From contig JBBQZX010000003.1 of assembly GCA_038207335.1 (NCBI GenBank), positions 192,001-256,000 of the forward strand: a DNA stretch of 64,000 nucleotides, written 5' to 3'. The stretch is from Chthoniobacterales bacterium (GTDB lineage: Bacteria; Verrucomicrobiota; Verrucomicrobiia; Chthoniobacterales; Chthoniobacteraceae). The position numbers and the translations under genes are program-made. The notes below the pieces were generated by a model, which saw nothing but the letters and a program-made list of their open reading frames with translations, made no database searches and was not told the DNA's origin. How positions within the stretch are numbered: position 1 is the first letter of the stretch; the number at the start of each line of letters is the position of its first letter. Positions 1-64,000 of this stretch are shown here, piece after piece.

Positions 1-183
1 CGCGCGGAATGGTATCGCGAAGGCAAAATTCCGCTCCACACACTCCGCACTCCGATCGACTACGGCTTCGCCGAAGCTCGGACGACCTACGGCGTGATCG
101 GCGTGAAATGCTGGATTTGCAAGAAGCCGGAACTCATCGAAGCCGAGAAACAGGAGAAGCCTGCGACCCCCGCGGCGGCCTAG
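1..183 (+). CDS. rpsC: 30S ribosomal protein S3, C-terminal part (5'-truncated by window)
   Basis: Frame 1 reads [39 protein letters not shown]...TAG at 181-183; lies upstream of rplP. Confidence 0.97.
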
Positions 184-219
184 TTCGGAACCTCGGAAAC
201 ACTTTAAAAGGAATCTCTT

Positions 220-642
220 ATGCCTTTGATGCCCAAACGTGTGAAGTATCGCAAGACCCAGCGGGGAAGCCGCTCGGGGACCGCGACGCGGAACATCAAC
301 ATCGATTTCGGCGCTTTCGCGCTGCAAACCCTTGAGCGCGCCTGGCTCACCAACACCCAGATCGAAGCCGCTCGTGTCGCGCTCACCCGCAACATGAAAC
401 GAAAAGGAAAGCTCTGGATTCGTATCTTCCCGGACAAGTCGGTGACGGCTCGCCCGCCAGAGACTCGAATGGGTAAAGGCAAAGGCGCGCCCGAGTATTG
501 GGTTGCGACCGTGCGCCCCGGTAACATCCTTTTCGAGCTCGACGGCATTCCTGAGTCCGTCGCCCGCGAGTCGCTCCGGCTCGCTGCTGACAAGCTCCCC
601 GTCCGCACCAAATTTCTCACCCGGCACCGCGCCGCTGCTTAA
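220..642 (+). CDS. rplP: 50S ribosomal protein L16
   Basis: [16 protein letters not shown] motifs; operon position. Confidence 0.99.
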
Positions 643-645
643 GCC

Positions 646-855
646 ATGACGATCAAAGAAATCCGTGATCTCAGCGTCGATGAACTCGGCTCGCGCAAAC
701 GCGAGCTGCGCGATGAGATTTTCCATCTCCGAATCCAGCAGCAAAGCGGACAGCTCGAAAAGCCGAGCCAGCTCCGCAAGCTCGGCCGCGAAGTCGCGAG
801 GCTCGAGACTGTCTTGACTCAGAAATCCCAACCGGCAGCAGTCGCTGCCAAGTAA
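646..855 (+). CDS. rpmC: 50S ribosomal protein L29
   Basis: 69 aa, LEKPSQLRKLGREVARLETVL; between rplP and rpsQ. Confidence 0.97.
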   Translation: MTIKEIRDLSVDELGSRKRELRDEIFHLRIQQQSGQLEKPSQLRKLGREVARLETVLTQKSQPAAVAAK

Positions 856-858
856 TCC

Positions 859-1140
859 ATGAGCGAAGAATCCAATACAATCACTGCGGACGAATCGCGC
901 GGTTTGCGCAAAGAGCGCGTCGGTCAAGTCGTCTCGAACAAGATGGCCAAGACGCTGGTGGTCGAGACCGTCACTCGAGTTCCGCACGCCAAGTTCGGCA
1001 AGATCATCAAACAGGTGAAACGCTTCTACGCACATGACGAAGAAGGCACCGCACAGATGGGCGACACCGTCCGCATCATGGAGACGCGCCCGCTCAGCAA
1101 ATTAAAGCGGTGGCGTTTGGTTGAAGTTCTCAAACACTAG
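859..1140 (+). CDS. rpsQ: 30S ribosomal protein S17
   Basis: [26 protein letters not shown]. Confidence 0.99.
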
Positions 1141-1163
1141 CGTATCCTCCGCGCCCCAATTTT

Positions 1164-1532
1164 ATGCTCCAGATTCGTTCCAGACTCGATGTCGCTGACA
1201 ATACCGGCGCCCGCATGGCCAAAATGATCGGCGTCATCGGCAAGAAGAATTCACCCGAAGCCTACGTCGGCGATGTGATCACGGCGCACGTCCGCGAGGC
1301 TTCCGCTGGCGGAACGGTCAAGAAAGGCGACGTCGTTCGCGCCGTGATCGTCCGCACCAGGCAGCCGATTCGCCGCGATGACGGCAGCTACCTTCGCTTC
1401 GACAACAACGCGATCGTCATCATCGACAAAGACCTCAACCCGCGCGGCACTCGCATCTTCGGCCCCGTGGCCCGTGAACTTCGCGAAAAGAACTTCATGA
1501 AGATCGTCTCACTCGCGCCGGAGGTCCTCTAA
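1164..1532 (+). CDS. rplN: 50S ribosomal protein L14
   Basis: [32 protein letters not shown]. Confidence 0.99.
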
Positions 1533-1535
1533 TCC

Positions 1536-1790
1536 ATGAACCGTCCCAGTTTCCACGTCAAAAAAGGCGACCAAGTCGAAGTCATCACCGGGAACCATCG
1601 CGGCGCTTCAGGTAAGGTGCTTCAAGTTCTGCCGAAGAAGTCGCAAGTCCTCGTCGAGGGTGTCCGCATGATCAAGAAGCACATGCGCAAATCGCAGGAC
1701 AATCCACAGGGTTCAATCGCGGAGCGCGAAGGCCCGATTCACATTTCAAACGTCAAGCTCATCGAGAAGGCTGACAAAGCAAAAAAGTAA
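1536..1790 (+). CDS. rplX: 50S ribosomal protein L24 (short form)
   Basis: KOW motif VKKGDQVEVITG, EGPIHISNV. Confidence 0.97.
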   Translation: MNRPSFHVKKGDQVEVITGNHRGASGKVLQVLPKKSQVLVEGVRMIKKHMRKSQDNPQGSIAEREGPIHISNVKLIEKADKAKK

Positions 1791-1802
1791 CACGCGAGAG
1801 CC

Positions 1803-2378
1803 ATGGCTGTTGAACTTCACACATTTTACAAAGAGACCGTCATTCCGACGCTCAAAGAGAAGCACGGATACAAGAACGCGCATCAGGTGCCTCATGTCCA
1901 AAAGGTCGTCGTGAATACCTGCGTCGGCTCGAGCCAGGACGGCAAGCAGGCGCTCGAAGACGCGAAGGCTGAGCTGAGCTTGGTCACGGGCCAGAAGCCC
2001 GCCGAGACGCGCTCGAAAAAGAGCATCGCGAACTTCAAGCTCCGTCAGGATCAACCCATCGGCGCAAAGGTAACTCTTCGCGGCGCTCGGATGTATGAGT
2101 TCCTCGAGCGTCTGATCAAGACGGCGCTTCCCCGCATTCGCGACTTTCGCGGTGTCTCGACTCGTGCGTTTGACGGCAATGGGAACTACACACTTGGCGT
2201 GCCCGACCAGTCCATTTTTCCCGAAGTCGAACTCGACAAAATCAAGCGCAACATCGGTTTTGACGTGACGATCGTCACCTCCACTCGCGACGACGCCGAG
2301 GCCAAGTCGCTCCTCACCGAACTCGGCATGCCTTTCTCCGACAAAGCAAAGCGGCCGCAACAACCGAAGGCGGCGTAA
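1803..2378 (+). CDS. rplE: 50S ribosomal protein L5
   Basis: ALPRIRDFRG, FDGNGNYTLG, IFPEV. Confidence 0.99.
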   Translation: MAVELHTFYKETVIPTLKEKHGYKNAHQVPHVQKVVVNTCVGSSQDGKQALEDAKAELSLVTGQKPAETRSKKSIANFKLRQDQPIGAKVTLRGARMYEFLERLIKTALPRIRDFRGVSTRAFDGNGNYTLGVPDQSIFPEVELDKIKRNIGFDVTIVTSTRDDAEAKSLLTELGMPFSDKAKRPQQPKAA

Positions 2379-2387
2379 TTTCCTGAC

Positions 2388-2786
2388 ATGAGCAATCTTT
2401 CCGATCCCATCGCCGACTTCCTGACACGGATTCGCAATGCCAACACCGCGCAGAAGGCAGAGCTTCTCGTGCCTTACTCCAAGATCAAAGCGGAGATCGC
2501 GCGCATCCTGAAGCAGGAGGGTTACATCACGGACTACGAAGTCGAGACGACTGGCAAGTTCCCGCAGATCAAAGTGACCAACAAGCTGCAGAACCGCACG
2601 TCGGCGATCACTGGCTTGAAGCGCATTAGCAAGCCCGGTTTGCGCAAGTATGTCGGTGCCGGTAAAATCCCGCTCGTACTTCGCGGTATGGGCATTTCGA
2701 TCCTTTCCACGCCGCGCGGCCTCGTGACCGGTCGTGAAGCCAAGAAGCAGAATGTCGGCGGCGAACTGCTCGCCTACGTTTGGTAA
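2388..2786 (+). CDS. rpsH: 30S ribosomal protein S8
   Basis: DPIADFLTRIRNA, SKPGLRKY, GGELLAYVW. Confidence 0.99.
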   Translation: MSNLSDPIADFLTRIRNANTAQKAELLVPYSKIKAEIARILKQEGYITDYEVETTGKFPQIKVTNKLQNRTSAITGLKRISKPGLRKYVGAGKIPLVLRGMGISILSTPRGLVTGREAKKQNVGGELLAYVW

Positions 2787-2804
2787 CAACTCAGGAGCAC
2801 CGCT

Positions 2805-3344
2805 ATGTCTCGTATTGGTAAAAAAATCATCGACCTTCCTGAGAAGGTGAAACTCGACTTCGGCAACGAAGGCGCTGTCAGCGTCGAGGGGCCGAAAGGC
2901 AAGCTAGCGTGGCAGTTGCCGCGTCAGATCAAAGGCAGTGTGGATGGGAGCAAGGTGCAGATCGAACGCAGCAGTGAAGATCGCAAGGTGCGTGCGCTGC
3001 ACGGACTTTCCCGGGCGCTCATCAATAACATGGTCATCGGCGTCAGCGCTGGCTTCACGAAGGACCTCGAGATTCAAGGCGTCGGATTCAAGGCAGCCGT
3101 CCAAGGCAAGATTTTGAAGCTGAACCTAGGCTTTTCACACGACATCCTGTTTCCCATTCCCGAGGGATTGAAGATCACCGTCGCCGACAACACGAAGGTG
3201 AAGATCGAAGGGATCGACAAGCATCTCGTCGGGCAAGCAGCCGCCGACATCCGCGGCTACTACCCGCCGGAGCCCTACAAGGGCAAAGGAGTTCGCTATG
3301 CCGGCGAACAGATCGTTCGCAAGGAAGGCAAAACCGTCCAGTAA
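2805..3344 (+). CDS. rplF: 50S ribosomal protein L6
   Basis: MSRIGKK, PPEPYKGKGVRY. Confidence 0.99.
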   Translation: MSRIGKKIIDLPEKVKLDFGNEGAVSVEGPKGKLAWQLPRQIKGSVDGSKVQIERSSEDRKVRALHGLSRALINNMVIGVSAGFTKDLEIQGVGFKAAVQGKILKLNLGFSHDILFPIPEGLKITVADNTKVKIEGIDKHLVGQAAADIRGYYPPEPYKGKGVRYAGEQIVRKEGKTVQ

Positions 3345-3347
3345 CCT

Positions 3348-3704
3348 ATGCCTCGTCCAAATTCTCTCACGCTCCGCCACACGCGCCTTCGGAAGAAAGT
3401 GTCAGGCACGCCTCAGCGTCCCCGCCTGGCGGTTCATTTTTCTGGCCAGCACATCTACGCGCAGGTCATCGACGACGAAGCGGGCAAGACCATTGCAGCC
3501 GTCAATACCACGGAAGCCGACTTTCGCGGCGACAAGACCAGTCGCCCGAACGTGGTGACCGCTGTCAAAGTGGGTAAGCTCGTGGCCGAGCGCGCAATCA
3601 CGAAGAACGTCCAGGCGGTCGTCTTCGACCGCGGCGGTTTCATTTATCACGGGAAAGTCAAAGCTCTCGCCGACGCTGCGCGCGAAGCCGGCTTGCAATT
3701 TTAA
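3348..3704 (+). CDS. rplR: 50S ribosomal protein L18
   Basis: [34 protein letters not shown]. Confidence 0.99.
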
Positions 3705-3715
3705 TTCGACTCAAT

Positions 3716-4270
3716 ATGGCAGAACCTCAACGCAACCGCGGACGGCGCCCCGAGCGCAAACAGGCGGAGAAAGACCCTTCGGATCTCACGGAGAAAGTAG
3801 TTTTCATCAACCGATGCGCTAAAGTCGTCAAAGGCGGACGGCGCTTTAGCTTCAGCGCGTTGATCGTGGCCGGAGACAAACTGGGTCGCGTCGGTTGCGG
3901 CTTTGGCAAGGCGAATGAAGTCTCAGAAGCGATTCGAAAGGCTTCGGAGTCTGCCAAGAAGTCACTTGTCAAAATATCAATCCTGAACAGCACCATCCCG
4001 CACGAAGTCATCGGCGAGCATGGTGGTGGCCGCGTGCTTTTGAAACCCGCATCGCCGGGAACCGGCGTCATCGCCGGCGGGGGCGTGCGTGCGGTCGTGG
4101 AAGCGGTCGGCATCCGCGACGTGCTCGCGAAGTCGCTGGGTTCCAACAACCACGCGAATGTGGTGAAGGCCACGATCGAAGCTCTTACTCAACTGCGACT
4201 GAAGGAGCAGATTTTCAAGACTCGGGGCATCGCGTATCACAAGCCACAGGCCGCTGTCGCCGCAAACTAA
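3716..4270 (+). CDS. rpsE: 30S ribosomal protein S5
   Basis: [29 protein letters not shown]. Confidence 0.99.
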
Positions 4271-4276
4271 GACTCT

Positions 4277-4720
4277 ATGAATCTCTCGAATCTCAAACCA
4301 CGTCCCGGAGCGAAGCATCGCCCGAAACGCCTCGGCTGCGGCGAGAGCAGCGGTCACGGCAAGACCAGCGGCAAAGGGCACAAAGGTCAGAAAGCGCGTT
4401 CCGGCGGGAGCATTCGTCTCGGTTTTGAAGGCGGTCAGATGCCGCTGATCCGGCGTGTGCCGAAGCGCGGCTTCAACAACGCGCAGTTCAAGACGCGGTA
4501 TGCGATCATCAATCTCGGTGACTTGGAGCAATTCGAAGCAGGCGCGCAAATCGATGAATCACTTTTGCGCGAGACTGGGTTGATTCGCGGAATCGTCGAT
4601 GGCTTGAAAGTTCTCGGGAACGGGGAATTGACGAAGGCACTTTCCATCACCGCGGAAAAGGTCAGTGCTTCTGCCAAGGAAAAAATCGAGAAGGCGGGCG
4701 GATCGGTAACTTTGAAATAA
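4277..4720 (+). CDS. rplO: 50S ribosomal protein L15
   Basis: GKTSGKGHKGQKARSG, GFEGGQMPL. Confidence 0.99.
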   Translation: MNLSNLKPRPGAKHRPKRLGCGESSGHGKTSGKGHKGQKARSGGSIRLGFEGGQMPLIRRVPKRGFNNAQFKTRYAIINLGDLEQFEAGAQIDESLLRETGLIRGIVDGLKVLGNGELTKALSITAEKVSASAKEKIEKAGGSVTLK

Positions 4721-4725
4721 CTTTC

Positions 4726-4765
4726 CGCCATTTCGAGAAGGGCCGCGCGCTTTTCTCGATTGGCG
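4726..4765 (+). other. Intergenic stem-loop between rplO and secY
   Basis: cgcca/tggcg plus tcgagaagg/ttttctcga pairing (two G-U); no U-tract after the stem. Confidence 0.5.
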
Positions 4766-4792
4766 ATTGCCGGACTCGTGCCGGGCTGCTCA

Positions 4793-6298
4793 ATGATCTC
4801 GGCTTTTACCAACACATTCAAGATTCCCGAATTGCGGAACCGGGTGCTTTTCACCTTGGTTCTGCTGGTGGTCGTGCGCGTCGGAGCGGCGATTACGTGT
4901 CCCGGGGTCAATGCCTCGGTGCTGCAGCATTGGTTCCAGTCGCAGGTCAATAGCCAGTCGGGCGGCAGTGTTGCCGCGTTGTTCAACATTTTCAGCGGCG
5001 GCGCTCTCGAGAATTGCGCGGTCTTCTCGCTCGGGGTGATGCCCTACATCAGTGCATCGATCATGATGCAGCTTCTGACGGCGGTCATCCCGCAACTCGG
5101 CAAGCTGGCAAAGGAGGACGGCGGGCGGCAGAAGATCATGCAATACACGCGGTATGCCACGATCGCGCTGTGCATCTTTCAGGGCTACCTGCTCTCACTT
5201 TCGTTTCAGAAGCCGCAGTCGAATCCGTTCCTGCCCGGCATCATCGACACCATCAACAAGATGGGCGTCGATCTCGTGGCCGACCAAGGCTGGTCGTTTC
5301 GGATCATGACGGTGATCACGCTCACCGCCGGTACGATGTTGCTGATGTGGCTGGGCGATCAAATCACCGATCGGGGCATCGGCAACGGCATGTCGATGAT
5401 CATCACGGTCGGCATCGTCGCGCGGCTTCCGGCTGCGTTGATCCAAGCGTGGCATACCTTTGTTCCTTCAGATTCTCAGAACTCCAGCCAGGTGAACCCG
5501 ATGGTGCTGGTGCTCATGATCGCGTTCCTTGTCCTAGTCATCGCGGCGGTCATCTGTGTGACACAGGCTCAACGAAGGATCAGCGTGCAATATGCGAAGC
5601 GTGTGGTCGGGCGGAAAGTCTATGGCGGACAGACGCAATATATGCCGTTGAAAGTGAACTACGCGGGGGTGATGCCGATCATCTTTGCGCAAGCGCTTCT
5701 TGTGTTCCCTTCGACGATCGCCAACATGCTTTTCCGCGATTCCGCGACGGCGCAGAAAGTGGCGGCGGCGCTGACCAACGGGCCGATCCATTACGCCTTG
5801 TATGGCGTGATGATCTTCTTCTTCAGCTACTTTTGGGTTGCGACGCAGTTTCAGCCACAGCAGATCGCGGAAGACCTCAAGAAGTACGGCGGTTACATTC
5901 CCGGAGTTCGGCCAGGCAAGCCGACCGCGGACTTCCTCGATTTCACCATGACGCGCTTGACATTCGCCGGCGCGATCTTCCTAACCTTCATCGCGATCAT
6001 GCCGCAAATGCTTTCGCACCAATTGAACGTGCCATACATCACGGCGCAGTTCTTTGGCGGCACGAGTCTGCTGATCGTTGTCGGTGTCGTCTTGGACACC
6101 ATGCGGCAGGTCGAGACTCATCTGATCCAGCGGCATTATGATGGCTTTTTGCGGAAGGGCCGGATTCGCGGACGCTTTGACCGGACACCTGCCGGACGCG
6201 GTGAAGCGGTGAAGCAAAGCGCGCTCGTCTGGCTTTACGTGGGCATCGCGATCTTGATCGTCGCTGGCATGACTATCTTTATCGCGGGACGTTTTTGA
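4793..6298 (+). CDS. secY: Preprotein translocase subunit SecY with C-terminal extension
   Basis: LGVMPYISASI, GIGNGMS, AGVMPIIFA, IPGVRPG, FGGTSLLIVVGV, YDGF; ATG at 4793 preferred to TTG at 4760. Confidence 0.98.
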   Translation: MISAFTNTFKIPELRNRVLFTLVLLVVVRVGAAITCPGVNASVLQHWFQSQVNSQSGGSVAALFNIFSGGALENCAVFSLGVMPYISASIMMQLLTAVIPQLGKLAKEDGGRQKIMQYTRYATIALCIFQGYLLSLSFQKPQSNPFLPGIIDTINKMGVDLVADQGWSFRIMTVITLTAGTMLLMWLGDQITDRGIGNGMSMIITVGIVARLPAALIQAWHTFVPSDSQNSSQVNPMVLVLMIAFLVLVIAAVICVTQAQRRISVQYAKRVVGRKVYGGQTQYMPLKVNYAGVMPIIFAQALLVFPSTIANMLFRDSATAQKVAAALTNGPIHYALYGVMIFFFSYFWVATQFQPQQIAEDLKKYGGYIPGVRPGKPTADFLDFTMTRLTFAGAIFLTFIAIMPQMLSHQLNVPYITAQFFGGTSLLIVVGVVLDTMRQVETHLIQRHYDGFLRKGRIRGRFDRTPAGRGEAVKQSALVWLYVGIAILIVAGMTIFIAGRF

Positions 6299-6349
6299 GG
6301 TGAGAAAGTCCGAGTCGTTTGTGAATGAAAAGGAAGGAGTGCGAGCGTA

Positions 6350-7114
6350 ATGATTCCGATCAAGAGTGATCGTGAGATCGGGAAAATGCGCGAATCCTGC
6401 AAGACGGCGAGCGTCGTGCTGGACCGCGTGAGCAGCCTCATTCGGCCGGGCATTTCAACGGGCGATGTCGATCAGGCTGCTGCTGACTACATGTCGGAAG
6501 AGAAGTGCAAGAGCGCTTTTCTGGGCTATCGCGGATTTCCGGGAAATGTGTGTATTTCGATCAACGAAGAAGTCGTGCATGGGATCGGCGGGAACCGTAA
6601 AATTCAATACGGCGATATCGTGAAACTGGACGTCGGGATCGTGAAAGACGGCTGGGTCGGGGACACGGCGACCACCGTTCCAGTCGGAGCGATCGATGCG
6701 AAAGTCCAGCGTTTGCTGCAAGTCACGGAGTCCACGCTCGACCTAGCGATTACGTTTGCGCAACATGGGCGTCGGCTTGGCGATTTATGCGCGGCGATTG
6801 AGGATGAGATCACCGCGAATGGATACACGGTAGTTCGGGAATTTGTGGGCCATGGAGTCGGGCGCAAGCTCCACGAGGAGCCGCAGGTTCCGAATTATGG
6901 GCGCCGTGGCAGCGGGCCGAAGCTCAAGGCCGGCATGACCATCGCGATCGAGCCCATGGTCAACATGGGCGGCAGCGCAGTACAGATTTTGGATGACAAG
7001 TGGACAGTCGTAACGATGGACAGCAAACCGTCCGCGCATTTTGAGCACACGGTTTTGATCACCAAGGGCGAGCCGGAGATTCTCACATGGCGCAAGAAAA
7101 CGGCGCTCAAATGA
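6350..7114 (+). CDS. map: Type I methionine aminopeptidase
   Basis: NEEVVHGI, GHGVG..LHEEP, AIEPM, SAHFEHT. Confidence 0.98.
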   Translation: MIPIKSDREIGKMRESCKTASVVLDRVSSLIRPGISTGDVDQAAADYMSEEKCKSAFLGYRGFPGNVCISINEEVVHGIGGNRKIQYGDIVKLDVGIVKDGWVGDTATTVPVGAIDAKVQRLLQVTESTLDLAITFAQHGRRLGDLCAAIEDEITANGYTVVREFVGHGVGRKLHEEPQVPNYGRRGSGPKLKAGMTIAIEPMVNMGGSAVQILDDKWTVVTMDSKPSAHFEHTVLITKGEPEILTWRKKTALK

Positions 7115-7183
7115 GGTTTGCGTCCGTCATTTTCAGCGCTCTTTCCCGCGTGCCGAGCGATTTTATTTTTCTGAAGTCATGCC

Positions 7184-7211
7184 TTGCCAAGCCGAAAAAC
7201 TCTGCTAAAAA
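7184..7211 (+). promoter_or_regulatory. Possible sigma70-type promoter for rpmJ-rpsM-rpsK-rpsD
   Basis: TTGCCA(7184)-16 nt-TAAAAA(7206) with extended TG, in the AT-richer map-rpmJ gap. Confidence 0.3.
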
Positions 7212-7338
7212 CTTTACCCCCGCTGCCTCCAGAGGCCGGGCCAATTTCCGTCAATCGCCATTCCAGACTTGATCGCACTGGGAAGTCACCACTTTCCAGC
7301 GCGATTTTTTGTCCCCAAAAATCCAACCATTTCCATCT

Positions 7339-7452
7339 ATGAAAGTGAGAGCATCCGTCAAAAGGCTTTGCGAAGCGTGCCGCATCGTGAAGCGAAAAAA
7401 TGTCGTGCGCGTGATCTGCAAAAACGCCCGTCACAAACAGCGGCAAGGTTAA
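7339..7452 (+). CDS. rpmJ: 50S ribosomal protein L36 (zinc-ribbon type); too short for the ORF track
   Basis: [37 protein letters not shown]. Confidence 0.98.
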
Positions 7453-7468
7453 TTTTAAATTCACGCAT

Positions 7469-7858
7469 ATGCCCCGACTACTTGGAGTTGAAATCCCCGG
7501 CGACAAACGCATCGATGCGTCTTTGCCATACATTTACGGAATCGGTCCCAGCACAGCGAAAAAGATCCTCGAACAGGCGAATGTTCAGCCGAGCATTCGC
7601 GCGAAGGACCTGACGCCAGAGCAACTGAACCACATCATCCAGGCGATCACGGCGAGCAAGCTGGCGATCGAGGGCGATCTGCGTCGGGAGATTCAGTCGA
7701 ATCTCAAGCGACTCCAGGCGATCAACTGCTACCGCGGAATCCGGCATCGCCGCGGATTGCCGGTGCGCGGACAGCGCACGTCCACAAATGCGCGCACGCG
7801 CAAAGGACCGCGCAAGACGGTGGGCGTCCAGCGCGCCAAAGACGCGAAAGCCAAGTAA
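7469..7858 (+). CDS. rpsM: 30S ribosomal protein S13
   Basis: [32 protein letters not shown]. Confidence 0.99.
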
Positions 7859-7870
7859 CCAAACTCTCGT

Positions 7871-8527
7871 ATGCCCGAACCAAAAAAAACCAAAGCCGCG
7901 AGCGCGGAAAAGCCCGCGGCATCCGCTCCGGAATCGACTCCCGAAGCCGCACCTGCAGCCGCTGCCGCACCGAGTGCGGCCGCTGAGGCGGCTGCGCCTG
8001 AAGGTGGCGCCGCGACTGCGACCGCCGCGTCCGCCCCCGCGAAAGCAGCACCGAAAGCGCGTGCAAAGAAGAAAGACGCCGCTGCGGCTCCGGCCGAGGA
8101 AAAGAAGCCCGAAAACTTCTCCCTCGATCCAAATGCCGTGGTCGAGCAGATCAAGGTCATCAAGGCGAAGGGCAGCAAGAACATCCACACCGGGATCGCT
8201 CATGTGCAGGCCAGCTTCAATAACACGATCGTGAGCATCACGGATCAGAGCGGGCACGTCATCGGATGGTCCAGCGCTGGTAAGGTGGGCTTCAAGGGAT
8301 CGCGCAAAAGCACGGCCTATGCGGCGCAGATGGTCGCTCAGGATGCCTGCCGCCAAGCGATGGGACATGGGCTCAAGGAAGTCGAAGTGCGCGTGAAAGG
8401 CCCTGGTGCCGGACGCGAATCCGCGGTCCGTGCGATCCAAGCGGTCGGACTCGACATCACGTTGATCAAGGACGTGACGCCTGTCCCGCACAACGGCTGC
8501 CGTCCGCCTAAGCAACGGCGCGTCTGA
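7871..8527 (+). CDS. rpsK: 30S ribosomal protein S11 with long Ala/Pro/Lys/Glu-rich N-terminal extension
   Basis: [31 protein letters not shown]. Confidence 0.98.
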
Positions 8528-8577
8528 TCCGGCGCCGAGTTCACCTACTTCACAAAAACGATTTAACTCTCACAGAA

Positions 8578-9189
8578 ATGGCACGTTACACTGGCCCGAA
8601 AGACAAGATCAGTCGCCGCTTTGGAGTCCCGCTTTTTGGCGCGACTAAGGCGCTCGAGAACAAGAACTATCCTCCCGGAATGCACGGCCCCAAAGGCTCG
8701 CGCCGGAAGCAGTCGGAGTATTCCGTGGCGCTCGCTGAGAAGCAAAAGCTGCGGTACCAGTATGGGTTGCTCGAGCGGCAGTTCCGTCGCTACTTTCAAA
8801 TCGCGCTCACTCGCCGCGGCGTCACAGGTCAGATTTTGCTTCAGCTTTTGGAGACGCGTCTCGACAACGTCGTGTTCCGATTGGGCTTTGCGAATAGCCG
8901 CAGTGCGGCGCGCCAGATGGTTTCCCATGGCCATGTGCAGGTGAACGGACGCAAGGTGGATATCTCGTCTTTCAATGTGAAGGCCGGAGACAAGGTGACC
9001 GTGAAAGACAAGGCGAATTCCCGCAGCCTGGCCGCGCGTAATCTCGACCTGACTCAAATCACGCCGGTGCCCGATTGGCTGACGCTCGATAAGGATCACT
9101 TTACCGGGGAGGTCTCACGAATTCCGACGCGTGACGAGATCGCACCGATCGTCAACGAGCAACTGATCGTCGAACTCTATTCGCGATAA
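8578..9189 (+). CDS. rpsD: 30S ribosomal protein S4
   Basis: MARYTGP, LETRLDNVVFRLG, ARQMVSHGH, LIVELYSR. Confidence 0.99.
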   Translation: MARYTGPKDKISRRFGVPLFGATKALENKNYPPGMHGPKGSRRKQSEYSVALAEKQKLRYQYGLLERQFRRYFQIALTRRGVTGQILLQLLETRLDNVVFRLGFANSRSAARQMVSHGHVQVNGRKVDISSFNVKAGDKVTVKDKANSRSLAARNLDLTQITPVPDWLTLDKDHFTGEVSRIPTRDEIAPIVNEQLIVELYSR

Positions 9190-9190
9190 T

Positions 9191-9301
9191 TCGGCTGCTC
9201 TTTCGAGCATGACATTTTCGGCGCAGGCTACCTCTGGTGGTCTGCGCCGGTTTCATTTCATCCGAAGGATCTGATGGATGGCGCTCGCAAAAGAGCAGCG
9301 A
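9191..9301 (+). other. Structured RNA element or terminator after rpsD
   Basis: Outer stem 9191-9208/9283-9301 encloses a 14-bp hairpin at 9219-9249 and a small atcc-gaa-ggat hairpin. Confidence 0.45.
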
Positions 9302-9453
9302 CAGCCATGCACTTCGCGAAATGTGGGCAGCGTTTGCGATCTCCACATCCGCTTCGCGGTCTTGCGTCTTTGCTCGCGAAATATCAGCGCTTTCGCTTCG
9401 GCGATTGCAGCGAACTACGGCGGAAGTAGATTACTGCCGAATTTCAGAGCACC

Positions 9454-10557
9454 ATGCCTATCCATAATATCCTGACGAACACCGGCGAATGGCTCCGTGG
9501 CGAGGGGCCGCATTCTCAGATCGTGGTCAGCAGTCGGGTGCGGCTCGCGCGCAATTTGAAGGCGCACTCTTTTCCCGGGTGGGCGAAGAAGACGGAGCGG
9601 CTGCAGATTCTCGAGGCGATCAAGCCTCAGGTGGAGGAGCTACCGGAGATGAATGACGCGTATTCGGTTTACTCTCAAGATTTGACGGCGCTGGAAAAGC
9701 AGGTGCTGGTCGAGCGACATCTCATCTCTCGGGAACACGCGGCGAAAGGGATGGGTTCCGCGGTGGTGATGAATCGGAAGCAGACGCTCTCGATCATGAT
9801 CAATGAAGAGGATCACCTGCGGATGCAGGCAATCCGCTCGGGCTTGCAGCTCAAGAGCGTTTTCAAGATGATCGACAAGGTCGATTCCGCGCTCGAGGAA
9901 AAGCTCGATTTCGCGTTTCACAGTCGACTCGGATACCTCACGGCGTGCCCGACGAACGTCGGCACGGGGATGCGGGCGTCGGCGATGGTCCATTTGCCGG
10001 GGCTCGTCTTGAGCGAGCAGATCAATCAAGTCATCCAAGCGGTGAACAAGATCGGGCTGGCGGTGCGCGGGCTTTATGGAGAAGGCACGGAGGCGCTCGG
10101 GAATTTTTTTCAAGTCTCCAATCAGACGACGCTCGGAGAAAAGGAAGAGGATATCATCCACCGGCTGCACAAAGTCATCGAGCAGATCATCGAGCATGAG
10201 CAGAACGCGCGACAGATACTGCTGCAAAAGAAGCCGAACACGCTGCTTGATAATGTGGGGCGCGGATATGGCATCCTCCGTCACGCGTACTCGATGAGCT
10301 CGAAGGAGGCGCTCAATCTTCTTTCGTTCATCAAGCTCGGCATCGATCTCTCGTTTTTCCCCGAAGCTTGCCGGCAACCAGTCGATGAGCTTTTCATCGA
10401 AACCCAGCCCGCGCATCTGCAGAAAGGCTCGACGCAGAAGCTCGCGGCGGATGAGCGGGATTTCTTGCGAGCACAATTGATCCGCGACAAGCTGACGGAA
10501 TTTCCAGGGCCGGATGTGGGGCGTGCGACGCCGCCTGCGCCGGAGAGTGCGGGGTAG
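9454..10557 (+). CDS. mcsB: Protein arginine kinase, McsB family (ATP:guanido phosphotransferase fold)
   Basis: SSRVRLARN, INEEDHLR, YLTACPTNVGTGMRAS, VRGLYGEG, QVSNQTTLG; upstream of clpC. Confidence 0.93.
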   Translation: MPIHNILTNTGEWLRGEGPHSQIVVSSRVRLARNLKAHSFPGWAKKTERLQILEAIKPQVEELPEMNDAYSVYSQDLTALEKQVLVERHLISREHAAKGMGSAVVMNRKQTLSIMINEEDHLRMQAIRSGLQLKSVFKMIDKVDSALEEKLDFAFHSRLGYLTACPTNVGTGMRASAMVHLPGLVLSEQINQVIQAVNKIGLAVRGLYGEGTEALGNFFQVSNQTTLGEKEEDIIHRLHKVIEQIIEHEQNARQILLQKKPNTLLDNVGRGYGILRHAYSMSSKEALNLLSFIKLGIDLSFFPEACRQPVDELFIETQPAHLQKGSTQKLAADERDFLRAQLIRDKLTEFPGPDVGRATPPAPESAG

Positions 10558-10783
10558 ATTTGGCGAGCGGAGAGAGGAGCCGAGGCGAGCGCGGAAAAGA
10601 AATAGCGCGGTTCGCCGCTTTCCCCCAATCCGCGCAATGTGCGTCGTCAGCCTTTGCCATCAAAAAAAACCACGTCTTCGACAGGGTCGGTATTGCGGAA
10701 AAGGGGCACACGCTCCACATTACTGGTATCTCCGAATCATTCGTGGAAAACAACATCCGCGGAGACCGGAGCAACGAGAACGA

Positions 10784-13267
<2,484 letters not shown>

Positions 13268-13290
13268 TCGACAGACAATTTCCTCCTCGG

Positions 13291-13331
13291 AGGGCGGGCG
13301 AACTCACTGAGTTCGCCCGCCCTTATTTTTT
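13291..13331 (+). terminator. Intrinsic terminator of mcsB-clpC
   Basis: Inverted repeat agggcgggcgaactc-act-gagttcgcccgccct followed by tatttttt. Confidence 0.9.
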
Positions 13332-13470
13332 GTAAATGCCGCGCTCGTAATGCGTGGGAGTTTTCGCTGTTGCGGGATCCCACTTCCTCGCTCTGTTCCA
13401 AACCGCTGCGCCAGTCTTGGCTGCTGCCAGAGGCGTAGTTTTTGCTATTCAATTTCCTCTCGTTTTTGCC

Positions 13471-16400
13471 GTGGCATTCCCCTCGCTCCAAAAAAAGATC
13501 ATAATCGGTTTTATCGCCGTGGCAGTGGTTGCTGCCGTTCTCACGAAGAGAGCGTTGGATGACATCCGCCACCTCGCGGCATCCCGAAACGATGTGCAAA
13601 AATCGGAGCGTGTGTTGCGGGGCTTGGACGCCGCTGGGTCCTCTATCAACGCGCTGGAGGCGAGCGCTGCGACGTATATCCTGAGCGGGTCCGAGCCCGA
13701 TTTTGCGAGATTTGGAGGAAGCCAAAAAGAACTCGCCGCGCGCATTTCCGAACTCGCCGAGTTGCTTTCCGGTGAATCGAATGCGACACCGCTCACGGCG
13801 TCGTTGAGCGCTGCCGCGACCCGGCGGGTGTCGAGCCTCAATGCAGCGGCTGCGCTTCGAAAGAGCAACGGGTTTGAAGCCGCGCTCGATCAAGAAGCCA
13901 TAAGGAACTCTGCCCGCGCGGTCACTGAGCTTCGGAGTTTCACTGGGAAGCTGAAGGAGGATCAGCAATTTCTGCTCGAAATCCGGCAACAGGATATTCA
14001 GCGGAAACAGGCTGAGGTGGTGAGCGTGGTTTGGACCGGAGCGGCTATTCTCGTTGCGTCGTTGCTCTTGCTCGCCGGGATGTGCTGGTGCGAGATGGCC
14101 ATGCATCGCCGCGCGGTTGTCGCGCTGTGGGAGAGCGAGATATTCTCCAAGCAACTGCTGGATCACAGCGGGGAATGTGTGCAGGTGCTCGATCTGGCGG
14201 GGTGTGTCCTCCAGATGAATGCGGCTGGCCGGCGCATTCTCGATCTTCCGAGATCGCAAAAGCTCTCCAGATTAATGTGGCCGGATCTTTGGAAAAACGA
14301 AGCGCACTCGCTCGCCCGCAAAGCGATCGCGCAGGCGAAGCAGGGCGGCACGGCGCGCTTCCGCGGGCTCTGCCCGAGTTTCTCCGGTGCGCCTCGCTGG
14401 TGGGATGTGGATATTTCCCGAATTCCTGGAAAGGCGGGCGAGCCGGACCGGTTGCTCGCGGTTTCACGCGACGTTACGGAAATCCGATGGGCGGAGGGAA
14501 AATTCCGCGCGCTTTTCGAGAACTCTGTGGATGCCCACTTACTCTTCGATGATCACGGGATCATCGACTGCAATCGGGCCGCGGTGCAGATGCTCAAGTT
14601 CCCAGACAAGCTGTCGCTTATGGCTGTGCAAATCGCAGACCTTTCGCCGGCGCTACAACCGGACGGAATTTCATCCGCGCACAAATTTGCGGAGTATCGG
14701 CGGCTGGCAGAGGAAACCGGCGAGTGCCGGGCGGACTGGCATTTCGTGCGTGCGGGCGGCGAGCAGTTTCCGGTGGAGGTGAGCCTCGCGCCGGTGAACC
14801 TCGATGGGCGTCGCATCCTGCTTGCGGTATGGCGCGACTTGACGGGCAAAATTCGCGCCGAGATGGCGCTGCGCGAGAGCGAGGAGCGCTTTCAATCGTT
14901 CATGGATCACAGCCCGACGATCGCCTTCATCAAGGACGACGAGTGCCGCTACATTTATGTGAACAAGCCGTTCGAGGAGCAGTTTGGCGTTGATTTCGAG
15001 ATCGATCTCAAGGGTCAAACGGACCAGGGCTGGCTGCCGGAGGAGACGGCGAAATTTTTCATCGAGACGGATCGCAAAGTCCTCACAACAGGGCAACCTG
15101 CGCGGCTGGTGGAAGTCGTGCCGCTCGGCGAGGGACAACTGTCGGAATGGCTCGTGCTGAAATTTCCGATGCGGACTTCGACTGGGCGCATGTTGCTCGG
15201 CGGGGTCGGCGTGGACATCACGAAGCAAAAGCGCGGCGAACGTGCGCTGCGGGAGCGCGAGGCGCAGTTTCGCGATCTCTTCGACGACGCGCCGGTGGCG
15301 TATCACGAACTCGATACGGATAATCGGCTCACGCGCGTAAACGCCACGGAACTCGCGATGCTAGGCTACACCGCGGATGAAATGGTCGGGCGCTCCGTGT
15401 GGGATTTCATCCTCGAAGACGCCGCCGAGCATGCGATTCCGGTCGAACTCGCCGGCGAGATGCGACTCGCTGCGACGCAGCGCACTTTCAAAAAAAAGGA
15501 CGGCACCACCGTCCCGGTTCTCATGCGCCACAAGCTGATCATGGATGCGAACGGCGAAGTCGCGGGGATGCGCTCGACGCTACAGGACATCAGCGCGCTG
15601 AAGCGCACGGAGCAAGACCTGCGCAATGCTGAGGAGAAGTATCGCAGCATTTTCGAGAACGCGATCGAGGGGATTTTCCAGACGACGACGGAGGGACGGT
15701 TTCTGAATGCGAATCCGGCGTTGGCGCGCATCTACGGTTACGCGTCGCCAGATGCGATGATCGGCGAGGTGCGCGACATCGGGCGCGAAATCTACGTCGA
15801 TCCGAGGCGGCGGGCGGCGTTTGTGAAGGCGATTCGGAATCACGGCGAAGTGTCCGATTTCGAGGCGGAGGTGCGGCGCAAAGATGGGAGCACCCTTTGG
15901 ATTTCGGAGCGCGCGAGAGCGGTGCGGGATGCAGCCGGGCACCTGATCTACCTTGAGGGGACGACGGAGGACATCACAGCAAGGCGCGAGGCGGATGCGG
16001 CGATCATGAAAGCGCGCGATGTGGCGCTCGAATCGGTACGCTTGAAAACGGAATTTCTCGCGAACATGAGCCACGAGATTCGCACGCCGATGAATGGGAT
16101 TATCGGAATGTCTGGGCTCTTGATGGACACGGCGCTGAGCGCGAAGCAGCGCGATTTTACTCAGACGATTTCCTCCAGCGCAGAGGCGCTGCTGACGATC
16201 ATCAACGACATCCTCGACTTTTCGAAAATCGAGGCCGGGATGTTGGTATTTGAAGAGATCGATTTTGACATCGGACATGTCGTCGAAGGCGCGGTTGATC
16301 TGCTGGCGTCGCGCGCGCTCACGAAGAAAATTGAACTCGCGTCTCTGGTTCACAGCGATGTGCCGAAGGCCGTCCGTGGCGACCCCGGGCGTTTGCGACA

Positions 16401-17976
16401 GGTGCTGACGAACCTAATCGGGAATGCGCTGAAATTTACGGAATCTGGCGAGGTCGTCATCCGGGTTGAGAAAACCTCGGAGTCAGCTAATGATCTCACG
16501 GCGCGCTTCAGCATTGCCGACACTGGCATTGGGATCACGCCGGAGCAAAAGGCGAAGCTCTTCCAAGCCTTTGTGCAGGCCGATGGATCGACGACGCGGC
16601 GGTACGGCGGGACTGGACTTGGACTTGCGATTTGCAAGCAACTTGTGCGGCAAATGCACGGCGAGATCGGCGTGGTGAGCACGCCGGGGGAGGGCTCGAC
16701 GTTCTGGTTCACGGCGCGACTTGCAAAGCAAAGTACGACGGCTGTCCCGGCCCAGGCGCTTGATGGCGCGAGCATCCTTGTGGTGGCGGAAAGCGCCACG
16801 AACCGTGAAATTTTGCGCCACCTCTGCGCAGGGTGGAACACGCGCCACGAACAGGCTCGGAATGGCAACGATGCCCTCGCTCATTTGAACAAAGCTGCAG
16901 CACGCGGCGGGCATTTCGACATCGTGCTGATCGATCACGAACTCACGGAAATGGACGGCGCCGCACTTGCCCGCACGATCAAAGCCGACCCAAAACTTGC
17001 GGACACCCGCCTCGTCCTGCTGACTCCACTCGATCGGCGCGACGATGCGGCGCTTATGCGCGAAAGCGGCGTGGATGCCTGTCTGACGAAGCCGCTCAAG
17101 GAGACAGCGCTCTACCAATGCCTTTCCGCTGTGCTCGTCGGTGAGGATGCGCAGCAAGTATCCGCAGGCCTCGCGATGCTGCCCTCGCCGGAGTGCGCGC
17201 AGCGGCCTCGCGATGTGCTTCGCATCCTGATCGCGGAGGATAATGTGGTGAACATGAACGTGGCGCTGCATCAGCTCCAAAACCTCGGATACACTGCCGA
17301 CTCGACTACGAATGGGCGCGCCGTGCTCGAATCGATGCACAAGCTGCCGTACGACTTCGTGCTCATGGACTGCCAGATGCCGGAGTTGGACGGCTACGAG
17401 ACGACGCAAGAAATCCGGCGCATGGAGGGGAGCGAGCGGCATACGTGGATCGTTGCGATGACGGCGCACTCGCTCGCGGGTGATCGTGAGAAGTGCTTCG
17501 CTGCGGGGATGGACGACTACCTCAGCAAGCCGATTCGCACGCCGGATTTGCGGAATGCCATCGAGCGATTCACCGGCGTTCGAGCGATCGCACAGGAGGT
17601 GCGAGAGTTGGGCGGCGCACCGACGATCGACCGCGCACTGCTCGATGGATTTCGCGATCTCGACAGCGACGAGAGCGGGGGGATTCTCGGCAAGCTGATC
17701 GATCTTTTCCTCGAAAATACGCCGGTCGTGCTGGTCGAGGCGCGAGAGGCATTCGCGAAAAATGCGCATCCCCTGCTGGCCCGTGCGGCGCATACTCTGA
17801 AAGGGAGTTGCGCGAATTTCGGGGCTGAGCGAATGCGGGACGCGTGCTGGCGGCTGGAGCAACTCGCCCACAGTGAGACGCTCGAAGGCGCGGCGGAGAT
17901 GCTGCGCGAGGTGGAGGCTGAATTTAACTACGTGCGCCTCGCCCTCGAGCGCGAACGGCCCGCGAACGCCGCATGA
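13471..17976 (+). CDS. Membrane hybrid sensor histidine kinase: periplasmic helical sensor, about 5 PAS domains, HisKA-HATPase, 2 REC, HPt
   Basis: Two TM segments; FLANMSHEIRTPMNG; DTGIG; YGGTGLGL; MDCQMPELDG; AHTLKGS; GTG 13471 preferred start. Confidence 0.93.
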   Translation: MAFPSLQKKIIIGFIAVAVVAAVLTKRALDDIRHLAASRNDVQKSERVLRGLDAAGSSINALEASAATYILSGSEPDFARFGGSQKELAARISELAELLSGESNATPLTASLSAAATRRVSSLNAAAALRKSNGFEAALDQEAIRNSARAVTELRSFTGKLKEDQQFLLEIRQQDIQRKQAEVVSVVWTGAAILVASLLLLAGMCWCEMAMHRRAVVALWESEIFSKQLLDHSGECVQVLDLAGCVLQMNAAGRRILDLPRSQKLSRLMWPDLWKNEAHSLARKAIAQAKQGGTARFRGLCPSFSGAPRWWDVDISRIPGKAGEPDRLLAVSRDVTEIRWAEGKFRALFENSVDAHLLFDDHGIIDCNRAAVQMLKFPDKLSLMAVQIADLSPALQPDGISSAHKFAEYRRLAEETGECRADWHFVRAGGEQFPVEVSLAPVNLDGRRILLAVWRDLTGKIRAEMALRESEERFQSFMDHSPTIAFIKDDECRYIYVNKPFEEQFGVDFEIDLKGQTDQGWLPEETAKFFIETDRKVLTTGQPARLVEVVPLGEGQLSEWLVLKFPMRTSTGRMLLGGVGVDITKQKRGERALREREAQFRDLFDDAPVAYHELDTDNRLTRVNATELAMLGYTADEMVGRSVWDFILEDAAEHAIPVELAGEMRLAATQRTFKKKDGTTVPVLMRHKLIMDANGEVAGMRSTLQDISALKRTEQDLRNAEEKYRSIFENAIEGIFQTTTEGRFLNANPALARIYGYASPDAMIGEVRDIGREIYVDPRRRAAFVKAIRNHGEVSDFEAEVRRKDGSTLWISERARAVRDAAGHLIYLEGTTEDITARREADAAIMKARDVALESVRLKTEFLANMSHEIRTPMNGIIGMSGLLMDTALSAKQRDFTQTISSSAEALLTIINDILDFSKIEAGMLVFEEIDFDIGHVVEGAVDLLASRALTKKIELASLVHSDVPKAVRGDPGRLRQVLTNLIGNALKFTESGEVVIRVEKTSESANDLTARFSIADTGIGITPEQKAKLFQAFVQADGSTTRRYGGTGLGLAICKQLVRQMHGEIGVVSTPGEGSTFWFTARLAKQSTTAVPAQALDGASILVVAESATNREILRHLCAGWNTRHEQARNGNDALAHLNKAAARGGHFDIVLIDHELTEMDGAALARTIKADPKLADTRLVLLTPLDRRDDAALMRESGVDACLTKPLKETALYQCLSAVLVGEDAQQVSAGLAMLPSPECAQRPRDVLRILIAEDNVVNMNVALHQLQNLGYTADSTTNGRAVLESMHKLPYDFVLMDCQMPELDGYETTQEIRRMEGSERHTWIVAMTAHSLAGDREKCFAAGMDDYLSKPIRTPDLRNAIERFTGVRAIAQEVRELGGAPTIDRALLDGFRDLDSDESGGILGKLIDLFLENTPVVLVEAREAFAKNAHPLLARAAHTLKGSCANFGAERMRDACWRLEQLAHSETLEGAAEMLREVEAEFNYVRLALERERPANAA

Positions 17977-18563
17977 AAATACTCATCGCCGAGGACGACC
18001 CGGTGTCCGTGAAAATCCTGCAGCTTACGCTCGAGCATTTTGGGCATGAGGTGATCGCGGCAGAAAACGGCGCGAAGGCATGGGAAATTTTCGACCGCGA
18101 GCCGGTTCGCGTCATCGTGAGCGACTGGATGATGCCGGAGGTCGATGGGCTGGAGCTATGCTCGAAAGTGCGCCGTCGTCCGCGCACGGATTATACGTAT
18201 TTCATTCTGCTCACTGCGATCGATACCGGGCGTGAAAACGTGCGAAAGGCGATGGATGCAGTGATCGACGACTTTCTCGCGAAGCCGCTCGATCGCGAAG
18301 CGGTGCTCATGCGTTTGCGCGTGGCGGAGCGGATTTTGGATTTCACGAAGCAAATCCGGCAGCTCAAAGACCTGCTGCCGATCTGCATGTACTGCAAGCG
18401 GGTGCGCGACGATCGCGACTACTGGCAGCAGGTGGAGAGCTACATCCACGAGCATACCGGCACGAATTTCAGCCACGGCATCTGCCCAGATTGCTTCGCG
18501 GCGCAGCTCGGCAACTTCGCAGATCGCACGGACTTTCACATCGTACCTCCGTCGGAGGAATGA
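17973..18563 (+). CDS. Response regulator with C-terminal Cys/His-rich domain
   Basis: REC (AEDD, SDWMMP, LAKP) then LPICMYCK...SHGICPDC; ATGA overlap with the kinase. Confidence 0.9.
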   Translation: MKILIAEDDPVSVKILQLTLEHFGHEVIAAENGAKAWEIFDREPVRVIVSDWMMPEVDGLELCSKVRRRPRTDYTYFILLTAIDTGRENVRKAMDAVIDDFLAKPLDREAVLMRLRVAERILDFTKQIRQLKDLLPICMYCKRVRDDRDYWQQVESYIHEHTGTNFSHGICPDCFAAQLGNFADRTDFHIVPPSEE

Positions 18564-18603
18564 ACGTGCAATGTGGTGTGGTGGCGAAGCCGTCGCTCTG
18601 TAA

Positions 18604-19485
18604 TCAGTACTCGCGAGCCAGCAGGTGGCCGGCGAGTTCGCGGAGGCGCGTAGCTTTTTCTCCGAAAGGCTCGAGCGACGCGAGCGCTGTGACGGTGAGG
18701 CGGTGCGCTTCTTTGCGGGAGCGTTCCAAACCGAAGATTGCGGGGTAGGTAGCTTTGATCGCGGCGACGTCTTTGCCCGCGGTTTTGCCGAGCTTCTCGG
18801 TCGTCTGCGTGACATCGAGGATGTCGTCGATGATCTGAAAGGCGAGGCCGAGCGACTGGCCGAAGTCGGTGAGATTTTGCAGGCGCGCTTCGGCCACGTT
18901 TGCGCTCATCGCACCAAGCCGGATCGATGCGGTAAGGAGAGCGGCGGTCTTCGAGCGATGAATGAACTTCAATTGTTCGCGGCTGATCTTTTTGCCCTCG
19001 CCTTCCAAGTCGAGTACCTGCCCGGCGATGAGCCAGCGGCTGCCCGCGGCATCGGCAAGTTCACGAATGAGCGCGGCGGTTTTGTAGCGCGGCGTGGCCT
19101 CGGCTTGCGCGAGAATTTCAAACGCGATGGTGAGCAGCGCGTCGCCCGCGAGGACTGCGACACCTTCGCCGAAGACCTTGTGGCTCGTGGGTCGGCCGCG
19201 GCGCAGATCGTCGTCGTCCATGCACGGGAGATCGTCGTGGATGAGCGAGTAGGTGTGGATGCACTCGACGGCGCACGCGGCGGGGAGTGCGCTCTCGACC
19301 GAGCCACCGCCGGCCTCGGCTGCCGCGAGCGCGAGGATGGGACGCAGCTTTTTGCCGCCCGCGAAAAGGCTGTAGCGCATCGCTTTGTGAAGGGTCGCGG
19401 GCCTCGCGGAGGCGCGCGGGATGAAGTGGTCGAGAGCGGTGTCCACGAGCTTCGATCGGTCGCGGAGATAGGTCTGAAGCGGCAT
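18604..19485 (-). CDS. ispA: Short-chain polyprenyl (farnesyl/geranylgeranyl) diphosphate synthase
   Basis: GGKKLRP, IHDDLPCMDDDDLRRG, FQIIDDILD, LGKTAGKD; start MPLQTYL. Confidence 0.93.
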   Translation of the reverse strand: MPLQTYLRDRSKLVDTALDHFIPRASARPATLHKAMRYSLFAGGKKLRPILALAAAEAGGGSVESALPAACAVECIHTYSLIHDDLPCMDDDDLRRGRPTSHKVFGEGVAVLAGDALLTIAFEILAQAEATPRYKTAALIRELADAAGSRWLIAGQVLDLEGEGKKISREQLKFIHRSKTAALLTASIRLGAMSANVAEARLQNLTDFGQSLGLAFQIIDDILDVTQTTEKLGKTAGKDVAAIKATYPAIFGLERSRKEAHRLTVTALASLEPFGEKATRLRELAGHLLAREY

Positions 19486-19543
19486 GGGCTCGGGAGAGTG
19501 CAGGCGGCGGGGAGTTTGTGAAAAGTGAATTTCGCCTGGTGGC

Positions 19544-20854
19544 TTAGCGCTTTCCGAGCAGCGCGCCAAATGGCTTCCAATGCCCGCTTTCACCCTGCTT
19601 CGCGCCGGCCTGAAAAGCTGCAATATCGCGCTGTAGCTCGCGCACGCTGGCATAGCGATCTTCCGGCGCGCGACTGAGCGCTTTCATGGCGATCGTGCCC
19701 AGTGCCTCGGGCATGCGGCTGCCGGGGCAGTGGGACAGCGGCGTTTTGTGAAAGCTGGCAATCGGCTTCAATGACCCGGTGAGGATTTGCTCGAGCATTT
19801 TCAGCTCATCTTCTCCCTCGATAGGTGGCTGGAGCGTGAGCACTCGGAAGAGGATCGCGCCGAGGCTGTAGATGTCGCTGCGGGCTGCGATGGCGTCGTA
19901 TGCCGCGGTCGCCTGCTCGGGTGAGGTGAATGCGGTGACCGATGGAAGCGCATCCGCCTCGGAGGCGCGGAGCGGGTCGGCGAGGGGCTCGCCTGCGGCA
20001 TTGGTGTTCTGGATTTTCGCCAAGCCCCAATTGACCACGAAAACCTCGCCAAATTCACCGATCGTGACGGCGTTCGGGCGAAGCCCACAGTGGATCACGC
20101 CGCGCGAGTGCGCGAATGCAACGGCATCGCAAACTTTCTGAAATACGACGAGCAGCGATGCGAGTGTGTGTTCCTCAGATGCCGTGCTGGAGCCGTTTGC
20201 GAGGCGGTCAAGCACATCAGCGAGCGACTCACCTTCCACGAAGCGGGTGGTGTAAAAAAGCTGGCTCTGCGCATTCACATCCAGCTCGAAGATCGGCAGG
20301 ATGCCAGGGTGCGTGAGCTGGCTCGCGATTTGAGCCTCGCGGACGAATCGCAGGACGTTCGCGGCGCCGGCCTGGCTCTCGGCACGCATCACTTTCGCCG
20401 CGACGATGCGGCCCAAAGTCGTGTCACGTGCCTCGTAAATCGCGCTCGTGCGTCCCTGCACGACGATCTCGCCGTTGTCGTAGCGGTGCGCGCGGAGGAA
20501 GCCCGGAGGTAGCGCGGAGAACACGGACGCCGGCAGCCCGCGGCGGCCAAACTCGCATCTGACGCGGCCGATTTCGATGCGACTGCGAAGGTCCACTCTG
20601 CGCTTTTCCGTAATGCGCCTGCCGTCGATGGATGAGCCATTCGCGCTGGCGAGATCTTCGAGAAAAATCTCGCGCTCGCTGGCGATTGTGAGCCGAGCGT
20701 GCTTCGAGGAGACGGAGGGCTCGTCGATCGCGATTTCACATTTGCGATCCTGGCCGATGACGTACGTGCCGCGCTGGATCAGGCAGCGCGCGAGCAGAAT
20801 TCCGTCGGCGTCGCGAAATATAGCTTCGAGCGGAGGCAGTGTCGGGGGGGGCAT
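19544..20854 (-). CDS. FHA domain plus Hanks-type kinase-like domain, probably a pseudokinase
   Basis: FHA (SxxH, NG); VAAK, RFVREAQI, SPEQ, SDIYSLG; catalytic motifs degenerate. Confidence 0.85.
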   Translation of the reverse strand: MPPPTLPPLEAIFRDADGILLARCLIQRGTYVIGQDRKCEIAIDEPSVSSKHARLTIASEREIFLEDLASANGSSIDGRRITEKRRVDLRSRIEIGRVRCEFGRRGLPASVFSALPPGFLRAHRYDNGEIVVQGRTSAIYEARDTTLGRIVAAKVMRAESQAGAANVLRFVREAQIASQLTHPGILPIFELDVNAQSQLFYTTRFVEGESLADVLDRLANGSSTASEEHTLASLLVVFQKVCDAVAFAHSRGVIHCGLRPNAVTIGEFGEVFVVNWGLAKIQNTNAAGEPLADPLRASEADALPSVTAFTSPEQATAAYDAIAARSDIYSLGAILFRVLTLQPPIEGEDELKMLEQILTGSLKPIASFHKTPLSHCPGSRMPEALGTIAMKALSRAPEDRYASVRELQRDIAAFQAGAKQGESGHWKPFGALLGKR

Positions 20855-20937
20855 CGTTCAAATTTTAGCAGCAAACGTCGAACCAGCCAGGGCTCTTGAT
20901 TTCACGGCGATGTGCGCCTGGTACCGCAAGTCGAAAG

Positions 20938-23217
20938 TTACGGATTCTTGCCGGTGCCGCCGCCGGTTAGCGATTCGGGATCAAGATTCAGAGGGATCCG
21001 CACGCTCGGGAAATCTTTCAGCGTGAAGGTGAGAACGAACCCGTAGTCGGTGACGCCGCCATTATCGCGGATGTTCACGCCGAGTGCGGCGACCCAGCTC
21101 GAAAGGTCGCGGTGTACTGTGTAGGACTGGCTCTCAAGCGTGCCGTCGGTGATTTCGTATTGCTCGCGCGCGCTCACCGCCCAGTTGTCGTTGATGCGGT
21201 AGTAGCCGCCGAGGACGAGGAGATTACTATCGTAGATCGCGCTGTTGCCGCTGATGTAGCGGTGGCCGACATCGACGCGAAGATTCTGATTCGCGAAAAA
21301 GTTGAGCGCCGTGTTCACCTCGGTGAATCCTTTGTCGAAGACTGGAATCTGCGAGTCCACCGTCAGGTTCACCCACGGGAGCGGATACCATCGGAAGCGG
21401 TTGAAGAGGTTTGAAAATGTGCCGTCATCCTGCACGACATCGCCGACGAATTGCGGACGGTCTATGTTTACGTCGAAGTAGGTGTCGAGCTCGAACCAGT
21501 TGAACGTGAGATTGTCCCGCCGCGTCTGGAGGCGGTTGCGGACGCCGAGGCGGAAGATCGACCAGTTGTCGATCGAGTCGATCGTGTTGAACTCGGGAAA
21601 ATCGATTGGCTGGAGCTGCGTGGAGCGATTGAGGCGATCGAATTGCAAAATCTCCGACGGGTCGTTGCCGCTGTAAACGTAGGACAAGTTCGCATACGGC
21701 TGGATGACGTGGCGCAAGCCATCGAGCCCGAGCATGCGCGACTGAACCTGCTCGTAAGCGCGCGAGACTTTGAACGACGCCTCGACGTTTGCATTCACGA
21801 CGGGGCGGAAAACTGAGCCACTCCCGTTGAGGACGCTGCGCGTCGTGGACGTCGTTTTCGGGGGAGCACCGGGCGTGTCGGATGGATTACTCGTGATCGT
21901 CGTCTCATCCTGAAAACGCCCGCTGTTTTCGTAATAAGTGCCGCGCACGCCGACGTGCGGTACGATGGAAAGCCAGCCGAAATAAGTGCCCGGATAGCTG
22001 AACTGATGGAACGTGTCGGCGCGGAATGTCTCGTAGTCATCGACGAGTGAACTGGCCGCGAAATTCCGCCGATAATATCCGGCGCTCGTCTCGCCGTCGT
22101 AGAAAACGCGGGAGCCGAAGAGCGGCTGGCGCTTGATGTCCAGAGCACCTTCCGGGAGCCGCTCCGTGAGATCGAAATAGTCTTCATTCAGGTTTTTCCG
22201 AGCGATGAAATTGAGGGAATAATCTTCGTCCCACTTCGTCAGTGCGAAGACGTTGTCAGGGTTCGGGTTGGTGTGAAATTCATGCGGCGCGAAATCTTGC
22301 AGCACGCGCGCGTCGCTGAGTTTGTTGATGTCGATCGAGGCGTAGATGTCCTCGGTCAGATAAGTGCGATCTTGAAACGAAACACGGTAGCGGCTCGGGT
22401 CGATCGGCTCGCGGGTGAGGGATGTTTTATTCGTGCCGGGGCTCGAGTCGTTGATGTAGTAGCTGCGAAATCGGCCCCAGCCGCGCTTCTTCTCGTGTCC
22501 GCCCCAAAGCGACTCCAGGCCGATCCCGACGCCGCGGTCGGCGAGGATGTCGAGTCGCAGTTTCGCGGAGATATCGCCGATGGGAAATGTGTAGGTGCTG
22601 AGCAGAGCCGCGCCCCAGGTGCTGCTGTAGCCGGGGACGATTTGCAGGCCCTCTTCCTTGTCTAGCGACTGGTGCAGATACGGGAACCAGAAGATCGGAG
22701 TGCGGCCGACGTAGATCATGACGTTGCTAAAAACGACGCGATCTTTCGGATAAATGCGCACCGTTTTCGCGCGGATGTAGTAGTCGGGCTTAGAGTTGTC
22801 GCTCGTGGTGAAAAGCCCGTCCTTCACGAGATACGCATTGCTCCCGAGCGTGCTGAGCGAGTCGCCGGCGAAGCGGAACGGGTAGAAATCGCCGCGAAAG
22901 GAAGCGGCTGTGAGCTGCTTGCTCTCCAGATTGTAAACCGCGCGTTCACCGGTGAAGAGATTGCCCTCACGGTAAATCCGCACATTTCCCTCGACCAAAA
23001 CGTCGCGCGTCTCGGCGTTGTATTGCGCATGGTCGCTGTAGATGACGACCTCGCCGTAGCGGATAACGACGTTCTGATCTGCAGTCGCGAGGCCGCGCTC
23101 GAAGCCCGTCTGCTCCGCGTTGATCTCGATCGGCGCGTCGCTGAAATTGCCGAGCTGAGCCAACGCGCCCGACGTGAACGCGAGGAAAAGCGCGAGGCGA
23201 AGAAGCAGTCGATTCAT
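20938..23217 (-). CDS. lptD: LPS-assembly outer-membrane protein LptD
   Basis: Signal peptide, OstA-like N-terminus (PIEINAEQ, VEGNVRIY), beta-barrel strands, RHVIQPY. Confidence 0.85.
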   Translation of the reverse strand: MNRLLLRLALFLAFTSGALAQLGNFSDAPIEINAEQTGFERGLATADQNVVIRYGEVVIYSDHAQYNAETRDVLVEGNVRIYREGNLFTGERAVYNLESKQLTAASFRGDFYPFRFAGDSLSTLGSNAYLVKDGLFTTSDNSKPDYYIRAKTVRIYPKDRVVFSNVMIYVGRTPIFWFPYLHQSLDKEEGLQIVPGYSSTWGAALLSTYTFPIGDISAKLRLDILADRGVGIGLESLWGGHEKKRGWGRFRSYYINDSSPGTNKTSLTREPIDPSRYRVSFQDRTYLTEDIYASIDINKLSDARVLQDFAPHEFHTNPNPDNVFALTKWDEDYSLNFIARKNLNEDYFDLTERLPEGALDIKRQPLFGSRVFYDGETSAGYYRRNFAASSLVDDYETFRADTFHQFSYPGTYFGWLSIVPHVGVRGTYYENSGRFQDETTITSNPSDTPGAPPKTTSTTRSVLNGSGSVFRPVVNANVEASFKVSRAYEQVQSRMLGLDGLRHVIQPYANLSYVYSGNDPSEILQFDRLNRSTQLQPIDFPEFNTIDSIDNWSIFRLGVRNRLQTRRDNLTFNWFELDTYFDVNIDRPQFVGDVVQDDGTFSNLFNRFRWYPLPWVNLTVDSQIPVFDKGFTEVNTALNFFANQNLRVDVGHRYISGNSAIYDSNLLVLGGYYRINDNWAVSAREQYEITDGTLESQSYTVHRDLSSWVAALGVNIRDNGGVTDYGFVLTFTLKDFPSVRIPLNLDPESLTGGGTGKNP

Positions 23218-23318
23218 GAGGGCGGGGACGCTAACGAGCGGTCGGAAAAGTGCCAACGCAAAAGGCGGCGCTTACGGCAGACTCGCACCACTCGGCGCTC
23301 CGTCGCATTCTGTGTCGG

Positions 23319-25487
23319 ATGAAACTCCCCATTTTCTCCCCGCTCTTGCTCGCCATCTCCGCCGCGCCGTTGCTCGCCGAGCCATTCGAGGCACGGCCTT
23401 GGACGGAATATCGCACCGTCATGTGGATCGGCGACAGCGCCTCGAAAAATCCGGACAAGCTCCCGCTTTTCTACAAGCGCCTCCAGGAGATGGGCATCAA
23501 TACCGGCATGGTCGGACACGCAGCCGATGCGCGTCCGCTGCTCGCGGCGGGGCTCGGGTATTACGTCGAAAATATCGTCAATCGCGGGCTGTGCCTGAAG
23601 TGGAATGCGGAGGTCAGCGACTGGGAGAAATTCGTGACCGGTTGGGCGAAGACGCGCGACGACGCGGGACTCGTGCGGGAGTATTCGCTCGACGATCCGG
23701 CGTGGCTCACGGCGGCGGCGAAAGACGTGGAAGAGGTCGTGAAAAAGAACGCTGCGCTAAAGCCGCTCGCTTACGATCTTCGCGACGAACTCTCGACGAC
23801 GATGTCGGCGAATCCGTTCGACTACGACTTCTCGCCCACCGCGTTGGAGGGCTTTCGCAAATGGCTGCAGGGCGAATACGCCGATCTCGATGCGCTGAAT
23901 CGCGAGTGGGCGACGAACTTCAAAACGTGGGAGGAGGTGCGGCCCCTCACCACCGACCAGATCAAAAATCGCATGGCCAGCGGCGACGCGATCCCGCGCG
24001 GAAAGCCCGACTGGCAGGCGTTGCAAAAGCTGAAGTTCGACCCCACGACCGCGACGAAAGAGCCCGGGCGCTGGAATTTTGCGCCGTGGGCCGACCACCG
24101 CACGTACATGGATGTCTCGCTCGCGCGGACGCTCGATGGGCTCCGCCAGACCGCGCACGCGATCGACGCGCACACGCCTGTCGGCATCGAGGGGACGCAG
24201 ATGCCGTCGGCATTCGGCGGTTACGATCTCGCGCGGCTCTCGGGCGCCCTCGACTGGGTCGAGCCGTACGATATTGGAAACTCGCGCGAGATTTTCGGCT
24301 CGTTCATGCCCGGTAAGCCGATCGTCACGACCGTCGGCGAGCAGGATGCAAAATCCGCGCAACGCCGCCTCTGGCATCTCCTGCTCGAGGGCGACAAAGG
24401 GTGCATCATCTGGTGGAGCGAAGATTGCATCGATTGGAAGAGCGACGACTACGCGCTCACGCCACGCGCCGCCGCGCTCGCGCCCGTCTTGAAAGAACTC
24501 ACCTCGCCGCTCGCGCATCTATTCATGCGGGCTCAGCGGGAGTTCGACCCAATCTTCCTGCACTACTCGCAGCCGAGCATTCAGGTCGATTGGCTCCTCG
24601 GTTCGACCGAGGACGGCTCCACATGGCTGCGCCGATTCTCCAGCTACGAGGCCAGCCACAACCGCCTCGTGAAAGTCCGCAACGCCTGGCTGAAGTCGCT
24701 CACCGATCTCGGATTTTCGCCGCGCTTCATCTCCACCCAGCAGATCGAAAAGGGCGAACTCGACCGCGGCGTGCTGGACGGCGCGAAGGCGCTCATCCTG
24801 CCGTCGTCGCTCGCGCTGACGGACGCCGAGGCCACGCGCATCCGTGCCTTTGCCAGCGGGGGCATCATGACGCATGTGCTGCTCGGCGATGGCGCGCCGG
24901 GGTGCTTCGATGGGCATGGAAAATTGCGCGCCGCGCCCGCGCTCGGGGAGACATTCCCGCTCGCAGGGTCGGCGGAAAAAGCCACCGCCCGCAGCATCGA
25001 CGCGATATCGATCGGCTCACACGCGCCACTCAAAACAAAGATCGTGAGCAAAGACGGTGACATCGCGACCTACAACTCCACCCGTGCCGCCGCCACGCCC
25101 GACCTCGCGTGGCCCGAGTGGATCGCCGCGCAGCTCGGCGACCTCCGCCCGCCGATCACCGTCCCGCTCGGCTCCCGCACCGCCATCTTCCGCTACCGGC
25201 TCGGCACCGCTCAGCTCGTCGCATTCGAGCGCAACATCTCCTACCAGATGAGCGAGGACCTCAAGCAAGCCGGCGGCAATGGCGCACTCGAAAAGCCCAT
25301 CGAAATCCGCGCCACCCTCCCCGCCGCCGCGCACATCTACGACCTGCGCACCCAGAAATACCTCGGCCAAGCCGACCACATCGACATCGCGCTCGACCCC
25401 TGGCACCCATCCCTCTACGCGGTCCTCCCCGAGAAAATCGACCCCGCCCACCTCATCGAGACCCTCGCCGCCGCGGCGAAACCCTAA
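23319..25487 (+). CDS. Secreted GH42/beta-galactosidase-like glycoside hydrolase with trimerisation-type domain
   Basis: Signal peptide; DLRDE; FRKWLQGEYADLDALNREWATNF; KALILPSSLALTDAE. Confidence 0.7.
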   Translation: MKLPIFSPLLLAISAAPLLAEPFEARPWTEYRTVMWIGDSASKNPDKLPLFYKRLQEMGINTGMVGHAADARPLLAAGLGYYVENIVNRGLCLKWNAEVSDWEKFVTGWAKTRDDAGLVREYSLDDPAWLTAAAKDVEEVVKKNAALKPLAYDLRDELSTTMSANPFDYDFSPTALEGFRKWLQGEYADLDALNREWATNFKTWEEVRPLTTDQIKNRMASGDAIPRGKPDWQALQKLKFDPTTATKEPGRWNFAPWADHRTYMDVSLARTLDGLRQTAHAIDAHTPVGIEGTQMPSAFGGYDLARLSGALDWVEPYDIGNSREIFGSFMPGKPIVTTVGEQDAKSAQRRLWHLLLEGDKGCIIWWSEDCIDWKSDDYALTPRAAALAPVLKELTSPLAHLFMRAQREFDPIFLHYSQPSIQVDWLLGSTEDGSTWLRRFSSYEASHNRLVKVRNAWLKSLTDLGFSPRFISTQQIEKGELDRGVLDGAKALILPSSLALTDAEATRIRAFASGGIMTHVLLGDGAPGCFDGHGKLRAAPALGETFPLAGSAEKATARSIDAISIGSHAPLKTKIVSKDGDIATYNSTRAAATPDLAWPEWIAAQLGDLRPPITVPLGSRTAIFRYRLGTAQLVAFERNISYQMSEDLKQAGGNGALEKPIEIRATLPAAAHIYDLRTQKYLGQADHIDIALDPWHPSLYAVLPEKIDPAHLIETLAAAAKP

Positions 25488-25552
25488 ACTCAACCAGTTT
25501 TCAGAGAAAGACGCCCTCGGCACGGTGTTCGGAAAGGGCGGCGGCATTAGTC

Positions 25553-25732
25553 ATGGTGACGTCGCTTGTTCTGTTCCTTGGCGGCTGTGCGGACGAAGTC
25601 GAGGAGCCGTCCGTCGTCGAGAATTGTTGGATAGGTGGTTCCGGGAATGCCGCTGATATGTGGAAGCCCAATCCAGAGATAGTTTCGGTTGGTTGTCGAG
25701 CGGACAACTTGAACCGGAAAGGAATTAAGTAA
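25553..25732 (+). pseudogene. Possible remnant of a lipoprotein gene
   Basis: MVTSLVLFLGGC-ADEV lipobox-like start, stops after 59 aa, lower-GC region. Confidence 0.25.
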
Positions 25733-26225
25733 TTCGGAATAATCACCTCTCCGCAGCGCGCTCGCCTGCTAAATGAAGGATACGGTCCCGCGGTGAGAGG
25801 GCGTCATCGGACTGGTGGTTCGCAACACCGGAAAGGTTCAACGCATCTCCGAAGTCCTGAAAGATCACGGGCGCTGAAGTTCATGGATGATGGGCTAACG
25901 GTAGCTAGGCGAAGTGGCTGGTGGTCGCAGTGGGTGGTCGGCTGCGCCGAGCCAAGTGCTGCCGTAGTGATTGCGTGGCGTGGGCGGAGGCTTCTGTTTC
26001 GTAGCGCAGCAGGTCCGACCTAATGGCGACGTTCTCCGCTCCCGCGATGAGCGGGGCAAGCTCGAAATGGAAACCTTCCAGCTCCCGCTTGGCCCAGAGT
26101 TGGCAATGCCGGCGCGGATGTTTCTCCCGCCCCCTCCGCAAAGCGCGGCGCCTGTGAAAAGCGGGCGGTGATGAGAGGCGGAGATTGTATGGGGGGCGGG
26201 GGAGGTGTTCTTCTGGGTGACTGCC

Positions 26226-27488
26226 ATGCCGAACGACTCCGATCCTTCATATACACTCGCACGCGAACGCTATGCCGGCATCGGCGTGGATGTGGAGGGG
26301 GCGCTGGAGGCGCTGGCGGGGATTCCGATTTCGCTGCACTGCTGGCAGGGGGATGATGTGGGGGGATTTGAGAATGCGGGCTCGGAGCTGAGTGGCGGAA
26401 TCGCGGTGACGGGGAATTATCCGGCGAAGGCGCGGACGGCGGCGGAGTTGCGCGGGGATTTGGATAAGGCGCTGTCGCTGATCCCGGGGCGGCATCGGGT
26501 GAATTTGCACGCGTGTTACGCGGAGCTCGGCGGGCGGAAGATCGAGCGAACGGATTACACGATCGAGCATTTTCAAGATTGGGTGGACTGGTGCGGGGAG
26601 CAGGGGATGGGGCTCGATTTCAATCCGACTTTTTTCGCACATCCGCGCGCGGCGGATGGCTTCACGCTGTCGCATCGGGAGGGGAGTGTGCGGGAGTTTT
26701 GGATCGCGCATGGGATCGCGTGCCGGCGGATCGCGGCGGAGGCGGGGCGGCAGCTCGGGAATGCGGTGGTGACGAATTTTTGGATTCCCGATGGCTTCAA
26801 GGACACGCCTGCGGACCGGCGCGCGCCGCGGGAACGGCTCGCGGAATCGCTCGATGAGATTTTCGCGCAGCCGATCGATCCGGCGCTGAATCTGGATGCG
26901 GTGGAGTCGAAGCTCTTCGGGCTGGGGAGCGAAAGTTACGTGGTCGGGTCGCACGAGTTTTACCTCGGGTATGCGATCTCGCGGCAGAAGCTCTACTGCC
27001 TGGATGCGGGGCATTTTCACCCGACGGAATCGCTGGCGGACAAGGTGTCGTCGGTGCTGCAATTCGTGCCAGGGCTGCTGCTGCATGTGTCGCGCGGGGT
27101 GCGCTGGGACAGCGATCACGTGGTGCTGCTGGATGATGCGACGCGCGAGATCATGGAGGAAATCGTGCGCGGTGGATTCCTGCCGCGGACGCACATCGGG
27201 CTGGATTTCTTCGATGCGAGTATCAACCGGATCGCGGCGTGGGTGATCGGCACGCGCAACGCGCTGAAGGCGCTGTTGCTCGCGCTGCTGGAGCCGGCCC
27301 AGGAGTTGCGCGCGGCGGAGGCGGCGGGGGATTTCACCGCGCGTCTGGCGCTGATGGAGGAGGCGAAATCGATGCCATTCGGCGCGGTATGGGACGAGCA
27401 CTGCCGCCGCGCGGGTGTGCCGGTCGGCGCGGCGTGGCTCGCCGATGTGCGCGCCTACGAGAAGGACGTGCTGGCGCGGCGTGTGTAG
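26226..27488 (+). CDS. rhaA: L-rhamnose isomerase
   Basis: [58 protein letters not shown]. Confidence 0.97.
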
Positions 27489-27502
27489 CCGAGCCGGAGC
27501 GC

Positions 27503-28231
27503 CTACTTTTTCGCGTAGTCCTGGCCGAGCGGCGAGAGGTCGCCCCAGCTTTGCTTCCAGAGGCTCGCGGGCTTGTCCGGGCCGGGCGTGAAATAGGCGT
27601 ATCGCTCGACGTATGATTTTCGGTCGAGCAGCCGGAAAGCTTGTTTGGCAAAGCGCTCGCGGTCGCCGCCGGAGTACTGGGCGTTGAATTCGGTGAGCCA
27701 GATTGGGAGGTGATACTGGCGGTGGATTTCGTCGAGCCAGTGCTCGAAGTCCTCTGGATTTGCGCTGCGATACCAATGGAGCGCGATGAAATCGACCCGG
27801 AGCTTTCGGCTGCGCGCGCCTTCCATGAAGCGGCTCAGCCATTCCATTCCTCTGCCATCTGAGGAAGGTGCGGGACTTCCCAGACGCAGGCCCGTGGCCA
27901 TGAGTTGGGGCCAAAGGTCGAGTGCTTCCTCGACGCTGAGATTCCCCTGATCCTTCCGCTCCGGTTCGTTGAAGCAGAGCAACGCTTTTGCGCCGCTGGC
28001 TTTGACGGCGTCGAGCGTGCGCGCATTAACGTGCGCCTTGCCTTTGATCATCGGGACGAATTCCACATCGGCTGTGCCCGCGCCGGATGGCCCCCAATTA
28101 TAGAACCAGTGGGCCTTCAGCTTCTGCGCCGTCGCTAGGTCGCCGTCCCATCCCTTTTTCACCGAGGGAGTCTGCGCCGCAGCGAGAGTGACGAGCGCGA
28201 AAAAGGCGGCGAGAAAGTGGAGGGGTCGCAT
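27503..28231 (-). CDS. Secreted GH128-family glycoside hydrolase (putative beta-1,3-glucanase)
   Basis: WFYNWG, FVPM, FNEP, DFIALHWY, PIWLTEF, VERYAYF. Confidence 0.85.
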   Translation of the reverse strand: MRPLHFLAAFFALVTLAAAQTPSVKKGWDGDLATAQKLKAHWFYNWGPSGAGTADVEFVPMIKGKAHVNARTLDAVKASGAKALLCFNEPERKDQGNLSVEEALDLWPQLMATGLRLGSPAPSSDGRGMEWLSRFMEGARSRKLRVDFIALHWYRSANPEDFEHWLDEIHRQYHLPIWLTEFNAQYSGGDRERFAKQAFRLLDRKSYVERYAYFTPGPDKPASLWKQSWGDLSPLGQDYAKK

Positions 28232-28309
28232 GGCTGCGAAGCGTAACGGCAGGAACGGGCATCTCAAGCGGCCTCTGGTCTCGCGCTCCGACGCATGTAT
28301 TATCGCGCC

Positions 28310-28654
28310 ATGCGCTGGCTTATTTTCCCCGTCCTTTCTGTTTTGCTCGCCGTCGCCAGCGCTTCGCTGGCGGCGGCACCCCCGAAAAAGCCGGCGGTGA
28401 AGCCGAAGCCGGCGGTGACGGTGAAAGATCTCGCGCTGCGAGAAGCCAAGGCGTGCGATGCGAACGGAGACGGACGCATCGAAGGGCCGGAGGTCATGAA
28501 GCTGCGCACTGCCCGAGCAACTCATCCGAAGAGCTACCTGTATCTGTTCGACGATAACAGCAACGGCTACCTCGACGATGCGGAGGTGGCAAGAATCCGG
28601 GTGCCGGTCTCGGCTCCAGCGAGTAAAAAGGCCCCGGCACCTAAAAAGCACTGA
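28310..28654 (+). CDS. Small secreted EF-hand-like protein
   Basis: Signal peptide; DANGDGRIEGPE and DDNSNGYLDDAE loops; Lys/Pro-rich ends. Confidence 0.75.
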   Translation: MRWLIFPVLSVLLAVASASLAAAPPKKPAVKPKPAVTVKDLALREAKACDANGDGRIEGPEVMKLRTARATHPKSYLYLFDDNSNGYLDDAEVARIRVPVSAPASKKAPAPKKH

Positions 28655-28678
28655 CTCTCTGCGGACGGTGAGGTGCGC

Positions 28679-29548
28679 TCAGGCCGCGCCGAATGCGAGC
28701 GCCTCGAAGTTGTTTTCACTTTTAAAAACCTCCTGCCACGCGACGCCATCGCTGGAGTGGAGGAGGCGCCCGCGCCAGTTCGCTCCGACGAAATGGCCCG
28801 CGCCGAATGTGACGATCAGCGGCGCGTCTTTGTTTGATTTTCGACTCCACGCGCTGCCGTCGTATGAGATGAAAGTCGCGCCCGCTCCGACCGCGACGAA
28901 TCGGTCGCCGGCCCAGACGATGGAGTTGAGGTGCTCGCCTTCTTCGCCAGTCTGACGATTGCTCCATGTGATGCCATCGGGGCTGCTCATTCGGAGGCCG
29001 TTCAGCCCGACGCCGACGAATTTCCCCGCGCCGAACGCGACATCGACGAGCGTGTCGATGGCCTTCACTCCGGGCGCATCAGTCCACGTCTTGCCATCGG
29101 GTGAAGCAGCGCGTCGCCCGCGGTCGCCTACGCCGACGATCAAGCCATTCCCTGTGGCGAAGCGTCGCAGGATGAATTTCCCGGTCAGCTCGATGAACGG
29201 GCCCCATGATTTTCCATCGATCGAAGTAAGCGCGAATGGCTTTGCGAGTCCGACCGTGCCGGGGTCGCCGCCGAGCGCGATGAAAACGCCATTTTGCCAG
29301 ACGATGCCGCGGACGTAGCGGCTGTAATTGCCCTCGAATTTCGATGCCTCCCAAGTCGCGCCGTCGGTCGTCGTGGCGAAAATATTCGTGCCCCCGTAGC
29401 TCCCGGCGGCGACGAATCGCCCGCCACCAAACGTGATCGCGCGATACGTTTCGCCTTCCTTGCCGGTCAACGCATTTTTCCACTCGGTGCCATTTTCGGA
29501 GGTGATGCGCTGGCCGTTCTGGCCGACTGCGATGAAGAGGCTGGGCAT
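28679..29548 (-). CDS. Seven-bladed beta-propeller protein with Asp-box/BNR-like repeats
   Basis: Seven repeats of F(V/I)xVGxxG...SxDGxxW. Confidence 0.8.
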   Translation of the reverse strand: MPSLFIAVGQNGQRITSENGTEWKNALTGKEGETYRAITFGGGRFVAAGSYGGTNIFATTTDGATWEASKFEGNYSRYVRGIVWQNGVFIALGGDPGTVGLAKPFALTSIDGKSWGPFIELTGKFILRRFATGNGLIVGVGDRGRRAASPDGKTWTDAPGVKAIDTLVDVAFGAGKFVGVGLNGLRMSSPDGITWSNRQTGEEGEHLNSIVWAGDRFVAVGAGATFISYDGSAWSRKSNKDAPLIVTFGAGHFVGANWRGRLLHSSDGVAWQEVFKSENNFEALAFGAA

Positions 29549-29642
29549 GTTTCTAATGGGTGAATGGCAAATGAGTCGCGAAGCTCACATGACGAATGCA
29601 GTCGCGCCGCGAGGCTCGCGGGAGTAGGACTTTCTGCCACCC

Positions 29643-30623
29643 ATGCCAGCTAAAAATTTCAACACCCCAATGGAATGGAATCTGCCGCCGGTGAATTTCG
29701 GCTGGCTCTGGCGCGGGCTCGCGATCGTCATCCTGATTTGGGCGAGCTTTTCGCTTTTCACCAGCGTCCCTGCGGACTCCGTCGGCGTGCTGATTCGGCT
29801 GGGACAATTCAGGGACGTGCTGAAGCCGGGGTTGCAATTCAAACTGCCGCTCGGCATCGACCGGATTACGATCGTGCCCGTGCAGCGGCAGTTGAAACTC
29901 GAATTCGGTTTCCAGACGCCGGGCGCGACGAATCACGACCAGAGTTCTGACGAGCCAGAGGAGGAGAAAAACATGGTGACCGGCGATCTGAACATGGCGC
30001 TCGTCGAGTGGGTCGTGCAGTACCGCATCGACGATCCAAAGATGTATCTTTTCAACGTCCGCGAGCCCGGCTGGACGCTGCGTGATGCGAGCGAGTCGGC
30101 GATGCGCGAGGTGGTCGGCGACCGGACTGTGGATGAGGTGCTCACGATCGGTCGGCAGGAGATCGAAAATGAGGCGCTTCTTGGAATGAAGCGGCTCTCT
30201 GAGCAGTACGGGCTCGGCCTGACGGTGATGCAGGTGCAACTCAAGGACGTACATCCGCCCCGCGCGGTGCAGGCGAGTTTTAATGAAGTGAACCAGGCGC
30301 AGCAGGAGAAGGAGCAGGCGATCAATGTGGCGAACGGCGAATACAACAAGGCGGTGCCTCAGGCGCGAGGGATGGCGGATCAAAAGGTGCGCGAGGCCGA
30401 TGGATATGCGCTGAAGCGGGTGAACGAAGCGCGCGGCGACGCGGAGCGTTACCACGCTCTGCTGGTGGAATACACGAAAGCGCCGGAGGTGACGCGAAAG
30501 CGAATGTATCTGGAGGCGATGGCCGATGTGCTCCCGCTGCTGGAGCGAAAAATCATCCTTGATGAAAAGGCCGGGCAGCTCCTGCCGCTGTTGCCCCTCG
30601 ACCAAAAAGGAGGTGCGAAGTGA
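29643..30623 (+). CDS. hflK: FtsH modulator HflK
   Basis: TM plus SPFH domain: MVTGDLNM, VQYRI, TVDEVLT, PPRAVQASFNEV, APEVTRKRMYLE. Confidence 0.92.
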   Translation: MPAKNFNTPMEWNLPPVNFGWLWRGLAIVILIWASFSLFTSVPADSVGVLIRLGQFRDVLKPGLQFKLPLGIDRITIVPVQRQLKLEFGFQTPGATNHDQSSDEPEEEKNMVTGDLNMALVEWVVQYRIDDPKMYLFNVREPGWTLRDASESAMREVVGDRTVDEVLTIGRQEIENEALLGMKRLSEQYGLGLTVMQVQLKDVHPPRAVQASFNEVNQAQQEKEQAINVANGEYNKAVPQARGMADQKVREADGYALKRVNEARGDAERYHALLVEYTKAPEVTRKRMYLEAMADVLPLLERKIILDEKAGQLLPLLPLDQKGGAK

Positions 30624-31666
30624 GCATCGGAACTTGGATTAAAATCGTGCTGGTGCTCGCGATCCTGCTGCTCGTGAGCGGCGTCGCTTACGTGATCCCG
30701 GAGACGGAGCAGATCATCATCACGCAATTCGGTGAGCCGATCGGTGCGCCGATCACGGATGCCGGGCTGCATTTCAAAGTGCCGTTCATTCAAGATGTGA
30801 ATCGCATCGAAAAACGCGTGCTCGAGTGGGATGGGCCGAGCGCCGAGATGCCGACGAAAGACAAGCTCTACCTCGTTGTCGATGCCTTTGGCCGGTGGCG
30901 CATCAGCGATCCGTTGCGATACTTTTTGCGACTCCGCGACGAGCGCAGCGCGCAGTCGCGGCTCGACGACATCCTCGGCAGCGAGACGCGCAACACGATC
31001 GCGCGGCACAAGCTCGTGGAGCTGATCCGCACGACGAAAGACCGCACCGCGGCGGTCGATGACGCGCTCGTGAGCAACAATAGCGGGACGGTCTCGGCGG
31101 GGCTGCCGCCGATTCAGTTTGGGCGCGTGGCGCTCGAAAAAGAGATCGGCGACCAGGCGCGCGCGAAGCTCGCAGAATTCGGCATCGAGCTGCTCGACGT
31201 GCGCTTCAAGCGGATCAACTACAACCCGGCGGTGAGCGCGAAAATCTTCGACCGGATGACGAGCGAGCGCCGGCAGATAGCGGATCGTTTCCGCAGCGAA
31301 GGCGCGGGTGAAGCGGCGAAGATCATGGGGAGTAAAGAGCGCGATCTTTTCGAGATCGAATCCGAGGCATATCGCTCCGTGCAAGTGACACAGGGCAAGG
31401 CGGATGCAACGGCAGCGGCGATTTATGCGGAGGCATACAATTCGACGCCAGAGGCGCGTGAATTCTACGGCTTCACGCGGACGCTCGACACGTATCGCAC
31501 CGTTTTTGCGAGCGGCACGACTGCGGTGCTGACGACTGACGGGAGCTTTCTGCGGCTGCTGAAGGGCGAGGAAATCAAGCCCACTGCCGCGGCTGTGAAA
31601 GCGCCGCCGCCGCCCGGGCCGCCCGCAGCTCCCGCGCTGCCACCCGCTGCGCCGCCGGTTCCGTAG
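30620..31666 (+). CDS. hflC: FtsH modulator HflC
   Basis: GLHFKVPFIQ, DVRFKRIN, RMTSER..A..FRSEG, EFYGFTRTL; GTGA overlap with hflK. Confidence 0.92.
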   Translation: MSIGTWIKIVLVLAILLLVSGVAYVIPETEQIIITQFGEPIGAPITDAGLHFKVPFIQDVNRIEKRVLEWDGPSAEMPTKDKLYLVVDAFGRWRISDPLRYFLRLRDERSAQSRLDDILGSETRNTIARHKLVELIRTTKDRTAAVDDALVSNNSGTVSAGLPPIQFGRVALEKEIGDQARAKLAEFGIELLDVRFKRINYNPAVSAKIFDRMTSERRQIADRFRSEGAGEAAKIMGSKERDLFEIESEAYRSVQVTQGKADATAAAIYAEAYNSTPEAREFYGFTRTLDTYRTVFASGTTAVLTTDGSFLRLLKGEEIKPTAAAVKAPPPPGPPAAPALPPAAPPVP

Positions 31667-31675
31667 TGCGGTGCG

Positions 31676-32455
31676 ATGGCGGATTTGACGATCACCTTTC
31701 TCGGAACGGGGACCTCGCAAGGCATCCCGGTGATCGGTTGCGATTGCGCAGTCTGCACCTCAGCCGATCCGCGCGACACGCGCACACGCTCGTCGCTTTA
31801 TTTGCAGACGCCGGAGTGCTCGTGGGTGATTGATACCGGCCCCGATTTTCGCGCGCAGTGCCTGCGCGAAAAGGTGCGGGTCGTGGATGCGGTCGTTTAC
31901 ACGCACTCGCATGCCGACCACATCATGGGCTTCGACGACCTGCGCGCATTCTCGCCTCCCGGCGGCATGCTGCCGGTCTATGCGTCGCCGGAGACGATGG
32001 CCGACATCGAGCGCACGTTCCTCTTCGCGTTCAATGGCCTGAACCGCTTCCCTGGCTACATCCATCCCGAGCCGCGCACCATCGAGGGGCCATTCATTCT
32101 CGGGAAAATCGAGCTGACTCCGCTGCTCGCAAAACACGGGCGCGCGCATGTATTCGGATATCTCTTTTCCAAAAATGGCGAGCGCCTCGCGGCGTATCTC
32201 AGCGACTGCAAATCGGTCTCCGATGCTGTGCTGGAGCGCATCGCCGGCGTGCGGCATCTCATCGTGGATGCGCTGCGCCGCAAGCCGCACCCGACGCACA
32301 TGAATGTCGAGGAGGCGCTGCTTTTCTCCGAGAAAGTGGGGCCGGGGCAGACGTGGTTCACGCATCTCTGCCACGATCTCGCGCACGCTGAAACGGAGAT
32401 GATGGTGCCCGCCGGAGTGCGCGTCGCGTTCGATGGGATGAAGATCGAAATATGA
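31676..32455 (+). CDS. Metallo-beta-lactamase-fold hydrolase (PhnP/lipoyl-relay-like)
   Basis: LGTGTSQGIP.GCDCAVC, IDTGPDFR, THSHADH, HPTH, THLCH. Confidence 0.88.
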   Translation: MADLTITFLGTGTSQGIPVIGCDCAVCTSADPRDTRTRSSLYLQTPECSWVIDTGPDFRAQCLREKVRVVDAVVYTHSHADHIMGFDDLRAFSPPGGMLPVYASPETMADIERTFLFAFNGLNRFPGYIHPEPRTIEGPFILGKIELTPLLAKHGRAHVFGYLFSKNGERLAAYLSDCKSVSDAVLERIAGVRHLIVDALRRKPHPTHMNVEEALLFSEKVGPGQTWFTHLCHDLAHAETEMMVPAGVRVAFDGMKIEI

Positions 32456-34068
32456 GCCCCATGAGCGTGCGGAAATTTCGTCGGTGGCTTGCAATTGCTG
32501 TGGGGGCTTCGATCGCGCAGTTGTTGCAGGCCGAAGAAAGCGGCTTGTCCGTCCGCGCGCCGACGGGCGATGCGCGTAAATCGGACGCCGCGATGACGGT
32601 CGTTGTCTTCAATGAAAGCGCCGCGGACTCAGGCGATCTGGCACGCTTTTATGCGAGCAAACGTGGCATCGCAAAAGACCACGTTCTCGGGCTGAAATGC
32701 TCCCTTGCGGAGGAGATCAGTCGCGACGAATACGACCGCGATATCGCGGAGCCGCTGCGGAAGATTTTCAAGGAGCGTGGTTGGTGGACGCTGCGCGAGG
32801 CGGATCATCCGCTCGGGCGTGTCGGCGCGAGCGAGATTCATTTCGTGGCGCTCATCCGCGGAATCCCGCTGCGGATCGCGCAGACCGGCGGATACGAGGG
32901 CGACAAGCCGAACGGCCCCGCCGCCGTCAGCACGCGAAACGAGGCGTCTGTGGATTCAGAACTCGCCGCGCTCGGCCTCTACACGCGGAGCATTTCGGGC
33001 ATCCTGCGGAATCCGTACTTCCACAGTTTCACTCCGATTGCCGATGCGCGGATGCCCGCGCTTTTGCTCGTCTGCCGGCTCGATGCACCAACGCCGGAGA
33101 TCGTGAAGCGGATGATCACCGACGCAATCGCGACGGAGCGCGTCGGGCTGCGCGGTTTCGCATACATCGACGCGCGTGGGCTAAAAGATGGCGGTCTGAT
33201 GGAGGGCGAAAAATGGCTCTTCAATATTGCCGACGACGCGAGGAAACGCGGCACCCCGGTGATCCTGGACAATGGCGAGGGGCTTTTTCCTGAGGCATAT
33301 CCGATGCGTTATGCAGCGCTCTATTTTGGCTGGTATGCGGAGAATGTGAGCGGTGCGGTTGCTCGCCCGGATTTCAAATTTCCGCCCGGCGCGGTCGCCG
33401 TTCACATTCATTCCTTCAGCGCGGTGACGCTGCGCGATCCGAAAAAATTCTGGTGTGCACCGCTGCTCGCGGCAGGTGCCGCGGCGACTCTCGGGAACGT
33501 CGCGGAGCCGTATCTTTCTCTCACGCCGAACCTCGACGTTTTTCACGAGCGTCTTCGCGAGGGCCTGACTTTTGCGGAGAGCGCGTGGGCGTCGGAACTC
33601 GCGCTCTCGTGGATGACGACGTGCATCGGCGATCCGCTCTACCGGCCATTTCAGGCTGATCATGATCTCGTAACTCCGCCGCCGAAAAACGAATGGACGA
33701 TCTATGCGGATGGAGCAAAAGCGTGGATTCGGAACCCGGCTGAAGGCGGCGCGGAACTCGCGGCAGCGGCGGAGAAGGCACGCAGTGGGATCATTTTCGA
33801 GGGGCTCGGCCTACTGCAGATTGTGGTCGGGCAGCCCGCCGCCGCGGTGGAGGCATTCGCCTCCGCGCAACGCGACTACACGAATCCCGAGGACAAAATC
33901 CGCGCGGTGATTCATGCCGTGATTCAACTCCGGGGGCTCGGGAAAAATGCGGATGCACTGGCGCTCACGCACAAGCTGCTCGGGCAATATCCGACCGCTC
34001 CCGCGAGCGGGATTTTGAGAATGTTTGAGGCGCAAATGGCCCCGCCCGCCGCCGCTCCGGCACGGTAG
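32452..34068 (+). CDS. TIGR03790-family protein with C-terminal TPR-like helices
   Basis: ASVDSELA, VCRLDAP, YFGWY, GAVAVHIHSFSA, GNVAEPYL, SWMTTCIGDPLYRPF. Confidence 0.8.
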   Translation: MSPMSVRKFRRWLAIAVGASIAQLLQAEESGLSVRAPTGDARKSDAAMTVVVFNESAADSGDLARFYASKRGIAKDHVLGLKCSLAEEISRDEYDRDIAEPLRKIFKERGWWTLREADHPLGRVGASEIHFVALIRGIPLRIAQTGGYEGDKPNGPAAVSTRNEASVDSELAALGLYTRSISGILRNPYFHSFTPIADARMPALLLVCRLDAPTPEIVKRMITDAIATERVGLRGFAYIDARGLKDGGLMEGEKWLFNIADDARKRGTPVILDNGEGLFPEAYPMRYAALYFGWYAENVSGAVARPDFKFPPGAVAVHIHSFSAVTLRDPKKFWCAPLLAAGAAATLGNVAEPYLSLTPNLDVFHERLREGLTFAESAWASELALSWMTTCIGDPLYRPFQADHDLVTPPPKNEWTIYADGAKAWIRNPAEGGAELAAAAEKARSGIIFEGLGLLQIVVGQPAAAVEAFASAQRDYTNPEDKIRAVIHAVIQLRGLGKNADALALTHKLLGQYPTAPASGILRMFEAQMAPPAAAPAR

Positions 34069-34080
34069 CGAGAACGATTT

Positions 34081-35181
34081 TCACCCCACGGTCTGCAAAT
34101 ACCACGCGATGATTTGCGGACCGGCGAAGAGCCAGACGAGCGCGGCAAAGGCGAGGTAGGGGCCGAACGGGATTTTCGCCGACCATTCGCGGCGGCCGAT
34201 CGCGATGGTCGCGAGGCCGATGAATGCGCCGACAGTGGACGCGCCAAAGACCGTAAAGAGCACAGCTTTCCAGCCGAGGAACGCGCCGATGCACGCCATG
34301 AATTTCACGTCGCCGAAGCCCATCGCCTCACGCGGAATCGTGATCTCGGCGACCTCGCCGGTGATAGTTTCGAGCTTGATGAGCTCCCACTTTTTGCCCG
34401 CGATTTCGAGGCGGTCGAAGCGGAACTCGAGCAGCGCATTTTCGAACCGTTCGCCATCGATCACCGCGGTCGTCGTGTGCATGAGCAGCCGGTCGGAAGC
34501 GCGCGAAAAAAACTCGCTCCAGAGCTGCGTCTCGTCGCCGACGATGAGCTCGGCGTCGTTCGCTTTCCGAGTCCACTTGAAGGCGGTCGGCTTCTCGAAA
34601 ACGATGCGCTTTTTGCCGAACGCCTTCTTCCCCAGTTCGACGACGCCCCACAGCAATCCGTACCCAGTCGTTGCGCCGATGATCGACCATAGACCAGCCT
34701 GCAGACTTGATTGTGTGCCCATCATGGCGGGCATCGCGAGGCTAAGCAGGACGCCGGCAACCGCACCGCCCCAAGTGATTTCATCCGGGATGATGAAGAA
34801 CTCGAGGTCGATGAAAGTGGCGACGACAAACAGGCTGGCGAGGATGAAATAGGGCAGCGCGAGTTCGGGGTGCCGCGGCCAGACGTGATGCCAAACGGCG
34901 AGGAAAAGGAGCCCGGTCAGCAACTCGACGCCGAAGTAGCGGACGGAGATTTTGCCGCGGCAATTGCCGCATTTTCCACGCAGGACGAGCCACGAGATGA
35001 GCGGCAGATTGTGGTGCCACGGGATCTGATATTTGCAGCTCGGGCAGAAGGAGCGCTTTGGTTTGTTGACCGAGAGATCGCGCGGCATCCGGTAGATGCA
35101 GACATTCAAAAACGAGCCGATCGCTGCGCCGAGAATGAAGGCGAATGTGGAGAAGAGGAGTTCGTAGGCGTGCGGCGTCAC
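34081..35181 (-). CDS. pilD: Type IV prepilin peptidase (A24) with internal insertion
   Basis: GSFLNVCIYRMP, CPSC/CGNC, FIDL, MGFGDVK, IPFGPYL. Confidence 0.92.
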   Translation of the reverse strand: MTPHAYELLFSTFAFILGAAIGSFLNVCIYRMPRDLSVNKPKRSFCPSCKYQIPWHHNLPLISWLVLRGKCGNCRGKISVRYFGVELLTGLLFLAVWHHVWPRHPELALPYFILASLFVVATFIDLEFFIIPDEITWGGAVAGVLLSLAMPAMMGTQSSLQAGLWSIIGATTGYGLLWGVVELGKKAFGKKRIVFEKPTAFKWTRKANDAELIVGDETQLWSEFFSRASDRLLMHTTTAVIDGERFENALLEFRFDRLEIAGKKWELIKLETITGEVAEITIPREAMGFGDVKFMACIGAFLGWKAVLFTVFGASTVGAFIGLATIAIGRREWSAKIPFGPYLAFAALVWLFAGPQIIAWYLQTVG

Positions 35182-35263
35182 GGCGGGGAGATTTGAATTA
35201 AAGACGAAAAAGAGAAGTGCGGAGTGCGGGTGTTTGGGGTTATAGAGCGGGAATCAAACCACT

Positions 35264-35785
35264 ATGAAACGCGCGCTTCTTTTTCTGTCTCTCGCGTCTG
35301 CACTCGTTTTCGTTCCGGCGCTGCGCGCGGAGGTGAGCGCGATCTCGGTGCGGGCGGAGCAAATCAGCAAGGACGAGAACTCGAAGTTCACGAAGACGCA
35401 GGTGAAGACGCTGAAGATCATTTTGAACAATAGCTCGGCGCAGGACGTGGATGGGCTGCTCGTGAAGTATTATTTTTTCGGAAAAGCGGTGAACGATCAC
35501 GACGTGGTGATCCTCGATAAAGGGGAGAAGGCGGCGAGTGTGAAGGCGCACGGGAGCGAGATCGTCGAGTCGGCGTCGATGACGGCCAAATCGACGGAAG
35601 CGCATCAAACGGGTAGTCCGAATGGGAAGAAAAAGGGCGGCAAAGGCGGGGCTGCGCCGAAAAAAGTGGCGGCGTCGGGGGAGAAAGTGACGGGCTACGG
35701 TGTGCAGGTGTTGGACAAGGGGAAGGTGGTCGCTGAGTACTTCAGCGCGCCGAGCTTGAAGCAGGAAGTCGGCGGGAGTCGGTGA
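35264..35785 (+). CDS. Secreted Lys-rich hypothetical protein (probable beta-sandwich)
   Basis: Signal peptide ending ALRA; alternating beta-strand pattern. Confidence 0.75.
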   Translation: MKRALLFLSLASALVFVPALRAEVSAISVRAEQISKDENSKFTKTQVKTLKIILNNSSAQDVDGLLVKYYFFGKAVNDHDVVILDKGEKAASVKAHGSEIVESASMTAKSTEAHQTGSPNGKKKGGKGGAAPKKVAASGEKVTGYGVQVLDKGKVVAEYFSAPSLKQEVGGSR

Positions 35786-35834
35786 TTGCCGACCGCTGAT
35801 TCGGCAAAGCTTGAACCGCGAGCGCATTCTCGCG

Positions 35835-38800
35835 CTACTCGCTCGGCGGAATTGCTTCGCGGACGAGTGCGCCGTTCGCCTCGCTCATGATGAGGATCGA
35901 CATGCGCGCGACTTCGCCGATTTCGTCCGGACGCAGCATTTGCGTGTCGAGCGTCGCGGTGTCGGCCGTGGCAGTGCGCGGCATCGGGACGACGGGTGGC
36001 ACGGGGTGCTCGCTGGAGTTCAGGCTCGCGTAGTCGAAGCGCCCGCGGAGGTCGGTGTAGCCGTCTTTGTAAAAGCGCACCTGGCCGTTCTTCAGCCGCG
36101 CGTACACTTTCACGTAGGCCTTGCTCACGGGCCGATTCGCGGCCTGGTCGCGAAGCTCGAGACGCCCGTAATTTTCCGCCAGCGTGAGCCGCAGCGTGTT
36201 CGCGTGATGCGCCTCCGTCTTGCGCTGTCCGGCGCCGAGCACCTCCACGAGCACGTTCGATTTCGCAAACTCCGCCGGCAGCGGAATCTCCATCGCCTCC
36301 TTGTCCGCGGGCAAAACCTGCCGCACGGATTTGCCCGGCTTGATGATCGAAAAGCGGCTCGCGTCTTGCGTCACGAACGGGCTGCTGCTGAAGAGGAACT
36401 CCGGGTCCATGAGGTAAAAATTCACTGTCACCTCGCTCAGATTTTTCCATGTCATCGCGATCGCGCCACCTTCCACTTTGAACTCGAACGACGGCTCCGT
36501 CGATGCGAGTTCGCCCTGCTGTCCCTCGCGGTTTGGCTTCCCATCAGGGTTTGCGGGCGGTTGCGCTTTTCCTTCGATCTCGTCGAGCTGAGCGGTCACG
36601 CCGGAGAAAATCTTGCGCCAGCGATCCACGGGATACGCAGCGTATGCCGCGGCCACGGTGCGCGCGTCGGCAAGCTTTTCCTCATAAAACGCGGCGTAGC
36701 AGCGGAAGTAATCGTGCTGGATGCGAGTCGGCAGCTCCGCCGGTTTCACGCTGGCGAAGAGCGCCAGCGCCTCCTCCACGCGATCCTGCAGGAAGAGGAA
36801 ATAGACGACGCTCATTCGATCCATCGCGTCGAGCGCGGGCTTGTGCGCGAGGATGCCGAGCAGCGCCTGATACTGCCCGCGCACGACGGGATTCGGGATG
36901 CGGCTCTCGCCACCGAGTCGGTGCGAGCGCTGGTTCACGAGCGGGCTGTATTCGAGCTCCTGAAACGTGCGGCGCTCGATGGGGTCGATCGTGATCAGCT
37001 TGCTCGCGAGGTACGGCCCGCAGCGCGCGAGGAAGTCGTCGTGATGACGCAGCCATTCACGCAGCGCGTCGGTGTCGTCGTGGACGACCGCATACGAATA
37101 AATCGTGTCGTTGTAGATGTGCCGCTGCTCTAGCACGCCGATGAGTTTGCGGAAAAAGTCCGCGCTTTTCCTCGCCCGCCACGCGATGCGCTCAAGGCTG
37201 ATTTGCTCGAGACTGTGCGCCGCGAGAAATACGAACACGTCCGCATCGGTGCCATTTTGCGACACGTAATCCCACGAGGTCGTGTCCGGCTTCGTGAGCT
37301 TTTGCACCACGTTGAATGCAAACGCCTTGCCCGCTCCCACCGTCATTTCATCGCGGGAGACATGCACGGGGTAGTGCGGCAGCTCCTCCTTTGCCGGCGC
37401 GGGGAAGTAGAAGAAATACTCGAGCCGCTGCGTCGTGTAGGACTCCAGCCGCACGCGTTTGCTGTCGGTCGCCTTGCTGCCGAGCACCGGCAGCGCGCCG
37501 CGCGGGATTTGAAGGAGCAGCGCGAGTTTCTGCGGCGCGGAGGTCGGGTTCGTCACGACCACATTCGCGCCATACACGACGCCCGCGATGAATTCGCCCG
37601 TCACGTATTTGTCGAATTTTTCACTCCCCTCGGCCCGCACGCGATCGTCCTGCCGGAAAAAGTTTTCGCTCACGAGCAGCTCGCCCTGCTGCGGCGCGGC
37701 TTGCGCCGGTTTGATCTCCTTGTGGAAAGCGATGAGCGCTCCTGCCGCCGTGAGCGTGAACTGCCGCCCAGCGGTTTTCGTCGCGTGCTTCGGTGCCTCG
37801 AAGGGCAGGTCGAGCGCTGCGAGCGCGAGCATCATCTCGGAGAAGTTATGGCTCGCCTCCGCGACGCTTTTCGACAGGAACGGCGCCTTGCCATCCCAAG
37901 CCGCGAAGTCGCTCCAGAAGGCGTTCACTGGGATCAATTCCGCCGTCTGCTGATCGAGCGGGAGGTTGTAGTAATTGTTCTCCGCCCATTCTTTCGTCGG
38001 CCCCAGCGCGCGGAAAAACTGCCGCACAGTGCCGCGAAGCCGCACGGCATCCTCGTCGAGAGCGAGCCCGAAATACGCTACGGTCTCGGGGAGTTTGATG
38101 GCGTCGGACTTACTGAATGCGTCGGACAACTCCTCCAGTTTTTTGTCATCTTTTTGCGTTGCCAGCGTCGCCATCCGCGTAACGCCCGCGACTCTTCCGG
38201 CCATCGTCGTTGCCATCGGCTTCGCAGCCGACTTGACCTGCATCTCCGCGAGTGCTGGAGCCGCCGCCGGCTCCAGCACATCCATCGCCACCGCCTGCTC
38301 CTTTGCCTCGCCAAACGCGCCCCCTGACGCGCCCTGCAGCGCCTTGCCTCGCAGTGCGGTTTCAAAAAACAGGTCATCGCGTTCCGCATCCGGCGGCTGG
38401 AGGTCGAGCGTCTCGCGCAGGTGTCGCGCGATGCCGGCGGCAGCGGCGGGCAGGCGTTGCGCGAGCAGCGCGCGCTCGGCGGCGTTGAGGCGCTCGAATT
38501 TCCACGGCTCCAAAAACCGCGACAGGTCCGTGCCGAGCAGCCATTCATCGAGGAACTGCTTCTCCTTTTTATTCGCCAAGTTCGGCTTCACCACTTTGGC
38601 GAAAAAGTCGGGGTCTTTCCGCGACAGGAAGAAGTTCAACTCGTGGCACGCGAACTCCGAATACTTCGCGCGCTTCTCCTCCTCCTTGAGCTTCGGCCAG
38701 TCGAGGATCCACGCGAATTTCGCGAGATTCGCATCGTGGCTGAGCGTGGTGAAAAGCGCGTGGATCGACGCGAGCGAGTCGTAAGCCTCCAGCTCGGAAG

Positions 38801-41800
38801 TGAGCAAATCCGGCAGCACCAGCGTCTGGCCGGTCGCGAGGAGACTCACCTCCTTGCGCTCGCTGAAGGGCTTTTGCGGATCGAGATTCCGCGTCAGCCG
38901 CAGGTCTTGAAATTTCGTCGGCACCTCCGGCAGCGCGAACGATCGCATCACCGCGCTCGTCAAATCCTCCGCATAAACCTGCACCTGCTGCCGGTCGCCG
39001 AGCAGCTTCTTGGGAATCCACGCGATGCCGTTTTTGTCGGGGACGATGTTGAAAAAAGTCGGCGCGACGGTGGCGAGAAAGTCGAGGTCGGGGGTGGGAG
39101 TTTGCATGATCGATGCCTGCGCCACATCTCCGCGTGCTGCGCGCGACATCGGGTCCGCAATTTTCTGCCGCACCTCCCGATCGCCCGCGGCTGCTTTAGC
39201 TGTCTCCCCGGCCGCCATTGATTGAGCGCTCAAGTCTGTGGAGCGCACCTCCCAGGGATTCAACAGGAGGCCTGGTCGCGGGAGCATGTTGCCCGGGAAA
39301 ATTTTCGAGTATCGACGCTCCAAGATGTAGCGGAACTCGTCCCCGATGGGACGACCCGCCGCGAAGAGATTTGGTCTCCGTGCAGGTGTCACGATGCCCG
39401 GCGTTGGTTGCTCGAAGTGAGCAAGCGTCGTTAAAAAATTCCCGGAATCGGGGTAAAAGTGCGTTGCCGCTACGTGCACTCGCGTGAACGCATTTACGTT
39501 ACGGATCTGCGCCGCGAATGAGTCACCGTCGTCCCGGATGTTTTCGATTTGCACCGGTTCAAATGCGCGGACTTCCAAATCGCGGCTCTTCGAGACAAGC
39601 CAGTTCAATACCGGAGCACCGGCGGTTACCCGGATGTCGAAATGTCGATCGTCCGGCTGCACGACCAACGTGTAGTCGCCTGGGGTCAGTCCTTTGACGT
39701 GCACGAATCCGCGAGCGATCGAGATCTCGGCAAAATGATCCGCGACATACGAATCGCCGACTTTCTCCAGCAGTGAGGCGTCCTCGGGCCGCAGCGGACC
39801 TGCGCCGCCAAACCACGGGACTTCGATCATCTGTCCTGCGCGCGCGTGGATGACCCGCGTCTGTATGGACTCATCGAGTTTAAGCGCCCAAGTCCGCTGA
39901 CCGACGCCGTTCGCAAACGACGCTCGCACGCTCCCGATTCCATCGAGCGCACCGAGATCCACCCGGCCGCGGGCATCGCTTCGCAGCGCGATATTGATCG
40001 TGTTGCGAAAGTCGCGATGCGTGAGCTCGATGACGATTTGCTGATCCGCCAGCGGCTCCGCGTTTTTGCCGAGAAGATCGACCACGTATGCCGCACCGAT
40101 CCGGGCGAAATGCGCGTCGACTGTCGCCGCGGTTTTATCGATGCCGTTCACCTCCCATGTTTTCGTCGCCGAGACTTCGTTCTTCTCCCCGCCCGCGCTG
40201 AGATTTTCCACCTTCGCGGTGAGGGTGACCGTGAGCGTTGCGAGCCGCTCGGGCACCGTGAATTTCTGCGTCTCGTCGCGCTTCGGATCGAACGCGATGC
40301 CCGTCACATCTTTGGTCGTCGAGATGCCGTCGAGCGTCGTTGAGGTGATCGCGAGTTTCACATCCTGGAGCAGGCTCGGCGCGATGATCGCGTCGCCGAG
40401 ACGCAGCGCCGCGCGGATCGCCAGCGTGGCCTCGCGCCCGCCGAGGAGCTGCTCGCGCGGGATGTGAAATTGCGCGTCGAGCGAGTAGCTCTCCGCGTGA
40501 TGCTCGAAGCTCGTGAGCGTCGCAAATTCGCCCGCCGCATCCGCGAGGATCACCGGCTTCGTCCCCGGCTGTTTCGTGAACGGCACGATGATTCGACCGG
40601 TCTTTTCGTCAGGAGTCAATTTGCGTCCGTCCAGCCATGCCACAGCATCCGGCACGATTTGCTGCGCCTCGTCGATGATGCTGAGCATGTCGCCCGCGGG
40701 GCCGGTCTGCTGCAGCACATGCCACTGCCCCTTGCGGATGAGAACGCGGCTCGATTTCCCTCCACCGATGAATTCGATGACCCACGCGCCACGCCGTTTC
40801 GCGAGTTCGGGGAACTTGAAAGTGCGCGGCGTGCGCAGCAGCGGCGCCGCCATGATTTGCTCGGTCTTTTCCGAGTTCGCCACGAGCCCGTCGAGCGGCA
40901 GGTCGGTGTTGAGCTGGCGGTTGTTCGCGAGGAAAAAGCTCAGCGCGTTCACCTCGTAGATTTTCACGATCAGCTTCGGCGCGTTCTTCGTGATGACATC
41001 GATCGCGACCGGATCGGCGGGCGCGAAGAACTGCGGATTCGCCGGATTGAAGTCGATATCGACGCGCTCTTTCAGCGCCTGGAATGCTGTGGGAGAGAGC
41101 AACGCCGCCCATTTCTCCGGCGCGCCAACGCCGTGCGTGATCTTCGATTCTGCAAAGATCGGCTTGAGAAAATCGTCCCGCAGATACGGCGCAAAGGCGC
41201 CCCAATCCGGCGCGTCTTTCAGCAGCTCGAGCAGGAACTCGCGTACCAGCCAGGTGTCGTCGCCGATCGGCGTCGAGATGCTGAGCGCCGCGCCGTTGAG
41301 GTCGGCATTCAGGTCGATCGCGTGGTCGCCGCGGCTGCCGCGATCGAGATATTCCGGGCGCATGTATCCGGCGCGTCGCGGGAGTTTCAGATACTCGAGA
41401 AAGCGCGCCTTGTCGTAAACGCCGCGGCTGCGGTCGAGCAGCAGACGCGCGTGCAGGATGTGCGCTTTGAGCGTGTTGAAACTCTGGCTCAAATTTTTCG
41501 CGTAGCCCCACGCGCGCTCCAGCCACGCTTCCCGCTCCGCGAGGTCAAACTCGATATCGACATCCGCATTCGGCAGAAATTTCCGCAGCCGCGTGAAGAC
41601 GAACTCCTGGCTGTCCAGCAAGCCGGGGAGCTGTTTTGCGAGCTGATCGAGCTGCTCGGGGAGCAGCAGTTTGTGGATCGGGTATTCGCCGAATCCGCGG
41701 CTCTCCTTCGTCTGCAAATCCGCCGCGATGAGCGCGACCAATCCCTCCACATCCGGTCGCTGAATCGCGCTCAACAAAGAGCGCCGCTGCGATGGAGTGA

Positions 41801-42311
41801 GCGCGACTTTATCCCGCACGAGCTGCTGCAGCGCGGCTTGGGTACAGTTCTGGAGGTTGTCTCTGTTTTGTAGCGCCTCTGCTTGGAATCGTTCGCGGCT
41901 AATGCTTGCCGGGTCGAGCGCGGTCGGCAGGTCTGGTGCTTTGTCGCGGATTTCTTGCGCGTGATTGAACTGCAAATTCAGACGGTCGCGCAGGAACGCG
42001 AGCGTGGCTTTCGGGTCGGCGTCGTAGGCCAGCAGCGCGGCGCGATTTTCGATGATCTTCCGCTGCTCCGATGTCGGAAAGCGCGCCGTCCATTCCGACA
42101 TCGTCGCCTTCAGTTTCGCCGCCTGCGCCGTGTTTTGAAAGTGGAGCGCGTGGTAAAAGTAAAACTCCTCGCTGCCCGGGATGAGCTGCGAGAGCACCGC
42201 CTCGCGATCCGGCGCGAGCGCGAATTTTTCGATGAAGCCGACTTCATTTTCCGCGCACAAAAAGCGCGCGAACGAAATGGCGAGGAGCGATGAGAGGAGG
42301 CGTGTTTTCAT
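35835..42311 (-). CDS. Giant secreted hypothetical protein (2158 aa)
   Basis: Uninterrupted ORF; signal peptide MKTRLLSSLLAISFARFLCA; C-terminal YVKVYA...FYKDGYTDLRGRFDYASLN. Confidence 0.85.
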   Translation of the reverse strand: MKTRLLSSLLAISFARFLCAENEVGFIEKFALAPDREAVLSQLIPGSEEFYFYHALHFQNTAQAAKLKATMSEWTARFPTSEQRKIIENRAALLAYDADPKATLAFLRDRLNLQFNHAQEIRDKAPDLPTALDPASISRERFQAEALQNRDNLQNCTQAALQQLVRDKVALTPSQRRSLLSAIQRPDVEGLVALIAADLQTKESRGFGEYPIHKLLLPEQLDQLAKQLPGLLDSQEFVFTRLRKFLPNADVDIEFDLAEREAWLERAWGYAKNLSQSFNTLKAHILHARLLLDRSRGVYDKARFLEYLKLPRRAGYMRPEYLDRGSRGDHAIDLNADLNGAALSISTPIGDDTWLVREFLLELLKDAPDWGAFAPYLRDDFLKPIFAESKITHGVGAPEKWAALLSPTAFQALKERVDIDFNPANPQFFAPADPVAIDVITKNAPKLIVKIYEVNALSFFLANNRQLNTDLPLDGLVANSEKTEQIMAAPLLRTPRTFKFPELAKRRGAWVIEFIGGGKSSRVLIRKGQWHVLQQTGPAGDMLSIIDEAQQIVPDAVAWLDGRKLTPDEKTGRIIVPFTKQPGTKPVILADAAGEFATLTSFEHHAESYSLDAQFHIPREQLLGGREATLAIRAALRLGDAIIAPSLLQDVKLAITSTTLDGISTTKDVTGIAFDPKRDETQKFTVPERLATLTVTLTAKVENLSAGGEKNEVSATKTWEVNGIDKTAATVDAHFARIGAAYVVDLLGKNAEPLADQQIVIELTHRDFRNTINIALRSDARGRVDLGALDGIGSVRASFANGVGQRTWALKLDESIQTRVIHARAGQMIEVPWFGGAGPLRPEDASLLEKVGDSYVADHFAEISIARGFVHVKGLTPGDYTLVVQPDDRHFDIRVTAGAPVLNWLVSKSRDLEVRAFEPVQIENIRDDGDSFAAQIRNVNAFTRVHVAATHFYPDSGNFLTTLAHFEQPTPGIVTPARRPNLFAAGRPIGDEFRYILERRYSKIFPGNMLPRPGLLLNPWEVRSTDLSAQSMAAGETAKAAAGDREVRQKIADPMSRAARGDVAQASIMQTPTPDLDFLATVAPTFFNIVPDKNGIAWIPKKLLGDRQQVQVYAEDLTSAVMRSFALPEVPTKFQDLRLTRNLDPQKPFSERKEVSLLATGQTLVLPDLLTSELEAYDSLASIHALFTTLSHDANLAKFAWILDWPKLKEEEKRAKYSEFACHELNFFLSRKDPDFFAKVVKPNLANKKEKQFLDEWLLGTDLSRFLEPWKFERLNAAERALLAQRLPAAAAGIARHLRETLDLQPPDAERDDLFFETALRGKALQGASGGAFGEAKEQAVAMDVLEPAAAPALAEMQVKSAAKPMATTMAGRVAGVTRMATLATQKDDKKLEELSDAFSKSDAIKLPETVAYFGLALDEDAVRLRGTVRQFFRALGPTKEWAENNYYNLPLDQQTAELIPVNAFWSDFAAWDGKAPFLSKSVAEASHNFSEMMLALAALDLPFEAPKHATKTAGRQFTLTAAGALIAFHKEIKPAQAAPQQGELLVSENFFRQDDRVRAEGSEKFDKYVTGEFIAGVVYGANVVVTNPTSAPQKLALLLQIPRGALPVLGSKATDSKRVRLESYTTQRLEYFFYFPAPAKEELPHYPVHVSRDEMTVGAGKAFAFNVVQKLTKPDTTSWDYVSQNGTDADVFVFLAAHSLEQISLERIAWRARKSADFFRKLIGVLEQRHIYNDTIYSYAVVHDDTDALREWLRHHDDFLARCGPYLASKLITIDPIERRTFQELEYSPLVNQRSHRLGGESRIPNPVVRGQYQALLGILAHKPALDAMDRMSVVYFLFLQDRVEEALALFASVKPAELPTRIQHDYFRCYAAFYEEKLADARTVAAAYAAYPVDRWRKIFSGVTAQLDEIEGKAQPPANPDGKPNREGQQGELASTEPSFEFKVEGGAIAMTWKNLSEVTVNFYLMDPEFLFSSSPFVTQDASRFSIIKPGKSVRQVLPADKEAMEIPLPAEFAKSNVLVEVLGAGQRKTEAHHANTLRLTLAENYGRLELRDQAANRPVSKAYVKVYARLKNGQVRFYKDGYTDLRGRFDYASLNSSEHPVPPVVPMPRTATADTATLDTQMLRPDEIGEVARMSILIMSEANGALVREAIPPSE

Positions 42312-42492
42312 GGGAGAGTCGGGAATGCGTGCCGGATTGGAATGCTGCCAATTGCGCGCAATGACGCAAGGCACTCCATGAGACACGTGTGACGAGGCGC
42401 TTGTGTTAGAAAGACGCGGCTGAGAATTCCAGCGATGATGCTTCATCCATTTCAGGCTCGAACGCTTGTGCATCTCGCCTACTTTCCGCGCC

Positions 42493-43128
42493 ATGCGAAT
42501 CGCACTTTGCCTCGCTTTTCCTCTCATCGCGTTACTCGCGGGCTGCGCTTCCCGGCCGCTTCCGAAGTATGAGAAGCCAATCGCTCGCACTGCCGTGCAG
42601 AGCGTCCGCACGACGGCCTACACACACACGGAGGCCGACCACATCAAGCACGGGAGCAGCACGGCGCTCGGCACGCAGTTGCAATCCGGCGAAATTCACA
42701 GCGCGGCGGCGGACTGGTCGCGCTGGCCGGCGGGCTCGCGGTTTCGGATCGTGGAGACGGGTGAAATTTATCAAGTGGATGACTACGGATGGGCGCTCGC
42801 CGGGACGAATACGATCGACCTTTACAAGCCGACGCGCGCCGACATGAACGCGTGGGGCGTGCGCCGTGTGACGATCGAAAATCTGCAATGGGGCGACCCG
42901 AAACGCAGCGTAGCCGTGCTGCGCCCGCGATCAAAATACGCGCACATCCGGCGGATGCTGGAGGAATTCAAAAAGAACGACATGACGTTCCCCGCGCTGC
43001 CGCAAAACGCGCCGCTGCTGGCGGTGGCCGCGCCCGCGCCCGCGCCAGTCTTTACCGCCGTCCGCGCGGTGCCGGTTGGCGGAGAAAGGTCCGACTTGAA
43101 GCCATTCTACGCGCCCGCCGGGCAGTGA
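42493..43128 (+). CDS. Lipoprotein with 3D (MltA-like) domain
   Basis: Lipobox LLAG-C; VRTTAY, AAADW, VDDYG, TIDLY. Confidence 0.82.
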   Translation: MRIALCLAFPLIALLAGCASRPLPKYEKPIARTAVQSVRTTAYTHTEADHIKHGSSTALGTQLQSGEIHSAAADWSRWPAGSRFRIVETGEIYQVDDYGWALAGTNTIDLYKPTRADMNAWGVRRVTIENLQWGDPKRSVAVLRPRSKYAHIRRMLEEFKKNDMTFPALPQNAPLLAVAAPAPAPVFTAVRAVPVGGERSDLKPFYAPAGQ

Positions 43129-43157
43129 ATGTCGTCCATCACGAAAGCGCTACAGCG

Positions 43158-46100
43158 TCACGGCTGGGTGATTTTCAAACGGAGGAAGCGCGGGGCGGTG
43201 CCGCGCGGGACGGTGTCGCGGAAGTAGAGAGTCTCGGTGCCGTCGCCGTTTGAAGCGGGCGCGCCGTCCTGGATCGCGGCGCTCCAGCCGGCCAGGTCGC
43301 CAGTGGCTTCGGCGGAGTAGGTGATGCCGGTGCGGCCGATGGGGCGGCGGATTTCGAGCGCGAGGTATTCGGTGCCGCCTACGTTGCGCCAGACCGTGCC
43401 GGGCAAGACGCCATCGCCAGCGGCTGTGGGGTCGGTGCCGAGGGCGTACTCGATGAGATTCACGCATCCGTCGTGCTCAGGGTCGGCGAGCGGCGCGATG
43501 ATCGCGGGATCGCTGATGCCGGGCCACGCGATGCTCTGCCAGTCGGCGAAGAGGTTCGGATTCGGGGCGGCGGTGATGCTGAGTTCGGCGAAGTCCTGTG
43601 CGATGGAATTCGTGCCGGTGAGGCGCAGGACGTAGCTGCCACTCTGGGCGAAGGTGAGGGTCGTGGCGGGGCTCGCGGGGTTGCCGAATGTGACGGCGCC
43701 GGGGCCGCTGATTTTGCTCCATGCGGCGGTGAGCGTGTCGGCCAGTTCGCTGACGGCAGTGCCGGCGAGGGTCGTGGTGACGCCGTTGATGGCGGTGGGC
43801 GCGGGGCCGGTGAGCAGCGACGGCGCGGGGCTGGCGGCGGCGAGCGCGGCGATTTCGCCGGGGGCGAGGGCGCGCGAGTAGAGGCGGAAGTCGTCGAGGA
43901 GGGCGTTGAGATACGGGTCGGCGGAGAATTGAGAACGACCGAGATAGTTCAGGGTGGTGGTGCCGAGGCTGGATGGTTTCAGCGACATCGCGCTGTTGCG
44001 GCCAGCTTCGACGCCGTCGAGGTACAGAATGCCGGTCGTGCCGCTGAGCGTGAGGGCGACGTGATGCCACGCTCCGGCAGTGAGCGCGGCGGGTGCGTCG
44101 ATGCGCTGCTCACCGCTGCCGTTGTTGATCGCAAAACGCAGCGGGCCGCCCGCGCCTGCCATCGGCGCGAGGAACATGTAATTGGTCGTGCCGGTGCCGA
44201 AATCGAACACGCGCGCCCATGCCGAGACAGCCGTCGCTTTAACCCAAACAGCGGCGGTGAAGTTCGTGAGCCCAGCCGCGACGCCGCTCGGAAGCGTGGC
44301 ATACTGGCTGGAGCCGTTGAAGTTCAGCGCGTTGCGCAGGACGCCGCTCGTCCACGTCGGGGAGTTGAAAAGCGTGGCGTTGCGCGAATTCGACGAGCTG
44401 TCGAAAGCAGTCGCACCGCTGGTTTCGTTCATCTTCAGCCAGACCGCGAGCGAGGCGTCGGGCGCGGGGAAGACCGCGACCGCGATGTCCGCGCTACCCG
44501 CGCCTGCGGTCGTGGTGGCACTGCATCGGAGGACGTACGCGCCCGTCTGCGAGAAGCTCGCGGCGGTCGCGGCGGTGTTGGCGGGGGCAAATGTGACGCT
44601 TCCGGGGCCGCTCACTTTCGACCAAAGCACGGCGGGGACTCCCTGCCCGCCGCTGTCGGTAATCGCGGCGGTGAGGCGGAGGCTCGTGGCTGCGCCGTCG
44701 AGCGTGACCGCATCCGGCAGGGCGACATCGGGCGGCGGGACGATCACGCTCACTTCATCGAGCACGGCTTCGGTGAAAAGCGCTTCATCGTGCGAGCATG
44801 CGGGCAGGCCCACGAGCATGGAGGTGGACATCGCGACGGTCTGCGGCGCGCCGATGACCGTCCACGCGACGCCGTCGGTCGAGTAGGACGCCGTGAAAAC
44901 GTTCCCGCGCCGCAGCAGCCGCACCCATGGCGGATCGGTGATGCCCGTAACCACGACCGCGCTCGTGCTGCCGCTCGACGCGCTGCGCGTCAGCACCTCG
45001 ACCGTCCCCGCTGGCGTCCAATCCACCGTCACGCTCCGCACGAAGCTGGTCGCGGATTCGCGCATCATCACGCCGGTTTTCGCCGCGGCGTTCGTGGCGT
45101 CGAGGCCGAGAATGCGCGCGGTGAGCTGGCAGTCGCCAGTCATCGGGCGGTTCACGAAATGAAACTTGTCCGACGTGCTCCAAATGTCCGCGCCCGCCGC
45201 TTGGATCGCGAATTTCGTCCCGCGCACTCCCGACGTGCCGGCGAGCGGAATCGTCGTGACATCCTGGCTGACCCACGGCGCCGGTAGCGGCTGCGCGAGG
45301 AAAAACGAGTCCGCATACTCCGCCGCGGTGCTGCTCCCGCGGAACGCGAAAATCGTCCCGGTCGTGTTGCTCGCGCCGGTCGTGAAATTCACCGTCCCGC
45401 GCGTCCACACGCTCGCAGTCACCCCTGTCGTCACCTGGCTTCCGCCGTGATTTTTTACGCCGAATGTCAGCCCCTTCCCGCCATTATTCGTCCACGCGCT
45501 AAGCCGGTAGGCAGTGCCCGGCGTGAGCCCCACCACCTCCTGCTCCGCGCCTGCCGACGACGTGCTCGCGGGAAAAGTGAGCGCATACGTGCCGCTGTGG
45601 ATCGATCCCGAGTCCGCGACGACGGTGCCGCCGTAGAGATTCCACGCCACGTCGTCGCCGCGCTCCAGCGATCCGTTCGTCACCGTCGCGCCGCGCCGCA
45701 GGAGAAAATCATCCACGTAGCTCGTCCCGCTGCCCGCCGCCGCGCGCGCGAAAATCGTTGCCGTGCGGTTGAACGCCCCGGTCGTAAAAGGCACGGTCGC
45801 CTTTGCAAAACTAGTGCCTGTCACAATCTGCGATACCTCGGTGCCGCCGTGCGAATTCACCCCGATCGTCGCCGCGCCGCGCCCCCAACCCGTCAGCACG
45901 TATCCCGTATTCGGCTGCAAACCGTACACCGTCTGCGCGAGCGTCGCCGTCGCCGATGCCGCCGACAGCGCCGCGCCCGTCGTGCCGCTGGAGGCCTCCA
46001 CGCCATTCGTCCCGCTCACCCAGTTCGAGTTGCTCCCGGCCCACGGCTGCTTCCGCGCCTCCAAGTCCGCATCCTCCAGCCCTTCCGCGGGCCGGAAAAA

Positions 46101-46907
46101 CCGCACGTAATCCACCTCCATCTTCGTCGTGCTCGTGCTCGCATCGCCGTATCCACCCGACGGGATTTGCCCCGCCCACGACTCGAAGCTCCCGCCCCCG
46201 ATGATCGTCGAGAGATAAATCCACTGCCCCCGCATCGACACCGCCTGCGTGCTGCTCGCGACCTGCACGCTATCGATGTAAAAAGTGTATCCGGCCGGCG
46301 TCCAGTGCAGTCCGTAAGTGTGCCAGTTTCCCTGCAGGGCCGAGTTGCCGCTCCAGTTATTCACGAGCCCGGGCCCGCCGCTCAAGCCCGCCGTGCCGTA
46401 ACTATTCCAATGCAGGGCCTCGTAGGCTTTATCGGAAATATTCGCACCGCTCGCGTCCTGCTTCCGGTGCTCCACGATGTCGATTTCGGTCCCATTGTTC
46501 GCCGGGTCCGGCGGCGTCGAAACCGTGTTGATGGAGTCCGGCTGGAGCCAAAAAGCCGACCACGTCGCGCTCGCGCCATTGAATCGAATCCGCGCCTCCC
46601 AATATCCATACACCGCATCGAAATGCCCCTGCGTCCCGATCCATCCCGTGTGATGCACCCCGCTCGCAGCGTTCGTCCACGTCAGGATCGTCAAAATCCC
46701 ATTTCCCACCGAGACATCCGGCGCAGTGCCGGACATGAAACCATTCCGATACTGCCCTGTGAAATTGCTCCACTTCGAGCCATCCAGCGCCGTCCCGTCG
46801 AACTCATCACTCCACACCTGCGTCCACCCATTTCCCGGAGGTGCCGCATTCACCGCTCGCCCCGAAACGAGCACAGCAATAGCGAGGACGTGGAGAAAGC
46901 GATACAT
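43158..46907 (-). CDS. Multimodular secreted GH16 glycoside hydrolase (CBM-like repeats, Ig/PKD-like domains, LamG)
   Basis: WSDEFDG, WSAFW, EIDIVE catalytic motif, WHTYG, VDYVR; two WSK(V/I)SGPG repeats; LamG WHHVALT...LDDFRLY. Confidence 0.88.
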   Translation of the reverse strand: MYRFLHVLAIAVLVSGRAVNAAPPGNGWTQVWSDEFDGTALDGSKWSNFTGQYRNGFMSGTAPDVSVGNGILTILTWTNAASGVHHTGWIGTQGHFDAVYGYWEARIRFNGASATWSAFWLQPDSINTVSTPPDPANNGTEIDIVEHRKQDASGANISDKAYEALHWNSYGTAGLSGGPGLVNNWSGNSALQGNWHTYGLHWTPAGYTFYIDSVQVASSTQAVSMRGQWIYLSTIIGGGSFESWAGQIPSGGYGDASTSTTKMEVDYVRFFRPAEGLEDADLEARKQPWAGSNSNWVSGTNGVEASSGTTGAALSAASATATLAQTVYGLQPNTGYVLTGWGRGAATIGVNSHGGTEVSQIVTGTSFAKATVPFTTGAFNRTATIFARAAAGSGTSYVDDFLLRRGATVTNGSLERGDDVAWNLYGGTVVADSGSIHSGTYALTFPASTSSAGAEQEVVGLTPGTAYRLSAWTNNGGKGLTFGVKNHGGSQVTTGVTASVWTRGTVNFTTGASNTTGTIFAFRGSSTAAEYADSFFLAQPLPAPWVSQDVTTIPLAGTSGVRGTKFAIQAAGADIWSTSDKFHFVNRPMTGDCQLTARILGLDATNAAAKTGVMMRESATSFVRSVTVDWTPAGTVEVLTRSASSGSTSAVVVTGITDPPWVRLLRRGNVFTASYSTDGVAWTVIGAPQTVAMSTSMLVGLPACSHDEALFTEAVLDEVSVIVPPPDVALPDAVTLDGAATSLRLTAAITDSGGQGVPAVLWSKVSGPGSVTFAPANTAATAASFSQTGAYVLRCSATTTAGAGSADIAVAVFPAPDASLAVWLKMNETSGATAFDSSSNSRNATLFNSPTWTSGVLRNALNFNGSSQYATLPSGVAAGLTNFTAAVWVKATAVSAWARVFDFGTGTTNYMFLAPMAGAGGPLRFAINNGSGEQRIDAPAALTAGAWHHVALTLSGTTGILYLDGVEAGRNSAMSLKPSSLGTTTLNYLGRSQFSADPYLNALLDDFRLYSRALAPGEIAALAAASPAPSLLTGPAPTAINGVTTTLAGTAVSELADTLTAAWSKISGPGAVTFGNPASPATTLTFAQSGSYVLRLTGTNSIAQDFAELSITAAPNPNLFADWQSIAWPGISDPAIIAPLADPEHDGCVNLIEYALGTDPTAAGDGVLPGTVWRNVGGTEYLALEIRRPIGRTGITYSAEATGDLAGWSAAIQDGAPASNGDGTETLYFRDTVPRGTAPRFLRLKITQP

Positions 46908-47080
46908 CGCGGGGGAGGGTGCGATCCTAGCGCAAAACAGATCGAACACTAGCGGTTGCTGAAATCGGCATTCCAACAAGCCATGCGTCCTGACTGGCCG
47001 CGGTGGTCGTTGCAACCGGGATCGGCGATCCTGCTTACAGGATTGACGGCGCGTAGATGCGCGCAACATTTATCGCCCCA

Positions 47081-50068
47081 ATGCGCCCCATTTTCTCGAT
47101 GATCCTACTGGCTGCTGTGCTGCCGCTGTCGGCGCGAGCGGGGAAGGTGAGTTTTAATCGGGATGTGCGGCCGATCTTGTCGAACAATTGCTTTTTCTGC
47201 CACGGGCCGGATGAGAAGAAGCGCGAGGCAAAGCTGAGGCTGGATGTCCGCGAGAGCGCGCTGGCGGATCACGAGGGGGAGCGGGCGATTGTGCCGGGGA
47301 AGCCTGAGGAGAGCGCGGTGATGGAGCGGTTGCTGACTCACGACAAGGAGGAGATGATGCCGCCTTTCAAGAGCAAGCGGCCACCGGTGACGACGGCTCA
47401 GGTGGAGACGCTGCGGCAGTGGATTGCCGAGGGCGCGGAGTACGAGGCGCACTGGGCTTTTCTCCCGATCGCGGATGCCGCGCCGCCGGAGGTGCGGGAT
47501 GCGGGGTGGGTGAAGAATGGGGTGGATCGTTTCATCCTGGCGCGGCTGGAGGGGGAGGAGATCACGCCTTCGCCGGCGGCGGATGCGGGGACGCTTTGCC
47601 GGAGGATGTATCTCGATGTGACGGGACTGCTGCCGACGCCGGATGAGGTCGCGACTTTCACAAAAGCAATGTCGGCGGATCGCGATGCGGCGGTGTCGGC
47701 GCTGGCGGACAGGCTGCTGGCGAGCCCGCACTATGGGGAGCGTTGGGGCCGGCACTGGCTGGATCAGGCGCGGTATGCGGACTCGAATGGCTACACGATC
47801 GACTCGGCGCGGGCGATGTGGCCGTTTCGGGACTGGGTGATCGAGGCGCTGAATGAGGACATGCCTTTCGAAAAATTCACGGTGGAGCAGCTCGCGGGGG
47901 ATTTGCTGCCGAAGCCGACGAAGAGCGATTTGATCGCGACCGCGTTTCACCGAAATACGACGATCAATGAGGAGGGTGGGTCGGATAAGGAGCAGTTCCG
48001 CAATGAGGCGGTGGTGGATCGCACGAATACGACGGCGACGGTGTGGCTGGGGCTGACGGTGGGGTGCGCGCAGTGCCACTCGCATAAGTTCGATCCGATC
48101 TCGCACCGCGAGTATTATGAGATGTTCGCGTTCTTCAACTCGGGGACGGATGTGAACAACAAGGGGGCTACCATCGAGGTGGCGCGCGGGGAGGTGTTTG
48201 GGCATCCGGTCGCGAAGAAGGCGGAGCCGCGGCCTGCGGATGCCGGTGAAATCAAGGCTCAGCAGGAATGGGAGCGCGCGGAGCTGGCGCGGGCGACGAC
48301 GCCGCAGGGAGAGGTGAAGTGGTCGCCGGCGGCTTACGTGGAGTATGACACGGCGACGGGCGCGGGCTTTCAACTGCTGCCGGATAACTCGCTGCTGGCA
48401 GACGGACGCGGGGCTTTCAATGACACGTATCGCGTGGTGGCGAAGACGGAGCTGAAGCAGGTGGCGGCTGTGCGGCTGCGGGTGCTGACGCATGAGTCGC
48501 TGCCGAAGAATGGGCCGGGGACGGCGAGCAATGGGAATTTTGTGCTGACGGATTTCGAGGCGAGCGCGGGGGGGGAGGATCGGGCGTTTGCGCGGGCTTT
48601 TGCGGATCATGAGCAGGCGACGTATCCAGTGTCGGCGGCGATCGATGACAAGCCGAAGAGCGGGTGGGCGATCAATGTGGGGAAGGGCGAGAAGGCGAAA
48701 ATGAACGCGGATCACGAGGCGGTGTTCATCTTCGAGAAGGCGGTGCCGGGCGGGCAGCCGATCGAGTTCAAGATGCACCACGATCTCAATGAGAAATATC
48801 TCATCGGGCGGTTCGCGCTGGAGTTTTCGGAGATGGCGCCGAGTGGGGATGGGGCGCTGGTGACAGCGCTGAAAGTGCCTCCGGCAAAGCGTTCGGAGGC
48901 GGAGGCAAGGATTGTGAGGGAGGCGTTCGAGCGGACGAAGCCGCAGCCGGCGAAGGAGACGGTGGATGCGAAGCGGGATTTCGCGGAGCTGATGGTGATG
49001 AAGGAGACGGATGAGCCGCGGGTGACGTTCGTGCATCTGCGCGGAGACTTTTTGCGGAACGACGAGAAGACGGGGCACCTGAATCCGGGGGGGCTGAGTG
49101 CGGTCGCGCCGCCACTGCCGGCGGCGGCTGGGAGGACGCGACTGGACCTCGCAAAGTGGATCGTGGATCCGGCGAATCCGCTGACGGCGCGGGTCGCTGT
49201 GAATCGGATTTGGGCGAAGTATTTCGGGCGGGGGATCGTGGAGACGGATGAGGACTTCGGCGCGCAGGGGTCGGCGCCGACGCACCCGGAGTTGCTGGAC
49301 TGGCTGGCGCGGGAGTTCGTGCGCGGCGGGTGGTCGATGAAGGCGATGCACCGGCTGATCGTGACTTCGGCGGCGTATCAGCAGAGCTCGGCGGCGCGGC
49401 CGGACTTGGCGGAAAAGGACCCGCGCAATTTGCTGCTCGCGCGGCAGGAGCGGCTGCGTTTCGACGCGGAGATCGTGCGGGATGCGGCGCTTTCGGCGAG
49501 CGGGTTGCTCGCGCCGGAGGTCGGTGGGCCGAGTGTGCATCCGCCGCAGGCGGAGGGGGTGTATGCTTTCACTCAGGATAAGAAGAAGTGGACGGCGGAC
49601 ACGGGCCCGGATCGCTTCCGCCGCGCGCTCTACACGACCTTTTACCGCGCCGCGCCGTATCCGCTTTTCACGACGTTCGACGCGCCGGATTTCCAGACGA
49701 CCTGCACGCGCCGCGCCCGGTCGGACACGCCGCTGCAGGCGCTGACGGTGGCGAATGACCCGGCATTTCTGGAGCTCGCGCAGGGGCTTGCAGCGCGACT
49801 TTTGCGCGAATCTCCGGCAGGCACGGAGGCTCAGCTCCGGCGCGCCTTTGTGCTGTGCCTCTCGCGCGAGCCGAGCGCGAAGGAGTTGCAAATCTTCCGC
49901 GACTACTTCGACCGGCAAGCGGCGATGTTCGCCGAAGATGCAGACTCCGCCGCCGCGCTGCTTTCCCCCGATCTGAAAGGGAGCGGAACGCCGGCAAACG
50001 CTGCTGCCGCGTTGGTCTGCGCCGCTCGCGCGTTGCTGAATACGGACGTGTTCATCAGCCGGGAATAG
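47081..50068 (+). CDS. Planctomycete cytochrome c / DUF1549 (PSCyt2) / DUF1553 (PSD1) protein
   Basis: VRPILSNNCFFCHG, YGERWGRHWLD.ARYADS, CAQCHSHKFDP, PTHPELLDWLA, TPLQAL. Confidence 0.93.
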   Translation: MRPIFSMILLAAVLPLSARAGKVSFNRDVRPILSNNCFFCHGPDEKKREAKLRLDVRESALADHEGERAIVPGKPEESAVMERLLTHDKEEMMPPFKSKRPPVTTAQVETLRQWIAEGAEYEAHWAFLPIADAAPPEVRDAGWVKNGVDRFILARLEGEEITPSPAADAGTLCRRMYLDVTGLLPTPDEVATFTKAMSADRDAAVSALADRLLASPHYGERWGRHWLDQARYADSNGYTIDSARAMWPFRDWVIEALNEDMPFEKFTVEQLAGDLLPKPTKSDLIATAFHRNTTINEEGGSDKEQFRNEAVVDRTNTTATVWLGLTVGCAQCHSHKFDPISHREYYEMFAFFNSGTDVNNKGATIEVARGEVFGHPVAKKAEPRPADAGEIKAQQEWERAELARATTPQGEVKWSPAAYVEYDTATGAGFQLLPDNSLLADGRGAFNDTYRVVAKTELKQVAAVRLRVLTHESLPKNGPGTASNGNFVLTDFEASAGGEDRAFARAFADHEQATYPVSAAIDDKPKSGWAINVGKGEKAKMNADHEAVFIFEKAVPGGQPIEFKMHHDLNEKYLIGRFALEFSEMAPSGDGALVTALKVPPAKRSEAEARIVREAFERTKPQPAKETVDAKRDFAELMVMKETDEPRVTFVHLRGDFLRNDEKTGHLNPGGLSAVAPPLPAAAGRTRLDLAKWIVDPANPLTARVAVNRIWAKYFGRGIVETDEDFGAQGSAPTHPELLDWLAREFVRGGWSMKAMHRLIVTSAAYQQSSAARPDLAEKDPRNLLLARQERLRFDAEIVRDAALSASGLLAPEVGGPSVHPPQAEGVYAFTQDKKKWTADTGPDRFRRALYTTFYRAAPYPLFTTFDAPDFQTTCTRRARSDTPLQALTVANDPAFLELAQGLAARLLRESPAGTEAQLRRAFVLCLSREPSAKELQIFRDYFDRQAAMFAEDADSAAALLSPDLKGSGTPANAAAALVCAARALLNTDVFISRE

Positions 50069-50098
50069 GGCGTCGTTGGGTGCGGGAGGGGGGAACTT

Positions 50099-50800
50099 TT
50101 ACCGCAGCGCAAAGGCAGGGCGGTCGATGGGGGTGATGAGCTGGCTGACGGGGCCGATGTGGGTGCATTGACCACGGTCGAGGACGAGGAGATGGTCGCA
50201 GAGGACGGCGATTTCGTCGAGGTGGTGGCTGACGTAGAGGATGGGGATGCCGAAGGCGGTGCGGAGGCGCTGGAGGTATGGGAGGATGCGGTCCTTGAGC
50301 GCGCGGTCGAGGCTGGCGAGGGGTTCGTCGAGGAGCAGGAGTGCGGGCGAGGCGAGGATGGCGCGGGCGATGGCGATGCGCTGCTTTTCACCGCCGCTGA
50401 GGGCGTGGATGGGGTGGTCGAGAAGGGGGTGGAGGTCGAGCGTACCGGTGACGGCGGGGAGTGTGAGAGTGGTGGGAGATGAGGATGAGCGGCGGGCACC
50501 GTAGAGAAGATTGGCGCGGACGCTGAGGTGGGGGAAGAGGGCGGCGTCCTGGGGGACGTATCCGATGGCGCGGCGATGGGCAGGGATGTAGATGCGGCGC
50601 GCGGGGTTGTCGAGGAGCCGCGTGGCGAAGGTGACGGTGCCGGAGGCGGGGCGGCGGAGGCCGGCGATGATCTCAAGGAGGGTAGTCTTGCCAGCGCCGG
50701 AGGGGCCGAAGATGCCGGTGACGGGGCCGGGGAGGGTAGCGCTGAGACCGAGTGTGAAGTCGGGAAGGGGCAGTCGGATGTCGCGGAGCTCGAGGATCAT
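50099..50800 (-). CDS. modC: Molybdate ABC transporter ATP-binding protein (short, no TOBE domain)
   Basis: GPSGAGKTT, LFPHLSVRANL, LSGGEKQR, LLDEP; follows modB. Confidence 0.88.
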   Translation of the reverse strand: MILELRDIRLPLPDFTLGLSATLPGPVTGIFGPSGAGKTTLLEIIAGLRRPASGTVTFATRLLDNPARRIYIPAHRRAIGYVPQDAALFPHLSVRANLLYGARRSSSSPTTLTLPAVTGTLDLHPLLDHPIHALSGGEKQRIAIARAILASPALLLLDEPLASLDRALKDRILPYLQRLRTAFGIPILYVSHHLDEIAVLCDHLLVLDRGQCTHIGPVSQLITPIDRPAFALR

Positions 50801-51468
50801 GGTCGGCGCGATCTTATGAAGAACTCGCTGGCCCAGACGGCAAGGAAGGCGATGCCGAGCGAGATGGCGAGGAGGTGAAGGGCTGCGGCGTCGCGCCCGA
50901 GCTGGATGAGGCTGTAGATGGCGAGGGCGATGGTGGAGGTGTGGCCGGGGATATTGCCGGCTATGAGGATGGTGGCTCCGAATTCGCCGAGCGCGCGGGC
51001 GAAGGCGAGGAGCGCGCCTGCGAGGATGCCGCGGCGGGCGAGCGGGAGCGTGATGGTGGCAAAGACGCGCCAGGGGGATGCTCCGAGAGTGAGGGCGATC
51101 TGCTCGAGGCGCGATGGCACCTCAGCGAAGGCGACGCGGGCGGTGCGGACGAGGAGGGGAAAAGACATGACGGCGGCGGCGAGGACGACGGCGCGAGGGG
51201 TGAAGATGATCTCGATGCCGAGGGTGCCTGTGAGGAATGCCCCGAGCGGGCCGTGGCGGCCGAAGAGGCGCAGCAGGATGAGACCGGTGGCGACGGGGGG
51301 GATGACAAGAGGAAGAGCCACGGCGGTTTCGACGATGGATTTGCCTGGCCAATCGCGCCGGGCAAGCAACCAGGCGAGGGCGATACCGGGCGGGAGGATG
51401 AAGAGGGTGGAGAGGGCGGCGGCGCGGAGCGTCAGGACGATGATGGGCCAGTCGCCGTGGTCAATCAT
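50797..51468 (-). CDS. modB: Molybdate ABC transporter permease
   Basis: LPLVIPPVATG, FARALGEFGAT, AGNIPG; true start MIDHGDW inside a longer shadow ORF. Confidence 0.93.
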   Translation of the reverse strand: MIDHGDWPIIVLTLRAAALSTLFILPPGIALAWLLARRDWPGKSIVETAVALPLVIPPVATGLILLRLFGRHGPLGAFLTGTLGIEIIFTPRAVVLAAAVMSFPLLVRTARVAFAEVPSRLEQIALTLGASPWRVFATITLPLARRGILAGALLAFARALGEFGATILIAGNIPGHTSTIALAIYSLIQLGRDAAALHLLAISLGIAFLAVWASEFFIRSRRP

Positions 51469-52217
51469 GGGCGAACGCTGAAACCGCGGTTTTTGAAGGC
51501 GGCCTTTGCTTCCTTCGTACCGAGGAAGTCGATGAAACGTCGCGCCGAAGCAGCGTGGGGAGCGTCGCTGAGAAGCGCGACGGGGTAGGAGATGCGCGGG
51601 GAATCGGCTGCGGGAATGTCGAAGGCGACTCGGACGCGTGCGGAGATGGCCGCGTCGGTCTTGTAGATGATCGCGGCGTCGGCATTGCCAGCATCGACGA
51701 CGGCGAGAGCGGCGCGGACGTTTTCGCACGGGACGATGCGGGGCGCGAGGGTCTCCCAGAGGCCGGCCTTTTCGAGATACTTGCGGGCGTAGATGCCCGC
51801 GGGGACGGTATCGGGCTGTGCGATGGCGATCTTGCTGATGCCGGCCGCGGTCAGGTCTTTTGGAGCGGTGATCGCGAGCGAACTGGCGTTCTCGACGACG
51901 ATGACGAGGGAATTGGAGAGAATGCTGGCGCGTGTGCCGGGGACGAGAAGGCCGCTTTTCTCGAGCTGGTCCATCTTTTCCTCGTCGGCGGAGAAGAAGA
52001 GATCGAGCGGAGCGCCGGCCTGGATCTGACGTGCAAGCGTGCTGGATGCCGCGAAGTCGAAGAGAGGCTTGTCTCCCGTGGACTGTTCGAAGGCCGTTCC
52101 GATTTCCTGAAGGACTTCGGTAAGGCTCGCGGCAGCGGCGATGCGGACTTCGTCGCCGACGACATTGCCGACGAAAAGCGCAAGCAGCAATAGGATGCGG
52201 AGCAGGGAGAGCTTCAT
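51465..52217 (-). CDS. modA: Molybdate ABC transporter substrate-binding protein
   Basis: Signal peptide; AAASL, FAASSTLARQI, VPAGIYA, NVRAAL, YKTDA. Confidence 0.94.
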   Translation of the reverse strand: MKLSLLRILLLLALFVGNVVGDEVRIAAAASLTEVLQEIGTAFEQSTGDKPLFDFAASSTLARQIQAGAPLDLFFSADEEKMDQLEKSGLLVPGTRASILSNSLVIVVENASSLAITAPKDLTAAGISKIAIAQPDTVPAGIYARKYLEKAGLWETLAPRIVPCENVRAALAVVDAGNADAAIIYKTDAAISARVRVAFDIPAADSPRISYPVALLSDAPHAASARRFIDFLGTKEAKAAFKNRGFSVRP

Positions 52218-52263
52218 CGTTGCGACAAAGCGCGACGATGCGAAGCGTGACATGGCTTTGCAA
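52215..52263 (-). promoter_or_regulatory. Candidate modABC promoter and palindromic operator
   Basis: catcgttgcg-N6-cgcgacgatg over the start codon; TTGCAA-17 nt-CATCGT on the minus strand. Confidence 0.35.
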
Positions 52264-52422
52264 GCAGGCAGGGGATGCAGCGGTTCCGATTTCATCCGAC
52301 CTGCCAATTCGTCGGCTCTGGCATTCGGATTCGCCCTTGGCGATTGACGCGATGCGGGGCGTTCTTTCTAAGGTACGCTTCTCCCCGCGGACTTTTGCAC
52401 GCCACGACTCGCGACATTTCCC

Positions 52423-55005
52423 ATGAAAAAAATCTCCCTCCTGCTCCCGATTACCTCCGCTCTCGCACTCGCGCTCCCGTTGCTTGCGGCGGATGATTTT
52501 CCACCGATGCCGCCGGCTGTGGCGGTGTCGCCGGAGGAGGAACTGAAGACGATGCAACTGCCGCCGGGCTACCATCTCGAGCTGGTGCTGAGCGAGCCGG
52601 ACATCAAAGAGCCGGTGGTGTGCGCGTTCGATGGGGATGGGCGGATGTTTGTGGCCGAGATGCGGAGCTACATGCAGGACATCGACGGGCACGATGAACT
52701 GACGCCGGTGAGCCGCGTGTCGCTGCACTGGTCGTCGAAGGGCGACGGCGTGCTCGATAAACACACGGTTTTCGCGGACAAGCTCCTGCTCCCGCGGATG
52801 ATCCTGCCGCTCGACAAAGGCCGCGTGGTGATCGGCGAAACCAACACGCTCGATCTTTACCTTTACACCGACACGGACGGCGATGGGGTGTCGGATAAAA
52901 AGGAACTCTGGTGGGAGGGCGGCGCGCGCGGCGGAAATCTGGAGCATCAGCCGAGCGGGCTGCTGTGGGCGATCGATAATGGGATTTACACGACTTACAA
53001 TTCGTTCCGACTGCGGTGGACGCCGACGGGCGTGCTGCGCGAGCCGTCGGGCAATAACGGCGGGCAGTGGGGGCTCGGGCAGGACAATCACGGGAAGCTG
53101 TTCTTCATGAATGCAGGCGGGGAGCGCGGGCCGCTGAGCTTTCAGGTGCCGGTGGTGTATGGCGCGTTCCGGGCGAAGGGAGAATTTGCGCCGGGTTTCG
53201 ATGAAGTGTGGCCGCTGGTCGGGCGCGCGGATGTGCAGGGCGGCACGAGCCGGTTTCGTCCGGCGGACAAGACGCTGAACCATTTCACGGCGACCTCGGG
53301 CGCGGAGATTTACCGCGGCGACCGACTGCCGGAGGAAGTGCGCGGGAACTTGTTTTTCGGCGAGCCGGTGGGGCGTCTCGTGCGGCGCGCGAAGGTGGAT
53401 GTGGTGGACGGCACCACCGTGCTGAGCAATCCGTATCAGGCGGAAAAGTCGGAGTTCATCCGCTCGACGGACGCGTGCTTCCGCCCGCTGAACATGACGA
53501 CCGCGCCGGACGGCACGCTCTACATCGTCGATATGTATCGCGGGATCATCCAGGAGGGAAATTGGGTCGCGGCGGGGAGCTACCTGCGGAAAGTCGTGCA
53601 GCAATACAGCTTCGACAAAGTCACCGGCCACGGGCGCATCTGGCGGCTCGTGCATGACACGACGAAGCGCGGCCCGCAGCCGCAGATGCTCGAGGAAAAG
53701 CCCGCGCAACTCGTGGCGCACCTCGCGCACCCGAACGGCTGGTGGCGCGATGCGGCGCAGAAACTCCTCATTTTGAAACAGGACAAATCGGTCGTTCCGG
53801 CGCTCGTCGAGATGGCCGGCAAAAATGCGAACTACCTCGCGCGGCTGCACGCGCTCTGGACGCTGGAGGGGCTCGATGCGCTCACGCCCGCGATCGTGCG
53901 GACGGCGCTGAAAGACGCGCATCCGCAAGTGCGCATCGGCGGGGTTCGCGTGAGCGAGTCGTTGTTTAAAAAGGGCGGCGAGGAGCTGATGCCGGATGTC
54001 CTCGCGATGGCGAAAGACAAGGAGCCCGAGGTGGCGATGCAGACCTTTCTCACGGCGAATCTGCTGAAGTGGAAAGACGCGCCGAGCCTCATAGAATCAA
54101 CGATCGCGAGCACTCCGGCGGCGGGCGTGAAGGAAATCGGGGAGATGATTTTGCACCCGCAGGTGCAGCAGACGGCGCAGGTGAAATTCACGCCGGCGGA
54201 GAAAAAAACGCTGGCGGCGGGCGCGGAGATTTACAACACGCTCTGCACGGCCTGCCACGGGCCGGATGGCAAGGGGTTGCCGATGGTCGGCGGCGCGCCG
54301 GGCGTGCGGCTCGCGCCCGCGCTGGCTGGCGCGAAGGACGTGGTCGGGCCGCGCGAGGGGCCGATTTTCGTGCTGTTACACGGGCTCAGCGGCGACATCG
54401 ACGGAAAGAGATACGAGGGCCAGATGATCCCGATGGCGACGAACAACGACGTGTGGATCGCCTCGGTGCTGAGCTTCGTGCGCAACAGCTTTGGCAACAG
54501 CGCGAGCTTCATCACGCCGGAGGAAGTCGCGCACTTTCGCACCGCGACAAGAGGCCGCACGCAGCCGTGGACCTACGCCGAACTCCGCGCCGCGCTGCCT
54601 CGTGAACTCGACCGCAAAGGCTGGAAGGTCACCGCCAGCGATCGCCCCGGCGAGACCGGCCTCGCGATCGATGGAAAAGCCGACACGCGCTACACCACCG
54701 GCGCCTACCAGAAGCCCGGGATGTGGCTGCAGATCGAGCTGCCCGCGGCGACGGAAATCAGCGGCATCCTGCTCGACTCCGCAAAGTCCGCGAACGACTA
54801 CCCGCGCGGCTACACAGTGCAACTTTCCACCGACGGCAAGGCGTGGAGCCCGCCCGTCGCGATCGGAAAAGGCAGCGGCCCCGTGACGCAAATCGAGTTC
54901 GCCCCTGCGACGGCGAAGTTCATCCGCATCAACCAAACCGGCTCGGTGAACGGCCTCTTCTGGTCGATCCACGAGCTCCAAATCTACGCCTCCTCGAAGC
55001 GCTAA
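52423..55005 (+). CDS. PVC-type membrane-bound dehydrogenase-like protein: propeller, HEAT repeats, cytochrome c, F5/8 discoidin domain
   Basis: LPPGYHLELV..EP, FRPLN..APDG.LYIVDMY, GRIWR, CTACHG, C-terminal WSIHEL. Confidence 0.88.
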   Translation: MKKISLLLPITSALALALPLLAADDFPPMPPAVAVSPEEELKTMQLPPGYHLELVLSEPDIKEPVVCAFDGDGRMFVAEMRSYMQDIDGHDELTPVSRVSLHWSSKGDGVLDKHTVFADKLLLPRMILPLDKGRVVIGETNTLDLYLYTDTDGDGVSDKKELWWEGGARGGNLEHQPSGLLWAIDNGIYTTYNSFRLRWTPTGVLREPSGNNGGQWGLGQDNHGKLFFMNAGGERGPLSFQVPVVYGAFRAKGEFAPGFDEVWPLVGRADVQGGTSRFRPADKTLNHFTATSGAEIYRGDRLPEEVRGNLFFGEPVGRLVRRAKVDVVDGTTVLSNPYQAEKSEFIRSTDACFRPLNMTTAPDGTLYIVDMYRGIIQEGNWVAAGSYLRKVVQQYSFDKVTGHGRIWRLVHDTTKRGPQPQMLEEKPAQLVAHLAHPNGWWRDAAQKLLILKQDKSVVPALVEMAGKNANYLARLHALWTLEGLDALTPAIVRTALKDAHPQVRIGGVRVSESLFKKGGEELMPDVLAMAKDKEPEVAMQTFLTANLLKWKDAPSLIESTIASTPAAGVKEIGEMILHPQVQQTAQVKFTPAEKKTLAAGAEIYNTLCTACHGPDGKGLPMVGGAPGVRLAPALAGAKDVVGPREGPIFVLLHGLSGDIDGKRYEGQMIPMATNNDVWIASVLSFVRNSFGNSASFITPEEVAHFRTATRGRTQPWTYAELRAALPRELDRKGWKVTASDRPGETGLAIDGKADTRYTTGAYQKPGMWLQIELPAATEISGILLDSAKSANDYPRGYTVQLSTDGKAWSPPVAIGKGSGPVTQIEFAPATAKFIRINQTGSVNGLFWSIHELQIYASSKR

Positions 55006-55644
55006 ATGCTCACCCTCCTCGCCTCCCGCGCGGTCGTCTTCGGCCTCGCGTTCCTCTCCTTCGCCTGCCTGCTCGGGCAGTTCTTTGGCCTCTGGACGAT
55101 GCACCTCTTCGGCTGCTGGGTGCTGCCTCCCGCCACCGTCGCGCTCGCCACCATCGCCTACCTTTCACGCCACGAACCGCGCGGCATCGCCAGCCCCCAC
55201 ACCTGGATCGTGCAAGGCGCGCTCGGCGGCATCGTCGCCGCCGTGGCCTACGATTTATTTCGCCTGCCATTCGTGCTCGCGGGCATCCCACTGTTCAAAG
55301 TCTTCCCGAAATTCGGCCAGATGCTCCTCGGTGAAAGTGGCCCCGCCTGGCTCGTCCAAACCCTCGGCTGGGGCTACCATTTCTCCAACGGCGCCGCCCT
55401 CGGCATCATGTTCCTCGCCATGATCCCGCGCGCCCATCCCCGCCTCCTCCTATGGGGCGCCGTCGCCTGGGCGCTGGTCGTCGAATTCACCCTCCTCCTC
55501 ACCCCCTACGCGAAATTCTTCGGCCTCCCGCTCGACGCGCGCTTCATCTTCCTCACCCTCACCGCCCACCTCATCTTCGGCATCGTCCTCGGTGCCTGGT
55601 GCCGCCGGAAAGTGACAGTCTTACGTGCGAGCGCGGTGAGATAA
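55006..55644 (+). CDS. Multi-pass membrane protein of unknown function
   Basis: About 6 hydrophobic segments; starts immediately after the upstream stop (TAAATG). Confidence 0.78.
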   Translation: MLTLLASRAVVFGLAFLSFACLLGQFFGLWTMHLFGCWVLPPATVALATIAYLSRHEPRGIASPHTWIVQGALGGIVAAVAYDLFRLPFVLAGIPLFKVFPKFGQMLLGESGPAWLVQTLGWGYHFSNGAALGIMFLAMIPRAHPRLLLWGAVAWALVVEFTLLLTPYAKFFGLPLDARFIFLTLTAHLIFGIVLGAWCRRKVTVLRASAVR

Positions 55645-55792
55645 CTCGAAGCTCCTTGGTGAGCCTGCTGACGGCCAAATGCTCAACACTGGCTGCGGCG
55701 TTAAGACTTCGTTTCGGCGAGATGCCGAACCCCATCTGCGAGACGGCTGCGCTACGAGCTCAATTCCTGCGAGTGATCGAAAATGCGAAACG

Positions 55793-58700
55793 CTATTTGC
55801 CTGCGCTTGCGGGTGAGAGCAGGAACGCAACGAGGTCGTTGAAATCTTTTCCCGGGACGGTGGTCTCGAATGTGGGCGGCATGAGCGAAAGCTTGAGCTG
55901 CGTTTTGGATTTCACTTTTTCCAGTGGCACGCTGACGGCTTTTCCGGCTGCGTCGTTGAGCGTGAGAAGCTTCCCCTCCTCGTGCAGCCCGACTCCCGCG
56001 AGCGTCTGACCGTCGGTGGTTTCGACGAGGGTTTGCGCGAATGCGGGGTCGATGTTGCGGTTCGGGTCGAGGATGTCCTCGATCAGCCGCTGCACGCCGC
56101 GTGCAGCGACGCCGTCGAGATTCGGGCCGATGTTGCCGCCCGTGTTTTTGAAGCGATGGCAGACGACGCAGTTCTGTGCGAAAACCTGCGCCCCGTGATT
56201 CGCGTCGGGCTGCGCGGTGCGAAATTCCTCCGTGCGTTTTGCGATTACGCCGTCGAGGCGGGCGTCCTCGGGTGGCAGGTCTTTGGTCAAAGTCGCGGCT
56301 CGGTCGCGGAGCGTCTGCGCGCGTTTGTCGAGCGAGGCGGTGACGGTTTTATTCCTCAGCAACGAGCGCGAGGCGTGTCCAGCCTCGACTGCATCGAGGA
56401 GCGCGGCGCAGCTCGTGTCGTTTTTCGCGAGGCTCGCGGCGATGATGTTCGCGAGTTCGGCGGGCGCGGCGGGCAGGGCGGCGAGCAGAGTTGGGGAGAC
56501 GTTGCGATTGCCGACGGATTGGCCGAGGAGTTCGGCAGCGCGCTTGCGGACAGTCATGCTCGTGTCGTTCAGCGCACCCGCAAGCGCGGCGGGCCCGAGG
56601 TCGAGATTTGCGACGGCATCGAGAGCGGCGATGCGGATGGCGCTGTTGCGTTTGCGATCCTGAATGATCTGCACGAGCGGATCGAGTTTCGCATCGAGCT
56701 TCGCCTCGCGCACGGCTTCAAGCGCGCGCTTGAGCACGTTTTCATCGGGGCTCGCGAGCGCGTCGATCATCGTGCGCTGCATCCAGACGGTCAGCTCATC
56801 CGGCAGTTTCAGTCCGCGCTGGCGGCTTGCTTTTTCGAGCCCATCGACGATCGCGAGCCGCTGGTCGAGAGGAGCGTCCTTCACTTTTTCCACGGCCTCG
56901 AGCAGTGCGGGAAACTGCTCTGGCGCTAGATTCAGCGCGACGTGCTTCAATATCTCACCGGTGCGCGGCCCCTGAAATTTCGTGTTACTGAGAAACGCGA
57001 GGAGGAAGCTGGCGGCATCCGACGTGGGCGCGGCGAGCGCGACTTCGGCGAGCTTTTGCGCTGAATCGGAATCGGCAGCGGCGAGTTTCGTCGCTTCGGC
57101 GGCACCACCGGGCGCGAGAAATTGATCCCGCAGCGCCATGCGGACGGTGTGGATGAGCTGGTTGTATTCAGGCGCGGAAGTTTTCCAAGTCTTGAGCAGC
57201 GGTTCGATTTGATCGGGGGATGGATGTCGTCCGATCGCGTCGGCGGCAGCGCGACGCACGAAATAGAAGCTGTCGCCAAGAGCAGTGCGGGCCGTGGCAG
57301 CCTCGGCGTCGGACCATTTTGCACGCTCGCCGAGAATCTTCATGGCAAAGCGTCGCACTACGGAATCGCGGTCGTGCAGCGTTGATTCAAAGACGTCGCC
57401 ACTTCCCGCGCCGAGACGCTCGAGCGCCCAGATCGCGTGGACGCGCCTGCGCGCTGCGGCGTCGGAGGAAAGTGGCGGCTGCGCAGGCGCGAGGGCACCG
57501 GGCTCCGTAGTCGCGGTGTCGGGAGCGCCGATCACTTCCAACATCGGCGCGATGGCATCGTGGCCGATGCGATCGACGAGTTCATTCGTCGCAAGTGTGC
57601 GGACGATGAAGTTCGCGTCGGCGAGTTTTTCGACGAGCGCGTTCACGTCGAGTTTCGAGAGGTCTGGAAGCGCCGCAGGCTCACTTTTTTTCTCCCCGAC
57701 ATAGACGACGCGCCAGATGCGACCATGCGTGTGATCGCGTCGCGGATCAGCGAGCGGGAATTCGTAGTGGCCGATGATCGGGTTGTAAAAATCGGCGATG
57801 TAGAGCGCACCGTCGGGGCCGAGCTTTACCTGGATGGGGCGAAACCACGGGTCGTCGCACGTCACGAAATCCGGCTGCCGAATAGCCTTCGGAGTCGAGC
57901 CGTGCCACTCGAGTTTGTCGCGGTTCACTTTTTGCGTGACGGGATTTCCGTTGAAAAGGTTGCCACGAAATTCCTCGGGATACGCGTCGTCGGCGTAGTA
58001 GGCGATGCCGGCGATGGCGCTGGAGCCGTGGTCGTCATCGGTGATGCGCGGGGCAAAGCCGAGGCCATCGTGCTGCTTGCCGATGCCCTCGTAGAATGCG
58101 CCGCGAAGCAGCATGTACACAGGCTTCGAGTGCGAATCGGCGGTGTAGAAATTGCCGAGCGGATCGACCGTGAGGCCGAAGGGATTCGTCTGCCCATGCG
58201 TGTAAATTTCAAACTGCGAACCGTCCGGTCGGAAGCGGTAGGTGTTGCCGCTATCGAGTACGGTCACACGTCCGGCGCGGTCGGTGATCTCGCTGTGATT
58301 TCGAAAGCCGTGAGTGCCGTAAATCCAGCCGTCGATCCAATAGAGGAAGCTGGAGGTGCCGCCGTGCGTGTCCACGTATCCGGCGGTGCCGTAGAGCAGT
58401 TCGCGCTTTTCGGCCACGCCATCGCCGTCCCAGTCGGTGAGCAGGTAGATATTTGGGATCGAATAAACGATCGCGCTGTCGCCTTTCGGTTGTTCCTGGA
58501 TGTGCTGATCGCCGGCCGGCGCGGGCTTTGGCTCCGCGGGATTCGGATCTGGCGTGTAGGCGCCGGCAAAGACTTTTGCGACGGCCACGGAGCCGCGCGG
58601 GAGAGGCTGGATGCCTGTCGGGATGTTCAGACCTTCGGCGAAAATGCTGATGCTTTTTGCGAGGCCATCCGCTCCGAAGTCGCTGAGGATGCGGACGGAA

Positions 58701-59053
58701 TCGCGCGCGACATTCGACGGCACGGGCGCACCTTTCACCCCGAATACATTCGCGATGTTGTCGTAGGCTTTTTCAAAACCGGGGATGAGCTTGCCCTGCG
58801 CGTCCATGCCCGCGGGCCACGGATACTCTACGGAGCCGCTTACCCACAGGCGTCCGGCGGAGTCAAAAGTGATATTGGTCGGCTTCTGGATGCGGGGCTC
58901 GGCGGCGACGAGTTGCACCTCGAAGCCGGGCGGGACGTGGAATTTTGCGAGTTGCTCCTGTGGCGTGGAGGGCTTGCTATCGGGGTTGTCGCCGCGCGGG
59001 TCGGCGGCGATGGCGGAGGCGGCGAGGAGGAGAAATGCTGCGGGGATTTTCAT
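55793..59053 (-). CDS. PVC-type heme-binding CxxCH dehydrogenase-like protein: propeller, HEAT repeats, C-terminal cytochrome c
   Basis: VPPGFEVQLVAAEP, DPWFRP..GPDGALYIADFY, CVVCH, GPNLDG, ILDPNR, SLMP. Confidence 0.9.
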   Translation of the reverse strand: MKIPAAFLLLAASAIAADPRGDNPDSKPSTPQEQLAKFHVPPGFEVQLVAAEPRIQKPTNITFDSAGRLWVSGSVEYPWPAGMDAQGKLIPGFEKAYDNIANVFGVKGAPVPSNVARDSVRILSDFGADGLAKSISIFAEGLNIPTGIQPLPRGSVAVAKVFAGAYTPDPNPAEPKPAPAGDQHIQEQPKGDSAIVYSIPNIYLLTDWDGDGVAEKRELLYGTAGYVDTHGGTSSFLYWIDGWIYGTHGFRNHSEITDRAGRVTVLDSGNTYRFRPDGSQFEIYTHGQTNPFGLTVDPLGNFYTADSHSKPVYMLLRGAFYEGIGKQHDGLGFAPRITDDDHGSSAIAGIAYYADDAYPEEFRGNLFNGNPVTQKVNRDKLEWHGSTPKAIRQPDFVTCDDPWFRPIQVKLGPDGALYIADFYNPIIGHYEFPLADPRRDHTHGRIWRVVYVGEKKSEPAALPDLSKLDVNALVEKLADANFIVRTLATNELVDRIGHDAIAPMLEVIGAPDTATTEPGALAPAQPPLSSDAAARRRVHAIWALERLGAGSGDVFESTLHDRDSVVRRFAMKILGERAKWSDAEAATARTALGDSFYFVRRAAADAIGRHPSPDQIEPLLKTWKTSAPEYNQLIHTVRMALRDQFLAPGGAAEATKLAAADSDSAQKLAEVALAAPTSDAASFLLAFLSNTKFQGPRTGEILKHVALNLAPEQFPALLEAVEKVKDAPLDQRLAIVDGLEKASRQRGLKLPDELTVWMQRTMIDALASPDENVLKRALEAVREAKLDAKLDPLVQIIQDRKRNSAIRIAALDAVANLDLGPAALAGALNDTSMTVRKRAAELLGQSVGNRNVSPTLLAALPAAPAELANIIAASLAKNDTSCAALLDAVEAGHASRSLLRNKTVTASLDKRAQTLRDRAATLTKDLPPEDARLDGVIAKRTEEFRTAQPDANHGAQVFAQNCVVCHRFKNTGGNIGPNLDGVAARGVQRLIEDILDPNRNIDPAFAQTLVETTDGQTLAGVGLHEEGKLLTLNDAAGKAVSVPLEKVKSKTQLKLSLMPPTFETTVPGKDFNDLVAFLLSPASAGK

Positions 59054-59169
59054 GCGGGGTGCGGTGAGTAAGTCACAGAGCGAGTGTGGGAGCAATACGT
59101 CCGGGATGCGTGAACTGCTCTGAGCTTGCACGATTGCCGCGCCGCCACTCGCGCGGCAATTTGCACAGC

Positions 59170-60546
59170 ATGAGACGCAGCCTGCTTTCACTCCTCTTTG
59201 TTTTCAGCGCGCACTGTTCCTTCGCCGCGGACTGGCCGGAGTTTCTCGGGCCGACTCGTGACGATGTTTCGACCGAGACCGAACTACGCGATTTTTTCCC
59301 GTCGCGCGGGCTGCCGATCATGTGGCAGCGGGTGATCGGCGAGGGCTATAGCGCGCCGAGTGTGCGCGGCGATTTGCTCGTGTTCCATCATCGCGTCGGG
59401 GAGGAGGAGATCGTCGAGGCGTGCGATGCGAAGACCGGCGAGACACGCTGGAAGCAGCGCTACGAAAGCCACTTTCGCGATCCTTTTGGCTACAACAACG
59501 GCCCGCGATGCACGCCGCTGCTGACCGCGGATCGCTGCTACACATTCGGCGCGGAAGGCGTGCTGATGTGCTGTGAACTGGCGACGGGGAAGCTGGTGTG
59601 GAAGCGCGACACGCAGAAGGAATTCAACGTGCCCGAGGCGTTTTTCGGCGTCGGCAGCACGCCGATTTTGGAAGATGGAAAGTTGATCGTGCTCGTCGGT
59701 GGGCAGCCAAATTCCGGCGTCGCCGCGCTCGATGCGGCGACAGGAAAAACGCTGTGGGAGAACATCGGCGAGAAAACCTGGACGGGCGTCCCGATGACCG
59801 GATGGCCCGGAGAACGGCTCGTGCAGTGGAACGCCGCCGATCCCGCATTTCAAAAACAAGCGAGCTACTGCAGCCCAGTCGCCGCGACGATTCACGGAAA
59901 GCGGATGATTATTTGCGTCACGCGGCAGGGGCTCGTCTCGCTTGATCCGCAGACTGGCGCTCACAATTTTTCGTTTTGGTTCCGCGCGCGGCAGGACTCC
60001 TCGGTGAATGCAATGACGCCGATCGTACAGGACGATCGCATTTTCATCTCGTCGGCTTATTTTAAAAATGGATCGGTGCTGCTGCGCGTGCGGCCGGATG
60101 GGAAAGGCGTCGATGAAGTCTGGCGCAGCCTCGCGCTGGAGATGCACTGGAGCCGCCCGATTTTGGACGACGGTTATTTGTATGGCTTCAGCGGGCGTAA
60201 CGAGCCTGACGCGCGTTTCCGCTGCGTGGAATTCGCGACGGGAAATGTGATGTGGGATCGCGACGAAGGATGGCCGAATGCCGGCCACACGAAGCTGCGT
60301 GAAGGCGACGAGCCTCCGAACGTCTCCGGCCGCGGCTCGCTCATCCTCGCCGACGGGAAACTCATCGCGCTCGGCGAAGCGGGGCTGCTCTGCATCTTCA
60401 AACCGAATCCAAAACAGCTCGAAGAACTGGGCCGCTGGCAAAGCCCGCTGCTCGAATACCCGTGTTGGGCCGGCCCCGTCCTTGCGAACAAACGGCTCTA
60501 TCTCCGGAGCGAAAATCGCCTCGTCTGCTACGATTTCGCGAAGTAA
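59170..60546 (+). CDS. Secreted PQQ-binding-like beta-propeller protein (BamB-like repeat family)
   Basis: Signal peptide plus DWPEFLGP; GYSAP, GPRCTP, TGKLVW repeats; LYLRSEN. Confidence 0.87.
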   Translation: MRRSLLSLLFVFSAHCSFAADWPEFLGPTRDDVSTETELRDFFPSRGLPIMWQRVIGEGYSAPSVRGDLLVFHHRVGEEEIVEACDAKTGETRWKQRYESHFRDPFGYNNGPRCTPLLTADRCYTFGAEGVLMCCELATGKLVWKRDTQKEFNVPEAFFGVGSTPILEDGKLIVLVGGQPNSGVAALDAATGKTLWENIGEKTWTGVPMTGWPGERLVQWNAADPAFQKQASYCSPVAATIHGKRMIICVTRQGLVSLDPQTGAHNFSFWFRARQDSSVNAMTPIVQDDRIFISSAYFKNGSVLLRVRPDGKGVDEVWRSLALEMHWSRPILDDGYLYGFSGRNEPDARFRCVEFATGNVMWDRDEGWPNAGHTKLREGDEPPNVSGRGSLILADGKLIALGEAGLLCIFKPNPKQLEELGRWQSPLLEYPCWAGPVLANKRLYLRSENRLVCYDFAK

Positions 60547-60670
60547 AGGAAGTCGCTTTGGTGCCTGTACCGCTCACCGCATCGGAATGCGATAAGCGAT
60601 AAGCGACGGCGGGGCGAAGTTGCGAGCGGCTACTGATGCCGGGAAGCGATTTGCGGGGTGTGGTGTCAGC

Positions 60671-63600
60671 CTAATTGGCGCTTGCGCCCGAGAGATAAAT
60701 CTGGCCGGTCTGGAGGCCGCCACCAGCGGAGAGAGTGCCGAAGAAGTATCCGTAGGCTTGGCCTGAGCTTTGGAAGGCGACGCCGCGGATCTGCGTGAGC
60801 ACTCCGCTCTGCGGATGGATGAAGGATCCGGTGAATGTGCCGTTGTGCGTGTTGAATTTGACCTTCAACTGATCGCCCGCAGGGGTGACCACGGTCACGA
60901 CATTGCTGATGGAAAGCGTGATATTTTTGTCGAACTCACGGTCGAAGGTCCCGTTGACGAGGTTGCCCTCACGGAACGACGCGACTCCCGCTCCGCTGCT
61001 TTGGTCGAAGGAGCTGAGAATCCGCGTGCCCTGTGACGGCTGTGCGTAAAGCGAGCCGAGGAGCGCTTCGCCGGTCCGGGTGAAGCCGGAGGGTGAGTAC
61101 TTGTCGTTGACGTTCTCGAGTTTCTCCCAATCGAAGGTGCCTTCCATCTGACTCCCGGTCGGAACGGTGACCGTGCCGATTGCAACGCCGCCGTTCTTGT
61201 AAGGGGTTGCGTAAAGCGGCCATGTCAGATTTTTGGAAAGCGGGGCAGATTGCGACGCCTTGGTGCCATCCGGGAGGACGCCACTCCAGCGAACAACTCC
61301 GTTACTGCGGATGGTGAGAAGGCCGGCGCCAAGACCGCGGGGATCATTCACACCCGGCATTTCCACCGGCGGAAAGTAGAGGGTGTAATTCCCCGAGGTC
61401 GCCGTCGGCACGGGCGCTCGCGAGGAGAAGGTGGCGCGGTCGAGTCGCACCGTGGAGGTGAACGCCGGGGTGGTGACGGTCCCGACGATTTGGTCGGTCG
61501 CGCCGGGCGTCACATCGAGGGTGAGGTCGATGGCGAGATTGCCCAGCGGGAATTTCCGCTCGACGAGGCCGCGGTAACGGCCATGGCCGGTGAAGTCTCC
61601 CTTCAAGCGGTAAGTCGCCCCGGCAAATTTCAACCTTCCGGAGAATGCGCCGGAGTTGACGATATTCAGTTGCAGATATCCCGAGGAAGCGGTCGAGAAT
61701 TCATCGCTGCGGACGAGACCGGAGTAGGAGCCGGTGATCGGCACGGCGGAGTTGAATGGAGACTGGGTGAAATGCGCGATGAGCGAGAGCGCCGCATCAG
61801 GCATGGGGAAGGTGAAGGTCCGTGCGGTCGAGAGGAGAGTGCCATTTTCATCGGTCCATCCGTCGAAGACAAAGCCGGACTGAGCGGTCGCGACGAGCGA
61901 AACGGAGAAGCCGACGTTGCGAGGGCCGGAGGTGGCGTTGACGCTTCCGCCGGTTTGCGCGGTGATGGTGAGCGACTGGGACTTCAGGTAGTTGAAGCTG
62001 GAGCGCGCAATCGGCGATTTGTTGCCGAATTCATCGAGGGCGAAGACTTCGAGGACATTCGGCCCGAAGACGACATCGGAGGTGATGTCTTTGCTCCAGT
62101 TGGTCGTCCCGTCGGCGATGGCGAGGGGCAGGTTGTTGACGCGATAGCGGACTTCGACGACGTCGCCATTATCGGAGGCTGTGCCCGACGCAAGGATCGG
62201 CTCGGAGCCGACGAATATGTCCTGCTTATTGCTCGGGCTGGTGATTTTGACTTTTGGAGCGCGAATGTCTGGAGCGGGGTCGTCTTCGCGGAAGGTGACT
62301 TTCGCGAAGGTGGTGAAGCCTTCTTTGAAATCCACGCTCCGACCAACGCCGACGGTGAGAATACGCGGAGGGGCGAAGGTCGAGTTGTCAATCGCGGTGA
62401 CGGAGAAGGTCACACTGACTTGGTCCGCGGGGATTTCGACCATCTCAGGAATGGGCGGATTGAAATCGATGTTCGCGCGTGCGGTGCCGCCTGAGGTGAG
62501 GGGCACGATGAGCGAATTCGAGGCGGCGGCGTGGCGCGAAACGGTGAAAATAACCGGAGTCGGATCATTTTCCAGCACGCTGGTGGTGGAGGCGCGTACG
62601 GCGATGTCGGTCTTCTCGTTGTCCACGATTGTGACGACTGCCTCATTCGGCGCGCCGATTGTATATCCAGGCCGCGGGGCGAGTAGCACGTCCACGAGTT
62701 CGGTTCCCTCGATGAAGGTGTCATCGACGGGCTCCACGGTGAATTGCGCGCTCATCGAGCCAGCCGGAATGGTGACGTGATCGGTGACGGCGCTGTGGGC
62801 GGGGACGGAGAAAAGGCGGTAATCGGCTACTCGAACTGCAGAGCCGGAGATGGTGAAATAAACGTCCGTATTGACAAGGACGGGAGCCTGAAAGGACACG
62901 GTGAAGGTACCGGTATCAGCAGGGTCGCTGGCGAGCGTCTCGGCAGCATCGGGATCCGTCGCTTCGATGGTCACAGCGTTTTGCTCGTTATCGACGATCT
63001 TGATCTCGTGAAGCGGATTGCCGCCGAGGGTGGCATTGACGGGATTTTTCAGGAGGAGGTAAATGAACTCATCGCCCTCGAGAATGAGGTCGTCCGGCAC
63101 AGTGACGGTGATGTCCTTGAAGGTATCGCCGTCCGCGAAATCCACTGTGCCCGGGGTGGCAACAAAGTCGGCGATATCGGTGGCTGTGCTATCGGGCGCG
63201 ACGACGTAATCGATCGAGGCTGCGCCTTGCGTGTCGCCAAGTCGCTGGATGCGGATGGTGGCGGTGGCACCACCGGGGTTTTCGTTCACAACAGTTCTTT
63301 GAGTGATGAAACGGAAGCGTCCGGTGACGGCTGTGGTGCCGTAGATGTTCAGGCTGGCTTTGCGGAGTGTTCCAGTTGAACCGCCACGACGGTCGCGCAC
63401 TTTGAGAGTCCAAAGCCCAGTGCTATTCTCGCCCCACGAATGCGTGGTCGTGAAGGTCCAACCGGTCGCGAGATTGTCGTCGCGGACATCGGAGTCGTCG
63501 TCGTAAAAATCGCCGCCGGTGGGGCGGGGACGGAGTTCCATGATGCGGCTGACCGTTCCTTCCGGAGAAGTGAGCGTGACTTCGAGGTCGCTGCGGTGAC

Positions 63601-64000
63601 CGTGCTGGATGTCGAGGACGACTTCCACGCGCTCGACACGAAGGTTCGGGCCTGTGGAAAAATCGAAGGTGCGGGTGATGCCCGCGGCATTTTCGGGGAT
63701 TGCGACCGGGACGCTGGGAGCCGCGAGTGCGACGGTCTGCGACTCTTCGGGGCCGAGATTCTCCCAGTCCTTTGCGCGGATGACTGCAGCGGTGAGATCT
63801 ATGACGCCGCCGCCGAAGAGGTGGTTGAAATGAAAGCCCGCGCCGTTGGTGACCCAGTCGGCATCGGTCGGGTCGATTTTCTGCGCGGTCGCTGCGAGGA
63901 TTTCGTGCACATCGCGCCAGCCGAGATTGGGATTGGCGCTGAGCATGAGTGCGACGCCGCCGGTGGTAAGCGGAGTCGCGGAAGAAGTGCCGCCGAAGGA
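60671..64000 (-). CDS. Large kexin/furin-like S8 serine protease: P domain, Calx-beta, Ig and InlB-type repeats (5'-truncated by window)
   Basis: Frame stays open to 64000 and reads SFGGTSSATP (catalytic Ser); NPNLGWRDV; WGENSTGLWTL (P domain); DDLILEGDE (Calx-beta). Confidence 0.9.
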   Translation of the reverse strand, partial: SFGGTSSATPLTTGGVALMLSANPNLGWRDVHEILAATAQKIDPTDADWVTNGAGFHFNHLFGGGVIDLTAAVIRAKDWENLGPEESQTVALAAPSVPVAIPENAAGITRTFDFSTGPNLRVERVEVVLDIQHGHRSDLEVTLTSPEGTVSRIMELRPRPTGGDFYDDDSDVRDDNLATGWTFTTTHSWGENSTGLWTLKVRDRRGGSTGTLRKASLNIYGTTAVTGRFRFITQRTVVNENPGGATATIRIQRLGDTQGAASIDYVVAPDSTATDIADFVATPGTVDFADGDTFKDITVTVPDDLILEGDEFIYLLLKNPVNATLGGNPLHEIKIVDNEQNAVTIEATDPDAAETLASDPADTGTFTVSFQAPVLVNTDVYFTISGSAVRVADYRLFSVPAHSAVTDHVTIPAGSMSAQFTVEPVDDTFIEGTELVDVLLAPRPGYTIGAPNEAVVTIVDNEKTDIAVRASTTSVLENDPTPVIFTVSRHAAASNSLIVPLTSGGTARANIDFNPPIPEMVEIPADQVSVTFSVTAIDNSTFAPPRILTVGVGRSVDFKEGFTTFAKVTFREDDPAPDIRAPKVKITSPSNKQDIFVGSEPILASGTASDNGDVVEVRYRVNNLPLAIADGTTNWSKDITSDVVFGPNVLEVFALDEFGNKSPIARSSFNYLKSQSLTITAQTGGSVNATSGPRNVGFSVSLVATAQSGFVFDGWTDENGTLLSTARTFTFPMPDAALSLIAHFTQSPFNSAVPITGSYSGLVRSDEFSTASSGYLQLNIVNSGAFSGRLKFAGATYRLKGDFTGHGRYRGLVERKFPLGNLAIDLTLDVTPGATDQIVGTVTTPAFTSTVRLDRATFSSRAPVPTATSGNYTLYFPPVEMPGVNDPRGLGAGLLTIRSNGVVRWSGVLPDGTKASQSAPLSKNLTWPLYATPYKNGGVAIGTVTVPTGSQMEGTFDWEKLENVNDKYSPSGFTRTGEALLGSLYAQPSQGTRILSSFDQSSGAGVASFREGNLVNGTFDREFDKNITLSISNVVTVVTPAGDQLKVKFNTHNGTFTGSFIHPQSGVLTQIRGVAFQSSGQAYGYFFGTLSAGGGLQTGQIYLSGASAN

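Follow-up and report, generated by a model that had tools for sequence, protein, structure and literature searches.

The abrupt switch from a C-rich to a G-rich strand found upstream of rhaA in a Chthoniobacterales-like genome (G000) is a real feature of the DNA. About 170 such scars, mirror images at silent sites, lie at gene-order breakpoints in this genome, and this switch is among them. Gene flux marks the sites of these switches, and the flips likely record one-sided DNA repair during recombination. A search of mainly open-access literature returned no account of such repair, or of skew dipoles with a fixed polarity at synteny breaks in bacteria.

The switch lies in a window of 64,000 nucleotides, in which the following features occur:

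23250..25487, plus strand: GH42-like glycoside hydrolase gene (PF02449, E 5.8e-07), 72% identical to its orthologue in the closest relative, G005; its 3′ end forms the C-rich arm.
25050..25487, plus strand: left arm, C-rich on the strand heading to the site; 8-26% G here, compared with 37-39% G in the last bins of the G005 orthologue.
25488..26204, no strand: 717-bp gap containing the switch, with synteny broken relative to G005.
25553..26023, plus strand: decayed ORF whose translation has a lipoprotein-signal-like start (LFLGGC), with an in-frame stop at 25730-25732.
25905..26124, no strand: 220-bp segment, repeated at 80% identity within a further strong switch gap (G000:C7:123581-123794, z=7.9).
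26205..27488, plus strand: rhaA (L-rhamnose isomerase; PF06134, E 1.8e-200), the right arm, with a four-fold G share of 77-90% in most bins.
46907..47146, no strand: second switch in the window, of like polarity and stronger, in a divergent gap (z=10.4) spanned by a 0-difference unitig (42699-49305).

Early counts in the initial annotation of C55/G24 at 25321-25440 and G59/C20 at 26281-26400, in two genes that both lie on the plus strand, were reproduced exactly, as was the orientation of the genes. At four-fold degenerate sites, 64 C and 14 G were counted over the final three 150-nt bins of the gene upstream (25050-25487), and 151 G and 29 C in rhaA at 26355-27404. The cumulative G-C minimum falls at 25518, directly past the upstream gene's stop codon. 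The suggested check of both GC and TA skew at such sites confirmed the GC inversion, while T/A skew was nearly nil. The bias was first described as fading over 1-2 kb; the two arms in fact differ in length, the right being G-rich for about 2 kb and the left strongly C-rich for 0.45 kb or so. The step upstream of rhaA has a z of 8.4 and ranks 36th of 3531 gaps genome-wide, clearly beyond shuffled expectation, as the maximum in 20 genome-wide shuffles was only 4.39. In G005, another, convergent gene ends about 65 bp beyond the GH42 stop codon, and rhaA occurs on a separate contig. The nearest rhaA orthologues, in G009 and G005, lack the flip (29-62% and 33-58% four-fold G, respectively), and this comparison suggests that the G-rich skew of rhaA was gained in the present lineage only.

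The decayed ORF in the gap is likely a relic of inserted DNA, and its scanned pieces gave no Pfam match. An integron cassette was considered as the identity of the relic and rejected, as a regex search of the gap found no attC hairpin with both core sites and fold z values were -0.28 and -0.32.

Across the genome, steps that are C-rich on the left and G-rich on the right occur with z>5 at 172 of the 3531 gene gaps and reverse steps at 33; at |z|>8, there are 42 up steps and no down steps. They occur in all four gene orientations, with the highest mean z at convergent long gaps, and the strand running 5′ to 3′ towards the site is the C-rich one in this polarity. In split-half data, the skew forms a plateau of 0.2-0.25 out to 1 kb and reaches zero by 4 kb. 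A non-negative dipole fit to six contigs explained 63% of the non-noise variance, compared with 41-44% for controls, and gives modest support to the dipole model. The skew at switches is several-fold above the replichore skew of G000, and amino-acid use shifts near them (Val 1.07 vs 0.86, Pro 0.97 vs 1.11). The localised strand-asymmetric process, centred on intergenic sites, that was first proposed for this single locus is borne out genome-wide and is lineage-restricted, since the phenomenon also occurs in G005 and no such polarity was seen in seven other sampled genus members.

A search of the inversion points for shared motifs had also been suggested, and none common to the switch gaps emerged from a k-mer search, in which just C/G runs and small REP-like families were enriched. 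Gaps containing repeats have larger steps (t=4.6). No independent effect on the step was found for attC-like sequences, GTAG-REP, tRNA or gap GC in a regression that explains 7% of the variance, and 59% of the 172 strong gaps are without any repeat, attC-like, tandem or tRNA feature. None of the 8-mers stood out in a search for oriented, Chi-like sequences.

One way that such steps could arise is through many dispersed replication origins, primed by R-loops or recombination, each of which would leave leading/lagging skew at its site. The polarity is indeed that of oriC, and skew at the replichore scale is weak (most contig means within +/-0.07), but this reading, which echoes the origin-like role first suggested for the locus, is very improbable. 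Reach does not depend on switch spacing; instead, the skew has decayed to zero within 4-6 kb and, where the next switch is >24 kb away, remains at zero in between, with no sawtooth. Moreover, dnaA and RNase HI are present, the weak long-range skew reverses close to dnaA on contig C8, and the sites have no motif in common.

A second way would be through transcription-associated deamination of the non-template strand, driven by genes or by spurious promoters in inserted DNA. A genome-wide 5′-G to 3′-C trend does run along genes (0.52 vs 0.385), and the initial annotation had treated the flip as equivalent to such a gradient. That equivalence does not hold, however, as convergent and divergent gaps show the identical step, and highly expressed genes are not sense-G-rich: the sense strand has a slight excess of C in rpoB, rpoC, fusA, tuf and a ribosomal-protein-like cluster. 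Deamination of single-stranded DNA fares no better, since transition-only models fall short of bias models by about 1100 log-likelihood units and context has no effect on the C/G bias (log-odds of 2.1-2.7 in all 12 contexts). With gap GC content also without effect, a transcriptional source is exceedingly improbable. The steps occur in all orientations, share neither motif nor context, and are gone by about 4 kb at any spacing, so they do not look like origins, a transcription gradient, HIP1-type anchors or GRINS.

The association with gene-order change is strong. Among gaps with z>4 that could be judged against G005, 33/35 are synteny-broken, compared with 186/485 neutral gaps; the corresponding fractions are 8/9 and 70/197 in held-out stretches, and 24/25 and 69/144 when only gaps >100 bp are considered. 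In the reciprocal test in G005, z exceeded 4 at 2/357 syntenic gaps, 30/301 broken gaps and 10/154 gaps with neither gene matched. A strong step is found at only 33/325 synteny breaks, and reverse steps are also somewhat over-represented there (12/20). Native genes adjoining low-GC foreign genes are polarised by +0.069+/-0.013 (n=185), native-native neighbours by +0.010+/-0.003, and the foreign genes themselves are unpolarised (+0.009). Multi-gene islands carry both arms in 11/23 cases and the opposite in 3/23. A boundary of horizontal transfer, named at the outset as one refuting case, is therefore half right: the sites are gene-order breakpoints, but the skew resides inside native flanking genes and its composition is not imported. 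The other such case, misassembly, or the juxtaposition of imported genes from opposite replichores, is barely conceivable even though the rhaA flip coincides with a synteny break. A Logan unitig spanning 20000-26363, probably from the source sample (an independent assembly of the same DNA), crosses the flip with 0 differences, the gradient occurs inside single genes, and the ratio of polarities is 172:33 where equal numbers would be expected.

Selection could conceivably favour a C-rich, G-poor strand entering gaps, for example as tracts where Rho loads, which would shield foreign DNA against transcriptional read-through. The peak in mean z at convergent long gaps would suit this idea, and an additive G/C preference fits almost as well as a pairwise one. 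It is nevertheless improbable: conserved convergent gaps have no step (0/25 at z>4), the bias extends 1-3 kb over translated sense strands and alters amino-acid use, there is no dinucleotide context, and the rhaA skew appears in the present lineage only.

Substitution models fitted to two genomes (G000 and G005, with about 41% four-fold divergence) gave negative log-likelihoods of 30683 for transitions only, 29615-29632 for mutation increase and 29554-29591 for fixation bias, the last with an overall rate near switches of x1.1. The substitutions thus look like the product of a strand-specific fixation bias, strongest for C over G. In G000 alone, the outgoing-strand pairwise biases are C>G 3.0, A>G 1.4, C>T 0.8, T>G 0.1, C>A -0.3 and A>T -4.1; the pattern in G005 differs (T>G 2.4, C>A -1.4, A>T -0.5). 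In mismatch repair, G:G and A:A are corrected well, A:G and C:T poorly, and A:C less than G:T, and under the fitted model the order in G000 appears to be that expected from such efficiencies. The pairwise model gains only about 9 log-likelihood units over the additive one for 3 parameters (bootstrap 3.5-23, 45 replicates), and in a first, smaller fit a three-pair model was poorer than the additive one. The distinction between fixation and mutation bias rests on a two-genome model, in which raising rates while lowering their complements is mathematically identical to fixation bias, because no strain variation was seen in sequencing run X1.

That distinction bears on another possible, though unlikely, source of the steps. 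Recurrent breaks or nicks at gaps, made by mobile-element integrases, HUH transposases or fragile repeats, could prime outward error-prone resynthesis, producing C>G, A>G and C>T mutations on the outgoing strand, while the same breaks rearrange the DNA. Geometry and reach match this scheme, repeat-bearing gaps have the larger steps, saturation at four-fold sites is more advanced near switches (0.83 vs 0.72), and G000 encodes DnaE2, ImuB-like and DinB proteins, three Y1 transposases and several tyrosine recombinases. Even so, identical polymerases occur in low-skew relatives, the C/G bias lacks context dependence, and the mutation-increase fits lie 50-78 log-likelihood units below the best bias models and require all other rates to be cut to about 0.64. 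The flanks of human meiotic breaks (PMC7615360) agree in the three mutation types, but the human data read as C loss on the 3′-overhang strand left of the break, which is the opposite polarity.

The reading we prefer, an inferred mechanism in which we place about even confidence, is biased gene conversion with a strand polarity, acting as the genome recombines homologously with related strains. Gap content would vary among strains, so that heteroduplex next to the gap would form mostly on the gap-approaching strand, either by RecA-type 5′ to 3′ assimilation of a donor strand that stalls at heterology, or through a break at the site, after which the invading 3′ end would belong to that strand. 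MutS/MutL would then correct the incoming strand, removing G:G and G:T while missing C:C and largely T:T, and the incoming strand would come to favour C relative to G and to T, and A relative to G. Away from heterologies, the two strands would take part to an equal extent, and their biases would offset each other. The footprint would be a non-adaptive by-product rather than a functional element.

Several published observations bear on these steps. C-C mismatches go unrepaired, T-T repair is weak and G-T repair strong (PMC5416779); in pneumococcus, recovery of markers is about 4-fold higher when they lie 5′ of a heterology (PMC4824099, citing Pasta and Sicard 1999); and core genes flanking HGT hotspots recombine more (PMC5635113). 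Against strand-polarised conversion, other reports place heteroduplex patches on either strand at about equal frequency in RecBCD crosses of E. coli (PMC2082072), describe B. subtilis transformation as non-polar (PMC4824099), and find only weak excess recombination at island flanks in 145 species while arguing against biased conversion (PMC11879095). In G000 itself, the coincidence of switches with synteny breaks and foreign-gene edges serves as a proxy for elevated recombination. The genome has mutS, mutL, recBCD, comEC, dprA and comM, and any competence is putative. No tested repair or competence gene separates G000 and G005 from low-skew relatives; comEC, comM, dprA and dinB do not discriminate between high- and low-skew genomes, radA was found in 0/5 genomes, and nucS was not above cut-off in any of 11. 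Loss of an end-resection nuclease was considered and rejected: PF12705 had no match in G000 and AddAB was not found, but recBCD open frames occur at C5:2263-10624.

If strand-polarised conversion is correct, local base composition in a bacterium can be governed chiefly by recombination rather than replication, to a degree that changes which amino acids are used, and a single genome would provide a map of gene-exchange hotspots for uncultured lineages. A more general caution is that local skew flips need not indicate origins or gene inversions.

Of the known systems that resemble these steps, the GC-skew switch at oriC is C-rich on the left and G-rich on the right. The polarity is shared, but here there are hundreds of sites with skew at zero by 4 kb; the skew neither persists across the replichore nor scales with inter-site distance, dnaA is on C8, and no k-mer is common to the switch gaps. 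HIP1-type anchoring was also lacking, with the largest mean steps at 6-mer palindromes just 0.01-0.02. HGT hotspots (Oliveira et al. 2017, PMC5635113) are likewise sites of gene turnover between core genes that can be free of MGEs, although the consulted part of that report describes no strand-skew footprint. Hotspots of meiotic breaks in humans (Hinch et al. 2023, PMC7615360) have a similar mirror-image 1-2 kb footprint of C>G, A>G and C>T, but they are eukaryotic and context dependent, with an 8-fold rate rise and, as read, the opposite polarity, whereas the present bias is context-free with a rate of x1.1. GC-biased gene conversion, as outlined for bacteria in PMC11879095, is also recombination-linked, non-adaptive and due to a mismatch-repair fixation bias; it is strand-symmetric and alters GC content, while the present bias differs between strands, is greatest for C vs G, and alters GC skew. 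Closest in appearance are GRINS (2021, PMC8256042), which show intense kb-scale third-codon-position skew with abrupt G-rich/C-rich flips, shifts in Val, Pro and Thr, a link to gene conversion and a mechanism not yet established. GRINS are defined as duplications of >500 bp in which GC and TA skew are correlated, and the criteria applied here were duplication >500 bp at >80% identity, with mean absolute GC and TA skew both >0.15. Neither arm of the rhaA flip has a genomic match >47 bp, and a repeat of at least 300 bp lies near 12/172 strong switches and 34/788 neutral gaps. Mean absolute GC/TA skew is 0.31/0.23 in the left arm, both above 0.15, and 0.24/0.105 in rhaA, where TA falls below; the GC-TA correlations of the two arms are 0.15 and -0.23. 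Unlike GRINS, the present steps have single-copy arms, weak TA skew, unskewed internal repeats and a fixed polarity around synteny breaks. We tentatively suggest that strand exchange together with C:C-blind MutS at indels could constitute a second, strand-polarised conversion drive in bacteria, leaving flanking C/G dipoles that map gene flux and perhaps explaining GRINS as well. Such a drive would offer a testable mechanism for two questions, namely biased gene conversion in bacteria and the origin of GRINS.

At the flip itself, the C and G counts that had first drawn attention to the site were reproduced exactly on recount, and its two same-strand genes proved to be a GH42-like gene upstream and rhaA downstream, both on the + strand. 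A misassembled junction had been raised as a possible cause; the check returned a single unitig without differences. The features concerned, and one further gene of the window, are as follows.

20000–26363: stretch covered by the single unitig
25050–25487, + strand genes: four-fold sites with 64 C versus 14 G
about 25518: turning point of the skew
26355–27404, + strand genes: four-fold sites with 151 G versus 29 C
35835–42260, − strand: protein of more than 2100 amino acids without a Pfam match

Within rhaA, G occupies 77–90% of four-fold sites in most bins, versus 33–58% in the orthologue of the closest relative (G005) and 29–62% in that of another compared genome (G009); since these nearest orthologues are less G-rich, the bias was gained at this locus. 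The closest named RhaA relative, at 73% identity, is from an uncultured Chthoniobacterales bacterium, and by this homology the organism would belong to the same group. The intervening gap contains a decayed ORF as well as a 220-bp segment that also occurs in another switch gap, and in G005 a different, convergent gene directly follows the GH42 stop.

The skew step is a real and genome-wide feature. Four-fold G versus C was scored, with codon-family correction, in 3629 genes predicted with a gene model built for this analysis. Skew variance among 100-site blocks was 12 times the shuffled value; autocorrelation, 0.62 at 100 bp and 0.37 at 1 kb, had dropped to 0.06 by 5 kb and was close to zero by 20 kb. 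Among 3531 scorable gaps, C-left/G-right steps exceeded strengths (z) of 4, 5, 6 and 8 in 253, 172, 108 and 42 cases, while reverse steps passed the corresponding negative values in 82, 33, 15 and 0; in the comparison with shuffled expectation proposed in the initial annotation, the shuffle maximum was 4.39. The flip in the window ranks 36th. Gene orientation at the 108 strongest steps was convergent in 35, tandem in 53 and divergent in 20. In split-half profiles, the step holds a plateau of 0.2–0.25 to 1 kb, declines to 0.08 at 2–3 kb and reaches zero at 4 kb. Across whole replichores the skew is weak: most contig means lie within 0.07. An origin-like reading of the flip was rejected, because decay length is no greater where the next switch is more distant.

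What marks these sites is gene flux. Motifs, palindromes and individual repeat families do not distinguish them in this genome, and the shared motif that the initial annotation had proposed seeking at inversion points was not found. Synteny was compared over 1.16 Mb of G005, whose genome is roughly 4.4 Mb (median protein identity 82% in the first 625 kb), leaving out 59 gaps at its contig ends. Among judgeable gaps, those with z>4 were breaks in 33/35 cases and neutral ones in 186/485; in a held-out part the figures were 8/9 and 70/197. Reciprocally, in G005, z>4 was reached in 2 of 357 syntenic gaps versus 40 of 455 others. An independent test showed that native genes adjoining low-GC foreign genes are polarized, while the foreign genes themselves are not; multi-gene foreign islands tend to carry both arms. 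A strong step is present at only 33 of 325 synteny breaks, and 12 of 20 reverse steps also lie at breaks.

Other observations concern the same gaps. At contig ends G is likewise enriched in the outward direction (+0.051±0.017, n=64), a result to be expected should the assembly tend to break at variable loci. Several strong switch gaps (among them C5:53431-53873, C13:79836-80373 and C1:125288-125831, by contig) contain REP-like palindromes or short tandem repeats that have degenerated, and 11 of 22 long tandem-repeat gaps have z>5. There are three Y1 transposase genes. Gaps containing tRNAs gave z>3 in 14/36 and z<-3 in 2/36, an effect not independent of gap length. At C25:1714-8779, an apparently intact comM (525-aa frame) lies near two broken 3′ comM fragments, an arrangement resembling the scars that repeated integration of an element would leave; the gap C25:1367-2140 has a step of the same polarity (z=4.6).

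The substitution spectrum was examined near 172 strong switches. Four-fold sites were 59% G and 27% C on the outgoing strand, which runs away from the switch, and 19% G and 69% C on the incoming strand, with A and T shares almost unchanged; at two-fold sites the outgoing strand had moved towards T and G. Likelihood models fitted to codon pairs from this genome and G005 (105 gene sets near switches and 260 genes far from them) rejected a transitions-only spectrum and preferred a strand-specific fixation bias, with a total rate of about 1.1. The largest term sets C against G, equally across all 12 neighbor contexts. Of the minor terms in this genome, T/G and A/C are near zero and the incoming strand favors T over A; in G005 these terms take other values.

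The feature is unevenly distributed. The variance ratio is 10–13.5 in four 100-kb pieces of this genome and about 8 in G005, while eight other genomes (G002, G003, G006, G007, G008, G009, G014 and G030) gave 1.1–3.5 and 50 kb of E. coli 2.2. G004 reaches 7.2, without upward steps; G016 also gave 7.2, over 46 kb, and 4 of 18 single loci of 11–21 kb from other PVC genomes gave 4.8–6.9. Because only 33–180 kb was sampled per genome, weak versions could escape this survey; the G001 sequence was too short to score. Local skew variance is raised at L141, L151, L215, L217 and G016 (other Verrucomicrobiota and one Pirellulales locus); these may represent additional lineages in which this process acts.

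MutS-type repair acts strongly on G-T mismatches and weakly on T-T, and leaves C-C uncorrected (PMC5416779), and because of this a strand repeatedly corrected in heteroduplex would drift to C. In pneumococcal transformation, integration of donor markers is reported to be about fourfold more frequent when they lie 5′ of a heterology (PMC4824099), so on either flank of a variable gap the donor strand would usually be the one that approaches the gap. The same polarity would arise from a break at the site mended from another strain. Core genes flanking HGT hotspots are also described as recombining more (PMC5635113). We infer every step of this conversion chain, which would account for the polarity, reach, absence of a motif, link to breakpoints and spectrum, and the genes needed for it are present. 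Against it, support for a non-additive spectrum is mixed, no polymorphism was seen in read run X1, no gene was found that explains the restriction to two genomes (this one and G005), and other work describes heteroduplex formation as non-polar (PMC2082072; PMC4824099) and flank recombination as weak (PMC11879095). The main rival is error-prone resynthesis at recurrent breaks. Conversion as a mechanism is testable and unproven.

Among repair genes, AddA occurs in G003 and G006 and RecC in G000 (this genome), G001, G004, G005, G009 and G010, and the two systems, AddAB and RecBCD, seem to substitute for one another within the family, even inside one genus. A search for radA/sms in five genomes (G000, G005, G006, G007 and G008, the last only 54% complete) found none.

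A literature search found no published description of the feature, which is probably undescribed so far. The steps work like GC-biased gene conversion (gBGC) and like GRINS, the known repeat-associated skew regions, but fall outside the definition of the latter.
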